From Tagaea sp. (GTDB lineage: Bacteria; Pseudomonadota; Alphaproteobacteria; CACIAM-22H2), in assembly GCA_965279525.1 (NCBI GenBank), contig CBDIIB010000005.1, positions 416,001 through 480,000 of the forward strand: a DNA stretch of 64,000 bases, written 5' to 3'. The notes under the pieces were generated by a model. The model made no database searches and was not told the DNA's origin. It was given only the letters and a program-made list of their open reading frames with translations. This document shows positions 1 through 64,000 of the stretch, in pieces; positions within the stretch are counted from its first letter, which is position 1; every line of letters begins with the position of its first letter. The translations under genes and the position numbers were made by a program.

Positions 1-657
1 CTCAACCAGGGCGGCGTTTCGATCCCCGGTGCCGGCGGCGGCACCAAGGGTGCGGGCCTGTCGGTTTCCCAGATCGTGCAGGGCCTGAAGGACGCGCTCG
101 TCAAGGGCAGCGAGGCGACCGTTGCGCGCCTGGGCAAGGCCAACGGCTTCCTCGGCGATCCCGCCGTGCGCATCCCTCTGCCCGACACGCTGCGCCAGGT
201 GCAGTCGGCCCTGCGCACCATCGGCGCTTCCGGCATGGCCGACGATCTGGAGACGCGCATGAACCGCGCGGCCGAACAGGCGGCACCGAAAGCCAAGGAC
301 CTGTTCTTGTCCGCGATCCGCGGCATGAGCGTCTCGGATGCCCAAGGCATCCTCAACGGGCCGGCCGATGCCGCCACGCAGTATCTTCGCCGCACGACCG
401 GCGGCCAGCTCGGCACGCAGATCCGCCCGCTGATCGAGACGGCCCTGCAGCAGGCGGGTGCCGCGAAGGCGTACGATTCGATGCTCGGCCGCTACGCGCA
501 GATCCCCGGCATGCCCGACGCCAAGGCGAACATCACCGACTGGACGCGCGACAAGGGCCTCGACGGCATTTTCCATTACATCGCCAAGGAAGAGGCCGAT
601 ATCCGGGCAAACCCGGCCGCGCGCACGACCGAGCTGCTGAAAAAAGTGTTCGGCTGA
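1..657 (+). CDS. DUF4197 domain protein (5'-partial)
   Basis: Frame open from base 1; motifs GLKDAL, MNRAAE, ATQYLRRTT, LDGIF..IAKEEADIRANPAARTTELLKKVFG. Confidence 0.85.
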   Translation, partial: LNQGGVSIPGAGGGTKGAGLSVSQIVQGLKDALVKGSEATVARLGKANGFLGDPAVRIPLPDTLRQVQSALRTIGASGMADDLETRMNRAAEQAAPKAKDLFLSAIRGMSVSDAQGILNGPADAATQYLRRTTGGQLGTQIRPLIETALQQAGAAKAYDSMLGRYAQIPGMPDAKANITDWTRDKGLDGIFHYIAKEEADIRANPAARTTELLKKVFG

Positions 658-717
658 CGCCGGCCGCCTATATTCTCTCCATCCTCCCCTTCCCGCCCGA
701 ACAAGGTTGATCCGCCC

Positions 718-2586
718 ATGGCCGCGCCCTCCACCTTCACGACCCGCCCCGAAATCGCCGGCACGTTCGGCGTGGTCTCCTCCACGCACTGGATCGCCAG
801 CCAGGTCGGCATGGGCGTGCTCGAAAAGGGCGGCAACGCGTTCGACGCGGCCGTCGCGGCCGGCTTCACGCTGCAGGTCGTCGAACCGCACATGAACGGG
901 CTGGGCGGCGACGCGGTCATCATCGCGTGCACCGCCGACGGCAAGCCCAAGGTGATCTGCGGCCAGGGCGTGGCGCCGGCAAAGGCGACCATCGCGCATT
1001 ACAAGGCGCAGGGCATCGAGACGATCCCCGGCACGGGCCTGCTCGCGGCCGTCGTCCCGGGTGCCTTCGACGCGTGGCTGACGATGCTGCGCGACTACGG
1101 CACGACGACGCTCGCCGAAGTGATGGCGCCGGCCATCGGCTACGCCAAGGACGGGTTCCCGCTGCTGCCCGGCGTCGCCGGTGCGGTGCAGTCGGTTTCC
1201 GAGATCTTCAAGACCGAGTGGAAGAGCTCGGCCGCCACGTGGATGCCGGGCGGCAACGTGCCGGCCGCCGGCTCGCTGTTCACCAACCCCAAGCTCGCCG
1301 ACACGCTCCAGCGCCTGCTGGCCGAGGGCGCTTCGGCCGGCCCCGACCGCGAGGCGCAGATCGAGAAGGCGCGCAACGCCTACTACAAGGGCTTCGTCGC
1401 CGAGGCGATCGACAAGTTCTGCCGCGAGAACGAGATCATGGACGTGTCGGGCAAGCGCCACAAAGGCGTGCTGTCGGCCGACGACATGGCCGCGTGGCGC
1501 GCACCCGTCGAAGATCCCACGACGTTCGACTATCGCGGCATCACCGTGTGCAAGGCCGGCCCATGGAGCCAGGGGCCGGTGTTCCTGCAGGTGCTCGCAC
1601 TCCTGCAGGGCTACGACATCGCGTCGATGGACACGACGGGCCCCGAGTTCATCCATCTGCTGATCGAGGCGACCAAGATCGCCTATGCCGACCGCGAGGC
1701 GTGGTACGCCGACCCCGACTTCAACGACGTGCCGATGAAGACGATGCTGTCGGCCAAGTACAACGACGCGCGCCGCAAGCTGATCGGTGACAGCGCCAGT
1801 TTCGACCTGCGCCCCGGCTCGCCCGACGGGCGCAATCCGTCGCTGCCGAAATTCAACGTCGTCGGCACCAAGAAGATGATCCCGGGCATGGGCGGCTTCG
1901 GCGAGCCCGCGCGCGTGGAGAGCGACGCGCTGGCGACCGAGCGCTACCGCGACGGCGGCGCCTCCGCGATGGCGCGCGGCGGGCGCGCGGCGCAAGGGCC
2001 CGCCGAAGGCGACACCTGCCATCTCGACGTGATCGACCGCTGGGGCAACACGGTGGCGTGCACACCGTCGGGCGGCTGGCTGCAGAGCTCGCCGACGATC
2101 CCCGATCTCGGCTTCTGCCTCGGGACACGCGGCCAGATGTTCTGGCTGCAGGAAGGCCTGCCGTCGAGCCTCACCCCGAAGATGCGCCCGCGCACGACGC
2201 TGACGCCGTCGATGGCGATGAAGGACGGCAAGCCGTGGATGGCCTTCGGCTCGCCCGGCGGCGACAACCAGGACCAATGGATCGCGCAGTTCTTCCTGCG
2301 CCATGTCGACCACAAGCTCAACATGCAGGCCGCGATGGACGCGCCCATGCTGCAGACCGACCACTGGCCCAATTCGTTCTTCCCGCGCGAAGCACGCCCC
2401 GGCAAGGTGCAGGTCGAATCGCGCTTCCCGAAGGAAACGATCGAAGCGCTGAAGGCCAAGGGCCACGACATCGAGGTCGGCGGCGAATGGTCGCTGGGCC
2501 GCAACGCGGCCACCAAGCGCGAAGGCAAGGTGCTGAAGGCGGCCGCCACGCCGCGCCTCCAGCAGGCCTACGCGGTCGGGCGTTAG
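718..2586 (+). CDS. Gamma-glutamyltransferase family protein
   Basis: GGNAFDAAVA, EPHMNGLGGD, autocleavage Thr in GDTCHLDVID, RPRTTLTPS, GSPGGD. Confidence 0.9.
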   Translation: MAAPSTFTTRPEIAGTFGVVSSTHWIASQVGMGVLEKGGNAFDAAVAAGFTLQVVEPHMNGLGGDAVIIACTADGKPKVICGQGVAPAKATIAHYKAQGIETIPGTGLLAAVVPGAFDAWLTMLRDYGTTTLAEVMAPAIGYAKDGFPLLPGVAGAVQSVSEIFKTEWKSSAATWMPGGNVPAAGSLFTNPKLADTLQRLLAEGASAGPDREAQIEKARNAYYKGFVAEAIDKFCRENEIMDVSGKRHKGVLSADDMAAWRAPVEDPTTFDYRGITVCKAGPWSQGPVFLQVLALLQGYDIASMDTTGPEFIHLLIEATKIAYADREAWYADPDFNDVPMKTMLSAKYNDARRKLIGDSASFDLRPGSPDGRNPSLPKFNVVGTKKMIPGMGGFGEPARVESDALATERYRDGGASAMARGGRAAQGPAEGDTCHLDVIDRWGNTVACTPSGGWLQSSPTIPDLGFCLGTRGQMFWLQEGLPSSLTPKMRPRTTLTPSMAMKDGKPWMAFGSPGGDNQDQWIAQFFLRHVDHKLNMQAAMDAPMLQTDHWPNSFFPREARPGKVQVESRFPKETIEALKAKGHDIEVGGEWSLGRNAATKREGKVLKAAATPRLQQAYAVGR

Positions 2587-2601
2587 TTGGGCGGGCGCTA
2601 G

Positions 2602-3210
2602 TTGCCGGACGGCACCTCCGAGATCCTCGCCCTCGCCTCGGCGGTCGCCTGGGCGAGCGGGATCAATCTCTATGCCGCCGTGCTGGCACTCGGCGCCATG
2701 CACCATCTGGGCATCGTCACGCTGCCCGAGCACATGCAGCTCGTCGCATCGTTCCCGGTGATGGCAGCGGCGGGCGGGATGTATCTGGCCCAGTTCGTCG
2801 CCGACAAGATCCCGGGCGTGGATCTCGGCTGGGACGCGATCCATACCTTCATCCGGATTCCGGCGGGTGCTTTCCTTGCGGCCGCCGCCGTGGGCGACGC
2901 GGACACCGGCCTCAAGCTTGCCGCCGCCCTTGCCGGCGGGGCACTTTCGCTGGGCACGCATGCGACGAAGGCGAGCGGCCGGCTCTTCGTCAATTCGCAC
3001 CTGCCGTTCGTGGGCACGGCCGCCGCGTCAGTCGCCGAGGATATCGCGGTGGTCGGCGGGCTCTACGCCGCGGTCACGAATCCGGTCTGGTTCCTTGGCG
3101 CCATTGCGGTGCTGATCGTCGTCATGGGGCTGACGCTGTGGCTGCTGGCGAAATTCCTGCGCTTCGCCGCAGCGAAGATCGGCAGCCTGTTCCGCGGCAC
3201 GCCGGCCTGA
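2602..3210 (+). CDS. DUF4126 family membrane protein
   Basis: WASGINLYA, FVADKIPGVDLGWDAIHTFIRIPAGA, SVAED; multiple hydrophobic helices. Confidence 0.85.
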   Translation: MPDGTSEILALASAVAWASGINLYAAVLALGAMHHLGIVTLPEHMQLVASFPVMAAAGGMYLAQFVADKIPGVDLGWDAIHTFIRIPAGAFLAAAAVGDADTGLKLAAALAGGALSLGTHATKASGRLFVNSHLPFVGTAAASVAEDIAVVGGLYAAVTNPVWFLGAIAVLIVVMGLTLWLLAKFLRFAAAKIGSLFRGTPA

Positions 3211-3214
3211 CGGC

Positions 3215-4186
3215 CTAGTTCGTCTGCGGCTCGATATCGTCGAACAGCAGGCCGGCCTGCAGCACGTCTTCCAGACCGAAGTTCCGCCATAGCTCGCCTG
3301 CGCGCAGGTGCCGGCGGAAATCGTCCCAGAACGCGGCCTTGCCGGGCAGACCATCAGGCCACGCACGCATGAACAGGTCGCGCGCGGTCGCCGCTTCGCC
3401 CGAATAGATCAGCATCAGCAGCGAGCGCCACGCCTGCACGGGCGGGATCGCGTGCACGTCGTCGGGCGTGCGCAGGCCAAGCGGCACATAGGCCCCGCCC
3501 GACGCGCGCCAGTTTTCCAGGGCCGTGCGCATCTCGGTCTCGAAACGCTGCAGGCGACGCGGCGATGTGGGCGCGCGCCCGACGGCATTCGCGTCGACGA
3601 CGAAGCGCCGCCCTTCCCACACGAGATTGAGGGCCGGCGTCGGGCCGTTGGACAGCGGCGCGTTCCAGCCCGCGAAGGCGCGGTCGGAGAAGACGAGGCG
3701 CTCGACCGCGCGCTCGTCGCCGTCTTCCACGCCGGCGAAGATGTCGCCGCGCCCGATCGTCTGCACCGAAAAGCCGTCGCGAAGCGCGAACGCATGCAGC
3801 GTGTCGCCGCCGGACCCGCCGCCCGGGCTTGCATCCACCAGCAGGTCGGGGCCGTCGGCGCTGCCCTCGTGGAACGCGACGACCTTGAAGATGCCCGCCG
3901 ACGTCAGATGCACGATGCGCCCGCGCCGCTCGACCAGCATCAAGGCGGGATGTTCCCGGTTGGCGGGATAGAGCGAAAAGACATGGCCGCGCAGCGTGAA
4001 GCGCTGCGGGACCGGATCCTGCGCGCGCCGTTCGGTCAGTCGTTCGAAGAGCAGCCAGTCGAAGGTCGTGTCGGCGCGCGCGGTGCGCACCCAGCCGGTC
4101 AGGGCGGCGAGCAGCACGGCCGCCGCCAGACACGCGGCAAGGAAGCCGCGGGGATCGATCGCTGGGGGCCGGCGTCGATTGCGCAT
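3215..4186 (-). CDS. Hypothetical exported protein
   Basis: Basic N-terminus plus hydrophobic stretch and ARA-D signal-peptide-like site; fills gap between neighbours; start uncertain. Confidence 0.6.
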   Translation of the reverse strand: MRNRRRPPAIDPRGFLAACLAAAVLLAALTGWVRTARADTTFDWLLFERLTERRAQDPVPQRFTLRGHVFSLYPANREHPALMLVERRGRIVHLTSAGIFKVVAFHEGSADGPDLLVDASPGGGSGGDTLHAFALRDGFSVQTIGRGDIFAGVEDGDERAVERLVFSDRAFAGWNAPLSNGPTPALNLVWEGRRFVVDANAVGRAPTSPRRLQRFETEMRTALENWRASGGAYVPLGLRTPDDVHAIPPVQAWRSLLMLIYSGEAATARDLFMRAWPDGLPGKAAFWDDFRRHLRAGELWRNFGLEDVLQAGLLFDDIEPQTN

Positions 4187-4273
4187 CGCGCACACTGCCT
4201 TCCGTCCGGAACAACCAAGGGTCAAATCAAAGCATATTCCGTGCCGGACGGCGAGTCGGGGATGCGGGAGGGG

Positions 4274-4642
4274 TCAGGCGTCGCCCGCCAACCGCCGTCC
4301 GAACTTTCGTACACACGCCTTGAAACAGCCGACCGGATCGCAGTCGGCATGTTCGACCTGCCCGGCGGCGGGTGCAGGCGGCTGCGCTTCTGCCACCTGG
4401 CTCCCGTTGACAATCCGGACCAGGAGAAAAAGCGCGCCTCCCACCGAGCCGAATATCACCAGTCGCGCGGAGTTCTCGGCCGGAAACAGCTCGAACCATG
4501 CGCCGATCGCCATGACGATCGCCGCAAATGCGAAAGCGCCAAGCAGCCCTTCCGTCAGAAATTCCAGAAACATCAGCAAGAGCGCCAAAACAACCCATGC
4601 GCCGATCGGATACTCGTGCAGGTAGGCAATATAACTTTCCAT
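4274..4642 (-). CDS. NfeD-like small membrane protein (N-terminal hydrophobic part only)
   Basis: EYPIGAWVVLALLLMFLEFLT...LVIF resembles 5065..5346; ATG at 4642. Confidence 0.55.
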   Translation of the reverse strand: MESYIAYLHEYPIGAWVVLALLLMFLEFLTEGLLGAFAFAAIVMAIGAWFELFPAENSARLVIFGSVGGALFLLVRIVNGSQVAEAQPPAPAAGQVEHADCDPVGCFKACVRKFGRRLAGDA

Positions 4643-4823
4643 TGAATGTCCACCGCAGGTTGGGATGCGAATAGTCGAAAAGGATGCTACCGGAAATGGC
4701 TTCGACCTGTCCAACAGCTGCGCGCGACGATAGCTGGCAATACCGGGCTACCTCCAAACGACTTGGCCGGCCATGACCGAACCGAAGGAAGCCGCCGTCG
4801 GATGTCGGACTCTTGCGACCCGA

Positions 4824-5033
4824 TCAGGGTGGCGGGTTCCGGCGGACGTATCGCGCGACCGTCGCGTACATGCCGAGGCAAAGCGCCAGGAACACCGCCA
4901 CCCTTGCCGCGTGGGATTCAGGGTTGAGTTCGAGCGCTTCGCCGGTCGCGAACAGGAGCAATGCCAGCAGAACGGAAAGTCCGATACGCGTCGACAGCGG
5001 CGAGAACAGCAGCTCGACGATCGGCCAGATCAT
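4824..5033 (-). CDS. Small two-helix membrane protein
   Basis: 69 aa, two hydrophobic segments, co-oriented downstream of nfeD-like gene. Confidence 0.5.
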   Translation of the reverse strand: MIWPIVELLFSPLSTRIGLSVLLALLLFATGEALELNPESHAARVAVFLALCLGMYATVARYVRRNPPP

Positions 5034-5064
5034 TGCGCCTCGCTCGACCGGACGGGCCGGGAAC

Positions 5065-5346
5065 TCAATAGCGGTTGATGTCCGGCGTCCGGTCCGAGAA
5101 CCGGCGCAGCAGCGTGCGCAGCGGCACGATCAGCGCCACACCGATCGCGGCGAAGATGACCAGCTTCAGGAGCAGCGGCTCCGGCAACATGCCGGTCCAC
5201 GCACCTGCCGCCATCAGGAAGCCCGCCGTCGCGAACGGCAGGAAGAATCCGATCGTCAGCAGGATCTCGACGACGAGGAACACGACCCCGATCGCCGCCC
5301 ACACGACGACCGGATAGTCCGTGAAAACCGCCTCGATGAAGTTCAT
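5065..5346 (-). CDS. NfeD family protein, short (no OB-fold)
   Basis: W..IGVVFLVVEILL..GFFLPFA, ends DINRY; 4-bp overlap with SPFH gene. Confidence 0.7.
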   Translation of the reverse strand: MNFIEAVFTDYPVVVWAAIGVVFLVVEILLTIGFFLPFATAGFLMAAGAWTGMLPEPLLLKLVIFAAIGVALIVPLRTLLRRFSDRTPDINRY

Positions 5347-6227
5347 TTCGACCTCAGCGCTTCGAGCACGGTGGCAAGGCTGCCCAGCGACTTCGTGATA
5401 TCGGTCGGGATGACGATGAGCTTGGAGTTTCCGGAGCGCGCGATCTCGGCGATGCTGTGGATCTGCTGCTTCATGATCTCGAAATCGACGGCGGCCTGTC
5501 CGTTCGCCTCGATCGCCTTGCCGACGGATGTCGTCGCGTAGGCTTCGGCGTCGGCAAGCACGCGCCGCGCCTCGGCCTGTTTCTGCGCGGTATAGAACTC
5601 GCCGTCAGCCTTGTGCTGCTGCGCCTGCCGGTCGCCTTCCGCCTTGGTGACGGCGGCCCGGCGCTCGCGCTCGGCATTGAGCTGCTGCTGCATGGCCGTG
5701 CGCGTCGCGGCGTCGACCGACACGTCGAGCACTTCGGTGCGTGTGATCTCGATGCCCCAAACGGTGCAGGCTTCCGACAGCGAATCCTTGATCTTCTCGT
5801 TGATGAAGTCGCGCTTGGCCTGCACCTCGTCGAACTCCATGTGGCCGCCGGTCGCGCGCACGATGCTCGTCACCGTCGTCTTGACCGCCTGGTCGACATC
5901 GGTGATCCGGTAGACCGACTTCGCCGCATCGACGACGCGGAAAAACACCGCCGTCGTCAGGTGGATCTCGACGTTGTCCTTGGTGATGACGCTGATCTGC
6001 TGCGGCTCGAGCTGGCGCTCCAGGATGCTGACCTTCGCCGCGACCCGGTTGAGGATCGGCACGATGAAATTGAGACCGGGCCTCAGCGTGACCGTGTACT
6101 TGCCGAACTGCTCGACGATGTATTCCTGCGACTGCGGGACGATCTTGATCCCGCTGATCGCGATCAGGACGAAGAGGACAAGAAGGATCAGGAAGAAGAA
6201 TTCGGTCGTCAGGGAAACGGCGGACAT
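5343..6227 (-). CDS. SPFH/band 7 (QmcA/stomatin-like) protein
   Basis: IVPQ..YIVEQFGKY, ITKDNV, WGIEITRTEV, AERERRA..AEG coiled coil. Confidence 0.92.
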   Translation of the reverse strand: MSAVSLTTEFFFLILLVLFVLIAISGIKIVPQSQEYIVEQFGKYTVTLRPGLNFIVPILNRVAAKVSILERQLEPQQISVITKDNVEIHLTTAVFFRVVDAAKSVYRITDVDQAVKTTVTSIVRATGGHMEFDEVQAKRDFINEKIKDSLSEACTVWGIEITRTEVLDVSVDAATRTAMQQQLNAERERRAAVTKAEGDRQAQQHKADGEFYTAQKQAEARRVLADAEAYATTSVGKAIEANGQAAVDFEIMKQQIHSIAEIARSGNSKLIVIPTDITKSLGSLATVLEALRSK

Positions 6228-6309
6228 CGTGCGACACCTTCAAGTTGAGCCCAGCTGCACGCGACGATAGCAAGCACCCGGCCGGGACGCCACCTGAATG
6301 CAAGGCCGC

Positions 6310-6924
6310 TCAGCTTCCCTTCGTCTTGTAGAGCGGCTCGGAAATGCCCTTGAGCGACAGCCGCTTGCGGTCGGGCTCCGGGGCCGCCAGCGCTTCGCAT
6401 TCGACCAGCGTGGCGAGGCTGCGCTTGGTCAGGTTCTGGTAGTCGCGTGTACCCCCGCGCTTCCACTCGATCTCCTTGTCGGTCACCTCGCGCAGGATCT
6501 TGGCCGGGATGCCGGCGACCAGCGTGCGCGGCGGGACGACGAAGCCCGCCTTGACGAACGCCATCGCCGCGACGATGGCGCATTCGCCGACGATTGCCCC
6601 GTCCATCACCACTGCGTTCATGCCGATCAGCGCATCGCGCTTGATGATGCAGCCATGCAGGATGGCGCCGTGGCCGATATGCGCGTCCACCTCCAGCACC
6701 GTGTCGGTATCGGGAAAGCCGTGAACGACGCAGTTGTCCTGCAGGTTCGAGCCGTCCTGCATCACCAGCCGGCCGAAATCGCCGCGCATCGCGGCACCGG
6801 GGCCGACATAGCAGTTCGCACCGATGATCACGTCGCCGATGAGTACGGCCGTGGGATGCACGAAGCTCGACGGATCGACCACCGGTACCATGCCGTCGAT
6901 GGCGTAGACGCGCGGGCGGCTCAT
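6310..6924 (-). CDS. paaY: Phenylacetate degradation protein PaaY (gamma-carbonic-anhydrase-like hexapeptide repeat)
   Basis: [40 protein letters not shown]; paa context. Confidence 0.88.
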
Positions 6925-8594
6925 GCCGGCACCGTCGCGGCGGCCGTGCGGCGCACCTGTGCCACATGGAAGCGCGGCGTGACGAAACCTGCGTCGGTCA
7001 GCGAGGCGTTGGCCGCCGGGTTGCAGCCCGTCGCGTGATAGTCGCTGAACGCGGCCGACTGGTTGACGAACACGCCGCCGGTCAGGTTCTCCGACAGCGC
7101 CACGCCGGCATCGGCCGCGCGCTCCTCGGCCGCGGCGAGGAACGCCGCGTCGGTCGAATAGACGGCGGCCGTGATGGCCCCCTTCTTCGCGATGCTGCCG
7201 AACGCGGCGTCGAGGGCGCGCATCGGATCGGCCGACGTGACGAGATAGGCGACCGGCCCGAACATCTCCTGCCCGTAGATCGCGCTCTGGCTTTCGTCGA
7301 GAGCGACGACCAGCGGCGTGCGCACGGTGGCGTCCGCGAAATTGGGATGCGCCATCGCGGCACTGGCGCGCACGACCTTGCCCTGGCGGGCCGCCATCTC
7401 GATGCGCCCGAGCGTCGCCTGGTTCTGGATGGCGCCCAGCACTTCGGCCGCACGTGCGGGATCGCCGAGAAGCTTGTCGATGGCGAGGCCAAGCTGCGCG
7501 CCGAAATCGGCGGACGACATAACGTGCCGTCGGGCGTCTTCACGCCGGTGGCCGGCACGAAGATGTTCTGAGGCGTGGTGCACATCTGGCCCGAATAGAG
7601 GCTGAGCGAGAAGGCGAGGTTCTGGAACATGCCCTTCGCGTTGTCGGTACTTTCCACGATCGACGGCGTTGGTCCCCGCCTTCTCGGCGAAGATCGTCGC
7701 GTGGCCCGCGTTCTTCGACAGCCAGTCGCCGAAATCCGACCCGCCGGTATAGTCGATGATCGCGAGCTCCGGGCGCTTCGCCAGCGTCTGGGCCAGCGGC
7801 GCATATATGCCGTCGGCCATCAGCTGCACGGCATCGGGATCGAGGCCGGCTTCGGTAAGCACCGTGCGCGCGACACGCACGGTCATCGCGAGCGGCAGCG
7901 TGGCGGCCGGGTGCGGCTTCACCAGCGTGGGATTGCCGGTGGCGAGGTTGGCGAAGATCGCGGGATACGTGTTCCAGGTCGGGAACGTGGCGCAGCCGAT
8001 GGCAAGGGCGATGCCCTTGGGCACGATGCGGTAGTCCTTGTCGAGGACGAGCGGCGGGTTCTTGCCCTGCGGCTTTTCCCAGCGCGCGTGCGCGGGGACG
8101 CGCGACATTTCGCGCCACGCGGTCGCGACGGCTTCAAGCCCGCGGTCCTGCGCATGCGGGCCGCCGGCCTGGAAGGCCATCACGAAGCCCTGCCCGGTCG
8201 TGTGCATGACTGCGTAGGCGATCTCGAACGACATCCTGTTGAGGCGCGCGAGGATCTCGAGGCACACGCCGACTCGCGTCTCGGTGCCCGCCTTGCGCAG
8301 GCTCGTGCGCGCATGCGCGGCGTTGCGGAATGCCGTTTCGATGTCGAGGCGCGGATAGGCGATCTTGAGGTCGAAGCCGTAGGGCGAGCGTTCGCCGCCG
8401 ACCGTGCCGCTGGCGACCTGGTCAAGCGCGAAGGGCTGGCCGAGCTGGGCTTCGAACGCCTTCTTCGCGTCGTCGTTGGCGGTCTCGCCATAGATCTTGC
8501 CCGACGGCGCTTCCGGATAGGCCGACCAGTAGCCGCGCGCGTCGATGGCGGCGACGGCGGCATCGAGCGTGGCGCGATGGCGTTCGAAAAACAT
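6921..8594 (-). CDS. paaN: Phenylacetate degradation aldehyde dehydrogenase PaaN; two compensating frameshifts (~7661, ~7521)
   Basis: [43 protein letters not shown]; catalytic segment [15 protein letters not shown] lies in another frame between the shifts. Confidence 0.85.
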
Positions 8595-8670
8595 GCGCGT
8601 GGGTCCTTCAGGCTGGCCGTTCCGGCCGTCAGACTTAGCGCGAAATCAAGGGCTCCGGAAACCCCATTCG

Positions 8671-8686
8671 CTGACCGCCCGGTCAG
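8671..8686. promoter_or_regulatory. Palindromic operator CTGACCG-CC-CGGTCAG (PaaR/TetR-like)
   Basis: Perfect 7-bp inverted repeat in the divergent paaN/paaG spacer. Confidence 0.6.
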
Positions 8687-8751
8687 AGAACGGGGTTGCG
8701 GCATGCGCGGCGTCTTGGCATGGTCGAAGGCCACGGGGGAAACCGATCACG

Positions 8752-9531
8752 ATGGCCACCACGACGATCCGCACGGCGCTCGAGGACGGGGTCGCGACCA
8801 TAGCACTCGACCGTCCCGACAAGCTCAACGCCTTCGTGCCCGAGATGCACGCCGAACTGCGCGCGGCCCTCGAAGCCGCACCCGCATCAGGGGCGCGCGC
8901 GGTGTTCCTGACCGGCGAGGGGCGCGGCTTCTGCGCCGGCCAGGATCTGGGCCAGCGCAAGGCCGGCGACACGCCCGACCTGTCGGAGACGCTCGAGCGG
9001 CTCTACAACCCGCTGATCCGCACGATCCGCGACCTGCCGCTGCCTGTCGTGTGCGCGGTCAACGGTGTCGCCGCCGGAGCGGGCATGTCGCTCGCACTTG
9101 CCTGCGACATCGTCTTTGCCGCGCGCTCGGCCAGCTTCATCCAGGCTTTCGTCAAGATCGGCCTTGCGCCCGACAGCGGCTCGACCTGGTTTTTGCCGCG
9201 CCTTGCCGGCAACGCGCGCGCCAAGGGGCTCGCACTGCTGGGCGAGAAGATCACGGCCCAGCAGGCGTACGACTGGGGCCTGATCTGGAAGGTCTGCGAC
9301 GACGAGCGCGTCAAGGACGAAGCCCTCGGGCTTGCCCGCCATCTCGCCACGCAGCCGACCAAGGCGCTCGCGGCGATCAAGCGCGCGATCGACACCGGCA
9401 TGGACCGCACGCTCGACGCCCAGCTCGACTACGAGCGCCACATCCAGGGCGAGCTTGGCCGCACGGCGGATTATCGCGAGGGCGTGGCGGCCTTCTTCGA
9501 GAAGCGCAAGCCGCGCTTCGGGGGCAACTGA
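8752..9531 (+). CDS. paaG: Epoxyphenylacetyl-CoA isomerase PaaG (crotonase fold)
   Basis: RPDKLNAF, GRGFCAGQDL, NGVAAGAG, PDSGSTWFLPRL, DYREGVAAF. Confidence 0.9.
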   Translation: MATTTIRTALEDGVATIALDRPDKLNAFVPEMHAELRAALEAAPASGARAVFLTGEGRGFCAGQDLGQRKAGDTPDLSETLERLYNPLIRTIRDLPLPVVCAVNGVAAGAGMSLALACDIVFAARSASFIQAFVKIGLAPDSGSTWFLPRLAGNARAKGLALLGEKITAQQAYDWGLIWKVCDDERVKDEALGLARHLATQPTKALAAIKRAIDTGMDRTLDAQLDYERHIQGELGRTADYREGVAAFFEKRKPRFGGN

Positions 9532-9532
9532 G

Positions 9533-11047
9533 ATGGCCGCGATCCAGCCCGACCGCACCGTCGGCATCGTGGGTGCCGGCGCCATGGGCACCGGCATCGC
9601 GCAGATCGCCGCGAGTGCCGGCCACCGCGTGCGGCTCTACGACATGCGCGAGGGGGCGGTCGATACGGCCATCGCAAACCTGTCGAAGACGCTGGATACG
9701 CTCGTCTCCAAGGGCAAGCTTGCCGCCGACAAGGCCGACCTGATCCGCGGGCGGCTGGAGCCGGCCGAATCGCTCGGCGATTTCGACGTCTGCGCGCTGG
9801 TCGTGGAAGCCATCGCCGAGGAAGTCGAGGCCAAGCGCAAGCTCTTCGCCGACCTCGAAGGTGTCGTGGGCGCCGACTGCATCCTTGCGAGCAACACCTC
9901 GTCGCTGTCGATCTCGGCCATCGCGCGCGGCCTTGCCAGCCCCGAGCGCGTGGCCGGATTCCATTTCTTCAATCCGGCTCCCGTCATGGCGCTGGTCGAG
10001 ATCGTGTCGGGCCTTTCGACCTCGCACGACGTGGCGGCCACGCTGTTCGACACCGCGACCGCGTGGGGCAAGTCGCCCGTGCATGCGGCCTCCACGCCGG
10101 GCTTCGTCGTCAACCGCTGTGCGCGCCCGTTCTATGCCGAAGCGCTGCGCCTGCTGACCGAGCGCGCGGCCGATGCCGCCACCATCGATGCGGTGATGCG
10201 CGATGCCGGCGGCTTCCGCATGGGGCCGTGCGAACTGATGGACCTGATCGGCCACGACGTGAACTTCGCCGTGACCAATTCGGTGTTCGACGCCTATTTC
10301 AAGGACCCGCGCTATCTGCCCTCGGTCCTGCAGGCCGAGATGGTCGCGGCCGGAAGGCTGGGGCGCAAGAGCGGGCGCGGCTTCTTCGGCTATGGCGCAC
10401 AAGCCGACAAGCCCTACCCCTCGACCGAACCGGTGGGCACGCGGCCGGCACAGGTAATCGTCGAGGGCGAACTCGATTTCCTCGAACCGCTGGTCGCGCG
10501 CGCCAAGGACGTGGAACTCGCCGTCCATCGCCGCCCCGCAGGCGCGCGGGGGCCTTCGCTGCTGGTCGACGGCGTGGCGCTGCGCCTGACCGACGGGCGC
10601 ACGGCGACGGTGCGCGCCCGGCAGACGGGCGAGCATGCGCTGGTGCTGCATGATCTCGCCCTCGACTACACGGGCTGCACGCGCATCGCGGTTTCGGTCG
10701 CCGACCAGGCGACGGGCCAGGCCGCCGCGGTCGCGACCGGCTTCTTCCAGGCGTGCGGCATCGCGGTGTCGCTGATCGACGATGCGCCCGGCCTCATCGT
10801 CATGCGCACCTTCGCCATGCTGGTCAACGAGGCGCTCGAGGCCGTGCAGCAGGGCGTGGTCACGGCCGAGGGCGTCGACATCGCGATGACCAAGGGCGTC
10901 AACTATCCCAAGGGGCCGTTCGCGTGGGGCCGCGAGATCGGCCTGCCGACGGTCAAGACCGTGCTCGACAATCTGGCGGCCCACTATGGCGAGGACCGCT
11001 ACCGCGCGTCGCCGCGCCTCAACCGGCTGGTCGCGCGGGAACGATGA
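9533..11047 (+). CDS. paaH: 3-hydroxyacyl-CoA dehydrogenase PaaH
   Basis: GAGAMGTGIAQ, ASNTSSLSI, HFFNPAP, GFVVNR, GVNYPKGP. Confidence 0.9.
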   Translation: MAAIQPDRTVGIVGAGAMGTGIAQIAASAGHRVRLYDMREGAVDTAIANLSKTLDTLVSKGKLAADKADLIRGRLEPAESLGDFDVCALVVEAIAEEVEAKRKLFADLEGVVGADCILASNTSSLSISAIARGLASPERVAGFHFFNPAPVMALVEIVSGLSTSHDVAATLFDTATAWGKSPVHAASTPGFVVNRCARPFYAEALRLLTERAADAATIDAVMRDAGGFRMGPCELMDLIGHDVNFAVTNSVFDAYFKDPRYLPSVLQAEMVAAGRLGRKSGRGFFGYGAQADKPYPSTEPVGTRPAQVIVEGELDFLEPLVARAKDVELAVHRRPAGARGPSLLVDGVALRLTDGRTATVRARQTGEHALVLHDLALDYTGCTRIAVSVADQATGQAAAVATGFFQACGIAVSLIDDAPGLIVMRTFAMLVNEALEAVQQGVVTAEGVDIAMTKGVNYPKGPFAWGREIGLPTVKTVLDNLAAHYGEDRYRASPRLNRLVARER

Positions 11048-11502
11048 GCGCGCGCTCCAAGGACGCGCTCGCCGCGAAGGCCGCCGATGCGATGTGGGCG
11101 CAGGACCGCGCGTCGAAGCATCTCGGCATGGAGCTGGTCTCGGCCACATCGGGCAAGGCCGTCATGCGCATGAAGGTGGTGCCTGAGTTCTGCAACGGCC
11201 ACGGCACGTGCCATGGCGGCTTCATCTTCTCGCTGGCGGATTCCACGTTCGCGTTCGCGTGCAACAGCCACAACAAGGTGACGGTCGCCAACAACTGCGC
11301 GATCACGTTCGTGGCACCTGCGTTCGAGGGCGACGTGCTGACCGCAAGTGCGGTCGAGGTGCATCGCGGCGGCCGCTCGGGCGTGACGGAAGTCGAGGTG
11401 CGCGGGCAAGACGGCGGGCTCGTCGCCCTGTTCCGCGGCCATTCGACCCAGATCAAGGGCGAGCTCGTGCCGGGACTGACATCAGAGGAACCGCACAAAT
11501 GA
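11044..11502 (+). CDS. paaI: Hydroxyphenylacetyl-CoA thioesterase PaaI
   Basis: NGHGTCHGGFIFSLADSTFAFACNS hot-dog motif; ATGA overlap. Confidence 0.92.
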   Translation: MSARSKDALAAKAADAMWAQDRASKHLGMELVSATSGKAVMRMKVVPEFCNGHGTCHGGFIFSLADSTFAFACNSHNKVTVANNCAITFVAPAFEGDVLTASAVEVHRGGRSGVTEVEVRGQDGGLVALFRGHSTQIKGELVPGLTSEEPHK

Positions 11503-12698
11503 AAGACGCCTTCATCGTCGACGCGATCCGCACGCCGGTCGGCCGCTATGGCGGCGCGCTTTCGGGCGTGCGCACCGACGATCTCGCCGCCATCCCGCTC
11601 CGCGAACTCGTGAAGCGCAACGCGGGCGTGGATTTCGCCGCCGTGGACGACGTCGTGTTCGGCTGCGCCAACCAGGCGGGCGAGGACAACCGCAACGTCG
11701 CGCGCATGGCGCTGCTGCTGGCGGGGCTTCCCGTGGGCGTGTCGGGCACGACGATCAACCGGCTGTGCGGCTCGGGTCTGGATGCGCTTGCCATGGCCGC
11801 GCGCGCGATCCGCACCGGCGAATGCGACCTGATGATCGCGGGTGGCGTGGAAAGCATGAGCCGCGCGCCCTTCGTGATGGGCAAAGCGGAGACCGCTTTC
11901 AGCCGCGATGCCGCGATCTACGACACGACCATCGGCTGGCGCTTCGTCAATGCGCTGATGAAGCAGATGCACGGCATCGATTCGATGCCCGAGACGGCCG
12001 AGAACGTCGCGGCCGACTATAAGGTGAGCCGCGAGGACCAGGACGCCTTCGCCGTGCGCAGCCAGGCCAAGGCATCGGCGGCACAGGCCAACGGGCGCCT
12101 CGCGATGGAGATCGTCGCGGTCGAGACGAAGAAGGGCAAGGAGACGGTGCTCGTCGACAAGGACGAGCATCCGCGCGCCACGTCGATCGAAGCGTTGGCG
12201 AAGCTCAAAGCGCCCTTCCGCGCCGGTGGCACCGTCACGGCCGGCAACGCGTCGGGCGTCAATGACGGGGCGGCCGCTTTGCTGCTGGCTTCCGAGGACG
12301 CGATCAAGCGATTTGACCTCACGCCACGCGCACGCGTGGTGGGGGCCGCCACCGCCGGCGTGCCGCCGCGCATCATGGGGATGGGGCCGGCCCCCGCCAC
12401 GAAGAAGCTGCTCGCCAAGCTCGGCTGGTCCGTCGCCGATCTCGACGTGATCGAGTTGAACGAGGCGTTCGCGGCACAGGCCTTGCCGGTGCTTCGCGAA
12501 CTCGGCCTGGCCGACGATGCCGCGAACGTCAACCCGAATGGCGGGGCGATCGCGCTCGGCCATCCGCTCGGCATGTCGGGGGCGCGCATGGCGCTGTCGG
12601 CGATGATCGAGCTTGAGCAGAAAAAGAAGAAGCGCGCGCTCGCGACGATGTGCATCGGCGTGGGCCAGGGGATCGCATTGGCGCTCGAACGCGTGTGA
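11499..12698 (+). CDS. paaJ: 3-oxoadipyl-CoA thiolase (PaaJ/PcaF)
   Basis: NQAGEDNRNVARM, NRLCGSG, NEAFA, GHPLGMSG, MCIGVGQG. Confidence 0.92.
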   Translation: MKDAFIVDAIRTPVGRYGGALSGVRTDDLAAIPLRELVKRNAGVDFAAVDDVVFGCANQAGEDNRNVARMALLLAGLPVGVSGTTINRLCGSGLDALAMAARAIRTGECDLMIAGGVESMSRAPFVMGKAETAFSRDAAIYDTTIGWRFVNALMKQMHGIDSMPETAENVAADYKVSREDQDAFAVRSQAKASAAQANGRLAMEIVAVETKKGKETVLVDKDEHPRATSIEALAKLKAPFRAGGTVTAGNASGVNDGAAALLLASEDAIKRFDLTPRARVVGAATAGVPPRIMGMGPAPATKKLLAKLGWSVADLDVIELNEAFAAQALPVLRELGLADDAANVNPNGGAIALGHPLGMSGARMALSAMIELEQKKKKRALATMCIGVGQGIALALERV

Positions 12699-12708
12699 GG
12701 ACACGTCC

Positions 12709-14099
12709 ATGGCGGCAAAGAAGAAGAAAGCCACCTTCCGGTTCAAACTGACATCGCGCGGCCCCGCCGCCGTCGCCGGCAAGCAGCTGCGCGGCGGCTG
12801 CCCGCGCAAGCTGCTCGACCCGATCGAGATCGCCAGCCGCGACGAGATCGCCGCGTTGCAGACCAGGCGCCTCAAATGGACGCTCGCGCACGCCTACAAA
12901 AACGTACCGATCTATCGCAAGAAGTTCGACGATGCCGGCGTGCATCCGTCGGACTTCCGCCGGCTGGAGGATCTCGCGATCTTCCCCTTACACCACCAAG
13001 GAAGACCTGCGCAAGGCCTACCCGTTCGGCATGTTCGCGATCCCGCGCGAGAAATGCGTGCGCATCCATGCCTCGTCGGGCACCACGGGCAAGCCGACGG
13101 TCGTGGGCTACAGCCGGGCCGACATCGCGAACTGGGCAAACGCTCGTCGCGCGTTCGATCCGCGCTGCCGGCGGGCTGCCGGGCGACCTCCTGCATGTCG
13201 CTTACGGCTACGGGTTGTTCACCGGCGGTCTGGGCGCGCACTACGGCGGCGAGGCGCTGGGCTGCACGGTGATCCCGATGTCGGGCGGGCAGACCGAAAA
13301 GCAGGTCCAGCTGATCGCGGATTTCAAGCCGCAGCTGATCATGGTCACGCCCAGCTACATGCTGGCGATCGCCGACGAGTTCGAGAAGCAGGGGCTCGAC
13401 CCGCGCCGGTCCTCGCTGCTGGTCGGCATCCACGGCGCGGAGCCGTGGACCGATTCGATGCGCAAGCAGATCGAGGCGCGCTTCGCGATGGATGCGGTCG
13501 ACATCTACGGTCTCTCGGAAGTGATGGGGCCGGGTGTCGCCAACGAGTGCATCGAGACCAAGGACGGCCCGACGATCTGGGAAGACCATTTCTATCCCGA
13601 GATCCTCGAGCCCGTGACCGGCACGCCGCTACCCGACGGCGACACGGGCGAGCTTGCGTTCACGACGCTGACGAAGGAGGCGTTCCCCGTCATCCGCTAT
13701 CGCACGCGGGACCTGACGACGCTGCTGCCGGGTACGGCGCGTTCGATGCGCCGCATGGCGCGCATCACCGGGCGCAGCGACGACATGATGATCGTGCGCG
13801 GCGTCAACGTGTTCCCGACGCAGATCGAGGAGCTGATCCTGAAGGATGCGCGGCTCTCGCCGCACTACGTGCTGGAGCTGCGCCGCGAGCACCATCTCGA
13901 CACGCTCGACATCGTCGTCGAGCCCCGGCCCGAGTGTGCCGCCGATGCCGTGGCACTGGGCAAAGCCGCCGCCCTGCTGGTGCAGAACGTGAAGGCCTAT
14001 GTCGGCGTGACGGCGGGCGTGACGATCGCGCAGGTCGGCCAGGTCGCCCGCTCGATCGGCAAGGCCAAGCGCGTCATCGACCTGCGCGCGAAGGAATGA
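12709..14099 (+). CDS. paaK: Phenylacetate-CoA ligase PaaK; frameshifted at ~12988 and ~13140
   Basis: Motifs spread over three frames: [10 protein letters not shown]; [15 protein letters not shown]; [42 protein letters not shown]. Confidence 0.88.
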
Positions 14100-15661
14100 A
14101 TTTCGAGCAGCCGCGCTACGATTTCGTTCCGCCGCCGGAGCTTGGCGGGGGCCCGCCTGCCCGCCATCCCGTCGTGGTCATCGGTGCGGGCCCCGTCGGC
14201 CTCACGCTTGCCATCGATCTTGCGATGCGCGGCACGAAGGTCGTGCTGCTGGACGACGACGCCACCGTGTCGGTCGGCTCGCGCGGCATCTGCTATGCCA
14301 AGCGCACGCTCGAGATCTTCGACCGGCTGGGCTGTGCCGCCCCCATGCTCGACAAGGGTGTCACGTGGCAGGTCGGCAAGGTGTTCTTCGGCGAGGGGCA
14401 GGTCTATGCCTTCGACCTGCTGCCCGAGGGCGGCCACCGGTTCCCGGCCTTCATCAATCTCCAGCAATACTGGCTGGAGAAGTTCCTCGTCGACCGCGCG
14501 CAGGGCCTGCCCGGCCTCGACCTGCGCTGGCGCAACAAGGTGACGGGCGTGGTCAGCGCACGCTGACGCACGTCGATGCTGTCGGTCGAAACACCGGCCG
14601 GCCCCTATGAGATCGAAGCCGACTGGGTCGTCGCGTGCGACGGCGCGCGCAGCCCGACGCGCAAGGCTCTCGGCCTCGATTTCAAGGGACGCGTGTTCGA
14701 GGACCGCTTCCTGATCGCCGACGTACGCATGACGGCCCCCTTCCCGACCGAGCGCTGGTTCTGGTTCGAGCCGCCATTCCACGAAGGCGGCTCGACGCTG
14801 CTGCACAAACAGCCGGATGATCTCTGGCGCATCGACTTCCAGCTCGGCTGGGGGGCCGATCCGGAGAAGGAGAAGGACCCCGCGAAGGTTTCCGCGCGCG
14901 TGCGCGCAATGCTGGGGCCGGACGTGGAATTCGAACTCGAATGGGTCAGCGTCTACACGTTCCAGTGCCGGCGCATCGAACGCATGCGCCATGGCCGCGT
15001 GCTGTTCGCGGGCGATGCGGCCCATCAGGTCAGCCCGTTCGGCGCGCGGGGTGCGAACTCCGGCGTGCAGGATGCCGACAATCTGGGCTGGAAGCTTGCC
15101 CTCGTCGCGTCCGGGGCCGCACCCGAACGTCTGCTCGACAGCTACGATGCCGAGCGTGCGCAGGCCGCCGACGAAAACATCCTCAATTCGACGCGCGCGA
15201 CCGATTTCATCACGCCGAAGAACGCCGGTGCCCGCCGGCTGCGCGATGCCACGCTCGAACTGGCGCGCGACCATGCCTTCGCGCGGCGCCTCGTGAACTC
15301 GGGCCGCCTGTCGCTGCCCACGCATCACGCCGCTTCGCCGCTCAACACGCCCGACGCGGACGATTTCGCCGGCGGCCCGCCGCCGGGCTCGCCCGCCCTC
15401 GACGCGCCCGACGGCAAGGGCTGGCTGCTCGACCGGCTGAAAGGCGGGTTCACGCTGCTGCAGTTCGGCGGGGACGCGCACGCAAGCGCCAGCATCGTGC
15501 CGCCCGACCGCACCCAGGCCTGGCAGCGCTACGACGCGAAGCCCGGCACGGTCTACCTGTTCCGCCCCGACCAGCATGTCTGCTACCGCGCGCGGCGTTT
15601 CGACAAAGCCGCGATCGACGCCGCAATCGCGCGCGCCACTTCTCCGGAGACCCCGACATGA
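14096..15661 (+). CDS. FAD-dependent monooxygenase (MhpA/PheA-like); interrupted by in-frame TGA at 14564-14566
   Basis: [45 protein letters not shown]; both halves in the same frame. Confidence 0.85.
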
Positions 15662-15849
15662 CGAAACTTCGCACCGACCCCGCCCCGGGAAATCCGGACG
15701 AGCTCTACGCGCTGCTCGTCGACGCCTACCGCGACCTCGACGACGCCGCGTGTGCGAAGCTCGACGCGAAGCTCGTGCTGCTGCTCGCCAACCACATCGG
15801 CGACCTCGACACGATCCGCGAGGCGATCGCGGCGGCGCGCCGTTCTTGA
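15658..15849 (+). CDS. DUF2783 family protein
   Basis: PDELYALL...KLVLLLANHIGD; ATGA overlap with monooxygenase. Confidence 0.85.
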   Translation: MTKLRTDPAPGNPDELYALLVDAYRDLDDAACAKLDAKLVLLLANHIGDLDTIREAIAAARRS

Positions 15850-16069
15850 TATTTGTCCTAGTATAGGATAGTATCTTCCGGTCGAAAGGGAACCGGAAGC
15901 CATGCGGATCGGGGAATCACAGGCGGCGATATCGGCCAGAAAGCCCGTCGTTGCAGCAGAATTTGCGTCGCCTATCGTAACCTGTTTCCGTCCGGCCGGC
16001 CCGAGCGATTCCAGCGAGTTACCGGGCAAAATATCCTACATCACCGTGCATCGGCGCGTTACCCGTCGC

Positions 16070-17074
16070 CTAATTCCGGCCGACCGTCAGCACGATCTTG
16101 CCGATATGCGTGTCGGCCTCCATCAGCGCGTGCGCCTTGGCGGCGTCGGCCAGCGGGAACGTGGCGTGGATCAGCGGGCGCACGGTGCCGGCATCGAGCA
16201 GCGGCCACACCTTCTCCTTGAGCGCCGCCGCGATGGCGCCCTTCTGCGCCACCGAGCGCGGACGCAGCGTCGAGCCGGTATAGGTGAGGCGCTTGCGCAT
16301 GATCGCGTCGAGCTGGGCTTCGACCTTGGCGCCGCGCAGGAACGCGATCTGCACGATACGGCCTTCCACCGCGCACGCCTCGATGTTGCGCATGAAATAG
16401 TCGCCGCCGACCATGTCGAGGATCAGGTCCACGCCGTGCCCGCCGGTGAATTCCTTCGCGGCGGCGACGAAATCCTCTTTCTTGTAGTCGATCGCCCGGT
16501 CGGCGCCGAGCCTGGCGACGGCCGCGCATTTTTCGGCCGTGCCCGCCGTCGCCATCACGTGCGCGCCGAACGCCTTGGCAAGCTGCACGGCCGTCGTGCC
16601 GATGCCCGACGCCCCGCCATGCACGAGGAAATATTCGCCGGCCTTCAGCCCGCCGCGTTCGAACACGTTGGTCCACACGGTGAAAAAGGTTTCGGGCACC
16701 GCCGCCGCCTCGATGTCGGTGAAGCCCTTCGGGATCGGCAGACACTGCAATGCAGGTGCAGCCGCGTATTGCGCATAGCCGCCGCCGGCGACCAGCGCGC
16801 ACACGCGCTCGCCGATCTTCGGCCACGAAACGCCGGGGGCTGCGGCCACGACCTTGCCCGCCACTTCCAGCCCCAGCGTGTCGGGCGCACCGGGCGGCGG
16901 CGGGTATTTGCCCGTGCGCTGCAGCACGTCCGGCCGGTTGACGCCGGCAGCCGCCACCTCGACCAGCACCTCGCCCGCCTGCAGCACCGGCAGGGGCCTT
17001 GTCCCCAGCACGAGATTTTCGGCGGGCCCCGGAACGGGCAACTCGACGACGGACATCGTTTGGGGGAGACTCAT
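16070..17074 (-). CDS. NAD(P)H-quinone oxidoreductase (PIG3/Qor family)
   Basis: AGVNRPDVLQR, PETFFTVW, HGGASGIGT, GSTLRPR. Confidence 0.92.
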   Translation of the reverse strand: MSLPQTMSVVELPVPGPAENLVLGTRPLPVLQAGEVLVEVAAAGVNRPDVLQRTGKYPPPPGAPDTLGLEVAGKVVAAAPGVSWPKIGERVCALVAGGGYAQYAAAPALQCLPIPKGFTDIEAAAVPETFFTVWTNVFERGGLKAGEYFLVHGGASGIGTTAVQLAKAFGAHVMATAGTAEKCAAVARLGADRAIDYKKEDFVAAAKEFTGGHGVDLILDMVGGDYFMRNIEACAVEGRIVQIAFLRGAKVEAQLDAIMRKRLTYTGSTLRPRSVAQKGAIAAALKEKVWPLLDAGTVRPLIHATFPLADAAKAHALMEADTHIGKIVLTVGRN

Positions 17075-17103
17075 GGAAACCTCAATGATGGCGGAGACGG
17101 GCA

Positions 17104-17286
17104 ATGGAATTCGAGGATCTGGAACCCAAGCACAAGCTCGCCAAGCCCAAGGACCTGTCGGGCTGGGGGATCGCGGAACTGCAGGCGTATATCGAGCGGC
17201 TGCAAGGCGAGATCGCGCGCGCCCAGGCCGCCATCGACGCCAAGGACAAGCACCGCTCTGCCGCCGCCTCGTTTTTCAAGAGCTGA
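17104..17286 (+). CDS. DUF1192 family protein
   Basis: DLS...IAELQAYIERLQGEIAR...RSAAASFFK. Confidence 0.85.
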   Translation: MEFEDLEPKHKLAKPKDLSGWGIAELQAYIERLQGEIARAQAAIDAKDKHRSAAASFFKS

Positions 17287-17293
17287 CCGGGCT

Positions 17294-17521
17294 TCAAGAG
17301 CTGACGCGGCGCGACTTGCGCGTGACGAACATCAGCCAGCCGACGGGGCCGAGCAGCAGCACGAGCACCAGCCAGCCCACGCGGTGGCCGATCGGGCAGC
17401 CGGAACCCGGCGGCGGGCGCCAGCCACCGGCCCCGCGCGCGAACAGCACGTGGCAAAGCGGCAGCGCCCAGCCGATCACGACGATCAAAAGGGCCTCGGT
17501 CTGGGTCAGCATGACGCTCAT
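17294..17521 (-). CDS. Small membrane protein
   Basis: 75 aa, two hydrophobic segments, WLVLVLLLGPVGWL. Confidence 0.6.
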   Translation of the reverse strand: MSVMLTQTEALLIVVIGWALPLCHVLFARGAGGWRPPPGSGCPIGHRVGWLVLVLLLGPVGWLMFVTRKSRRVSS

Positions 17522-17595
17522 TCTGGCCTAGCGGGCGGCGAGGCGCTACAACGTTGCTGGAGACAGGCCCAGGCAATGGCAAGGACGAGGCGGAA

Positions 17596-18378
17596 ATGAC
17601 GCTCAAGGGCAGATCGGCGATCGTGACGGGTTCGACCAGCGGCATCGGGCTGGGGATCGCGCGCGCACTCGCGGCACAAGGCGCCAACATCATGCTCAAC
17701 GGCTTCGGCGATGCCGGCGCCATCGAAGCGCTGCGCAAGGAAATCGCCGCCGGCGGCGTCAAGGTCGCCTACTCGGCCGCCGACTTGACCAAGCCCGAAG
17801 CCGTCGCCGGCCTCGTCGCGTCGTGCATCGCGGAACTTGGCACGGTCGACATCCTCGTCAACAACGCCGGCATGCAGCACGTCGCCCCGGTCGACCAGTT
17901 CCCGCTCGAGATGTGGGACAAGGTCATCCAGCTCAATCTCACCTCGTGCTTCCAGGCGATCCGGGCCGCCCTGCCCGACATGAAGAAGCGCAACTGGGGG
18001 CGCATCGTCAACATCGCCTCGGCGCACGGCCTTGTCGCGTCGGCCGAGAAGTCGGCCTATGTCGCGGCCAAGCACGGCCTCATGGGCCTCACCAAGGTCG
18101 TGGCGCTGGAAACGGCGACGACCGGCATCACCGCCAATTCGATCTGCCCGGGCTGGGTGCTGACCCCGCTGGTGCAGAAGCAGATCGATGCGCTTGCCGC
18201 GCGCAAGGGCATTTCGGGCGAGGCCGCGAAGATCGAGCTCCTGTCGGAAAAGCAGCCGTCGAAGGAATTCGCCACGCCCGAGCAGATCGGCGGGCTTGCC
18301 GCCTTCCTGTGCTCGCCGGCGGCCGACCAGATCCGCGGCGCCTCGTTCTCGATCGACGGCGGCTGGACCGCGCAGTGA
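17596..18378 (+). CDS. bdhA: 3-hydroxybutyrate dehydrogenase
   Basis: TGSTSGIGLG, NNAGMQHV, SAHGLVAS..KSAYVAAKHG, LTPLVQKQI, DGGWTAQ. Confidence 0.92.
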   Translation: MTLKGRSAIVTGSTSGIGLGIARALAAQGANIMLNGFGDAGAIEALRKEIAAGGVKVAYSAADLTKPEAVAGLVASCIAELGTVDILVNNAGMQHVAPVDQFPLEMWDKVIQLNLTSCFQAIRAALPDMKKRNWGRIVNIASAHGLVASAEKSAYVAAKHGLMGLTKVVALETATTGITANSICPGWVLTPLVQKQIDALAARKGISGEAAKIELLSEKQPSKEFATPEQIGGLAAFLCSPAADQIRGASFSIDGGWTAQ

Positions 18379-18400
18379 GGACACGCAAGTGAAACTCGAC

Positions 18401-19105
18401 ATGGTCAAGCATGCACCTGAAACGGCGGTCAAGGGGGCCGCATGGGCGGTGCATGCGCTGACGGCGTCGGGTGCCGTGATCGGCCTGCTGGCGCTGTTCG
18501 CGGTCATCGAGGGCGACGCGCGCCAGGCGCTGCTGTGGCTGGGCCTTGCCCTCATCGTCGACGGCATCGACGGCCCGGTCGCGCGCAAGCTCGACGTCGC
18601 CAATCGCCTGCCGCGCTTCGACGGGGCGCTGCTCGACCTGGTGGTCGACTATCTCACCTATGTGGTCGTGCCGGCCGTGATGATGTGGCAGTTCGGCTGG
18701 CTGGGCGACGGCTGGCTCGCGGCCGCGGCGGCGGGCTGGATCATCTTCAGCGCGCTCTACGTCTTCGCCAATCTCGACCTCAAGACCGAAGACAACTACT
18801 TCGTCGGCTTCCCGGCGATCTGGAACGTGGTGGCCCTGTTCATGTTCGTGCTCGAGCCCGAGCCGTGGATGAACCTCGTGGCCGTCGCGGTGCTGGGTGC
18901 CTTCAGCTTCACGAAGGTGAAGTCCGCCCATCCGCTGCGCGTGCGCGATTTCCGCACCGTCACGCTGGGCATGGCGGCACTCTGGGTCGGCACGTCGTTC
19001 GGCCTCATCTGGCTGTCGCCCGCACGGCCCGATCTCCTCCTCGCGGGCTGGCTTGCCGCCAACGCGTGGTTCGTCGGCCTCAGCTTCTGGCGCAGTTTTC
19101 GCTAG
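18401..19105 (+). CDS. pcs: Phosphatidylcholine synthase
   Basis: VHALTASG, DGIDGPVAR, DGALLDLVVDYLTY, YFVGFPAIWN; alternative GTG start 18389. Confidence 0.88.
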   Translation: MVKHAPETAVKGAAWAVHALTASGAVIGLLALFAVIEGDARQALLWLGLALIVDGIDGPVARKLDVANRLPRFDGALLDLVVDYLTYVVVPAVMMWQFGWLGDGWLAAAAAGWIIFSALYVFANLDLKTEDNYFVGFPAIWNVVALFMFVLEPEPWMNLVAVAVLGAFSFTKVKSAHPLRVRDFRTVTLGMAALWVGTSFGLIWLSPARPDLLLAGWLAANAWFVGLSFWRSFR

Positions 19106-19123
19106 GTCCGTCCGATGTTCCGG

Positions 19124-19525
19124 TCACTCGCCCTGCGGACGCACGCCCATCCGGCGCCACAGCTCGTCGCTGAGGTCGCCCTGGCGCACGACCGGGCCGG
19201 TGGGCCGCGGCGGGGCGGGCTCGGGCGGCGGGATGTCGACCAGCGGATGCTCCTCGGCCTTGAAATAGATCATCCAGCTCGCCGCCCCCAGCGTGCCGGC
19301 CATCGCGATGCCCAGCGCCGCGAAGATCACCAGCTTCAGCCGGTTGAGGCGCGGGGCAGGTTCGGGCACCGCGGGCGGGGCATCGTCGGCGAGTGCCGCC
19401 TTGCCCTTCATGCCGGGACCCGGCTTGCCGCCTTTTGCAGGCGGGCCGCCCTTGGGCGCGGGTTTGCCGGCCGGCATCGCGGGTGTCCGGGGGCCTCTGG
19501 CGGGTGCTTTCGCGGGTGCGGCCAT
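19124..19525 (-). CDS. Hypothetical single-pass membrane protein, Pro/Lys/Ala-rich
   Basis: Low-complexity N-terminus, one TM helix; fills gap. Confidence 0.55.
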   Translation of the reverse strand: MAAPAKAPARGPRTPAMPAGKPAPKGGPPAKGGKPGPGMKGKAALADDAPPAVPEPAPRLNRLKLVIFAALGIAMAGTLGAASWMIYFKAEEHPLVDIPPPEPAPPRPTGPVVRQGDLSDELWRRMGVRPQGE

Positions 19526-19596
19526 GGGAATGAGTCTAACCGATCCGGCGTTTCCCGTCATGGGATAGCCGACCAAACGGAGAAAGCCTGAGTCAC

Positions 19597-20361
19597 ATGG
19601 ATATCGTCCAGCAGATCAAGGAAGTCCTGCTCGTCTACGGCCCGCCCTTCGTGGCCGGGATCGCCATCCTCATCGTCGGCTCGTGGGTCGCCGGATTCGT
19701 GCAGCACGGCGTGGCCACGACGCTGGAAAAGGTCGGCCGCGTCGAGCTGACGCTGGCGCGCTTCCTTGCCAGCCTCGCGCGCTACCTCGTTCTCGTCGTC
19801 GTGGTGCTCGCCGCCCTCTCGCAGTTCGGCGTGCAGACCGCGAGCCTGATCGCGGTCTTCGGTGCGGCCGGCCTCGCGGTGGGCCTCGCCCTGCAGGGCA
19901 CGCTCTCGAACGTGGCGGCGGGCGTCATGCTGCTGGCCTTCCGCCCCTACCGCGTGGGCGACCGGATCGACGCGGCCGGCACCGCCGGCAAGGTCGAGGC
20001 GATCGACCTCTTCGTCACCGACATCCGCACCGACGACAACGTCCAGGTGCTCGTCCCCAACGGCAAGATCTGGGGCGACAAGGTGACGAACCACTCGAAA
20101 TACCAGATGAAGCGCCTCGATTTCGAGATCTCGATCCCCGACGGCACCGACGTCGAGGCCGCGTGCGCGCGGATCGTGGCGGTGGCGGCGGGCGATCCGC
20201 GCGCGCTGAAGTCGCCCGGTGCCGAAGCCATCGTCACGAAGTACTCGGCCGACAGCGTCACGGTGGCGCTGCGCGTGTGGTGCGCGCCCGCCGACGAGGG
20301 CGCCATGCGCTCGTCGATGAACCTCGCCTTGCGCAACCTCGCCAAGGCCGGATTCGCCTGA
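19597..20361 (+). CDS. mscS: Small-conductance mechanosensitive channel
   Basis: GAAGLAVGLALQGTLSNVAAG, RPYRVGD, VPNGKIW. Confidence 0.9.
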   Translation: MDIVQQIKEVLLVYGPPFVAGIAILIVGSWVAGFVQHGVATTLEKVGRVELTLARFLASLARYLVLVVVVLAALSQFGVQTASLIAVFGAAGLAVGLALQGTLSNVAAGVMLLAFRPYRVGDRIDAAGTAGKVEAIDLFVTDIRTDDNVQVLVPNGKIWGDKVTNHSKYQMKRLDFEISIPDGTDVEAACARIVAVAAGDPRALKSPGAEAIVTKYSADSVTVALRVWCAPADEGAMRSSMNLALRNLAKAGFA

Positions 20362-20714
20362 TGGGCAGCCAGACGATACGCGAAGCGAAGTTCCGGATCG
20401 GCGAGATCGTCCGCCACCGCATCTTCGAGTTCCGCGGCGTGGTCTACGACGTCGATCCGGTCTTCGCGAATACCGAGGAATGGTACCGCGCGATCCCGCC
20501 ATCGGTGCGCCCGCGCAAGGACCAGCCGTTCTACCATCTCTACGCCATCAACGCCGAGCAGGGCCCCTACCAGGCCTATGTCAGCGAGCAGAACCTGCTT
20601 GCCGACGCGGCCAACGGCCCGGTCGACCATCCGGACGTCAAGCGCGCGTTCGGCGGATTGGTTGATGGTGTTTACGGTTCGAAGGGCGATGCGGGGCGCC
20701 GCGCGCTGAACTGA
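20361..20714 (+). CDS. hspQ: Heat shock protein HspQ
   Basis: AKFRIGEIVRHR, GVVYDVDP, QPFYHL, AYVSEQNL. Confidence 0.92.
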   Translation: MGSQTIREAKFRIGEIVRHRIFEFRGVVYDVDPVFANTEEWYRAIPPSVRPRKDQPFYHLYAINAEQGPYQAYVSEQNLLADAANGPVDHPDVKRAFGGLVDGVYGSKGDAGRRALN

Positions 20715-20773
20715 AACCGCGCAAGCGCGATCAAGGCCGTTTCGGGCAGTTTGAGGGCCACGGAGAAACGACC

Positions 20774-21630
20774 ATGCCCGCGAAGACGAACACCCGCCTC
20801 GACCACGCAAAGCGAATCGACCGCGCGATACGCCATCTGGCCCAACGGCTGGATGCGCCCCTGTCGCTCGACGATCTTGCCGCAGTCGCGTGCTTTTCGC
20901 CCTGCCATTTCCACCGCATCTTCCATGCGGCGACGGGCGAAACGCCGGCCGAAACGCTGCGCCGCCTGCGCCTCGACCGTGCGGCCGCCGAACTCGTGCA
21001 GGGCACCGCACCGGTTCCGGCGATCGCGCGTCGGGCGGGTTACGGGTCGGCGGCGGCGTTCACGCGCGCGTTCTCGGCTTTCTACGGCACGCCGCCGGCG
21101 GCCTATCGCGCCGGCGGCCTGGCCGCTTCTCCGTCCCGCCCTGACCCCAAGATGGAGAACACAATGCACGACGTACGCATCGAAGAACGCCCCGCCTTCC
21201 GCCTCGCCTCGATCCCCCATGCCGGGCGCTACACCGACATCGGCGCCACGTTCGACCGCGTGGGTGCCTGGCTGGGTGCGCGCGGCCTGATCGATGCCGG
21301 CACGCGCTGGATCGGCATCTACCACGACGATCCGGCGCAAGTACCTGTCGACAAGCTGCGCTCGGAAGCCTGCGGCACCGTCGGCCCCGAAACGGGTCCC
21401 GACGAGACGATCCGCATCGTGGGTCTCGCCGGCGGCCGGCACGCGGTGCTGCGCTTCAAGGGGCCCTATTCGGAACTCGAGGGTGCCTATCGCTGGCTGT
21501 TCGGCACATGGCTTGCCGGCAGCGGCGAGGAAGCCGCCGACCGGCCGTGCCACGAGGAATATCTCAACGATCCGAAGACGACGCCGCCGGCCGAGCTGCT
21601 GACCGACATCTGCCTGCCGCTCGTCCCGCG

Positions 21631-21634
<4 letters not shown>
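20774..21634 (+). CDS. AraC family regulator with C-terminal GyrI-like domain
   Basis: FSPCHFHRIF, AFTRAF; GIYHDDP, GPYSEL, EEYLNDP. Confidence 0.9.
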
Positions 21635-23463
<1,829 letters not shown>

Positions 23464-23491
23464 CGCCGGGCGTGCATGCCAAGCTATGGGA

Positions 23492-23989
23492 ATGCTGGTT
23501 TCCGGACTCTTCCACATCGCGATCAAGACCAACGATCTTGCCGCCACCGAGCGCTTCTATACGGCCCTGCTTGGCCTGAAGAAGGTGGCGCGGCCCGATT
23601 TCGGCTATCCGGGCGCCTGGCTCGCCACGACCGGGCCGGCCGGCAGCGCCATCATCCACATCTATGCCGGCGGGCCGGCACTGGGTGCGGACGGCAAGGC
23701 ACCTTCGGGCACGGCCGCGATCGACCATGTCTCGATCGCCGCCCACGGCTTTCACGATTTCCGCGCCGCGTTCGAGCGCCATGGTTTGCCCTGGCGCGAG
23801 TTTCTCGTTCCCGGCACGACGCTCTGGCAGCTCTTCGTCTACGACCCGTCGGGCGTGCAGCTGGAGCTGACCTTCGACGGTGCGACCGAGGCGGGGCCGC
23901 CGCCCGACATGCGCCCGGGCCATGGCTACGTCGCTGGGACGAGCTTCTTCGACCCCGCCCCCTATGCCGCTTTCGGGAGTTCGCGATGA
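23492..23989 (+). CDS. VOC/glyoxalase family protein
   Basis: FHIAIKT.DL...RFY, IDHVSI, QLFVYDPSGVQLEL. Confidence 0.85.
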   Translation: MLVSGLFHIAIKTNDLAATERFYTALLGLKKVARPDFGYPGAWLATTGPAGSAIIHIYAGGPALGADGKAPSGTAAIDHVSIAAHGFHDFRAAFERHGLPWREFLVPGTTLWQLFVYDPSGVQLELTFDGATEAGPPPDMRPGHGYVAGTSFFDPAPYAAFGSSR

Positions 23990-24822
23990 ACGCGTTTGCC
24001 GCCCGCCGTCGCCGATTTGCCGAACTGCACGCGTCGGGCTGCTTCGTCATTCCCAATCCGTGGGATATCGGTTCGGCGATGATGCTGCGCCATCTGGGAT
24101 ACGAAGCGCTCGCCACGACGTCGTCCGGCTTCTCGTTCTCGCAGGGCCTGCCCGACATGGACTGGGCGGTGCCGCTCGAGATGGAGCTTGCCCACATCGC
24201 CGCGATCGTCGGAGCGAGCGATCTGCCGGTGAATGCCGATTTTGAGTCCGGCTATGCACATGACATCGACGGACTGGTTCGCAACGTGAAACGCTGCGCC
24301 GAGACCGGCGTCGCCGGCCTGTCGATCGAGGATGCGACCGGCGACAATGCCGAGCCGCTGTTCGCCTTCGACGTCGCGGTCGAGCGCGTGGCGGCCGCGG
24401 CGGCCGCCCTCAAGGGGACAGGCGTCCTGCTGACGGCGCGCTGCGAAGGGCTGCTGGTCGGCCATCCCGACGCGCGTGCCGAAATCGCGCGCCGCCTGCC
24501 CGCCTTCGCCGCCGCCGGGGCCGACGTGCTCTATGCGCCCGGTTTGAAAACACGCGACGAGATCGCCGGCGTGGTGGCGCTTGCCGGATCGAAGCCGGTC
24601 AACCTGCTGGTTTCCGCGCCCATCGGCCTTACGGTCGCCGACATCGCGGCGCTGGGCGTGCGACGCATCAGCGTGGGCTCCGGCTTCGCACGCGCCGCGT
24701 GGGGCGGGTTCCTGAAAGCGGCACGCACGCTTCGCGAGACCGGCAGCTTCGAGCCGCTGCGCGATGCCGAACCGTTCGGCTTCCTCAACGATTTCTTCCG
24801 CAGCCAGGTTTCCCGCAGATGA
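23986..24822 (+). CDS. Isocitrate lyase/PEP mutase family protein
   Basis: PNPWD, ALATTSSG, NADFESGY, GLSIED, AGADVLYAPG, RRISVG. Confidence 0.9.
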   Translation: MNAFAARRRRFAELHASGCFVIPNPWDIGSAMMLRHLGYEALATTSSGFSFSQGLPDMDWAVPLEMELAHIAAIVGASDLPVNADFESGYAHDIDGLVRNVKRCAETGVAGLSIEDATGDNAEPLFAFDVAVERVAAAAAALKGTGVLLTARCEGLLVGHPDARAEIARRLPAFAAAGADVLYAPGLKTRDEIAGVVALAGSKPVNLLVSAPIGLTVADIAALGVRRISVGSGFARAAWGGFLKAARTLRETGSFEPLRDAEPFGFLNDFFRSQVSRR

Positions 24823-25517
24823 CGCCCCAGTTCGGCCCGCCCGTCGACACGCACCATGCCCCGCAACCCGTCCATTGCGTCATCGAAGGCCGTCATTGCA
24901 GGCTGCGCCCGCTTGAACCGTTGCGCGACGGCGACGGGCTCTACAAGTTGAGCCACGGGCCCGAGGCGGAATCGCAGTGGGCCTATCTTTTCACCGGTCC
25001 CTATCCGGTGCGCGCCGACTTCGACGCGCACGTGGCGAAGATCGCGGCCGGGACGACGGACCCCGTCTACTGGGCGATCGCCGATCGGAACGACCGGGCA
25101 GTGGGCTGGCTCTCGCTGATGCGCATCGACCGCGCGCACCGCGTGATCGAGGTCGGCTCGATCCTGCACACGCCGGCGCTGCAGCGCACGCCGGCCTCGA
25201 CCGAAGCGCAGTTCCTGATGATGCGCCACGTGTTCGAGACGCTCGGGTACCGGCGCTACGAATGGAAGTGCAACGACCTCAACGAGCCTTCCAAGCGCAC
25301 GGCCCAGCGCCTCGGCTTCTCGTTCGAAGGACTGTTCCGCCAGCATATGATCGCCAAGGGCCGCAACCGCGACACGGCATGGTACTCGATGCTCGATCGC
25401 GAATGGCCGGCGCGCAAGGCGGCGTTCGAGACATGGCTGTCGCCGGACAATTTCGATGCCGCCGGCAAGCAGAAGCAGGCTCTGGGCGAACTGATCGCGC
25501 GCTCGGCCGGCCGCTAG
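24819..25517 (+). CDS. GNAT family N-acetyltransferase (RimJ/RimL-like)
   Basis: IEVG, LGYRRYEWKC, RLGFSFEGLFRQH, GRNRDTAWYS. Confidence 0.9.
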   Translation: MTPQFGPPVDTHHAPQPVHCVIEGRHCRLRPLEPLRDGDGLYKLSHGPEAESQWAYLFTGPYPVRADFDAHVAKIAAGTTDPVYWAIADRNDRAVGWLSLMRIDRAHRVIEVGSILHTPALQRTPASTEAQFLMMRHVFETLGYRRYEWKCNDLNEPSKRTAQRLGFSFEGLFRQHMIAKGRNRDTAWYSMLDREWPARKAAFETWLSPDNFDAAGKQKQALGELIARSAGR

Positions 25518-26219
25518 CTAGCCGACGACGTGGATCGCCAGGGCCGGCGCCTTGCCCGCGGCGAGATCGACGATCGCATAGGTGGCCCCGCGTCCGACAT
25601 CGTCGGTCGGCGAACCTGAATAGGCGGCCGTCGCCGCCGGCGTCACCAGTTCCATCGCCGCGTGGTGGTGGCCGAGAGCGAGATAGTCGAACCCCGCTGC
25701 CTCGATCTCTTCCATACGAATCGGCGAAGAACGCTCGCTTGCTTCGCCACGCGGCACGAACAGCCCGTGCCCGAGGCCCAGATGCCAGCGCGCACCATCG
25801 GGCCGCGGCGGGCTGCCGGCGAGCGGGCGGAAATCGTTCGAATGCTCGACCATGCCCTTGCCCCAGACGCTGACGCCCAGTTCCGGCAGCGCGGCACTGC
25901 CACCATCCTGTTCGGCAAGCAGGCGAATGTTCGCGATGCGGCCGAAATCATGGCGCCGGAAGACGGCGTCGTCGGCAAGGCAGTCATGGTTGCCCGGGAT
26001 CATCGCGACCGGGAATGGCAGGCGACCCAGCGCTTCCATCGCCCACAAGACCGTGGGGTCGGCCACGTTGTTCGCGTCGAACAGGTCGCCGGCGAGCAGC
26101 ATCAAGTCGGGCCGGTGGCCGACCATCGCGTCGAGCGCACGCGCGAATCGCGCCGGGACGGCCTCGTTGGCGCCGAGATGGATGTCCGAGCAGTGGGCGA
26201 TGCGCAGGCGATCAGTCAT
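25518..26219 (-). CDS. Calcineurin-like metallophosphoesterase (SbcD/Mre11 nuclease-domain-like)
   Basis: SDIHLG, AGDLFD, PGNHD, GHG, ALGHHH, YSGSP. Confidence 0.85.
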   Translation of the reverse strand: MTDRLRIAHCSDIHLGANEAVPARFARALDAMVGHRPDLMLLAGDLFDANNVADPTVLWAMEALGRLPFPVAMIPGNHDCLADDAVFRRHDFGRIANIRLLAEQDGGSAALPELGVSVWGKGMVEHSNDFRPLAGSPPRPDGARWHLGLGHGLFVPRGEASERSSPIRMEEIEAAGFDYLALGHHHAAMELVTPAATAAYSGSPTDDVGRGATYAIVDLAAGKAPALAIHVVG

Positions 26220-26251
26220 CGCGTTCAGATACCGCCGATCGGACGTTTCGT

Positions 26252-26998
26252 CTAGCCGCCCAGATATGTTCCGCCGTTGAGATGGATGACCTGTCCGGTG
26301 ACAAAACGCCCGCCGGGCCCGGCGAGCCAGCGCACGGCGCTGCCGATCTCGTCGGGATGCCCGCGCCGTCCCAGCAGCGTCTGGTGCGTGGCGTGGTGCT
26401 TGGGCTGCTGGTGGCCGGCCGAAGCGCCGCGCACCGTATCCATCATGCCCGGTGCGACGTTGTTGACCGTGATGCCGTGCGGTGCCAGATCGTGCGCAAG
26501 GGCACGCGTGAGGCCGACAAGCCCCGCCTTCGCGGTGACGACATGCACGCGGTCGACCGCCCCGGTATGCGCGGTCAGGCCGCCGATATTGACGATGGCG
26601 CCCGCCCCGCTCGCCTTGAGGGCCGCAAGCGACGCCTGCGCGCAGTTGAAGGCACCATCGAGGCAGATCGCCAGCACGTTGCGCCAAGTCGCGTAATCCA
26701 GCATCTCGAACGGCTTCTCGCCGCGCACGGCGGCGTTGTTGACGAGGATGTCGAGCCGGCCGAACCGGGCGAGCGTGGCGGCTACCATCGCGTCGACGGC
26801 CGCACGGTCGGTCACGTCGGCCATCGCGACCATCGCGGCAGGGCCGATCTCGGCGGCGACCGCCTCGGCCTCATCCCGGTTGGTCCGCGCATTGACGACG
26901 ACGCTGGCACCGGCGGCGGCAAGTTCGAGCGCGATCGACCGGCCGATATTGCGCCCGGCGCCGGTGACGAGCGCCACGCGCCCCTTGAGTTCAGCCAT
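26252..26998 (-). CDS. SDR family oxidoreductase
   Basis: TGAGRNIG, NNAA, VNNVAPG; catalytic Tyr position reads HVVTAK. Confidence 0.88.
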   Translation of the reverse strand: MAELKGRVALVTGAGRNIGRSIALELAAAGASVVVNARTNRDEAEAVAAEIGPAAMVAMADVTDRAAVDAMVAATLARFGRLDILVNNAAVRGEKPFEMLDYATWRNVLAICLDGAFNCAQASLAALKASGAGAIVNIGGLTAHTGAVDRVHVVTAKAGLVGLTRALAHDLAPHGITVNNVAPGMMDTVRGASAGHQQPKHHATHQTLLGRRGHPDEIGSAVRWLAGPGGRFVTGQVIHLNGGTYLGG

Positions 26999-27001
26999 TC
27001 T

Positions 27002-28351
27002 TCAACCTCCGAAATCGGAAAGGGAAACGGGTGCACCTGAGTCCAGCACGGACTCGGCAAAGGCCAGCAGGCGGTCGGAACGTGCGTCCGGCCAGCCGCC
27101 ATGGCGACAGTTGAGGCGGAACTTCTCGACGATCTCGGCGCGGGTCAGCGGCTCGTTCGATCCGCCGCGGAAATGCGGCTGGCGTTCCTCGATGACGTTG
27201 CCGTCCGCCATCGAAATGCGCACGTGCCCTGTGAACTGGTTGGGATAGGGATTGTTCGGATCGACGACATAGCGCACCTTGCGCGCGATCGCGCGCAGGC
27301 GCTCGTCGGCGACCTGCGCGTCGGTGAATGCCGCAAGCCCGCCTTGGCCGAGCACGAGGCCCGCTGCGATGCCATAGGGGATGCTGAACTTGGCGGCATA
27401 ACCGTTGGGCGGGTTCTGCTTGGCCTCGAGCGGTTCCCACAGGCGATGCAGGATGCCTTCCGCCGTCTCGCATTCGATCGAGATGATCCTGGAAAGATCG
27501 AGCCCGCGCGCCGCGATGCGTTTGGCGCAGTCGATATAGGGGTGGATCATCGTGCCGCAGGCATAGGGCTTGAACGCGATCGTCTCGCTGACCCACTGCT
27601 TGCCAAAGCCGTCGAGCAGCCCCGACCAGTCGGTCGGCACCTTGCGTGCAAACCCGTGGAACAGGCCGTGCGTGCCTTCGAACAGCGTGCGCGGGCCGGT
27701 GAAGCCGCCTGCGGCAAGTCGTGCCGCACGGTAGCCGCTCTGTGCGGCCCAGCCCGGATGCAGCCGCTTGGTCCATGTCCCTTCGGCAAGATACTCGATG
27801 ATGCCCGAGGCCATGCTGCCGGCGATGCCCATCGCGTTGACGAGCTGCGCTTTCGAAAGACCCAGCGCGGTTCCTGCCGCCGCCGCCGCCCCGATGGCAC
27901 CGAACACGGCCGTGGGGTGGAAACCGGCCTTGTGCGTGGCCTTGGGCACCACGACGGAAAGCCGGCACGTGATCTCGGTCCCGATCGCGATCGCGCGCAT
28001 CGCGAGGCGCCCCGGCACCTTGTGGCGCTCGGCCGTGGCGAGCACGGCGGGCAGGATGACCACGCCGGCATGCACCGGCCCGCCCTCGAACGTGTCGTCG
28101 AAATCCTCGCCGTGTGCGGCAACGCCGTTGAGCATCGCGGCATCGGCCGGCGAGAAGCCGCCGGCAAGGCCGATCGCCGTGCAGGGCCCGCCCTCGTCGA
28201 CGCCCTTGCGCGCGGCGACGAGGAAATCGGTCTCGCGCGCGGCAACGCAGATCCCCGCGATGTCGATCAGCTGGGTCTGCGCCATCGCGGCGGCCGCCGG
28301 CGTGGGCTTTGCGGCAAGGCAGGCATCGGCGAGCGTTTCGGCGACGGTCAT
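27002..28351 (-). CDS. MmgE/PrpD family protein
   Basis: AHGEDFDDT, GFHPT, KRLHPG, KPYACG..IH, KFSIPY. Confidence 0.9.
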   Translation of the reverse strand: MTVAETLADACLAAKPTPAAAAMAQTQLIDIAGICVAARETDFLVAARKGVDEGGPCTAIGLAGGFSPADAAMLNGVAAHGEDFDDTFEGGPVHAGVVILPAVLATAERHKVPGRLAMRAIAIGTEITCRLSVVVPKATHKAGFHPTAVFGAIGAAAAAGTALGLSKAQLVNAMGIAGSMASGIIEYLAEGTWTKRLHPGWAAQSGYRAARLAAGGFTGPRTLFEGTHGLFHGFARKVPTDWSGLLDGFGKQWVSETIAFKPYACGTMIHPYIDCAKRIAARGLDLSRIISIECETAEGILHRLWEPLEAKQNPPNGYAAKFSIPYGIAAGLVLGQGGLAAFTDAQVADERLRAIARKVRYVVDPNNPYPNQFTGHVRISMADGNVIEERQPHFRGGSNEPLTRAEIVEKFRLNCRHGGWPDARSDRLLAFAESVLDSGAPVSLSDFGG

Positions 28352-29784
28352 TTCGGCTTGAACTCCCGGATCAGCGAATAGCCGGTCAGCAGCACGGCGG
28401 CGGCCAGCAGCCCGAGCGAGACCGGATCCTCCACGAACACGCCATGGTCGCCGTTCGACAGCACGAGGCTGCGGCGATAGTTGGATTCGACGAGGAACCC
28501 GAGCACGACACCCAGCACCACCGGCAGGACCGGTACGCCGAACCGGCGCATCGCATAGCCGACCACGCCCGCCCCCAGCACGAGGCCGAGATCGAACAGG
28601 CTCTGCTCGATCGCGAACACGCCCGTACACACCAGCGCCAGGATGAACGCGATCAGATAGGGCTTGGGCCGGTTCACGAGCCAGATGCAGGGCGAAAGGA
28701 TGACGAGCCCGACCAGCACCATGAAGATGTTGGCAGCGAGCAGGCCGCCATAGAGACCGTAGACGACGTCGGGCGCCTTCTGGAACAGCAAGGGTCCCGG
28801 CATCAGGCCATGGATCATGAACCCGCCAAGAAGGACCGCAGCCGAGTTCGATCCGGGGATGCCGAGGCTGAGCAGCGGCACGAGGGCGGTTGCCGTCACG
28901 ACGTTGTTGGCGCTTTCCGGTGCCGCCACGCCTTCGACCGATCCCTTGCCGAACTCCTCCGGGTGTTTCGACCAGCGCTTCGCCTCGTTGTAGGCCATGA
29001 AGGCCGCGATCGTGCCGCCGGCACCGGGTGTCACGCCCTCGAACGTGCCGATGCCGCAGCCGATCGCGTTTGCCTTCCAGATTCGCTTCCATGTCGCGAG
29101 ACCGGGCAGCTTCAGGCGCGTGTCGCGCGCATCGGCCTTGCTCCAGCCGGGTGACGAGATCTGCTCGAGCATCTCGGCCACCGCGAACAGGCCGACCATG
29201 ATGAGGATCGGCCGGATGCCGCCGAGCAGATCGGCGCTGCCGAAGGTGAAGCGCGGCACGCCGGAGACCGGGTCGGTCCCGACCGTCGCGACCATCAGGC
29301 CGGCGAACGCGCCGATCAGCCCTTTGAGCAGCGAGCCGCCCGCAAGGCTGGCGATGACGGACAGGCCGAGAATGCCGAGCGCGAAATAGGCGGGCGGGGT
29401 GAAGGCGAGTGCCACCTTGGCCAGCGGCTCGGTCGCGAGCACGAGCACGGCAAGCCCGAACAGCCCGCCGACCAGCCCCGACATCAGCGAGATGCCGAGC
29501 GCTTCGCCGGCCCGGCCCTGCTTGGCAAGCTCGTAGCCGTCGAGCGTCGTGGCGGCAGCCGAATTCGTGCCGGGGGTGCGGATCAGGATTGCCGGGATCG
29601 ATCCGCCGTATTCGGCGCCGACATAGACCGACGCGAGCAGCACGATCGCGACGACCGGTTCCATCCCGTAGGTGAAGGGCAGAAGAAGCGCCATCGCGAT
29701 GGAGGGCGAAATGCCCGGCAGGGCACCGCCGAAAATCCCCCAGATGACGCCGGCCAACGAGGCCAGCAGCGTGCTCAACCCCAT
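28348..29784 (-). CDS. tctA: Tripartite tricarboxylate transporter permease TctA
   Basis: YGGSIPAIL..TPG, DGY, PGAGGTIA, APESANN, LGIPG. Confidence 0.9.
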   Translation of the reverse strand: MGLSTLLASLAGVIWGIFGGALPGISPSIAMALLLPFTYGMEPVVAIVLLASVYVGAEYGGSIPAILIRTPGTNSAAATTLDGYELAKQGRAGEALGISLMSGLVGGLFGLAVLVLATEPLAKVALAFTPPAYFALGILGLSVIASLAGGSLLKGLIGAFAGLMVATVGTDPVSGVPRFTFGSADLLGGIRPILIMVGLFAVAEMLEQISSPGWSKADARDTRLKLPGLATWKRIWKANAIGCGIGTFEGVTPGAGGTIAAFMAYNEAKRWSKHPEEFGKGSVEGVAAPESANNVVTATALVPLLSLGIPGSNSAAVLLGGFMIHGLMPGPLLFQKAPDVVYGLYGGLLAANIFMVLVGLVILSPCIWLVNRPKPYLIAFILALVCTGVFAIEQSLFDLGLVLGAGVVGYAMRRFGVPVLPVVLGVVLGFLVESNYRRSLVLSNGDHGVFVEDPVSLGLLAAAVLLTGYSLIREFKPK

Positions 29785-30236
29785 GACAGCATCCCGACCG
29801 GAAGCTGAATGCCCAGGAGCCACTTGAACATGAACCAGAAGGCGGCGGCACCGGCCACCGCCGTGACGGCCAGCGTGGCGTTGACGCGCGCACCGGCATA
29901 GACCGCGACGGCCGCGATCAGTGCGGCGACAGACAGCGGATAACCGGCGACCGGAACCGCCAGCAAGTAGACGACGAGGATCGCAAGCAGCCCCGCCGCA
30001 CGCAGATGCGCCGACACCGGAAGGTCGTCGTCCGGGGCCTTCGCCGGCCGCAGCACGCTGCGGCCGGCGAGCACGAACCCCGTCAGTCCCATGCCGACAG
30101 CCAGCATGCGCGGTACGCCATCGGCACCTACCGCGTCGGCAAGCAGGCTCTGCTGGATCGTCGTGGCCTGGGCGTAGTAGGCCCCGGCCACGATGACGGC
30201 AAGAATGCCAAGGCCGGTATCGCGCGAAAACGTCAC
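29775..30236 (-). CDS. tctB: Tripartite tricarboxylate transporter TctB
   Basis: Four TM helices, VGADGVP, F..LLGIQLP; between tctC and tctA. Confidence 0.85.
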   Translation of the reverse strand: MTFSRDTGLGILAVIVAGAYYAQATTIQQSLLADAVGADGVPRMLAVGMGLTGFVLAGRSVLRPAKAPDDDLPVSAHLRAAGLLAILVVYLLAVPVAGYPLSVAALIAAVAVYAGARVNATLAVTAVAGAAAFWFMFKWLLGIQLPVGMLSWG

Positions 30237-31192
30237 TTGATGACGCCCAGCTCGCGCAGCGTCGCGGTGATTTCTTCCGCGAATTTCTGGGTGAAGACGC
30301 GCGCTTCCGCACGCCCGAGTACGGTCGGCACGAGGCTTTCCTTGGCGTACTCGGCCTTGTAGGCATCGCTCGCCACGACCTGGCGGATCGCACGTTCCCA
30401 CTGGGCCGCGATGTCGTCGGGGATGCCCTTGGGGCCCGCAAGTCCACGGAACTTCGTCACGACCACGTCGAAGCCCTGCTCCTTGACCGTCGCGAGATTC
30501 GCGAAATCGGGCAGGCGCTTCTCGGTCAGCACCCCGAGCAGGCGCACCTTGCCGGCATCGAGCTGGGCGCGGATCTCCTGGATCTCGCCGATGCCGAAAT
30601 CGAGCGTGCCGTTGAGCACGTTGATCATCAGGTCGCCGCCGCCCTCGTGGCTGACGACCGCCGCCTGCACGCCGGCGACCTTCTTCAGCCGCTCCAGTGC
30701 GATGCGTTCGAGCGACGCGGGGTTCGCGGCCCCCCACTTGGCGCGGCCGACATTCGCCTTGGCGTAGGCAAGCGCATCCGCCACGTTGCGGAACGGGCTT
30801 TCGGCGCGCGTGTAGATCACTTCGGGATCGAGAAACACGATCGCGATCGGATCGAGACCGTCGTAGCCGATCTCGGGCTTGGACAGCAGCGAGGTCTGGA
30901 TATATGTGGGCGTCGTCGCATAGAACATGCCGCCGTTTGGCGGCGACTTGGCGACCTTCGCGATCGCGGCAGCGCCGCTGCCGCCGCGCACGTTGTCGAT
31001 GCCGAAGCTTGTTCCCATGACCGGCGTCAGATGCTTGACGAGTTCGCGCAGGAACACGTCGCTTCCGCCGCCGGGACTGGAATGCGTGACGAGACTGACC
31101 GGCGAGACGGGATACTTCGCCTGCGCCGCGACGTCGGCCGACGCGACGGCAAGGATGGCCGAAAGCCCGGCGATCCAGTTCTTCATCTGCAT
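30233..31192 (-). CDS. tctC: TTT substrate-binding protein (TctC/Bug)
   Basis: Signal peptide, SPGGGSD..R, NVRGGSG, GGGD, TVKEQG, RGLAGPKG. Confidence 0.9.
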   Translation of the reverse strand: MQMKNWIAGLSAILAVASADVAAQAKYPVSPVSLVTHSSPGGGSDVFLRELVKHLTPVMGTSFGIDNVRGGSGAAAIAKVAKSPPNGGMFYATTPTYIQTSLLSKPEIGYDGLDPIAIVFLDPEVIYTRAESPFRNVADALAYAKANVGRAKWGAANPASLERIALERLKKVAGVQAAVVSHEGGGDLMINVLNGTLDFGIGEIQEIRAQLDAGKVRLLGVLTEKRLPDFANLATVKEQGFDVVVTKFRGLAGPKGIPDDIAAQWERAIRQVVASDAYKAEYAKESLVPTVLGRAEARVFTQKFAEEITATLRELGVIK

Positions 31193-31215
31193 GGACCTTC
31201 TCCCTATTTTGTCCC

Positions 31216-32949
31216 TCAGCCGGCGCGCAGGCGGGGGCCTGCACCGACTCCGGACGCCCAGTTGGCAAAACCGACGACGGCGAACGTGACGATCAGCATC
31301 GTCACGCCGATCACGGCGATCGCGCCGAGATTTCCGCTTTCGTTGAGGTCGTAGATGACGACCGACAAAACTTTCGTGCTCGACGAAGCGAGCATCACCG
31401 CGGCCGAGAGCTCGCGCACGACGCCGATGAAGATCAGGCACCAGCCGGCGATCACGCCGCTCTTCAGCAGCGGTGCGGTGATCCGCCACAGCGTGGCAAG
31501 CCGGTCGGCGCCCAGGATGCGCGATGCCTCTTCCAGTTCGGGATGCAGGCCGCGGAACGACGCCCGCATCTGCTGGAACGCGGCGGGCAGTTCGATCGTC
31601 AGGTACGCCAGGAACAGGATCCACAGCGTGCCGTAGAGCACGACTGGCCCGCGCGTGTAGGCAAGGAACAGCCCCACGCCGAGCACGATGCCCGGAATCG
31701 CGATCGGCGCCGTGGCGAGGAACTCGAGCGCGCGGCCGCCGAAGGTCGGTCGGCGTGCGGCCAGATAGGCGATCACCAGCGCCAGCACGGCGCCGGCCGT
31801 TGCCGTCGCGGCCGCCAGGATGAACGTGTTCGAGAAAGCGCGGCGCGTCTGCGAGAACTCGATGAACACGAACGTGAAATTCTCGATCGTGATGTTGTTG
31901 GGGTCGAACGGGCCGGATGGCACCCGGCTGATCGCCGCCTTGATGAGCGCGCCGTAAGGAAGGAACAGCGGCAACGCCAGTGCCGCGATGACCAGGGCGA
32001 AGACCGGCCAGCGCCAGGCCCCAAGCGGCATCAGGCGCGGCTCGCCGCTCTTTCCGCCCAGCACGGCGAAGCCTCGACGACCCAGGATGCGCGCCTGCAG
32101 CCAAAGCAGCATGACCGTGACGATCAGCAGCGGCAATGCGGCCGCCGCGGCGATCTGAGGCTTGGGCGGGAACTGGAACAGCGAATAGATCTTGGTCGTG
32201 ACGGTGTGGAAACCCGCCGGGATCGCGAGGATCGCGGGCGAGCCGAACAGCGTCATCGCCTGGAGGAAGGCCACGAGCGCGCCGGCCAGCAACGCCGGCA
32301 GCACGAGCGGCAGCGTGACGCCGGTGACGACCTTCCACCGCCCGGCACCGAGGATGCCGGCGGCGTCCTCGAGATCGGCGGGGATCCGGTCGAGCGCGTT
32401 CGTCAGGACGACGAAGACGTAAGGGGCCGTGTAGCAGGAGATGACGAAGACCAGCCCCGGAAAGCTGTAGATGTTGAAAAGCGCGTCGCCCGAGCCGGTC
32501 ACCTCGCGCCACAGCTTGTTGAGGATGCCGCTGTTGGGTGCGGCAAGGATTTCCCAGGCGATGGCACCGAGGAACGGCGGCGTGACGAAGCTCGCCGTCA
32601 TCAGCATGCGCACGGTGCGCCGGCCCGGAAGGTCGGTGCGCGCGACGACCCAGGCCAGCGGGGCGGCGGCAAGGGCTGCGAACGTGGCGACGAGAAAGGA
32701 AAGGCCGAATGTCGTGAACAAAGGCTGGGAAAGGGTCGGGTCCTCGATCAGCGCCCGGAAGTTCGCCAGCGTGAAGTCGCCGGCACGGTCGCTGAACGCA
32801 TAGGCCGCCAGCCATGCGATCGGCAGGCCGATCAGGGCGGCGAGGAACAGCCCGGTCGCGGCGAGGACCGGACCCGAAAGGTCCAGTCCTGCCGGCGACC
32901 GGCCGCGTCCCGCATCGACCGCGAGTGTGGCCGACACGGGATTCGTCAC
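31216..32949 (-). CDS. ABC transporter permease (FbpB-like, two EAA repeats)
   Basis: LEDAAGILGA and LEEASRILGA; start approximate (GTGA overlap). Confidence 0.88.
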   Translation of the reverse strand: MTNPVSATLAVDAGRGRSPAGLDLSGPVLAATGLFLAALIGLPIAWLAAYAFSDRAGDFTLANFRALIEDPTLSQPLFTTFGLSFLVATFAALAAAPLAWVVARTDLPGRRTVRMLMTASFVTPPFLGAIAWEILAAPNSGILNKLWREVTGSGDALFNIYSFPGLVFVISCYTAPYVFVVLTNALDRIPADLEDAAGILGAGRWKVVTGVTLPLVLPALLAGALVAFLQAMTLFGSPAILAIPAGFHTVTTKIYSLFQFPPKPQIAAAAALPLLIVTVMLLWLQARILGRRGFAVLGGKSGEPRLMPLGAWRWPVFALVIAALALPLFLPYGALIKAAISRVPSGPFDPNNITIENFTFVFIEFSQTRRAFSNTFILAAATATAGAVLALVIAYLAARRPTFGGRALEFLATAPIAIPGIVLGVGLFLAYTRGPVVLYGTLWILFLAYLTIELPAAFQQMRASFRGLHPELEEASRILGADRLATLWRITAPLLKSGVIAGWCLIFIGVVRELSAAVMLASSSTKVLSVVIYDLNESGNLGAIAVIGVTMLIVTFAVVGFANWASGVGAGPRLRAG

Positions 32950-33983
32950 GTCTTGAAGAAGCGCAGGTAGTTGCGCTTGATCTCTTCGACCTGCTTGTCG
33001 ACCGCGGCAGGATCGTCCTTCATCAGCTTGATCTGCGACAGCGGCTTGCGATCGGCCGGCTCCTTGACGCCGGGATGGAACGAGCGCAGCCCGCCCACGT
33101 CGACGGCAAGCTGCTGGGCTTCCTGCGAGAACGTCCAGGCGTGGAAGAGACGCGCGGCGTTCGGGTTCTTGGCGTTCTTCATGACGCCCGAGGGCCCGAT
33201 GACGAGCGGCGTGCCTTCCGTCGGATAGACGATCTCGATGGGCGCCTTGCGGGCCTTCTCGAGGAACACGTTGTACTCGTTGCCGTCGGCCATCACCGGA
33301 CGCTCGCCGGCAATCACCTTGCGCGGCGGCTCGGTCGACGACTGGACCTGCATGACCTGCTGGCCGGCCAGCTTCTCGAGATAGTCCCAGCCGATGTCGC
33401 GGCTGATCTGGAACGTCGCCGTCAGGATCGTGCCGGAGTAGCCCGGATGCGCCTTGACGAGCTTGCCCTTCCACTTGGCGTCGAGAAGGTCCTTGAAGCT
33501 CTTCGGCGCGTCGGCGGCCGTCACCAGAGTCGTGTTGTAGGCGATGACGCTGAGGCTGGCGCGCATCGGAGCGAAAAAGCCTTCGGTGTCGAACGAGCCT
33601 GCCGGGTAGCGCTGGCTCACTTCCTCGGGCAGGGCGGCCGCAAGCCAGCCTTCGCGCTTCCAGTAGATGAAGTGCGCCGCATCCGAACTGTTGACCGTGT
33701 CGACGTTGTAGATCCGGCTCGAATATTCCTGGCCGATCTTCGAAAACTGGCGCTCGGCGCCGTTGCGCTCGACCTGGACCTTGACGCCCGGATAGCGCTT
33801 CTCGAACGCCTTGGCGAGATCCTCGGCCACCTTCACGTCGATCGACGTGTAGTAGACGACGTTGCCTTCCTTGCGGGCGGCAGCCTCGAGTTCGGGCGTG
33901 ATCTTGTAGATCGGGCTCTGCGCCGCGGCCCCGGTCGCGAGCAGCGCGAATGCCGCAAGCGATGTCAGCAATCTGGCTTTCAT
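32946..33983 (-). CDS. ABC substrate-binding protein (AfuA/FbpA-like)
   Basis: Signal peptide, AARKEG.VVYYTS, FEKRYPG, KNPNAARLF. Confidence 0.88.
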   Translation of the reverse strand: MKARLLTSLAAFALLATGAAAQSPIYKITPELEAAARKEGNVVYYTSIDVKVAEDLAKAFEKRYPGVKVQVERNGAERQFSKIGQEYSSRIYNVDTVNSSDAAHFIYWKREGWLAAALPEEVSQRYPAGSFDTEGFFAPMRASLSVIAYNTTLVTAADAPKSFKDLLDAKWKGKLVKAHPGYSGTILTATFQISRDIGWDYLEKLAGQQVMQVQSSTEPPRKVIAGERPVMADGNEYNVFLEKARKAPIEIVYPTEGTPLVIGPSGVMKNAKNPNAARLFHAWTFSQEAQQLAVDVGGLRSFHPGVKEPADRKPLSQIKLMKDDPAAVDKQVEEIKRNYLRFFKT

Positions 33984-34021
33984 GGGTTTCCTCCGTTTTG
34001 TGTTTTGTTTTTCGTCGTGCG

Positions 34022-35074
34022 TCAGATCAGGACCGGTCGGCACCGGTCGGGCGGCAGCGCCACCCAGACCTTTGCGTCCGCCGGAATCGCGAGATCGGGG
34101 GGTGCCGACGCCCGCAATGTCGTGCCGTCGGCAAGTGCCAGCGAAAGGTCGCGTGTCGAGCCGAGGAAGGTCTGGCGCGTCACCGTCGCCGGCAGCGCGT
34201 CCTGCGTCTGGCGGGCACTGACGCCGATCTCGTGGAAGCGGATCGACATGGCACCGGCGGCACCGGCGGCAAACAGCGGCTCCGCGCAGCGCACGATGCC
34301 GGCGCCGATATCGAGCCGGCTCGCATCCACCGCCTTGCCGGATAGGATGTTGGCGCCGCCGAGGAACGTGGCGACGAAGCCCGAGCGCGGTCGGGAATAG
34401 ATCTCTTCGGGCGAGCCGGCCTGCTCGATGCGGCCCTGGTTCATCACGACGATCAGGTCGGCGGCGGTCATCGCCTCGGCCTGGTCGTGCGTGACATAGA
34501 CGGTCGTATAGCGGAACTCGTCGTGCAGCCGGCGCACCTCGAAGCGCATCTCCTCGCGAAGTGCGGCGTCGAGATTGGACAGCGGCTCGTCGAGCAGAAG
34601 GATCTCCGGCTCGACCACCAGAGCGCGCGCCAGCGCCACGCGCTGCTGCTGGCCGCCGGAAAGTTCGCCGGGATAGCGTGCGGCCAGATGCTCGAGCTTG
34701 ACGGCCCCGAGCATCTTCGCGACGCGTTTTGCGATCTCCGCCTTGTCGAACTTGCGCAGCGCCAGGCCGTAGGCGACGTTCTCGAAGATCGTCATGTGCG
34801 GCCACAGCGCATAGGACTGGAAGATCATCGACATGCCGCGCCGTTCGGGCGGCAGCGCGTTGCCGGGGCGCGAAAGTTCGCGCCCGCCGACATGCACGGT
34901 TCCCGCTGACGGCTCCATGAAACCCGCGACCAGCCGCAGCGTCGTCGTCTTGCCGCAGCCGGACGGCCCGAGCAGGCAGACGAGTTGGCCCTGTGCCACC
35001 GACAGGTCGATCGAGTCGAGCACGGTCTGCGTGCCGTACTGCTTGGTCAGCCCGTTGAGAACGAGATGGCTCAC
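34022..35074 (-). CDS. ABC transporter ATP-binding protein (PotA/FbpC-like)
   Basis: GPSGCGKT, LSGGQQQR, LLDEP, TOBE-like C-terminus. Confidence 0.93.
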   Translation of the reverse strand: MSHLVLNGLTKQYGTQTVLDSIDLSVAQGQLVCLLGPSGCGKTTTLRLVAGFMEPSAGTVHVGGRELSRPGNALPPERRGMSMIFQSYALWPHMTIFENVAYGLALRKFDKAEIAKRVAKMLGAVKLEHLAARYPGELSGGQQQRVALARALVVEPEILLLDEPLSNLDAALREEMRFEVRRLHDEFRYTTVYVTHDQAEAMTAADLIVVMNQGRIEQAGSPEEIYSRPRSGFVATFLGGANILSGKAVDASRLDIGAGIVRCAEPLFAAGAAGAMSIRFHEIGVSARQTQDALPATVTRQTFLGSTRDLSLALADGTTLRASAPPDLAIPADAKVWVALPPDRCRPVLI

Positions 35075-35760
35075 GCGACCTCCGTATCCGAAGCACCCGG
35101 CCCGCGCGCACGCCGCCGCTGATCGCCTGCACTGACATGCGCCCGCATCGCGGCTGCAGCGGCATCGACGTCGCGCGCGGCGAGCGCTTCGACGATGTTG
35201 CGGTGCTCGATGTTCGAAACGGCGAGCCCGCCGCCGCGCAGCAGCCCGTTGCGCCGGACGGTGTGCAACTCGTTCGTCAGCCGGCCGTACATGTCGAGCA
35301 GGCGGCCGTTACCGGCCATCTCGAAGATGCGGCGGTGGAACTTGAGGTTGAGCGGAAAGTAGCGGTGGAATGCCGCCGGATCGAGATAGTGATCGAGTTC
35401 GTCGACATAGGCGCGCAGTTCGCCCACTTCCTCCCGGGTGATGCGCGGAGCGAGCAACGCCCCGGCGAGACCCTCGAGCTGTTCGCGCACGACGTACATC
35501 TCGCGCGCCTCGGCCTCGCTCACCACGCGCACGAAGGCGCCGCGGTTCTTCTCGATGCGAACGAGTCCGACCGCCTCGAGGGCGCGCAGCGCCTCGCGCA
35601 CCGACGAACGCCCCACGCCCAGGCGGGCCGCGATCGCGACTTCCTTGATCTGCTGGCCGGAGTCGAGTTCGCCGGCAAGGATGAGGCGCATCACCTCGGC
35701 CTCGACGAGGGTCGAAAGCGAAGTGGTCCGAACGAGGGCGATCGCGGCGGGGGCGTCCAT
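35071..35760 (-). CDS. GntR family regulator (FCD domain)
   Basis: LGVGRSSVREAL HTH; N..FH, EH..I..AL, MRAH. Confidence 0.9.
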   Translation of the reverse strand: MDAPAAIALVRTTSLSTLVEAEVMRLILAGELDSGQQIKEVAIAARLGVGRSSVREALRALEAVGLVRIEKNRGAFVRVVSEAEAREMYVVREQLEGLAGALLAPRITREEVGELRAYVDELDHYLDPAAFHRYFPLNLKFHRRIFEMAGNGRLLDMYGRLTNELHTVRRNGLLRGGGLAVSNIEHRNIVEALAARDVDAAAAAMRAHVSAGDQRRRARGPGASDTEVA

Positions 35761-35768
35761 GCGTGACC

Positions 35769-36554
35769 TCAGGTTCCGGTGAACTGCGGCTTGCGCTTCT
35801 CCATGAAGGCCTTGCGGCCTTCCTTGTAGTCGCTGCTGGCGAAGCAGGCGGCGACCATCGCGTCACACTTGGCGATGTCCTGCTTGTCGGGATCCTTCAG
35901 CACCTCGATCGTGCTCTGCTTGATCGTGGCGATCGTCATCGGCGCGTTGTCGGCGATCGTGTTGGCGACGTCCATCACCGTCGTTTCGAGCGCGTCGTCG
36001 GCAATCACGCGATTGACGATGTTCCAGCGCAGCGCTTCGGCACTGGAGAGCTGGCGCGCGGTATAGAAGATTTCCTTGGTCGCGACGGGGCCGATCGTCT
36101 CGATGTAGCGGCGCAGGCCCTTGTAGCCGTAGCCGAGCCCGAGCTTGGCCGCGGGAAGCGCGAACTTCGAGCCTTCAGTCGAGAAGCGCATGTCGCAGCA
36201 GATCGCGAGGTTGAGCCCGCCGCCGATGCAGTAGCCGCGGATCATCGCGATGGTCGGCTTGGGCATCTGGTAGATGCGCATGTAGACCTTCTCGACGAGC
36301 GCATTGTATTTCTGCGCCGCTTCTTCGGAGGCGCGCTCGCTCTCGAACTTCGAGATGTCGGCACCCGACACGAACGCCTTGCCCCCCGCTCCCGTCAGCA
36401 CGATCACGCGCACGTCGGGATCGGCGAGGAATCCGTCGAGGATCTTTTCGGCGGTTTCCCACATCTCGAAGGACACGGCGTTGTGCTTCTCGGGATTGTT
36501 GAAGGTCATGATCCCGACACGGCCTTCCTTGCGGGACAGCATCTTCTCGGTCAT
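35769..36554 (-). CDS. Enoyl-CoA hydratase/isomerase
   Basis: FVSGADISKF, YCIGGG, PAAKLGLGY, DYKEGRKAFMEKRKP. Confidence 0.9.
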   Translation of the reverse strand: MTEKMLSRKEGRVGIMTFNNPEKHNAVSFEMWETAEKILDGFLADPDVRVIVLTGAGGKAFVSGADISKFESERASEEAAQKYNALVEKVYMRIYQMPKPTIAMIRGYCIGGGLNLAICCDMRFSTEGSKFALPAAKLGLGYGYKGLRRYIETIGPVATKEIFYTARQLSSAEALRWNIVNRVIADDALETTVMDVANTIADNAPMTIATIKQSTIEVLKDPDKQDIAKCDAMVAACFASSDYKEGRKAFMEKRKPQFTGT

Positions 36555-36568
36555 ACGCGTCGTCTCCT

Positions 36569-37753
36569 TCAGATCGTTCCGGCGGCCCTGAGGGCCGCGA
36601 TCTCGTCCTTGCCTAGCCCGAATTCGGACAGGATCTCGTCGTTCTGCGCTCCGCGCGCCGGCGGCGGACCGGCGAGACGGCTGGGCGTGCGGCTCATCGC
36701 GAAAGGCTGGCCCATAAGCCTGTAATCGGCACCGGCGACGCTCTGCGCCACGCCGAGATGCCCGACCTGCGGGTCGGCGAACATCTGGTCGATCGCGTAG
36801 ATCGGCCCGCACGGCACGCCGGCGGCATTGAGCTTCTCGACCCAGTCGGCAGACGTTTCCTTCGCGAAGATTGCCTGCAATTCCTCGTTCAGCTTCTCGC
36901 GGTTCTGCGAACGCAGCGACATCTTCGCGTATTCGGGCCGCGCGATCAGGTCCTCGGCACCCAGCGCCTTGGCGCAGCGCTCCCAGATCGCCTGGCCAGT
37001 CGTGGCGAGATTGAGATAGCCGTCCTTCGTCTTGAACACGCCGGTCGGGATGCTGGTGGGGTGGTTGTTGCCGGCCTGCTTGGCGACCTCGCCCTTCACC
37101 AGATAGCGCGCGGCCTGGAAGTCGAGCATGAAGGCCTGCGCCTGCAGGAGCGACGTCTGCACCCACTGCCCCTCGCCCGACACCTCGCGTTCCAGAAGTG
37201 CCGTGAGGATGCCCATCGCGCAGAACAGCCCGGCCGTCAGGTCGGCCAGCGGGATGCCGACACGGACAGGACCCTGGCCCGGCAGGCCAGTCACCGACAT
37301 GAGACCGCCCATGCCCTGCGCGATCTGGTCGAAGCCCGGGCGCTTGGCATAAGGGCCGTCCTGCCCGAAACCGGAGATGCTGCCGTAGACGATGCGCGGA
37401 TTGATCTTCTTGAGGTCGGCATAGGAGATGCCGAGCCGGTCCTTCACGTCGGGCCGGAAATTCTCGACCACCACATCGGCCTTAGCGACCAGCTTGCGGA
37501 ACAGTGCCACGCCTTCGGGCGACTTCAGGTTCAGCGTCAGTGACCGCTTATTGCGGTGGAGATTCATGAAGTCCGCGCCATCGCGCGGCCCGCCCATCGG
37601 GTCGGCCTCTTCGAGATGTTCGGGCATCTCGATCTTGATGACGTTGGCGCCCCAGTCGGCGAGCTGGCGCACGCAGGTGGGACCCGAGCGGACACGCGTG
37701 AGGTCGAGAACGGTGAAGCGCTTGAGCGCCGTCGAGGCCTGCGGAGCGGGCAT
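36569..37753 (-). CDS. Family III CoA transferase (CaiB/BaiF)
   Basis: GANVIKIE, RNKRSLTLNLK, ENFRP, GFGQDGPY, GFDQIAQGMGG, ADLTAG. Confidence 0.92.
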   Translation of the reverse strand: MPAPQASTALKRFTVLDLTRVRSGPTCVRQLADWGANVIKIEMPEHLEEADPMGGPRDGADFMNLHRNKRSLTLNLKSPEGVALFRKLVAKADVVVENFRPDVKDRLGISYADLKKINPRIVYGSISGFGQDGPYAKRPGFDQIAQGMGGLMSVTGLPGQGPVRVGIPLADLTAGLFCAMGILTALLEREVSGEGQWVQTSLLQAQAFMLDFQAARYLVKGEVAKQAGNNHPTSIPTGVFKTKDGYLNLATTGQAIWERCAKALGAEDLIARPEYAKMSLRSQNREKLNEELQAIFAKETSADWVEKLNAAGVPCGPIYAIDQMFADPQVGHLGVAQSVAGADYRLMGQPFAMSRTPSRLAGPPPARGAQNDEILSEFGLGKDEIAALRAAGTI

Positions 37754-37820
37754 GTGCGAGCGAATCTCCCGAGTTCCGGACGCTTGTGGTCCGTTCGTAT
37801 GTCCGCGACCGTGATGTCGA

Positions 37821-37830
37821 TTGTCGACAA
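37821..37830. promoter_or_regulatory. Palindrome TTGTCGACAA, candidate GntR/FCD operator
   Basis: Perfect 10-bp palindrome ~70 bp upstream of an operon that encodes its own GntR. Confidence 0.55.
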
Positions 37831-38006
37831 AGTCAATCGGGATATGCCGAATTTTCTGGCAAACATGCCGATCCGCCGCAAGTCCGTCACGGATATGCTT
37901 AACCAACGGGCAACTTGGTTCGTTACCCGACGCGACTCCCCTTTTGGCTGGACCGGCACTAGTCTTTTTCCATCGCATTCCGTTTTGCTCGGGAAGGAGA
38001 CGGGAA

Positions 38007-38456
38007 ATGGCTGTCCTGACAATCAATGGGAAGACTTACGACGCCGCAGCCGATCCCGAGACGCCGCTCCTGTGGGTCCTGCGCGACACGCTCGGCCTGA
38101 CAGGCACCAAATACGGCTGCGGCATCGCGCAGTGCGGATCCTGCACCGTGCATATCGACGGCGTTCCGACACGATCGTGCTCCGTGCAGCTGGGATCCGT
38201 CGGCGACGGCAAGATCACCACGATCGAAGGCCTCGCCGCCAACGGCATGCTGCACAAGGTGCAGAAGGCCTGGCTCGACAACGACGTTCCGCAATGCGGC
38301 TACTGCCAGAGCGGCATGATCATGGCTGCCGCCGCCCTGCTCGCCGAAAAGCCCAATCCGACCGACGACGACATCGACGCGGCGATGACGAACATCTGTC
38401 GCTGCGGCACCTACCAGCAAGTGCGCGCGGCGATCCACGCCGCCGCCAAGGCCTGA
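38007..38456 (+). CDS. (2Fe-2S)-binding subunit, IorA-type
   Basis: [32 protein letters not shown]. Confidence 0.93.
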
Positions 38457-38470
38457 GGGAGGAACGCGCC

Positions 38471-40630
38471 ATGACAGCGATCGCTTCGATGGACCGCCGC
38501 TCGTTCCTTGTCTCCGCCGCAGCCGGCGGCCTCTCGCTCGGCTTCGGCATCCCGTTCGGCAAGGCAGACGCCCAGGTTGCCGGTGCCGTGCGCGAAATCA
38601 ACGCCTGGGTCGTCATCCACCCCGACGACCGCGTCGTGATCCGCATCGCGCGCTCGGAAATGGGCCAGGGCACGCTCACGGGTCTCGCCCAGCTCGTCGC
38701 CGAGGAACTGGAATGCGACTGGTCGAAAGTATCGACCGAATTTCCCACGCCGGGCCAGAACGTCGCGCGCAACCGCGTGTGGCGCAACTTCTCGACCGGC
38801 GGCAGCCGCGGCATCCGCGAATCGCACGAATACGTGCGCCAGGGTGGTGCCGCCGCACGCATGATGCTGGTCGAGGCCGCAGCCAAGCGCTGGAACGTTC
38901 CGTCCGGCGAGTGCGCTGCCGCCAACAGCGTCATCCGGCACGCGGCCAGCAATCGGACTGTCACTTACGGTGCCGTTGCCGCAGAAGCCGCCCAGCTCCA
39001 GCCGCCCGCGACGGTCGCCCTCAAGGACATCAAGGACTGGAAGATTGCCGGCAAGGGCGTGAAGCGCCTCGACACCGCCGAGAAGCTGAACGGCAGCCTC
39101 GTCTACGGGATCGACTTGCGGCTTCCCAACATGCTGACGGCGACGATCCGCCAGTGTCCGGTGGCCGGCGGCAAGCTAAAGAGCTTCGACGCCGCGAAGG
39201 TCGAGAAGATGCCGGGCGTTCGCAAGGTCGTCGCGGTCGACGGGAACGCCGTCGCGGTCATCGCCGACAGCTACTGGCAGGCGCACAAGGCGATCGACGA
39301 ACTGCCGGTCGACTGGGATCTTGGGCCTGGCGCCAAGACGTCCAGCGCCACGATCGACGCGATGCTGGCCGAAGGCCTGACGGCCGAGAATGCTTTCATC
39401 GGCACGAAGATCGGCGATGCCAAAGTCGCACTCGCCGGGGCCGCCAAGACCGTCGAGGCCGTCTATTCGTATCCCTACCAGAACCACGCGCCGATGGAGC
39501 CGATGAACGCTACGGCGCTCTACACGGCCGATCGCTGCGAAGTCTGGGCACCGACGCAGAACGGCGAGGCGGCCCTTGCGGCGGCGGCCGAGGCCGCCGA
39601 GCTGCCGGTCGCCAAATGCGACGTGCACAAGATGATGCTGGGCGGCGGTTTCGGCCGTCGCGGCCGGTCGGACTTTGTCCGCCAGGCCGTGCTGATCGCC
39701 CGGCAGATGCCCGGCGCGCCGGTGAAGCTCGTCTGGTCGCGCGAAGAGGACATGATGCACTGCGCGTTCCATCCGGTGACGCAGTGCAAGCTGACCGGCG
39801 GGCTTGACGCCGCAGGCAATCTCACCGGCCTGCACATGCGCATCTCCGGCCAGTCGATCCTCGCCTCGTTGCTCCCTCAGAACCTGCAGAACGGCATGGA
39901 CCCGGTCGTGTTCCAGGGTCTCAACGCCGGCGGTGCCGAAGGCCAGTTCGGCTACGACATCCCGAACCTGCTGGTCGACCACGCCATGCGAAATCCGCAC
40001 GTGCTGGCCGGCTTCTGGCGCGGGGTAAATCTCAACCAGAACGCCATCTACGTCGAATGCTTCATGGACGAGCTGGCGCGCGCGGCGGGCCAGGACCCGC
40101 TGGAGTTCCGGCGCAAATACCTGAAGCCCAAGCACCGCGCGGTGCTCGAGGCGGCGGCGGCAGGGGCCGGCTACGGAAAGGCGGCCCCCGGCGTACATCA
40201 CGGCCTTGCCCAGATCATGGGGTTCGGCAGCTACGTTGCGGCGTGCGCGGAAGTCTCGGTCACCAACGGCAAGCTCAAGATCCATCGCATCGTCGCGGCG
40301 ACGGATCCGGGCGTGGTCGTCAATCCGGCCCAGATCGAGCGTCAGGTGTCCGGCTCGTTCGTCTACGGCCTGTCGGCCGCACTCCACGGCCAGTGCACGG
40401 TCAAGGACGGCGTCATCGAGCAGACGAACTTCGACACATATCCGGTGCTACGCATGGACGAGATGCCGAAAGTCGAGACGATCCTGGTTCCCTCGGGTGG
40501 CTTCTGGGGCGGCGTGGGCGAACCGACGATCGGCGTGGCGGCACCCGCGGTGCTCAACGCGATCTTCGCCGCGACCGGCAAGCGCATCCGGTCGCTGCCG
40601 GTGTCCAAGCACGACCTGAAGACCGTGTGA
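38471..40630 (+). CDS. Molybdopterin-binding subunit, IorB-type (xanthine oxidase family), Tat signal
   Basis: DRRSFL, SEMGQG, TGGS, APMEP, LGGGFGRR, GFWRGV, GGVGEP. Confidence 0.92.
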   Translation: MTAIASMDRRSFLVSAAAGGLSLGFGIPFGKADAQVAGAVREINAWVVIHPDDRVVIRIARSEMGQGTLTGLAQLVAEELECDWSKVSTEFPTPGQNVARNRVWRNFSTGGSRGIRESHEYVRQGGAAARMMLVEAAAKRWNVPSGECAAANSVIRHAASNRTVTYGAVAAEAAQLQPPATVALKDIKDWKIAGKGVKRLDTAEKLNGSLVYGIDLRLPNMLTATIRQCPVAGGKLKSFDAAKVEKMPGVRKVVAVDGNAVAVIADSYWQAHKAIDELPVDWDLGPGAKTSSATIDAMLAEGLTAENAFIGTKIGDAKVALAGAAKTVEAVYSYPYQNHAPMEPMNATALYTADRCEVWAPTQNGEAALAAAAEAAELPVAKCDVHKMMLGGGFGRRGRSDFVRQAVLIARQMPGAPVKLVWSREEDMMHCAFHPVTQCKLTGGLDAAGNLTGLHMRISGQSILASLLPQNLQNGMDPVVFQGLNAGGAEGQFGYDIPNLLVDHAMRNPHVLAGFWRGVNLNQNAIYVECFMDELARAAGQDPLEFRRKYLKPKHRAVLEAAAAGAGYGKAAPGVHHGLAQIMGFGSYVAACAEVSVTNGKLKIHRIVAATDPGVVVNPAQIERQVSGSFVYGLSAALHGQCTVKDGVIEQTNFDTYPVLRMDEMPKVETILVPSGGFWGGVGEPTIGVAAPAVLNAIFAATGKRIRSLPVSKHDLKTV

Positions 40631-40632
40631 CG

Positions 40633-41082
40633 ATGAAAGGCCTCCTGCGGCTGGCGGCGGCGATCGTTTTCGCCGCCGCGCCTGCATCCGCCGGCAGCTA
40701 TGTCGTGACCGGCGACGCGATCGAACTGCCGCTCGAAGGCGCGGTCGGCGATGCAGCACGCGGGCGGGCGATCGTCGCGAACCGGACCGTCGGCCTCTGC
40801 CTGCTCTGCCATTCGGGCCCGTTCCCCGAGGAGCGCTTCCAGGGAAATCTGGCCCCGCCGCTGGACGGTGCCGGTGCACGCTGGAATGCCGGCCAACTGC
40901 GCCTGCGGCTCGTCGAGCCGGCGCGCGTTTCGCCCGACAGCCCGATGCCGGCCTATTTCCGGACCGACGGGCTCAAGCGCGTGGCGTCCGCTTTTTCCGG
41001 AAAGCCGCTCCTCACGGCCGCACAGATCGAGGATGTCGTGGCATACTTGGTGACGTTGCGCGAACCGGGAGCCCCGAGATGA
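40633..41082 (+). CDS. soxX: SoxX-like monoheme cytochrome c
   Basis: GDAARGRAIV, CLLCH, GNLAPPL, SPMPAY, IEDVVAYL. Confidence 0.88.
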   Translation: MKGLLRLAAAIVFAAAPASAGSYVVTGDAIELPLEGAVGDAARGRAIVANRTVGLCLLCHSGPFPEERFQGNLAPPLDGAGARWNAGQLRLRLVEPARVSPDSPMPAYFRTDGLKRVASAFSGKPLLTAAQIEDVVAYLVTLREPGAPR

Positions 41083-41534
41083 ATCCCGCCGGCATCACAC
41101 GCCGCATGCTGCTCGGCGGTGCGACGGTCCTGGCCGTCCTGCCGCTCGCATCGGCGCATGCCACGCCCGAGACGATGCGTGCCGCCATCGCCGCCGTCGC
41201 GGCCGGCCGGCCGATGCGCGAAGGCAAGGTCACGCTCGACATCCAGCCACTCGTCGACAACGGCAATACCGTGCCCATGCGCGTCAACGCCGAGAGCCGC
41301 ATGGACGGCGCCGACCACGTGCGCGCGATCCACGTCTTCAACGAGCGCAATCCGCAGCCGCACGTGCTGAGCGTTTCGTTTGGGCCATTGGCCGGGCGCG
41401 CCAGCATCGCCACGCGCATCAAGCTCGGCGACTCGCAGAAAGTCGTCGCGGTCGCCGAGATGCAGGACGGCACGCTGTGGACCGCCAGCGTTGACGTGAT
41501 CGTGACGCTCGCTGCCTGCGTCGAGGGGATCTAG
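41079..41534 (+). CDS. SoxY-related carrier with AACVE arm
   Basis: Tat TRRMLL, DNGNTVP, NPQP, TRIKL..SQ; C-terminus VIVTLAACVEGI. Confidence 0.88.
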   Translation: MNPAGITRRMLLGGATVLAVLPLASAHATPETMRAAIAAVAAGRPMREGKVTLDIQPLVDNGNTVPMRVNAESRMDGADHVRAIHVFNERNPQPHVLSVSFGPLAGRASIATRIKLGDSQKVVAVAEMQDGTLWTASVDVIVTLAACVEGI

Positions 41535-41536
41535 CA

Positions 41537-41857
41537 ATGGCGGTCCCGCTCGTCAATGCGCCGGCCCGCGTTCGCCGCGGCGAAGTCTTCGAGGTGAAGA
41601 CGCTCGTCGCCCACCCGATGGAGACTGGCTACCGTCCGGGCATGAACGGCGTGCTGATCCCGCGCGACATCGTCCAGCGCCTGCGCTGCCGTTACGACGG
41701 CGCCGACGTGCTCGATCTCGAACTGTCGCCGGCCATCGCGGCCAATCCGTTCGTGTCGTTCCACATGCGCGCCGAGCGCAGCGGCATGCTCGAGCTGGTC
41801 TGGACCGGAGACAACGGCTTCGCTGCCAGCCACCGCGTCGCCATCGCGGTCGAGTGA
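41537..41857 (+). CDS. soxZ: SoxZ-like carrier partner
   Basis: HPMETGYR, AIAANP, W.GDNG; no signal peptide. Confidence 0.9.
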   Translation: MAVPLVNAPARVRRGEVFEVKTLVAHPMETGYRPGMNGVLIPRDIVQRLRCRYDGADVLDLELSPAIAANPFVSFHMRAERSGMLELVWTGDNGFAASHRVAIAVE

Positions 41858-42633
41858 GAAGGTCTGTGCGGCATCTGGGGCTGTTCCTTGCTCTCGGCAC
41901 GCTTGCCGCGTCGGCGGCTGGCCAACCCGCCCCGGACACGCGACGCTCCGGCTTCGCGGACATGGGGCCTGCCCTGCAGGCGATCCAGCTCGACGATATG
42001 TCCAATCCCGCGATGCTGTGGATCGCCGAGGGCGAGCGCCTGTGGAACGCCGCCGCCGGCCGTGCGACGAAATCCTGCGCCGCCTGCCATGGTTCAGGCG
42101 AAAGCATGCGCGGGGTCGCCACGCGCTATCCGGCGTTCGACGACAGGATCGGTCACGCCGTCGATCTGGATGGCCGGATCGACCGCTGCCGCAGCCAATA
42201 CCAGCTTGCCGATCCGCCCGCGGCCGAGAGCCGGGAACGCGTGGCGCTGGCGGGTTTCGTCGCGCGGCAGTCGCGCGGGATGCCGATCTCTCCGCCGGCC
42301 GACACGCGTCTCGACGCGTTGGCGTCCGCAGGCGAAGCGCACTATCGTCGCCGCCAGGGCCAGCTCAACCTTTCATGCGCGCAATGTCACGACGAGCGCG
42401 CCGGGGGCAAGCTCGCCGGCGTGACGATCCCGCAGGCCCACCCGACCGGCTATCCGCTCTATCGTTCCGAATGGCAGGCCGTGGGCTCGCTGCAGCGCCG
42501 GCTGCGCAACTGCATGACCGGCGTGCGCGCCGAACCCTATGCGTTCGGTTCGCCGGAGTTTCTCGAACTCGAGATCTACCTGATGCGCCGGGCGGGCGGC
42601 ATGGCGTGGGAAACGCCTGCCGTCCGCCCCTGA
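41854..42633 (+). CDS. soxA: SoxA-like diheme cytochrome c
   Basis: CAACH, CAQCH, GYPLYR.EW, LQRRLRNCMTGVRA, ELEIYL..R, PAVRP. Confidence 0.9.
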   Translation: MRRSVRHLGLFLALGTLAASAAGQPAPDTRRSGFADMGPALQAIQLDDMSNPAMLWIAEGERLWNAAAGRATKSCAACHGSGESMRGVATRYPAFDDRIGHAVDLDGRIDRCRSQYQLADPPAAESRERVALAGFVARQSRGMPISPPADTRLDALASAGEAHYRRRQGQLNLSCAQCHDERAGGKLAGVTIPQAHPTGYPLYRSEWQAVGSLQRRLRNCMTGVRAEPYAFGSPEFLELEIYLMRRAGGMAWETPAVRP

Positions 42634-42648
42634 CAGGCGCGGCCCCGG

Positions 42649-44613
42649 TCAGGCAGCCCGAACGGCGTCGAGGAAGGACGACACGCGCTTGCTCAGCGCG
42701 TCGGCCTGCGTCGCGACCTGGCCCGATGCGGACAGGACGCCGTTCGACGCGATCCCCGTTTCTTCTGCAGCAGAACGCACGCCGGTGATCGCGCGGTTCG
42801 TTTCCTCCACGCCCTGTGCTGCCTGCTCGACATTGCGGCCGATCTCCTGCGTGGCTGCCGTCTGCTCCTCGACTGCCGAAGCGACGGTCGCCGTCATCTC
42901 CGAAATGCCGCGCACGGCGACGCCGATGTCCGACATGGCCTTGACGACCCCACCGGTCTTCTCCTGGATGGCGCTGACCTGGGCCCCGATCTCCTCGGTC
43001 GCCTTGGCGGTCTGCGAGGCGAGCGTCTTGACCTCGTTGGCGACGACCGCGAACCCCTTGCCGGCATCGCCGGCGCGCGCGGCCTCGATCGTCGCGTTGA
43101 GCGCCAGCAGGTTCGTCTGCGACGCGATCGAGTTGATCAGCTTGACGACGTCACCGATGCGTTCGGCGACTTCGCTGAGCTCGCGCACGCGTGCCTCGCT
43201 CGTGGCGGCAAGCTCGGCCGTGCGATTTGCGTTCTCGCTCGACGTGGCGATCTGCCGGGAGATCTCCTTGATCGAGGCGGTCAGCTCTTCGGTCGCCGAT
43301 GCCACGGTCTGCACGTTGGACGACGCCTCGTTCGAACCGGCGGCGGCGGCGATCGAAAGGTCCTGGGCGGTCGCGGAGATGCGGGTCAGGTTCCGCGCCG
43401 TCGATTCGAGATCGGAGACCGACTTGGAAGTCGTGTCGAGGACTTCGGTGACGCCGGACTGGAACTCGTCCGTGATCGACGCCACCCGCTGGGCACGTTC
43501 GAGCTGTGCCATCTGCTGGCGGGTCGCCTGCGCCTCCAGTTCGCGCTGGGCGACCAGATTGTCGCGGAACACGATCAGGCTGCGTCCCATGTCGGCGACT
43601 TCGTCCTTGCCCTGCACGTCGACCGCGATGTCCACGTCGCCATTCCCGAGCTTGTTCATCTGAGACGTGATCTGCGCGATCGGTCCGGCGATGTATCCGG
43701 CGATGAGCAGGCTCAGCAGCACGACAACCGTGGCTATGATCGCCATCGACGCCCACAGGATCATGCTTGCCAGCCGAAGCCGCTCGGCGACCTCGGCCAT
43801 CGCGCGCTCGATGTCGGCCTTCTCCAGTTGCAGGAGCCGATCGACGATCGGCTCGACAGCCGCGAACGTGCGGCTGAGCTCGGTATTCCTCTGGTTCTTG
43901 TCGAAGGTCAAACGAACGTACTCGGCGAACGCGGCGACGTACTCGTTCGTGTTGGCCTCGATCTGCCTTTGTTGCGCAGGGTCCAGGCCGGCGGCCGACA
44001 GAACCGCGGCCAGCCGCGCGGTGTCGCGGGCGTGCGCGTCGACCTCGTTCTGCGTCTCGCGGAGCTGGAAATCCTTTTCGTGACGGCGCAGCTGGAGGAC
44101 GAGCACTACGACCGCATCGCGCCCGAGCTTGTTCAGCTCGGTCTCCGCGGTCTGCACGGCCCGACGCATGACTGCCTGTTGCCCCAGGTTCTGGTTGAGT
44201 CCGAGCCTCGTCATCGTCGCGGCAAGTTCGTCGAACGTCTTCGAGTAGACGGCGATGCCGGCGGCAAGCTGGTCGTAGACCGGCGCGTTCTGCGGGCCCG
44301 CAAGCCCCTTCAGGTGCGATATCGCCTTGTTGACGTTGCCGACGGCCTCGCGATGGCGCGCGACCTCCCTGTCGTCCCGCCGCAGCAGGAAGTCCTTCTC
44401 GTGCCGGCGCATCTGGAGCAGGAGCGTGTCGAATTCGCGCAACCCGTCCGCACGCGCTTCGCCCAGATCCCGCATCTCGGTTGCCGTGTCGGCAATGCGG
44501 GCCTGATAGCCGACCATGGCACCGAGCACCGCGAAACCAACCACCGAGATACCGGCCAGCAGCAGCAACTTCCTTCTGATTTTCAATCTTGCAAGGAACG
44601 CGCGCATTTTCAT
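42649..44613 (-). CDS. Methyl-accepting chemotaxis protein (HBM-like sensor, HAMP)
   Basis: Two TM helices, [34 protein letters not shown]. Confidence 0.93.
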
Positions 44614-44647
44614 CCTCCCGGGATGGTTGGCTTCGACGTTGACTTCG

Positions 44648-45385
44648 TCAGCAGGCCGTATGGACCTTGCGTGACGTAGCGCCGCCAGTGCCGGCGGCCG
44701 GCGTTCCGTCGCGGTACGGCACGACGGGCAGATCGTTGAACGTTTCAGGTGTTCCCCGGCCAAGATCGACGAAGGCGCGGAACATGACCGTGCGGTAGTT
44801 CGAGAAATCCGACTTGTCCCAGCTCCAGCCGAAATCGTCGAGTGGCGAGAAGACGACGTACACGTAGCGGACATCGTCGGAGCCGGACTGGTCGCGGACC
44901 GGCACGTTCAGCACCTCGAACAGCCGCTCGCGGCCGCGGTCGCTCGATGCGACGAGGTTGGTGACCATCGCGCATCCGTGCGCGGCGATCGCCACATAGG
45001 CCTCGGCTGCAGAGTTCCGGCGTGCGGCCGGAACCAGGTCGAGATAACGCCGGCCCGTCGGGTCGAGACCGATGAAACCGCAATACTCGGTCCCGGCCAG
45101 CCGGTAGACCGGATCGAGCGGATTCGAGATGTCGAGGATGGCCATGCGGGGCAGGCAGGTGCGCAGCGCGCCCGGATCGATCGACGCCCGGGTCGGCAAC
45201 TGCCCGCCAACCCGTTCCATTTCGGCGCGGAAATGACCCAGCAGCGTGCGGGAAGCCGCGTTCTTCAGCGTTGCATCGGCTTGCGCCAGGCTGTCGATCC
45301 GACATGCTGTCATTTCGCGCTTCCCCGGCAACTGCATGGTCCCCTGCGGGACCTCTTGTTTGGTAAAGACGTGGATAACCTTCAT
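44648..45385 (-). CDS. Stand-alone PAS_5 (DUF1457-type) domain protein
   Basis: LPTRASIDP...LP, YRLAGT...GLDPTG; start uncertain. Confidence 0.75.
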
Positions 45386-45546
45386 TTGCCGTCCTCGCGA
45401 ACCGGCAGACGTATCCGCCGGAACGCCATTCGCGCAGACGCGATATACCTTCGTCTATTGGCCGGATACCGGGATGCGGACGCGCAACGAGGCATTGAGC
45501 CACCGGAGACCTCCCGCCACACTGGGCTCCTGAGGAAAGTGCCCAA

Positions 45547-46116
45547 ATGGCCCGGGAGTTCGCGATGAAAGACCATCTGATGGCTCCGGTCTCGATCGAG
45601 GTGATCCTGGACGGGGGCGGCATGGTCCTGCACCAGCAATGCGAACCGACATTCCCGGGAGCGCCGGACAGGCTCGTGGGCCGGGACATCGCGGCCTTGC
45701 TGCCGCTTGGCGAGGAGTCGGCATTGCGTCGCTGTCTTGGCAGAACCGTGCCGGCCGACGGTGCTTCCGGACTCGATCTCGTCGCATTTCCGGACGCGCG
45801 CCCGATGCTGTTGCGGTTCTACATCCTGCCGGACGGTGCGGGCAGCCGGCGCGTGCTGTTTTCGGCCGACGGCACCTTGAACGGCTTCAACGGCGTGCTG
45901 CGCGCGGCACTCGGGGCCGTCCACGAACTGAACAACACGATCGGGACGATCGCCGGCTTCGCCGACCTGTTGAAGGACGGGAGCCTGCCCGCCGACAAGT
46001 CGCGCCGCTATCTCGATCGGATAGAAACTTCGGTCCAGGAAGCGCGGGAAATCGGCGAGAAGCTGTCGCGCGACATGCGACGGCTCGCCGCCGAAACCGC
46101 GCGGGCGGCTACCTGA
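45547..46116 (+). CDS. PAS-like plus HisKA dimerisation domain protein, no ATPase domain
   Basis: LVGRDIAALLP; H-box VHELNNTIGTIAGFADLL; ends ~60 aa later. Confidence 0.65.
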   Translation: MAREFAMKDHLMAPVSIEVILDGGGMVLHQQCEPTFPGAPDRLVGRDIAALLPLGEESALRRCLGRTVPADGASGLDLVAFPDARPMLLRFYILPDGAGSRRVLFSADGTLNGFNGVLRAALGAVHELNNTIGTIAGFADLLKDGSLPADKSRRYLDRIETSVQEAREIGEKLSRDMRRLAAETARAAT

Positions 46117-46723
46117 CAAGGCCTTCTTTCAGCGCGAAGGTCGCAAGCTGGGTGCGGTTCTTGAGTTTCGTGCGGTCGAGGATGCGCGTGAGGTTCATCT
46201 TGATCGTGACTTCCTGGAGACCAAGTTCGCGCGCGATCTGCTTGTTCGAACGTCCGTCGGTGACGGAGCGGATGATCGCCATCTCGCGTTCCGAGAAACC
46301 CGCCGCGCGCCTTTCGTGAGCCTCGGAAACGCCCTTTTCGACCCGCGGGAAGTAGCTTCCGCCCGCGATGACCAGCCGGATTGCCGAGCACAGCAACCTC
46401 GTTTCGAGCGACTTGGGCAGGAACGCGTTGAAGCCCGCCTCCTGCACGAGAAGGACGGTGTTCGGATCGCTCTCGCCGGAAATGATCGCAAGCGGTCCTT
46501 CACCGACAAGTGCGCGCAACCGGACGGCCGCATCGCGAAGTTCGACACCGGGCATGTCGAGATCCATCAGCACGAGCGCGCAATCCACGTCGCCCTGCAG
46601 ATGGACCAGCATCTCGTCGAAGCTCGCCGCCCGCTGCCAGCTTGCGACGACGCCATCGCGCTCGAGAAGGCCGATCAGGGCCTCGACGAAGATCGGATGA
46701 TCGTCGGCAATGAGGATTCGCAT
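46109..46723 (-). CDS. NarL/LuxR family response regulator
   Basis: ILIADDH, LMDLDMPG, FLPK, FSERE...GRSNKQIAREL...TIK. Confidence 0.92.
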   Translation of the reverse strand: MRILIADDHPIFVEALIGLLERDGVVASWQRAASFDEMLVHLQGDVDCALVLMDLDMPGVELRDAAVRLRALVGEGPLAIISGESDPNTVLLVQEAGFNAFLPKSLETRLLCSAIRLVIAGGSYFPRVEKGVSEAHERRAAGFSEREMAIIRSVTDGRSNKQIARELGLQEVTIKMNLTRILDRTKLKNRTQLATFALKEGLVR

Positions 46724-46882
46724 CGGTTCCTGTCGTTCTCGACGGCTTGACCGGCACTGACAACCCGTTGAGCATACAATCAACAAGGCTGCGCCGGAAC
46801 GGTTGCGGGAAAACCGTCGACCAGTTCCGGCTTCAACGACCCAAAGGGAGGAATATATCTGAATTAACAATAATTTAGATAC

Positions 46883-49513
46883 ATGCCGCATGTTTCAGCG
46901 TCTCGGTCCGCCCCGCCTCCCCCAACTCCGCGAGAAACGCCGCCCGTGCTTCTCTGGCTCCTTTCCGGCACCTTTTCGGCCCTGACGGCGGCGATCTGCC
47001 TCGTTCTCGTGCGCTATCGCGCGGGCCGGCCGTGGCTGCTGTTTTTCGCCGTTTCGAGCGCGTTCTTCGCCATGACGGCGCTGCTCGCCGCCTACGTACC
47101 GAGCGTCGACGCGTCCCAGATCCGCATGCAGGGCACGATGCCTGCGATCCTGACGACGACGACCGGGTTCATCGTCTTCGCGGTCTATGCCGTCTTGAGC
47201 CTCGAGAACGCGAAACTCTCCCTTCGCCAGGCCACGCTCGTCACGATCGTCGCCGCTGCAACGCTGAATGCCGTCGATGCCGCCTTCGGCAGCAAGCTCG
47301 CGTTCGGATGCATCCTCGTCGGGAACGTCGCTTCAGGTGCGTACATCGCAAGCCGGCTCATGCGACGGGGGTCCGTCTTCTACGTCTTCGCCGGAGCCGT
47401 GTTCGCCGTGCGCGCGGCCAACGGCCTGCTGACGCTGATCGTCGGGCTCGGCCATCCCGATCCGCTGCTGGTCGAGATCATCCGCCATGTCAGCGTCGGC
47501 GCCAACCTGGCGACGGCGCTTTCGGTGCTGCTGATCGAGTTCGACGACACGCGCCGCAGCCTGATCGAGACGCGCGACACGCTGGCCATCGCGCTCGAGC
47601 GCACCGAGGCGCTGTCGCAGAGTCGCGCCGAAATCAACCGGCAGCTGGCATCCGTCCTCGACAGCACGCTCGTCGGGATCTATTCGGTGCGCGACGGTCG
47701 CGTCGTTTCGGCCAACCGGCGCGCCGAGGAGATGCTCGACGCGGGCGAAGGCGAGCTCGTCGGCAAACCGATCGGATCGCATTTCTCCGCGATTGACGCA
47801 TATCGCGATTTCGAGGCGCGCGCGGCAAGCCCGACGGAAAGCCGGATCCCGATTGCGGGCGAGTTCGAGATCCTGCGACCCGGCAGCGATACGCGCTGGA
47901 TTCTGCTTTCAGGCCGCGCCGCAACCGACGGTGCGGAGCCGGCGGAAAGCGTTTGGATGATGGTCGACATCTCCGATCGCAAGCTGGCCGAGCTGGCACT
48001 GCGCCAGAGCGAGCGGAAGTTCCAGTCCCTGTTCCGCGATTCGCCGATCGCGATGACGATCCGCGATTCTCGCGAACGCCGCATCATCCAGGTCAACCCG
48101 GCCTGGGAACGCCTGACCGGGTGGACGGCCATGGAAGCGTTCGGGCGGACCTCCGCGGAACTCGGCCTTTACGTCCGCGCTGCCGACCGCGACAGGGTCG
48201 CAGCCGCGCGCAGCCGGCAAGGTATCGACGAAGTGCAGGTGGACATCAAGACCAAGACAGGCGAGGTGAAGACCGTCCAGCTGCGCGGCAATCCGCTGGC
48301 TGGCTACGATCCGGACCTCTACATCGTCATGACGGTCGACATCACCGAACAGATCCGGCTCGAGACCCAATTGCGCCACGCCCAGAAGCTCGAGGCGATC
48401 GGCCAGCTCACCGGCGGCATCGCACACGATTTCAACAATCTTCTTGCCGTCATCCTCGGCAATCTCGAAGCACTGCAGAAGAATCTCGTCGGCAGCGAGC
48501 GTGCGCGACTCGACAAGGCGATCCTCGCCGCCGAGCGCGGCGCTTCGCTGACGCGCAACCTGCTTGCCTTCGCGAGACGCCAGCCGCTTGCCTCGAGCGC
48601 CGTTTCGATCCAGGCCGTCCTCGGCGACATGATGCCGCTGCTTCGCACTTTCGTCGACGACCGGATATCCCTCGATATTCGCATCGACGAGGATCCGCCG
48701 GCCGTCCAGATCGACGGCGGCATGCTTCAGAATGCAGTCATCAATCTGGTCGTCAATGCGCGCGATGCGCTGGCGCAGGGCGGGCGCATCGAGCTCGGCG
48801 TGGCCTGCCGCAAGTTCGACGCCGGGACGGTGCAGGGCAAGCGGAAGGTGCCGCCGGGCCGCTATGTCGAAGTGACCGTCGGCGACAACGGAACGGGTAT
48901 CGACGAGAAGCTGATCGATCGCATTTTCGAGCCTTTCTTCACCACGAAGGATCTGGGAAGCGGCACTGGCCTCGGGCTCAGCATGGTGCATGGGTTCGTC
49001 GAGCAGTCCGGCGGCCATCTGTGGGTCGAATCGGCGCTCGGGACGGGCACGAAAGTCCATCTGCTGTTTCCGGCGGCGGGCGTCGTGCTTCCGGCGCTGT
49101 CCGTGCCTGCCTCACCGGACTTGCCGGACGGAGCCGGGCGCCATGTCCTCGTCGTCGAGGACAATGCGGGGGTCGCCGCACTTGTCGGCGAAATTCTCGA
49201 CGGCTTCGGTTTCGCGACCAGCCTGATCCGGACGGCGCCGGAGGCCGTCGAGACGCTGCGCGGCGACGGGGCCATCGACATTCTCGTGACCGATATCGTA
49301 CTGCCCGGCAACATGAACGGCTGCCAGCTCGTCGAGGCGGCGCGTACGCTTCGCCCCGGCCTAGCCTGCATCCTGATGTCGGGCTATCCGCGCGATGCGC
49401 TCGAAAGCATGGATCTGCTCGACTCGGTACCCTTGCTGCGCAAGCCGTTCCGGTCAGCCGACATGGCCCAGGCGCTGCGCCAGGTACTCGCCGGACCCGA
49501 AGCGACACGCTGA
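46883..49513 (+). CDS. Membrane-bound hybrid sensor histidine kinase (2 PAS, HisKA, HATPase, REC)
   Basis: Multi-TM N-terminus, AHDFNNLL, NARDA, DNGTG, FFTTK, GLGLS, VEDN/TDIVLPG/KP. Confidence 0.92.
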   Translation: MPHVSASRSAPPPPTPRETPPVLLWLLSGTFSALTAAICLVLVRYRAGRPWLLFFAVSSAFFAMTALLAAYVPSVDASQIRMQGTMPAILTTTTGFIVFAVYAVLSLENAKLSLRQATLVTIVAAATLNAVDAAFGSKLAFGCILVGNVASGAYIASRLMRRGSVFYVFAGAVFAVRAANGLLTLIVGLGHPDPLLVEIIRHVSVGANLATALSVLLIEFDDTRRSLIETRDTLAIALERTEALSQSRAEINRQLASVLDSTLVGIYSVRDGRVVSANRRAEEMLDAGEGELVGKPIGSHFSAIDAYRDFEARAASPTESRIPIAGEFEILRPGSDTRWILLSGRAATDGAEPAESVWMMVDISDRKLAELALRQSERKFQSLFRDSPIAMTIRDSRERRIIQVNPAWERLTGWTAMEAFGRTSAELGLYVRAADRDRVAAARSRQGIDEVQVDIKTKTGEVKTVQLRGNPLAGYDPDLYIVMTVDITEQIRLETQLRHAQKLEAIGQLTGGIAHDFNNLLAVILGNLEALQKNLVGSERARLDKAILAAERGASLTRNLLAFARRQPLASSAVSIQAVLGDMMPLLRTFVDDRISLDIRIDEDPPAVQIDGGMLQNAVINLVVNARDALAQGGRIELGVACRKFDAGTVQGKRKVPPGRYVEVTVGDNGTGIDEKLIDRIFEPFFTTKDLGSGTGLGLSMVHGFVEQSGGHLWVESALGTGTKVHLLFPAAGVVLPALSVPASPDLPDGAGRHVLVVEDNAGVAALVGEILDGFGFATSLIRTAPEAVETLRGDGAIDILVTDIVLPGNMNGCQLVEAARTLRPGLACILMSGYPRDALESMDLLDSVPLLRKPFRSADMAQALRQVLAGPEATR

Positions 49514-49635
49514 CGCAGATACCGAGGTATATGCGCCGGGCAGGACGGCTAACCGCACCGAAAATGCCCGACCCGGTGACGGTTCGTTAACGACCTTGGC
49601 CCTATCAGACACGCCCCAAGACGAACGATGGATGC

Positions 49636-50259
49636 GTGAAAGTGACGATCGAGACTTGCCATGAATTCAAGCGGCGCCGCGACCTCTGGTTTGACGACAT
49701 CCTGGCCGGGCGCACCGACAGGATCGACAGGACGTTCGCGAAGTCTGGTGCTTCGAGTCCGTCCACGCTCTGGACGCCCAGGGCCGAGGAAGCCCAGACC
49801 GCGCCGATCCACCACCTGATCCGCTATTTCGAAGGGAAGATCGCGGCGGGCGCGCGCGCGGCGGCAGCATCTCTCGATCCGGCCGAGTTCCGGCCCGCAC
49901 TCGGTTACGTGAACGTCGTCGAGCCGGTCGACGGAGGCCGAGATTTCCGATTTCGCATTTTCGGAACGTTCGTCGCCGCGGTCACCGGCTGCGACCTGAC
50001 GGGCCAACTCCTGTCGCAGATGCCGGCAAGCGACTATGTCGTCGACCATGCGCTGGCCTGCTACCGCGCCGCCCATGCGCGCCGCCTGCCGCTCCTGACC
50101 TCGCGCATCCCGCTGGGTGCGGCGAACACGCGGCGCTGGGAACGGCTCCTGCTGCCGTTCGTCGATCCCTCCGGCGCCGTTTCGCGGCTGCTTGTCGGCA
50201 CCGTGCCGATCGGCGTGGCCGGCATGCCGATGCGCCCGCAGCTTCTGGCGGGCGCCTGA
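49636..50259 (+). CDS. Stand-alone PAS_5 domain protein
   Basis: LDPAEFRPALG, FRFRIFGT...GCDLTG, WERLLLPF. Confidence 0.75.
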   Translation: MKVTIETCHEFKRRRDLWFDDILAGRTDRIDRTFAKSGASSPSTLWTPRAEEAQTAPIHHLIRYFEGKIAAGARAAAASLDPAEFRPALGYVNVVEPVDGGRDFRFRIFGTFVAAVTGCDLTGQLLSQMPASDYVVDHALACYRAAHARRLPLLTSRIPLGAANTRRWERLLLPFVDPSGAVSRLLVGTVPIGVAGMPMRPQLLAGA

Positions 50260-50267
50260 CGGACGCG

Positions 50268-51800
50268 CTACGAGCCGATGTCGAAGGTGACGCCCTGGGC
50301 AAGCGGCAGCGTCGTGCCGTAGTTGATCGTGTTCGTGGCGCGGCGCATGTAGGCCTTCCACGAATCCGAGCCGGCCTCGCGTCCGCCGCCGGTCTCCTTC
50401 TCGCCGCCGAAGGCACCGCCGATTTCGGCACCCGACGGACCGATATTGACGTTGGCGATCCCGCAATCTGATCCCGCATCGGAGACGAAGCGCTCGGCCT
50501 CGCGCAGGTCGAGCGTGAAGATCGACGAGGACAGGCCGGCGGAAACACCGTTCTGGATCCCGATCGCCTCGTCGAGATCGCGGTAGCGCACGACATAGAG
50601 GATCGGCGCGAAGGTCTCGTGCAGCATCGGCCCCGCCTGCCGGGGCATCTCGACGATCGCCGGCCGGAAGTAGCAGGCGTCCGCCGGCAGGTCGGGCCGC
50701 GTGACGCGTTCGCCGCCATGGACCTTCCCGCCGAGCGACGCCGCTTCGCCTAGCGCCTTGCGTGCAGCCTCCAGGGCCGCCGCGTCGATCAGCGGGCCCA
50801 CAAGCGTGCCCGCCGCACGCGGATCGCCGATCGTCACGCCGGCATAGGCGCGCACGAGCCGCGGGACGAGCTTGTCGTAGACGCTTTCGTGGACGATCAG
50901 CCGGCGCAACGACGTGCAGCGCTGGCCCGCCGTGCCCATCGCGGCGAAAGCGATGGCACGCAAGGCGAGATCGAGATCCGCCGACGGCGCGACGATGGCC
51001 GCATTGTTGCCGCCCAGTTCGAGAATCGCGCGGGCAAAGCGTGTGGCAAGCCGGGCGCCGACTTCGCGCCCCATGCGTGTCGAACCCGTCGCCGAGACGA
51101 GCGGAACGAGCGGATGGGCGACCAGCGCTTCGCCGGGGATGCGCGCACCCGTCAGCACCTGATGCAGGCCGGTCGGCACGCCGCCGTGGCGGCGTGCGGC
51201 GGCATCGAATATCGCGGCGACGGCAAGCGCCGTCAGCGGGGTCTTCTCCGACGGCTTCCAGACGACCGCGTTGCCGCACACGAGGGCGAGTGCGGCGTTC
51301 CATGCCCAGACCGCGACAGGGAAATTGAACGCCGTGACGATCCCGCAGACACCCATCGGATGCCAGGTTTCCATCATGCGATGATTGGGCCGCTCGGTCG
51401 CGATCGTCAGACCGTGCAGCTGGCGCGAAAGGCCGACGGCAAAATCGCAGATGTCGATCATCTCCTGCACTTCGCCGAGTCCTTCGGACGCGATCTTGCC
51501 GGTCTCGATCGTGACCAGCATCCCGAGATCCGTCTTCGCCGCGCGAAGCGCTTCGCCGAGCAGACGCACGAACTCGCCGCGCTGGGGCGCCGGCACGCCG
51601 CGCCACTCGAGAAAAGCGCGATGGGCGGCTTCGATCGCCACATCCGACTCCGCCCGGCCGAACTCGCGCACGCGTCCGATTTCGGCCCCGGAAACCGGAC
51701 TGCGGGCGACGAGCGTGCCGCCCGAAAGGGCCGCCGGGTCGACGCCGAGGCGCTTCAGGATCGCGGTGGTTTCCGCATGGATTTCGGCAATCTGGGACAC
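50268..51800 (-). CDS. ALDH7/antiquitin family aldehyde dehydrogenase (AmaB-like)
   Basis: GEVQEMIDICDFAVGLSRQL, LELGGNN, GQRCT, SGAEIGGAFGGEKETGGGREAGSD. Confidence 0.92.
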   Translation of the reverse strand: MSQIAEIHAETTAILKRLGVDPAALSGGTLVARSPVSGAEIGRVREFGRAESDVAIEAAHRAFLEWRGVPAPQRGEFVRLLGEALRAAKTDLGMLVTIETGKIASEGLGEVQEMIDICDFAVGLSRQLHGLTIATERPNHRMMETWHPMGVCGIVTAFNFPVAVWAWNAALALVCGNAVVWKPSEKTPLTALAVAAIFDAAARRHGGVPTGLHQVLTGARIPGEALVAHPLVPLVSATGSTRMGREVGARLATRFARAILELGGNNAAIVAPSADLDLALRAIAFAAMGTAGQRCTSLRRLIVHESVYDKLVPRLVRAYAGVTIGDPRAAGTLVGPLIDAAALEAARKALGEAASLGGKVHGGERVTRPDLPADACYFRPAIVEMPRQAGPMLHETFAPILYVVRYRDLDEAIGIQNGVSAGLSSSIFTLDLREAERFVSDAGSDCGIANVNIGPSGAEIGGAFGGEKETGGGREAGSDSWKAYMRRATNTINYGTTLPLAQGVTFDIGS

Positions 51801-52038
51801 TTCATATCTCCTGAGGCTCGCGGACGGTCGACTGCGCCGGGATATTGGAGAAGACCCGCCAGCCGGGCAAGACCGGGGTAGAGCCCCGGGCAGGCACCCG
51901 GCGGGGCAGCCAGGAAGCGTGATTTAGCCGGCAGACAGGCCCTGTTCCGGCCGGAAAAGGTTTTGAACCGCAGCACTTCGTGACAGGATCGATTCGCAGA
52001 TCCCGTTCGACACCGCACCCGACGGACCCTTCCGGCCG

Positions 52039-52542
52039 ATGACAACGCCCTACGCCGCCAGCACCGCGACCGGATCAACGTCCGCCTTCCCTGCCTTCGA
52101 GCCTTCCCGAATCGTCTCGCCGATGCTGCGACGGCTCCACGATTCCTGGCTCAAGGCCGCCGGGGACCGGCCGATGCCGGCACCGCGCGATTTCGATCCG
52201 GCGGATATCGCTTGGGCGGCGGACTTCCTGAGCGTGCACGAAGTGCGTCCCGGCAACGAGTTCCATTTCCGCATCGACGCGCCCCATACGGCGAACATTT
52301 TCGGCGCCGACATGACGGGAAAATCCCTTGCCGACTATTCCGAGCCGCGTGTCCGCGAGTTGATCCGTCACTCCCTGCTGAGCGTCGTGGCCAAGCGTGC
52401 GCCGGTGCTCGAGAAGCGCGACATCACGATCAGCCTGTGGCGCTGGGAATACGAGATCCTGCTCGTGCCCCTGTCCACCGACGGACAGAACGTCGACACG
52501 ATCTATTCGCTGCCGCAGATCGGATCCGAGATCCGCCGATAG
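52039..52542 (+). CDS. Stand-alone PAS_5 domain protein
   Basis: W...GDRPMPAPRDFDP, FHFR...GADMTGK, YEILLVPLSTDG. Confidence 0.78.
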   Translation: MTTPYAASTATGSTSAFPAFEPSRIVSPMLRRLHDSWLKAAGDRPMPAPRDFDPADIAWAADFLSVHEVRPGNEFHFRIDAPHTANIFGADMTGKSLADYSEPRVRELIRHSLLSVVAKRAPVLEKRDITISLWRWEYEILLVPLSTDGQNVDTIYSLPQIGSEIRR

Positions 52543-52548
52543 TCCCGG

Positions 52549-53095
52549 CTAGCCGAGAGCGAAGCCTGCAAGCAGATCGTCGGTCGCGACGGTTTCCACC
52601 GGCCGGGCCGCGATCAGATTCTTCCAGACCCAGTTGTGATGGCGTATGACGGATCGCGCGTCGAGGTGCGGGCGGTCGCTGGCAGTATGGCCATCCGCGA
52701 CCGCGACGACTTTATACCCGTTCGACACGGCCGACCGCACGGTCGAGTCGACGCAGAAATCCGTCGCCCAACCCGCAACGAGAACCCGCTCCGGCGAAAG
52801 CCCATCCAGGATGCGACTTCAGGTCGGTTCCGCAGAACGGATCGTTCAGGGTTTTCGCGACGACCATGTCGTCCGGGTGCCGGACGAGTTCCGGAAGAAA
52901 CCGCCAGCCGGGCGAACCCGGTTCGTATGCATCGCCGGACGGCCCGTGGTGCTGAACGAAGATCACGCGGCCCGACCGGGCGCGGACATGCGCCGCCACG
53001 CGGTTGATCCGGTCGACGACGCCGGGCAGGTCGTACTTCGTCCCCCCGTCGAGAAGCCCGACCTGCATGTCGACGACGATCAGGACATCGGTCAT
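52549..53095 (-). pseudogene. Isochorismatase-family cysteine hydrolase, +1 frameshift at ~52813 (possibly sequencing error)
   Basis: VVDMQ, FVQH, K..DPF in one frame; GWATDFCVDST, DGHT in another. Confidence 0.75.
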
Positions 53096-53129
53096 TCCCG
53101 AACCGCACATATGGCCAGAGGGAAAAAAA

Positions 53130-53219
53130 TGGCGGAGGGGATGAGATTCGAACTCACGATGGGGTTTCCCCCATACACGCTTTCCAAGCGAGCGCCTTAA
53201 ACCACTCGGCCACCCCTCC
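53130..53219 (-). tRNA. tRNA-Ser(GGA)
   Basis: GGAGGGGTGGCCGAGTGGTTTAAGGCG, anticodon loop TTGGAAA, long variable arm, GTTCGAATC, encoded CCA; 90 nt. Confidence 0.97.
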
Positions 53220-53347
53220 GCCGGGGTTCGCGGGGCACCTCATACCGCCAATCGGGGCGCAATCCAAGCGGTTCGGCCACACTCGCCACGGACGGGCGAA
53301 GTGGCTAGAATGGCACGACAAAAGCCCGGAAAGGGACGTTGGAGCCC

Positions 53348-53668
53348 GTGATCGTTCTGCGCATCATCGCCTGGCTGTTGCTTGCCGGCGCCGTCTTCGC
53401 GGCCGGCCTGGACGGGCTCGCCTATCTCGAGACGGGCGAGTACGCCCCCATCCCGCTCGGCCAGGTCTGGGCCACGATCCATCGCGATTCGCTGCTGCTG
53501 GTCGAGCCGGGGATCGTGCGCCACATCCATCCCGCCCTCTGGGAGGACGTCGTCTTCCCGCTGCTGCAGGCGCCGGCATGGCTGGTGGGGACCGTGAGCG
53601 GCGGCATCCTGGGCATCCTCGCGCGCGAACGCACGCCGCGCCGCCGCCGCCGGCCGGAGTGGCGCTAG
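53348..53668 (+). CDS. Hypothetical membrane protein
   Basis: Two TM helices, LGQVW..IH..SL, P.LW...P; divergent from tRNA. Confidence 0.7.
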
Positions 53669-53675
53669 GCCAAGC

Positions 53676-55478
53676 CTAGTCGTCGCGCGCCTTGAGGGCC
53701 GCGAGGAACGCCGACTGCGGGATCTCGACCTGCCCGAACTGGCGCATGCGCTTCTTGCCTTCCTTCTGCTTGTCGAGCAGCTTGCGCTTGCGGCTGATGT
53801 CGCCGCCATAGCACTTGGAAAGCACGTCCTTGCGCAGCGCCGAGATCGTCTCGCGCGCCACGATCTTGCCGCCGATCGCCGCCTGGATCGGGATGACGAA
53901 AAGCTGGCGCGGGATCAGTTCCTTGAGCTTGACGCATAGCGCGCGCCCGCGGCTTTCGGCCGCCGCGCGGTGCACGATGATGGCGAGCGCGTCGACCGGC
54001 TCGGCGTTGACGAGGATGGACAGGCGCACGAGATCGTCCTCGCGGTAGTCCGTCATCGTGTAGTCGAAGCTCGCGTAGCCGCGGCTCACCGACTTCAGCC
54101 GGTCGTAGAAATCGAACACAACTTCGTTGAGCGGCAGGTCATAGACGACCATCGCGCGGTTGCCGACATAGGTAAGGTTCTGCTGGATGCCGCGCCGGTC
54201 CTGGCAGAGCTTGAGGATCGAGCCGAGATACTCGTCAGGGACGAGGATCGTCGCCTTGATGCGCGGCTCCTCGATATGGTCGATGAACGTGGGATCGGGC
54301 ATGTCGGCGGGGTTGTGCATGTCCATGACCGTGCCGTCGTTCATGTGCACCTTGTAGACGACCGAGGGCGCGGTCGCGATGAGATCGAGGTCGAACTCGC
54401 GCGACAGGCGCTCCTGCACGATCTCGAGATGGAGCAGCCCCAGGAACCCGCAGCGGAACCCGAAACCGAGGGCGGCCGAGCTTTCCGGCTCGTAGACGAA
54501 GCTCGCGTCGTTGAGGCGCAGCTTGCCCAGGCTCTCGCGCAGATGCTCGAACTGGGCCGGATCGACCGGGAACAGGCCGCACCACACCACAGGCAGCGAC
54601 GGCTTAAAGCCCGGCAGGGCTTCCGCCGTGCGGCGCCTTTCCTCGGTGATCGTCTCGCCGATGGCGACGTCCGCCACCGCCTTGATGCCGGCGGTGATGA
54701 AGCCGATCTCGCCGGCCCCCAGCTCGCCCACTTCCTTGATCTTGGGCGTGAACACGCCCACGCGCTCGACGTCGTAGGTGGCGCCCGCGTTCATCGTGCG
54801 GATCTTCATGCCCTTGGCGATGCGCCCGTCCTTGACGCGGATCAGCAGCACGACGCCGAGATAGAGGTCGTACCACGCGTCGACGAGCAGCGCCTTCAGC
54901 GGCGCCGCGCCGTCGCCCTTGGGTGGCGGCAGGCGCTTGACCAGCGCTTCGAGCACCAGGTCGATATTGAGGCCGGTCTTGGCCGAGATTGGCACCGCAT
55001 CCGACGCGTCGAGACCGATCGTGTCCTCGATCTGCTTCTTGATGCGCTCGGGGTCGGCGGCCGGCAGGTCGATCTTGTTGAGGACCGGCACGATCTCGTG
55101 GCCCACGTCGAGCGCCTGGTAGACATTGGCGAGCGTCTGGGCTTCCACGCCCTGGCTTGCGTCCACGACCAGAATCGAGCCTTCGCACGCGGCAAGGCTG
55201 CGGCTGACCTCGTAGGCGAAGTCGACATGGCCGGGCGTGTCCATCAGGTTCAGGACATAGTCCTTGCCGTCCTTGGCCTTGTAGTCGAGGCGGACGGTCT
55301 GCGCCTTGATCGTGATGCCGCGCTCGCGCTCGATATCCATTGAGTCGAGCATCTGCTCCTGCATGTCGCGCGCCTCGACCGCCCCGCACGCCTGGATCAG
55401 CCGGTCGGCAAGCGTGGACTTGCCATGGTCGATATGGGCGACGATCGAGAAATTGCGGATCCGCGAGAGGTCGGTCAT
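53676..55478 (-). CDS. lepA: Elongation factor 4
   Basis: [50 protein letters not shown]. Confidence 0.98.
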
Positions 55479-55492
55479 TGCGCTCTGGAGTC

Positions 55493-55519
55493 AAAAAAAG
55501 CGCGCCCGGAAAGGGCGCG
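55493..55519 (-). terminator. Intrinsic-terminator-like hairpin in lepA leader
   Basis: Minus strand CGCGCCC-TTTCC-GGGCGCG-C-T7, ending 14 nt before lepA ATG. Confidence 0.5.
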
Positions 55520-55537
55520 GGATCGGACAGGAGCCGG

Positions 55538-55566
55538 AACATAGGCGGACGCACAGGGCGAAGCAA
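55538..55566 (-). promoter_or_regulatory. Candidate sigma70 promoter for lepA
   Basis: Minus strand TTGCTT-N17-TATGTT. Confidence 0.45.
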
Positions 55567-55866
55567 CCCCGCCGCCCGGCCGCACGCGGCTGGGCGGCAA
55601 GCTGCTGAAAAACATCGGGAAACGGGGTCCGCGCGCTAGGCCGCGCGGACCCCGGCGAGGAACGCGGCGACCTGCTAGCGCAGCGCCTCACCAGCGTCGC
55701 TCCGGCTCCGCGAACGGACTCCAAGGCGACGACGACCGGCCGAGATCTCGCTCCTTGCGTTCGGGCGCGGCATTCGGGGATGCCGGTGCCGTTTCCAAAT
55801 ACCGCTTGTCGCGATTCCGGCGATCCCGCGGCGAATTCATAAGGCGACGCTGATACACGCGGTGCA

Positions 55867-57615
55867 ATGATAGGACCGATGAAGGTGTGGCTTCCCCAAC
55901 GAAAAAGCCTGATCTTCCGAGGCATCGCGCCCGAGCATATCGTGCTCGCGTTTGCCTGCCTCGTGATCGCCGGAATCTGGTCCGTCGTTTTCTGGAAAGT
56001 CGCGGAAGATCGGCGCGAAGTCTATTCTGCGGCGCAGGCTGAACTGCTCGGCGCGCAGAACCTCATCGCGGCGCAGTTCGCCCGCTCGACCGACATTGCC
56101 GTTTCCGTCATGTCCGCCATCGACGGCTGGATGGCAGGCCAGCGGCGCCCGTTCAGCGGTGCGACCGACATGGCGGATCTCGGCGAATTCATCGAGCGAA
56201 ACATCCGGCATCAGTCGTTTCTGGTCCGGGTCCGTCTCTTCGACGCGGACGGCGAGCGGATCGCTCTGCCGACCAACCCGGAAGAAAGCTTCAACATTGC
56301 CGATCAGCCCTATATCAAGGAGCTCGAGGGAAAGGACGCCGATTTCATCGTCATCGGTCGGCAGGTCCGGTTCCGCGGTTACGACAATCCTGCCCTGAGA
56401 ATCCTGCTCGTCGCGAAGCGGGCGCACGAAAATGTCTTCGGCGTCCGCTACATCGTCGCCGGAATCCTTGCGTCTGAGCTGGACAAGCTGTTCGACCGCG
56501 TCTTCGTTTCGGCTCCCGGCAACATCGGCGCCTTCCGCGACGACGGGTATCTGATCTACCGATATCCAGACCCGGACAATTTTGTCGGCGTCAAACTCGA
56601 TCTCGACTATTTCATGGGGCCCGAAGCCGACCGGTCCGAGCTCGGCATCATTACAGGACGCAGCGACCCGACCGGGCGCGCCCTCCTCATTGCGTACAAG
56701 CGCGTCGACCAGTTGCCGATTTATGCCTATGCGAGCTTCCGGGGCGCGGATCTCGACACGCGGGCGCTCGCGCGCCGCCCCGTCTATTTCGGATTTGCGG
56801 CGGTCGCGACGCTCCTTTGCGTCGGCTTGGGCGTTTTCGTGATTGTATTCGCGCGCATCCGCGAGCGCGAGGCCACGCTCCTGCACCGCGCGCTCGTCGA
56901 TTCCCAGGCGGCGAACGTCGCCAAACGGGACTTTCTCGCGAATGTCAGCCACGAACTCCGCACGCCGCTGAACGCGATCATCGGCTTTTCCGAAATGATG
57001 GCGACCGGCGTCTTCGGCGCCCTCACGGCGAAGAACGCCGAGTACAACGCCGACGTTCTCAAGGCCGGGAACCACCTTCTTTCCGTCGTCGACCAGCTGC
57101 TCGACATCGCGTCCATCGAGGCCGGGCGATCCCAGCTCAATCCGGAGATATTCAGCCCGTCCGCGACGATCGGTGAGGTCGTCGAAATTCTCGCGCCGCG
57201 GATCACCGACCGCAAGGTCAGCTTCAAACTGCTTCCGCCCGCCTTGGCCTTCGCCGTCCAAAGTGACCAGCGGATCGTGCGGCAGATACTTCTCAACCTT
57301 GTCGACAACGCGATGAAGTATTCCGGGAGACCCGGGCTGGTGCGGATAGGCTGGTCGGTCCGGTCAGACGGATTCTGGGAATTCTTCGTCGCCGATAACG
57401 GACAGGGCATCCCCGAAAGCGACCTGCCGCTCATCTTCGAGCCGTTCTGGCGAAGCGCCGGCGCCTACACCGCGAAGGCCGAGGGGAAGGGTCTTGGCCT
57501 GATGCTGACCAAGCAGATGGTGAGCCAGCTGCGGGGCACGATCGACGTGGAAAGCGCCGTCGGTTCGGGGGCCCGGTTCACGGTCGTGCTTCCGACGAAG
57601 CTTGCGGCCGGCTAA
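55867..57615 (+). CDS. Sensor histidine kinase, Cache-like periplasmic domain, PleC/DivJ-type H-box
   Basis: Two TM helices, [35 protein letters not shown]. Confidence 0.9.
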
Positions 57616-59411
57616 CGCCGCCCGAACAGCTTCTCGATGTCGGCGAGCTTGAGTTCCACGTAGGTCGGCCGGCCGTGGTTGCACTGGCCGCTGTGGGGGG
57701 TGGCTTCCATCTGGCGCAGCAGCGCGTCCATCTCGGGGCCGGTGAGGCGCCGGCCGGCGCGCACCGAGCCGTGGCACGCGATGGTGCCGCACACGTCGGC
57801 CAGACGCTCTTTCAGCGACAGAGCGGCCCCGTGCTCGGCCAGTTCGTCGGCAAGGTCGCGGATCAGGCCGCGCACGTCGAGTTCGCCCAGCAATGCCGGC
57901 GTCTCGCGCACGGCCACGGCACCGGGGCCGAAGGATTCGACCGTGAGGCCAAGCTCGGCAAGCTCGTCCGCCTTCGCGACGAGGCGTGCCGCGTCGGCCT
58001 CGTCGAGTTCGACGATCTCGGGGATCAGCAGCGTCTGGCGTTTGACCCCGCCATTGGCGAGCGCTTCCTTCATGCGTTCGTAGACGAGGCGCTCGTGCGC
58101 GGCGTGCTGGTCGACCAGCACGATGCCGTCCTTCGTCTGCGCGACGATATAGGTCTCGTGCAGCTGGGCGCGCGCGATGCCCAGCGGCAGGTCCGGGGTG
58201 GTCTCGCCGACCGGGGCCGGTGCGGGCGCCGACGCGCCGAACGCAGGTGCGGGTACGGCAACGGGCGCGTTGTACGCGATGCTGCGCTCGGCCATGCCGG
58301 CCGACAGCGGCTGCGATCCCGCGAACTGGTATTGCGGCGGCTGGACCTGCGGGCGGGCCAGTTCCAGCGCTTCGACCGCCACGCGCGTCGAGGCGCGGAA
58401 GCCTGCGCGATCGAGCGCTTCCTTGAGGCTCGCCACGATCAGGCCGCGGATGCGCGCAGGCTCGCGGAAACGCACCTCGGTCTTGGCCGGATGCACGTTG
58501 GCGTCGACCATGTGCGTGGGTAGGTCGAGGAACAGCGCCACCGCCGGATGCCGGTCGCGCGCGAGGAAATCGGCATAGGCACCGCGCACGGCACCGGCCA
58601 GCAGCTTGTCGCGCACGGGCCGGCCGTTGACGAACAGGTACTGGTGCTGCGCGGTCGCGCGGTTATAGGTCGGCAGACCGGCATGGCCGGAGAGACGCAC
58701 CTCCCCTTCCGGATCGGCGCGGCGCGCATCGAGTGCGACGGCATTGTCGAAGAAATCCTTGCCCACGACGGCGGCCACGCGCGTCAGCCGCGCGGTCGCC
58801 GCATCGCCCGTCGCGGCCGGCAGCTTCAGGATCGAGCGGCCGTCGGCGGTCAGCGAGAAGGCGATTTCGGGATGCGCCATGGCAAGGCGCGCGATCGCGT
58901 CCTCGCAGGCTTCGCGCTCGGCGCGCTCGCCTTTCAGGAACTTGAGGCGCGCGGGCGTGGCATAAAAAAGGTCGCGCACTTCCACGCGCGTGCCTGGCGG
59001 CGACGCGGCCGGGACGGGGGCGTGCTTGGCCCCGCCTTCGACGGAAATCGACCACGCCTCGGCGGCCGCACGCGGCCGGCTGACGAGGACAAGGCGCGCC
59101 ACCGCACCGATGGACGGCAATGCTTCGCCGCGGAACCCGAGCGTGCGGATCGCCAGCAGGTCGTCGTCGGGAAGCTTCGACGTGGCGTGCCGCTCGACCG
59201 CGAGGTCGAGCTCGGCGGGGCTCATGCCCTTGCCGTCGTCGGCGACCGCGATAAGCGCGCGGCCCGCCTCGCCCAGCGTCACGTCGACGCGCGTTGCACC
59301 GGCATCGATCGCGTTCTCGACCAGCTCCTTCACGGCCGCTGCCGGCCGCTCGATGACTTCGCCCGCCGCGATGCGGTTGACGAGCGTTTCGGGCAGCAGC
59401 CGGATCGTCAT
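57612..59411 (-). CDS. mutL: DNA mismatch repair protein MutL
   Basis: [41 protein letters not shown]. Confidence 0.97.
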
Positions 59412-60661
59412 CAATCCATGCCCTTGAGATACTTGCGCGCGAGGATCTTGCCGTCCTCGACCGCCGGCTGGTCGAACGGATCGACGCCGAAGAGCTCCGC
59501 CGTAATCACGGTCTCGAGCATGAAATGCATCAGGAGTGCGCCGAGCGCGTAAGCGTCGAGCTTCGGAAGCGTGATGAGCCGAACCGGACGGCCGCGCCGC
59601 GCCAGCGTCTCGGCCGTGGCCCGCCACGACACGTCGAGCACGTCGCCCATCGTGCGGCCTTCCAGCCAGTCGAGCGAAGGATCGCCGAGTGCCTCGGGCG
59701 TATAGCGCTGGCCGGCGCCGCGGGTTTCGCAGGCAAGGATCGTCACCAGCTTGTCGGCCGGCCCGTCGAGCCAGAGCTGGAGCTGGCTGTGCTGGTCGAC
59801 GGTGCCCAGCGCGCGGATCGGCGTGGTTCCCTCGCCGCCCTTGCCGAGGCTTTCCGCCCACAGCTGCGCAAACCACTGGCCGAAGGGCCCGAGCGCGTCG
59901 ACATAGGGGCACAGCACCGTCGTGCGATGACCTTTCGCGGCGAAGGCGGCGGCAAGTGCTGCCCCGTGGGCCGGCAGCGACGTCGCGGGATCGCCAAGGG
60001 CCGCATCGCGCGCGGCCTTGGCACCGGCGCGAAGGGCCTTGATGTCGATGCCGAGCAGGGCCGCCGGCAGCAGGCCGACGACCGACAGGACCGAATAACG
60101 CCCGCCCAGCGTCGTCGGATGCTCGATCTGCGGAATGCCCAGACGCCGGGCGAGGCGCGCCAGCGCATTGTCGGTCGGCTCGGTGATCGCGCGCGCGTGG
60201 CGCGCCGGATCGGCGAATTTCGGCAGGATCGCATGCGCCTGCGCCAGCGTTTCGGCCGTGCCGCCGGATTTCGAGACGATCAGCACGCCGGTATCGCTGA
60301 AATCGAGCGTGGCGAGCAGCTTGTCGAAGCCGAACGGATCGACGTTCTCGGCGACGATCAGCTTGATCGAGCCCTTGGGCCAATAGCCCGCCCCGCCATC
60401 GACGAGGGCGGCAAGCGTGCGCGCACCCAGGCTCGACCCGCCCGTCCCCAGCAGCACGATCGTGCCGAAGCCGCCCAGATCCTTCACCGCCTGCTCGATC
60501 GCCGCGTAGTCGTCGGTGCGGTCGGGCTGGTCGAGGAAGGCATAGGTGCCCTTGCCGACCGCCGCCTTCAGGCGCGCGAGCGCCGGCTTCGTGTGCGCGA
60601 GCGCGGCGTCGAGCGAAACGCCCGCGCAATGGCGCAGATCCTGGAGATAGGGCAGCGGCAT
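59411..60661 (-). CDS. pgi: Glucose-6-phosphate isomerase (short form)
   Basis: [49 protein letters not shown]. Confidence 0.92.
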
Positions 60662-60696
60662 GGTCGAGTCGTCTCCTAGACGGATGATAGCCGGAT

Positions 60697-62016
60697 CTAC
60701 TCGCCCGCCGCGATCCCGGCGGGCTGGCCGACCGCGACGACGAGCATGCGCGACGGCACGAACAGCCGGGCCGCCGCGCGGCGCGCGTCGGCGATCGTCA
60801 CGGCCGCGATGCGCCGCTGGCGCTCTTCGAACCAGTCGGTGCCGCGCCCGTCGAGCCGCGCATTGACGAGCAGGCGCGCGATGCGGCTCACGCCCTCGAA
60901 CTGCAGCGGGAACGAGCCGAGCACGTAGTCCTTGGCACCCTGCAACTCCGCCTCGCTCGGTCCCTCGCGCCCCATGCGTTCCCACTCGGCGCGGACCAGA
61001 TCGAGCGCGCGGCCGGCCGTGCCGTTCTCGCTGGAGGTCGAGCCCTGCACGAGATTGGCGCGCTCGAAGATCGCAAGGCCGGTGCCGATGCCGTAGGTAA
61101 GGCCCTCGCGCTCGCGCACCGAGGCCATCAGGCGCGAATTGAAGCCGCCGCCGCCCAGCACGTAGTTGACGAGCGTGGCGGCGAACAAGTCGGGATCGTC
61201 GCGCGACACGCCTTCGCTGCCGAACAGCAGGAAGGTCTGCGTGCCCGGCCGCTGCAGTACGATCGTGCGCCCGGCCCCGCCGATGCCGGTCGCCGGGACC
61301 GTCGCGCGCGTGGATTTCGCGGGCAGGCCGCCGAAGGCGCGGTCGAGCAGCCGGCCAAGCTCGGCCGGATCGGTATCGCCGACGGCCGCGACGACGAGGT
61401 TGTCGCGCGCGTAGACGGCCGCCAGCTCGGCGCGGAAGTCGGCTTCGCCCAGCGAACGCACGCTGTCGGGCGTGCCGCGCGTGGGCCGCGAATAGGGATG
61501 CTCGCCGAAGGCCGCGCGCGCGAACGCGCGCCGGCCGGCCGTCTCGGGGCTGCCCTCGTCGCGCGACAGGCCGGACAGGATCGAAGCACGGATGCGCTCG
61601 ATCTGTGCGGCGTCGAAACGCGGGCGCTGGAGGGCGTCGGCAAGCAGCCCGATGCCCAGCTCCTTGTCGCGCGCCAGCACGCGCAGCGAGCCCTGTACCG
61701 TGTCCGCTCCGGCCGAGAAGCCCAGCGAGATCGACTTGTCTTCAAGCGCCGCGGCGAACGCCTGCTGGTCGCGCGCGCCCGCCCCCTGCACGAGGAGGTC
61801 GGCCGTCATCGCGGCACGCCCTTCCTTGCCCGCAGGGTCGAGCGAGGAGCCGCCGCGCCACGAAAACTCGATCGCCAGCAGCGGCAGCGAGGCGTCGCGG
61901 ATGAGCCAGGCCTCGATGCCGCCGGGGCTGGTCACGCGCTCGATGCGCTGGCCCTGCGCGTGCGCAGGCAACGCGAGCGTCACGAAAAACAGGGCGGCGA
62001 GGATGCGCAGATGCAT
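60697..62016 (-). CDS. M16 family peptidase, non-catalytic subunit
   Basis: [11 protein letters not shown], no Hxx[12 protein letters not shown]...REREGLTYG. Confidence 0.9.
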
Positions 62017-62017
62017 T

Positions 62018-63373
62018 TCAGCTCCCCGGCTTGGGCAGCAGGATCGACGTGACGTGCGCTTCCGGGTCGAGCACGGCGCGCAGTGCGGCGTTCACCTGGG
62101 CGGCGGTCACGGCCGCCAGGCGCTGCGGCCAAGATTCGACATAGGCGACGTCGCGCCCCGTCGTGAAGGCGGTGCCGAAGGCACGCGCACCGGCCTGCAG
62201 CGAATCGCGCGCGAACACGGCTGCGTCGGCCATGCGCGTCTTGGCGCGCGCGACCTCCTCGTCGGTGAAGCCAGAGGAAAGCGTGTCGCGCAGCACCTTC
62301 TCGACCGCTTCTTCCAGTGCGGCCGGCTCGATGCCGGGGCGCGGGCTTGCGAAGACCCAGAAGCTCGAAAGATCGAGCGAGGCGGAGTCGTAGGAAGCGG
62401 CAGCGCCGGTGGCGAGCGACTGGTCGTGGACAAGGGCGCGCGCGAGCCGGCTCGACGGGCCGCCGCCGAGAAGTTCGGCCGCGACGTCGAGCGCGTCGGC
62501 GGAATCGGGGCCGAGCGTTCCCAGTGCACGCGACTGCGAAGGTGCGAGCCAGCCGCGCGACCACGAAGGCTGGCGCACGCGGGAATCCTTGAGCTCGACG
62601 CGCCTTGCCGCGATCGCGGGCGGCTCGTGCGCGCGCATGCGTTCGGGGACCGCCTTGCGCGGGATCGGGCCATAGAAACGTTCGGCGAGGACGCGCACCT
62701 CGGCGGCCGACACGTCGCCGGCGACGATCAGCATCGCGTTGTTTGGCGCATACCAGCGGCCGTACCAATCGAGCGCGTCCTGGCGCGTGAGGCCCTTCAT
62801 CTCGTGTTCCCAGCCGATGATCGGCCGGCCGTAGGGATGGTTCAGGAACAGCGTGGCCATCGTCTGCTCGCGCAGGCGCGAGCCGGGGCGCTGGTCGACG
62901 ACCTGCCGGCGTTCCTCGACGATCACGTCGCGCTCGGGCGTCACCTCGGCGTCCGACAGCGTCAGGTTCGCCATGCGGTCGGCCTCGATGCGCATCACCG
63001 TTTCAAGCCGGTCGCGCGCGACGTTCTGGAAATAGCCGGTGTAATCCCAGCTGGTGAACGCGTTGTCGCGTCCGCCGACGCGCGCGACGATGCGGCTGAA
63101 CTCGCCGGGCGGCACGCTGGGCGTGCCCTTGAACATCAGGTGCTCTAGGAAGTGCGCGATGCCGGACTTGCCCTGCACCTCGTCGGCGGCACCGGCCTTG
63201 TACCAGACCATCTGCGTGACGATGGGGGCGCGCCGGTTCTCGATAACGACGACCTGCAGGCCGTTGGCAAGCTCGAACGTGGCGGGCGAGAAGACCTGCG
63301 CGGAAGCACCCGGCCCCGCGACGCATGCGACGAGAAGGCCGAGAGCGATCGCCTGGCCGCGCAGCGGGCTCAG
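62018..63373 (-). CDS. M16 family zinc peptidase, catalytic subunit
   Basis: AHFLEHLMFKGT, NAFT, EERR, HPYGRP; frame extends upstream of 63211 through LANGLQVVV and a signal-like stretch to a CTG at 63373. Confidence 0.88.
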   Translation of the reverse strand: MSPLRGQAIALGLLVACVAGPGASAQVFSPATFELANGLQVVVIENRRAPIVTQMVWYKAGAADEVQGKSGIAHFLEHLMFKGTPSVPPGEFSRIVARVGGRDNAFTSWDYTGYFQNVARDRLETVMRIEADRMANLTLSDAEVTPERDVIVEERRQVVDQRPGSRLREQTMATLFLNHPYGRPIIGWEHEMKGLTRQDALDWYGRWYAPNNAMLIVAGDVSAAEVRVLAERFYGPIPRKAVPERMRAHEPPAIAARRVELKDSRVRQPSWSRGWLAPSQSRALGTLGPDSADALDVAAELLGGGPSSRLARALVHDQSLATGAAASYDSASLDLSSFWVFASPRPGIEPAALEEAVEKVLRDTLSSGFTDEEVARAKTRMADAAVFARDSLQAGARAFGTAFTTGRDVAYVESWPQRLAAVTAAQVNAALRAVLDPEAHVTSILLPKPGS

Positions 63374-63963
63374 AAAATGCCCTCGAGGATGCCGCGCGAG
63401 CGCTTCTTGATCGTCGGAATTTCGCCCTCGTTGGCAGGGCGGCCCGAAGCGGACGCTTCGCGCAGGCGCTGGGCCTCGCGGGCGGCGTCAAGCTGGCTGC
63501 CCGCATTGGGATCCGTCGCGCGCCAGAACAGCAGCCGGTCGACGAACGACTTGTCGGCCTCGGCGAGGCTCTGCGTCTCGCGGTCGATCTGGTCGCGTAT
63601 GCCCGGATCGATCCGGTCGGCACCGATGCGGCCGAGGAGCTGCTGCTCGCCGGCACTGACCGGAGCACCCGAGGCGCGCGCGGCAGCCACCTGCGCGCCC
63701 GGCCGGTCGGGGCCGAACACGGCGCTGCGCGCGGCGTCCTGGGCGGTCGTCTCGTTGGGGCGTGCGGCCCCCGGTGCCGGCGGACGCAGGCCGTAATCCG
63801 GTGGCACGGCCAGCGGAGCGCGGCTCACGATGCGGAACTCGTCGGGCGTGGATTTCTCCCAGCCGAGCAGCTTGCGCGTCTCGCCGCATCCGCCCAGCGC
63901 CAGCGACGCCGCCATCAGCAGCATCGTCGCGCGCAGCCCGGCCCTGGAAACTCGAATCATCAT
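63370..63963 (-). CDS. DUF3035 family lipoprotein
   Basis: Lipobox LGGC, PDEF.IVSRAPLAVPPDYGLRPPAPG. Confidence 0.88.
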   Translation of the reverse strand: MMIRVSRAGLRATMLLMAASLALGGCGETRKLLGWEKSTPDEFRIVSRAPLAVPPDYGLRPPAPGAARPNETTAQDAARSAVFGPDRPGAQVAAARASGAPVSAGEQQLLGRIGADRIDPGIRDQIDRETQSLAEADKSFVDRLLFWRATDPNAGSQLDAAREAQRLREASASGRPANEGEIPTIKKRSRGILEGIF

Positions 63964-64000
63964 GCCCTCTATTTTAGTCCGCTTCGCGGCCCGAAGAAAG

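What the first reader, a model, noticed from the sequence alone, without database searches (positions are those of the whole stretch)
38007..42633. IorAB molybdoenzyme coupled to a divergent SoxX-Y*-Z-A module: candidate uncharacterised periplasmic sulfur-chemistry system
Seen: six tightly packed co-oriented genes (gaps 14, 2, -4, 2, -4 nt); Tat motifs on IorB and SoxY*; SoxA keeps both CxxCH motifs and the RNCM cysteine; SoxX keeps CxxCH and a Met; no soxB, soxC or soxD in the window. Known: in the thiosulfate Sox cycle SoxAX attaches substrate to the SoxY arm cysteine, SoxCD (sulfite oxidase family Mo) oxidises it and SoxB hydrolyses it. A SoxY variant with an AACIE-like arm is, to my recollection, catalogued as a family, but I know of no assigned function. 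Inference: a xanthine-oxidase-family enzyme may take the place of SoxCD/SoxB, oxidising an organic thiol, thioaldehyde or S-heterocycle tethered to SoxY*Z; alternatively the module delivers sulfur to regenerate the Mo=S ligand, or SoxAX is the electron acceptor of IorAB, which has no FAD subunit here.
Basis: partly seen in the sequence, partly recalled or inferred. Interest (0 to 1): 0.82.

Follow-up and report, generated by a model that had tools for sequence, protein, structure and literature searches.

The report
Molybdenum enzyme operon with variant Sox carrier
Six tightly packed genes pair an exported molybdenum oxidase with a non-standard copy of the bacterial sulfur-carrier (Sox) proteins; the pairing is real, widespread and already noticed, its job is still unknown, and modelling here suggests the carrier's arm plugs directly into the molybdenum enzyme.

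Summary
In detail: iorA-iorB-soxX-soxY*-soxZ-soxA form one compact + strand block (38007-42633) with exactly the stated gaps, Tat motifs, haem motifs and an AACVE carrier arm. It is not unique. This scan has met the same cassette on other DNA in at least 18 windows. It was noted once in print, in Starkeya novella in 2013, without a function.

The linkage is conserved from both sides:
- 63 of 64 soxY* loci with enough upstream DNA carry iorB.
- 22 of 27 IorB-clade genes in a phylum sample sit beside a soxY-type gene.

This copy is a minimal form. It has no fccAB inside the operon, and the genome has no SoxB or SoxC, so it cannot be a spare part of ordinary thiosulfate oxidation here.

New evidence here:
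- A structure prediction docks SoxY*Z, arm included, onto IorB (score 0.72, best control 0.01).
- IorB orthologues that lost their sox neighbours have preferentially changed those interface residues.

Best reading (about 0.5): SoxAX loads a sulfur species on SoxY*, and IorAB oxidises it while tethered. Rival: SoxAX merely accepts IorAB's electrons; one genome keeps iorAB-soxXA without any SoxY.

The substrate is unknown. Novelty: a variant of a known kind.

The parts
38007..38456 (+). iorA: small subunit of a xanthine-oxidase-family molybdoenzyme, two [2Fe-2S] domains, no signal peptide (probably exported with IorB)
   Evidence: Translation; Pfam Fer2 and Fer2_2; 92% identical orthologue in the same position in L005.
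38471..40630 (+). iorB: Tat-exported molybdopterin-binding large subunit. The motifs EMGQG, TQNGE, GGGFGRRG and GVGEPT are conserved. There is no FAD subunit and no cytochrome c subunit in the operon.
   Evidence: MoCoBD_1, MoCoBD_2; no NCBIfam equivalog is reached; the closest solved chain is 8gy3_C, an aldehyde dehydrogenase large subunit (E 5e-74); motif residues are invariant in 33 orthologues.
40633..41082 (+). soxX: monohaem c-type cytochrome (CLLCH) with a signal-peptide-like N-terminus
   Evidence: (TIGR04485, 70.6 bits against a cut-off of 61).
41079..41534 (+). soxY*: Tat-exported carrier protein with C-terminal arm VTLAACVEGI; Cys147 is the presumed attachment site
   Evidence: TIGR04487, 187.4 against 172; T143, A146 and C147 invariant; aligns to Paracoccus SoxY 2oxg_Y up to the Cys.
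41537..41857 (+). soxZ: partner of SoxY*, no signal peptide
   Evidence: TIGR04490, 76.3 against 76, borderline; PF08770.
41854..42633 (+). soxA: dihaem cytochrome with both CxxCH motifs and both Cys haem ligands (IDRCRS, RNCM)
   Evidence: TIGR04484, 204.8 against 110; full-length alignment to 1h31_A and 2c1d_A with these residues aligned.

Best explanation
The six genes are one periplasmic operon. It is a minimal, fccAB-less copy of a conserved cassette in which a variant Sox loading and carrier set is dedicated to a xanthine-oxidase-family molybdoenzyme.

Proposed mechanism:
1. SoxAX has three c-haems, and both Cys haem ligands of SoxA are kept. It oxidatively couples a reduced sulfur species to Cys147 on the AACVE arm of SoxY*Z. 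This step is inferred from homology with canonical SoxAX/SoxYZ.
2. SoxY*Z docks on IorB, and the loaded arm reaches the substrate channel of the Mo site. Docking is predicted here and backed by an evolutionary test, but it has not been shown experimentally.
3. IorAB oxidises the tethered group with water-derived oxygen. My preferred guess is the sulfane sulfur of a persulfide or polysulfide adduct, that is, a SoxCD-like job done by a different Mo family. This step is inferred.
4. Electrons leave through the two [2Fe-2S] clusters of IorA to c-type cytochromes. In this version, which lacks FccA, that would be SoxAX itself or an unlinked soluble cytochrome c. This step is inferred.

How the product leaves SoxY* without SoxB is not explained. 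The genome does hold a SorA-like sulfite dehydrogenase and a separate FccAB that could act before or after the module.
For: Gene content and competence.

Linkage from the SoxY* side:
- 63 of 64 loci with at least 5.5 kb upstream have iorB upstream on the same strand. These come from the best 80 of 573 relatives.
- 13 of 13 other genomes over the TIGR04487 cut-off, in a 401-genome phylum sample, also have it.

Linkage from the IorB side:
- Orthologues at 57% identity or more form a sharply separate set; the next best match is 45%.
- 22 of 27 such places lie beside a SoxY-family gene. Gene content was checked by tblastn for 17 of them.
- The clade has SH-aLRT support of 100.

Independence from SoxB:
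- None is found in this genome.
- None is found in 8 of the 22 linked sample genomes.

Docking:
- SoxY*(29-151) + SoxZ + IorB(35-719) scored 0.72 in the three-run median, against 0.01 for the best of 3 controls.
- That mark was reached by 58 of 80 solved complexes and 2 of 110 mismatched pairs.
- The runs share at least 91% of contacts, and the partner's pLDDT is at least 89.
- The interface holds the arm (residues 143-148, including Cys147) and the invariant SoxY* patch (P57, L58, N61, G62, N63, N91, P92).
- On IorB it holds residues flanking the TQNGE and GGGFGRRG loops.
- No solved entry contains both families, so a pass from memory is unlikely.

Interface relaxation, counted at positions at least 85% conserved among 34 linked IorBs:
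- Four orthologues without sox neighbours changed 30 of 88 interface cells against 169 of 1316 non-interface cells (odds ratio 3.5).
- Linked ones of equal divergence changed 1 of 22 (L128), 0 of 22 (L129), 4 of 22 (L120) and 4 of 22 (L125).

Sulfur context: an FccB-like sulfide dehydrogenase flavoprotein lies between iorB and soxX in 66 of 72 linked loci, with a 99-aa CTGCH cytochrome gene before it.
Against: - No experiment exists. The docking is a model made without cofactors, with my own alignments and three chains, unlike the tool's calibration.
- That the contact loops line the Mo channel rests on recalled homology with xanthine dehydrogenase residues (Gln767, Glu802, Leu873, Phe914 equivalents). 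This is consistent with the alignment ranges, but it was not seen in a structure.
- The relaxation test uses non-independent sequences (L138 and L140 are sisters), and surface positions may drift faster anyway.
- Xanthine-oxidase-family enzymes are known for C-H hydroxylation, not sulfur oxygenation (my knowledge).
- G206 keeps intact iorA-iorB-soxX-soxA with no SoxY-family gene anywhere in a 100%-complete genome. So IorAB and SoxAX may work together without a carrier.
- In the phylum sample all 13 genomes over the TIGR04487 cut-off also have SoxB, against 61 of 401 overall. Dependence on the ordinary Sox system is therefore not excluded in most hosts.
- The Starkeya cluster was barely expressed on thiosulfate, methanol or glucose (PMC3797975).
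- There is no release step for the product.
Confidence: 0.5

Rival explanations
1. IorAB is an ordinary dehydrogenase for a free periplasmic substrate (an aldehyde or N-heterocycle). SoxAX, with FccA where present, has replaced the cytochrome c third subunit typical of IorAB-type enzymes and simply carries its electrons away. SoxY*Z is then an accessory or works separately.
For: - The closest solved homologue is the large subunit of a three-subunit aldehyde dehydrogenase (8gy3_C).
- 3 of the 8 nearest outgroup IorB loci whose output was obtained (L146-L148) have a CxxCH cytochrome gene immediately downstream (the script stopped after 8 of 14 loci).
- This operon has no other cytochrome.
- G206 keeps iorAB-soxXA, all intact, with no SoxY-family gene in the genome.
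Against: - It does not explain why a carrier with an invariant Cys arm accompanies IorB in 22 of 27 places.
- It does not explain why the model docks that arm on IorB.
- It does not explain why the docking surface decays when the sox genes are lost.
- SoxA keeps the Cys-ligated catalytic haem, which a mere electron carrier would not need.
- G206 is a single genome nested within carrier-bearing relatives, so it may be a recent deletion.
Confidence: 0.2
2. The mechanism is as in the best explanation, but the tethered substrate is organic: a thiol joined to SoxY* as a mixed disulfide, or an aldehyde held as a hemithioacetal on Cys147. IorAB then hydroxylates or oxidises the carbon next to sulfur.
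For: - Xanthine-oxidase-family chemistry is carbon-centred (my knowledge).
- The nearest solved relative oxidises aldehydes.
- The cassette was silent on thiosulfate in Starkeya.
- soxY2 is dispensable for thiosulfate oxidation in Bradyrhizobium diazoefficiens (PMC5748708, introduction passage). That soxY2 is the AAC-arm gene is my inference.
Against: - No conserved neighbour points to an organic substrate. Beyond the eight core genes, recurrent neighbours are lineage-specific.
- The usual in-operon partner is a sulfide dehydrogenase flavocytochrome.
- A hemithioacetal route would not need SoxAX.
Confidence: 0.12
3. The sox paralogues are spare or isoenzyme parts that feed the ordinary SoxB/SoxCD thiosulfate pathway, and the Mo enzyme is only a neighbour.
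For: - All 13 other genomes over the TIGR04487 cut-off have SoxB elsewhere, against 61 of 401 in the whole sample.
- Within the window's genus, 5 of the 7 relatives over the cut-off have SoxB. So does G416, whose SoxY* match scores 166.7 bits, just under it.
Against: - This genome has no SoxB or SoxC, yet the operon is intact.
- 8 of 22 linked sample genomes lack SoxB.
- The arm differs at every flanking position from GGCGG.
- The iorAB linkage is too constant for a chance neighbour.
- The Starkeya cluster is not induced by thiosulfate.
Confidence: 0.06
4. The Sox module builds a persulfide on SoxY* in order to restore the Mo=S ligand of periplasmic IorAB after desulfuration. It would be a maintenance system, not a substrate carrier.
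For: - The predicted access of the Cys arm to IorB would fit this too.
- Xanthine-oxidase-family enzymes need a terminal sulfido ligand (my knowledge).
Against: - Four or six dedicated genes for repair is costly.
- Other Tat-exported IorAB-type enzymes, such as the outgroup loci, have no such module.
- Nothing was tested here.
Confidence: 0.05

Closest known systems
Second sox gene cluster of Starkeya novella (soxX2Y2Z2A2F2, Snov_1982-1977, with the xanthine-oxidase-family Mo enzyme Snov_1975/1976; Kappler and Nouwens 2013, PMC3797975, passages read)
   Same: It combines SoxX, SoxY, SoxZ and SoxA paralogues with a xanthine-oxidase-family molybdoenzyme and has no SoxB or SoxCD in the cluster. 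Its function is unknown.
   Different: The Starkeya cluster includes the SoxF-like flavocytochrome, and the host has a full Sox system. Here fccAB is missing from the operon and the genome has no SoxB or SoxC. I did not compare the Starkeya sequences directly.
Canonical Sox (Kelly-Friedrich) thiosulfate-oxidising system: SoxAX, SoxYZ, SoxB, SoxCD (Paracoccus pantotrophus, Rhodovulum sulfidophilum; PDB 2c1d, 1h31, 2oxg)
   Same: SoxA, SoxX and SoxZ pass the NCBIfam cut-offs. SoxA aligns full-length with both haem motifs and both Cys ligands. SoxY* has the same fold family, with the Cys at the aligned position.
   Different: The arm is AACVE-GI, not GGCGG. SoxY* fails the true-SoxY model (89.3 against 125). 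There is no SoxB or SoxCD. The constant enzyme partner belongs to a different Mo family.
SoxCD sulfane dehydrogenase (sulfite-oxidase family)
   Same: In the proposed working: a periplasmic Mo enzyme oxidising sulfur held on the SoxY arm.
   Different: The fold and cofactor chemistry are unrelated. IorAB is xanthine-oxidase family with two [2Fe-2S] clusters and no haem subunit of its own. The likeness is a hypothesis, not a membership.
Membrane-bound aldehyde dehydrogenase of acetic acid bacteria (PDB 8gy3, three subunits)
   Same: It holds the closest solved homologue of IorB (E 5e-74 over the full length). It has the same small FeS subunit plus large Mo subunit design without FAD.
   Different: That enzyme has a cytochrome c third subunit and oxidises free aldehydes. 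Here the neighbours are SoxX, SoxY*, SoxZ and SoxA, and the loops in the predicted SoxY*Z interface differ from 8gy3_C in the alignment.
NCBIfam TIGR04557, 'quinoprotein dehydrogenase-associated SoxYZ-like carrier'
   Same: It is another named case of a SoxYZ-type carrier tied to a non-Sox periplasmic dehydrogenase. SoxY* and SoxZ hit it weakly (54.6 and 41.3 bits).
   Different: It is a fused Y-Z protein with a different partner enzyme family. Only its name is known to me, and it was not examined here.

Membership tests
NCBIfam TIGR04487, SoxY-related AACIE arm protein | Score over the curated cut-off (172 bits) | tested here: met
   187.4 bits.
NCBIfam TIGR04487, SoxY-related AACIE arm protein | C-terminal A-A-C-x-E arm in place of GGCGG | tested here: met
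   The protein ends VTLAACVEGI. A146 and C147 are invariant in 33 orthologues.
True SoxY (TIGR04488) | GGCGG arm and a score over 125 bits | tested here: not met
   89.3 bits and the arm is AACVE. The genome's true SoxY lies elsewhere (153.5 bits).
SoxA (TIGR04484), dihaem type | Score over the cut-off, two CxxCH motifs and Cys axial ligands | tested here: met
   204.8 bits against 110. CAACH, CAQCH, IDRCRS and RNCM align to 1h31_A and 2c1d_A.
SoxX (TIGR04485) | Score over the cut-off and one CxxCH motif | tested here: met
   70.6 bits against 61; CLLCH.
SoxZ (TIGR04490) | Score over the cut-off (76 bits) | tested here: met
   76.3 bits, borderline. Pfam SoxZ scores 86.9 bits.
Complete Sox thiosulfate-oxidising system | SoxB present | tested here: not met
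   The best match in the genome scores 127.4 bits against a cut-off of 550. Genome completeness is 97%.
Complete Sox thiosulfate-oxidising system | SoxCD present | tested here: not met
   The best SoxC-model match scores 174 bits against 420. It is a SorA-like protein. SoxD was not searched on its own.
Xanthine-oxidase family Mo hydroxylase, two-subunit IorAB type | Large subunit with both molybdopterin-binding domains, and a small subunit with two [2Fe-2S] domains | tested here: met
   PF02738, PF20256, PF01799 and PF00111.
Xanthine-oxidase family Mo hydroxylase, two-subunit IorAB type | Catalytic Glu and Mo-site loops kept | tested here: inconclusive
   E684 in GVGEPT, Q363 in TQN and GGGFG 391-395 are invariant in 33 orthologues. 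Their equivalence to the xanthine dehydrogenase active-site residues is recalled, not shown by a structure here.
Isoquinoline 1-oxidoreductase (the enzyme that gives IorAB its name) | Activity on isoquinoline, or orthology to the characterised enzyme | not tested
   No model for it scored. The name is used only as a label for the subunit architecture.
Three-subunit membrane-bound aldehyde dehydrogenase (8gy3 type) | Cytochrome c third subunit encoded with the FeS and Mo subunits | tested here: not met
   The genes after iorB are soxX, soxY*, soxZ and soxA. No multihaem cytochrome gene is in the block.

The most novel reading that the evidence does not exclude
IorAB would be the first xanthine-oxidase-family molybdoenzyme whose substrate is tethered to a carrier protein. 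With SoxAX and SoxY*Z it would form a self-contained periplasmic sulfur-oxidation route that needs neither SoxB nor SoxCD, widespread in soil, freshwater and marine Proteobacteria.
Probability: 0.4. Interest if true: 0.85.

Novelty: new variant of a known kind. Interest (0 to 1): 0.62.

Why it matters
The Sox carrier mechanism is a textbook of bacterial sulfur oxidation, and its only known partners on the carrier arm are SoxAX, SoxB and SoxCD. A conserved second carrier dedicated to a xanthine-oxidase-family enzyme would add a new enzyme class to carrier-bound sulfur chemistry. It would also add a new type of substrate, a protein-tethered one, to a much-studied Mo enzyme family.

The cassette occurs in common soil and freshwater genera. 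In the phylum sample 14 of 401 genomes pass the NCBIfam cut-off, and more are found by synteny. It has sat unexplained since 2013.

This genome is a useful natural test case. It holds the minimal six-gene form with no SoxB, no SoxC and no in-operon flavocytochrome.

The predicted interface gives concrete residues to mutate: SoxY* Cys147 and the P57-N63 patch, and IorB 364-371, 398-400, 462-472 and 505-509.

Tried and rejected
- Conserved neighbours outside the core. I clustered ORFs from 101 sequences: 100 fetched loci, four of which turned out to be canonical GGCGG sox loci, plus the window's own stretch. The recurrent extra families (TPP enzyme, M19 dipeptidase, AsnC regulator, class II aldolase, NMT1-like binding protein, MFS) are lineage-specific and give no substrate clue.
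- Promoter and terminator scan of 37400-43000. It found 0 promoter-like sites and 1 terminator-like site, fewer than in shuffles, so it is uninformative.
- Literature. 'AACIE' gave 23 papers; the 20 listed are all irrelevant. 'SoxY-related' gave 0. 'SoxY' with 'isoquinoline 1-oxidoreductase' gave 2 unrelated papers. 'soxXYZA'/'molybdopterin'/'flavocytochrome' gave nothing on this cassette in the passages read.
- Expression. One RNA library (X22) holds contigs 90-95% like the stretch, at depth 3.6-9.9. They bridge the iorA/iorB, iorB/soxX, soxX/soxY* and soxY*/soxZ/soxA junctions. They come from a relative, DNA carry-over cannot be excluded, and contigs cannot show a transcript, so I use this only as a weak hint.
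- Active-site numbering. An attempt to display an alignment of the IorB active-site loops with xanthine dehydrogenase chains returned only 8gy3_C, so that numbering stays recalled.
- Outgroup script. The script that looked for cytochrome genes downstream of outgroup IorBs stopped with an error after 8 of 14 loci. Only the printed part is used.
- SoxAX-IorA docking and a canonical-SoxYZ specificity control could not be run (complex jobs: 1 of 1 used).

Full report
**Observation.** The six ORFs translate cleanly at the coordinates given: iorA 38007-38456, iorB 38471-40630, soxX 40633-41082, soxY* 41079-41534, soxZ 41537-41857 and soxA 41854-42633. All are on the + strand, with spacings of 14, 2, -4, 2 and -4 nt.

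IorB (MDRRSFL) and SoxY* (TRRMLLGG) carry twin-arginine motifs. SoxX has CLLCH. SoxA has two CxxCH motifs and RNCM. SoxY* ends VTLAACVEGI.

NCBIfam places SoxY* in TIGR04487, 'SoxY-related AACIE arm protein' (187.4 bits, cut-off 172), and not in true SoxY (89.3 against 125). SoxA, SoxX and SoxZ pass their cut-offs, SoxZ barely. Pfam gives two [2Fe-2S] domains for IorA and both molybdopterin-binding domains for IorB.

The block is flanked by a divergent CoA-transferase gene and a convergent chemoreceptor gene. A consensus scan for promoters and terminators was uninformative.

**The host genome.** The window lies in a 4.35 Mb, 97%-complete genome. Its closest named loci are from Tagaea MAGs.

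- No SoxB reaches the cut-off; the best match scores 127.4 against 550.
- No SoxC reaches the cut-off; the best match scores 174 against 420 and is a SorA-like protein with Mo-binding and dimerisation domains.
- tblastn finds no second SoxA, SoxX or SoxZ like those of the window.
- The family model does find an orphan canonical soxYZ pair (GGCGG type; 153.7 and 124.2 bits) beside an ArsR-type regulator on another contig.
- A separate FccB with a cytochrome gene lies on a third contig.

- 64 loci have at least 5.5 kb upstream of soxY*. Of these, 63 have iorB upstream on the same strand; the exception is L067.
- Of the 16 loci with shorter flanks, 9 still show part of iorB.
- SoxX, SoxZ and SoxA were all found in 77 of 80 loci.
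- In 66 of the 72 iorB-linked loci, an FccB/SoxF-like sulfide dehydrogenase flavoprotein lies between iorB and soxX. A 99-aa CTGCH cytochrome gene lies before it.
- Six loci (L005-L009, L059) lack both, like the window.

In an evenly drawn sample of 401 genomes of the phylum, 14 pass the TIGR04487 cut-off, including this one. All 13 others have iorA-iorB directly upstream. The arm reads [LIM][AS]AC-x-[ED] in nearly all loci; the four canonical loci fetched for contrast read IGGCGG.

**Conservation seen from IorB.** Searching the same 401 genomes with IorB gives a clean break. There are 27 places in 26 other genomes at 57-72% identity (872 bits or more); the next best is 45% (570 bits).

- 22 of the 27 lie beside a SoxY-family gene. 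I checked 17 by tblastn and 5 by coordinates only.
- Four have no sox gene within the 19-20 kb fetched (G262, G256, G350 and a second copy in G351).
- One, G206, has intact iorA-iorB-soxX-soxA but no soxY*Z. No SoxY-family gene is found anywhere in that 100%-complete genome.

I built a quick maximum-likelihood tree of 49 IorBs. The rows were 33 linked ones that I picked for diversity out of about 100 loci, the 6, and 10 outgroup matches at 39-45% identity.

- The clade at 56% identity or more is separated from the outgroup with SH-aLRT support of 100.
- Three of the four unlinked copies and G206 nest inside linked ones, as expected for secondary loss. The fourth, L139, sits unresolved at the base of the clade.
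- The window's clade is sister to a Vineibacter locus that still has fccB, so the six-gene form is derived.

Three of the eight outgroup loci whose output was obtained have a CxxCH cytochrome gene right after iorB (partial output).

**Relation to SoxB.** All 13 sample genomes over the TIGR04487 cut-off have SoxB, against 61 of 401 overall. That is a strong association, although these genomes span only 5 genera.

If membership is defined by synteny instead, 8 of 22 linked genomes lack SoxB: seven from one family, whose arms read LAACLIG or LAACVIG and score just under the cut-off, plus G279.

In the window's own genus, 7 of 18 relatives pass the SoxY* cut-off and 7 have SoxB. Five have both, and so does G416, whose SoxY* match scores 166.7 bits, just under the cut-off. 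G412 (98% complete), G410 (74% complete) and this genome have SoxY* without SoxB.

The cassette therefore often lives beside the ordinary Sox system but does not need it.

**Does the carrier meet the Mo enzyme?** I spent the single complex job on the open pair: SoxY* (residues 29-151), SoxZ and IorB (35-719), each with a 33-row alignment, with IorB as the scored partner.

- The score was 0.72 (runs 0.72, 0.70 and 0.76), against 0.01 for the best of three controls.
- That mark was reached by 58 of 80 solved complexes and 2 of 110 mismatched pairs in the tool's calibration. My three-chain job with my own alignments only roughly matches that calibration.
- The runs share at least 91% of contacts, and the partner's pLDDT is at least 89. 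This supports binding but does not show it.
- On SoxY*, the interface is the arm (143-148, with Cys147) plus the most conserved surface patch (56-63, 91-92, 115-118).
- On SoxZ, it is residues 30-40.
- On IorB, it is residues 364-374, 398-400, 462-472, 475, 479, 505-509 and 515.
- These IorB residues flank the invariant TQNGE and GGGFGRRG loops.

By my recollection of xanthine dehydrogenase, these are the segments that line the substrate channel. The alignment ranges fit that, but I could not display the alignment.

No PDB entry contains both families.

**An independent check of the interface.** I took positions that are at least 85% conserved among the 34 linked IorBs.

- The four orthologues that lost their sox neighbours have changed 30 of 88 interface cells, against 169 of 1316 non-interface cells (odds ratio 3.5, Fisher p = 8e-7).
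- Individually: L138 changed 9 of 22, L140 11 of 22, L139 5 of 22 and L141 5 of 22.
- Linked orthologues of similar overall divergence changed 1 of 22 (L128), 0 of 22 (L129), 4 of 22 (L120) and 4 of 22 (L125).
- G206, which lost only the carrier, changed 3 of 22 against 14 of 329.

Caveats: the sequences are related (L138 and L140 are sisters), the linked rows helped to define the consensus, and surfaces drift faster than cores.

**Competence of the parts.** SoxA aligns over its full length with the dihaem SoxA proteins of Rhodovulum and Paracoccus. Both haem motifs and both cysteine ligands are aligned. SoxY* aligns with Paracoccus SoxY up to the carrier cysteine. The closest solved IorB relative is the large subunit of a three-subunit aldehyde dehydrogenase (8gy3_C, E 5e-74). 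No NCBIfam equivalog is reached.

**Literature and earlier notes.**
- Kappler and Nouwens (2013, PMC3797975, passages read) describe a second sox cluster in Starkeya novella with a xanthine-oxidase-family enzyme in the operon. Its SoxAX and SoxYZ were not detected, and its genes were barely expressed, on thiosulfate, methanol or glucose.
- A Bradyrhizobium diazoefficiens paper (PMC5748708, introduction passage) states that only soxY1, not soxY2, is essential for thiosulfate oxidation.
- I found no paper assigning a function.
- This scan's earlier notes describe the same cassette in at least 18 other windows. They gave me the lead to the Starkeya paper, which I then read myself.

**Expression.** Contigs from one RNA library, 90-95% like the stretch and at low depth, bridge all the gene junctions. 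This is only a weak hint that a relative's operon is transcribed.

**Interpretation.** The evidence fits a dedicated unit in which SoxAX loads SoxY*Z and IorAB acts on the loaded arm. The usual flavocytochrome partner and the Sox-rich hosts point to inorganic reduced sulfur.

I favour oxidation of carrier-bound sulfane sulfur, a SoxCD-like role, with electrons leaving through IorA to c-type cytochromes. Here that would be SoxAX itself or a soluble cytochrome.

What is shown: gene content, conservation from both sides, and independence from SoxB in this genome. What is modelled: docking. What is inferred: the substrate, the chemistry and the electron path. What is unexplained: product release without SoxB, and the carrier-less G206 locus. 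G206 keeps alive the rival that SoxAX is simply IorAB's redox partner.

Noticed in passing
L137 (G206:C1:2347000-2366000), genes at about 7849-11916: Intact iorA-iorB-soxX-soxA with soxY*Z and fccAB missing. No SoxY-family (PF13501) match was found anywhere in that 100%-complete, single-contig genome. In the tree its IorB nests among carrier-bearing Reyranella-like loci.
   Followed up: partly
Own genome, contig C4:211179-212037 (L004:8179-9037): An orphan canonical soxY (GGCGG type, 153.7 bits) and soxZ (124.2 bits) sit beside an ArsR-family regulator. No soxAX, soxB or soxCD lies nearby or elsewhere in the genome.
   Followed up: partly
L128, L129, L130, L142 (genomes G374, G124, G203, G279): These are synteny-confirmed members of the cassette whose SoxY* scores below the TIGR04487 cut-off (170.6, 164.8, 160 and 113.7 bits). 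Their arms read LAACLIG, LAACVIG and LSACIDGG (L142 was not read). The curated cut-off therefore misses part of the family.
   Followed up: partly
L067, soxY* at 10001-10402: This is the only locus with 10 kb of upstream DNA in which no iorA, iorB or soxX was found next to soxY*-soxZ-soxA.
   Followed up: no
L072 and L074: Here the IorB next to the sox genes is only 51% identical to the window's, and iorA lies about 2.5 kb further upstream than usual. This suggests extra genes or a different Mo-enzyme paralogue in these two loci.
   Followed up: no
Own genome, C3:3928-5220 and C2:229004-230320 (L135, L136): A separate FccB-type sulfide dehydrogenase flavoprotein has a cytochrome gene next to it. 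A SorA-like sulfite-oxidase-family enzyme is followed by a 117-aa ORF with no Pfam hit. These are the genome's other candidate sulfur-oxidation genes.
   Followed up: partly
window 35763-37166: Two overlapping ORFs on opposite strands (35763-36725 +, 35769-37166 -) lie between the GntR-type regulator gene and the CoA-transferase gene. The + ORF has no Pfam hit. I did not settle which one is the real gene.
   Followed up: no
window 44648-50259: Just downstream of the operon is a dense run of signalling genes: a chemoreceptor, two PAS_5 proteins, a short HisKA protein, a LuxR-type response regulator and a PAS-rich hybrid histidine kinase. No link to the operon was tested.
   Followed up: no
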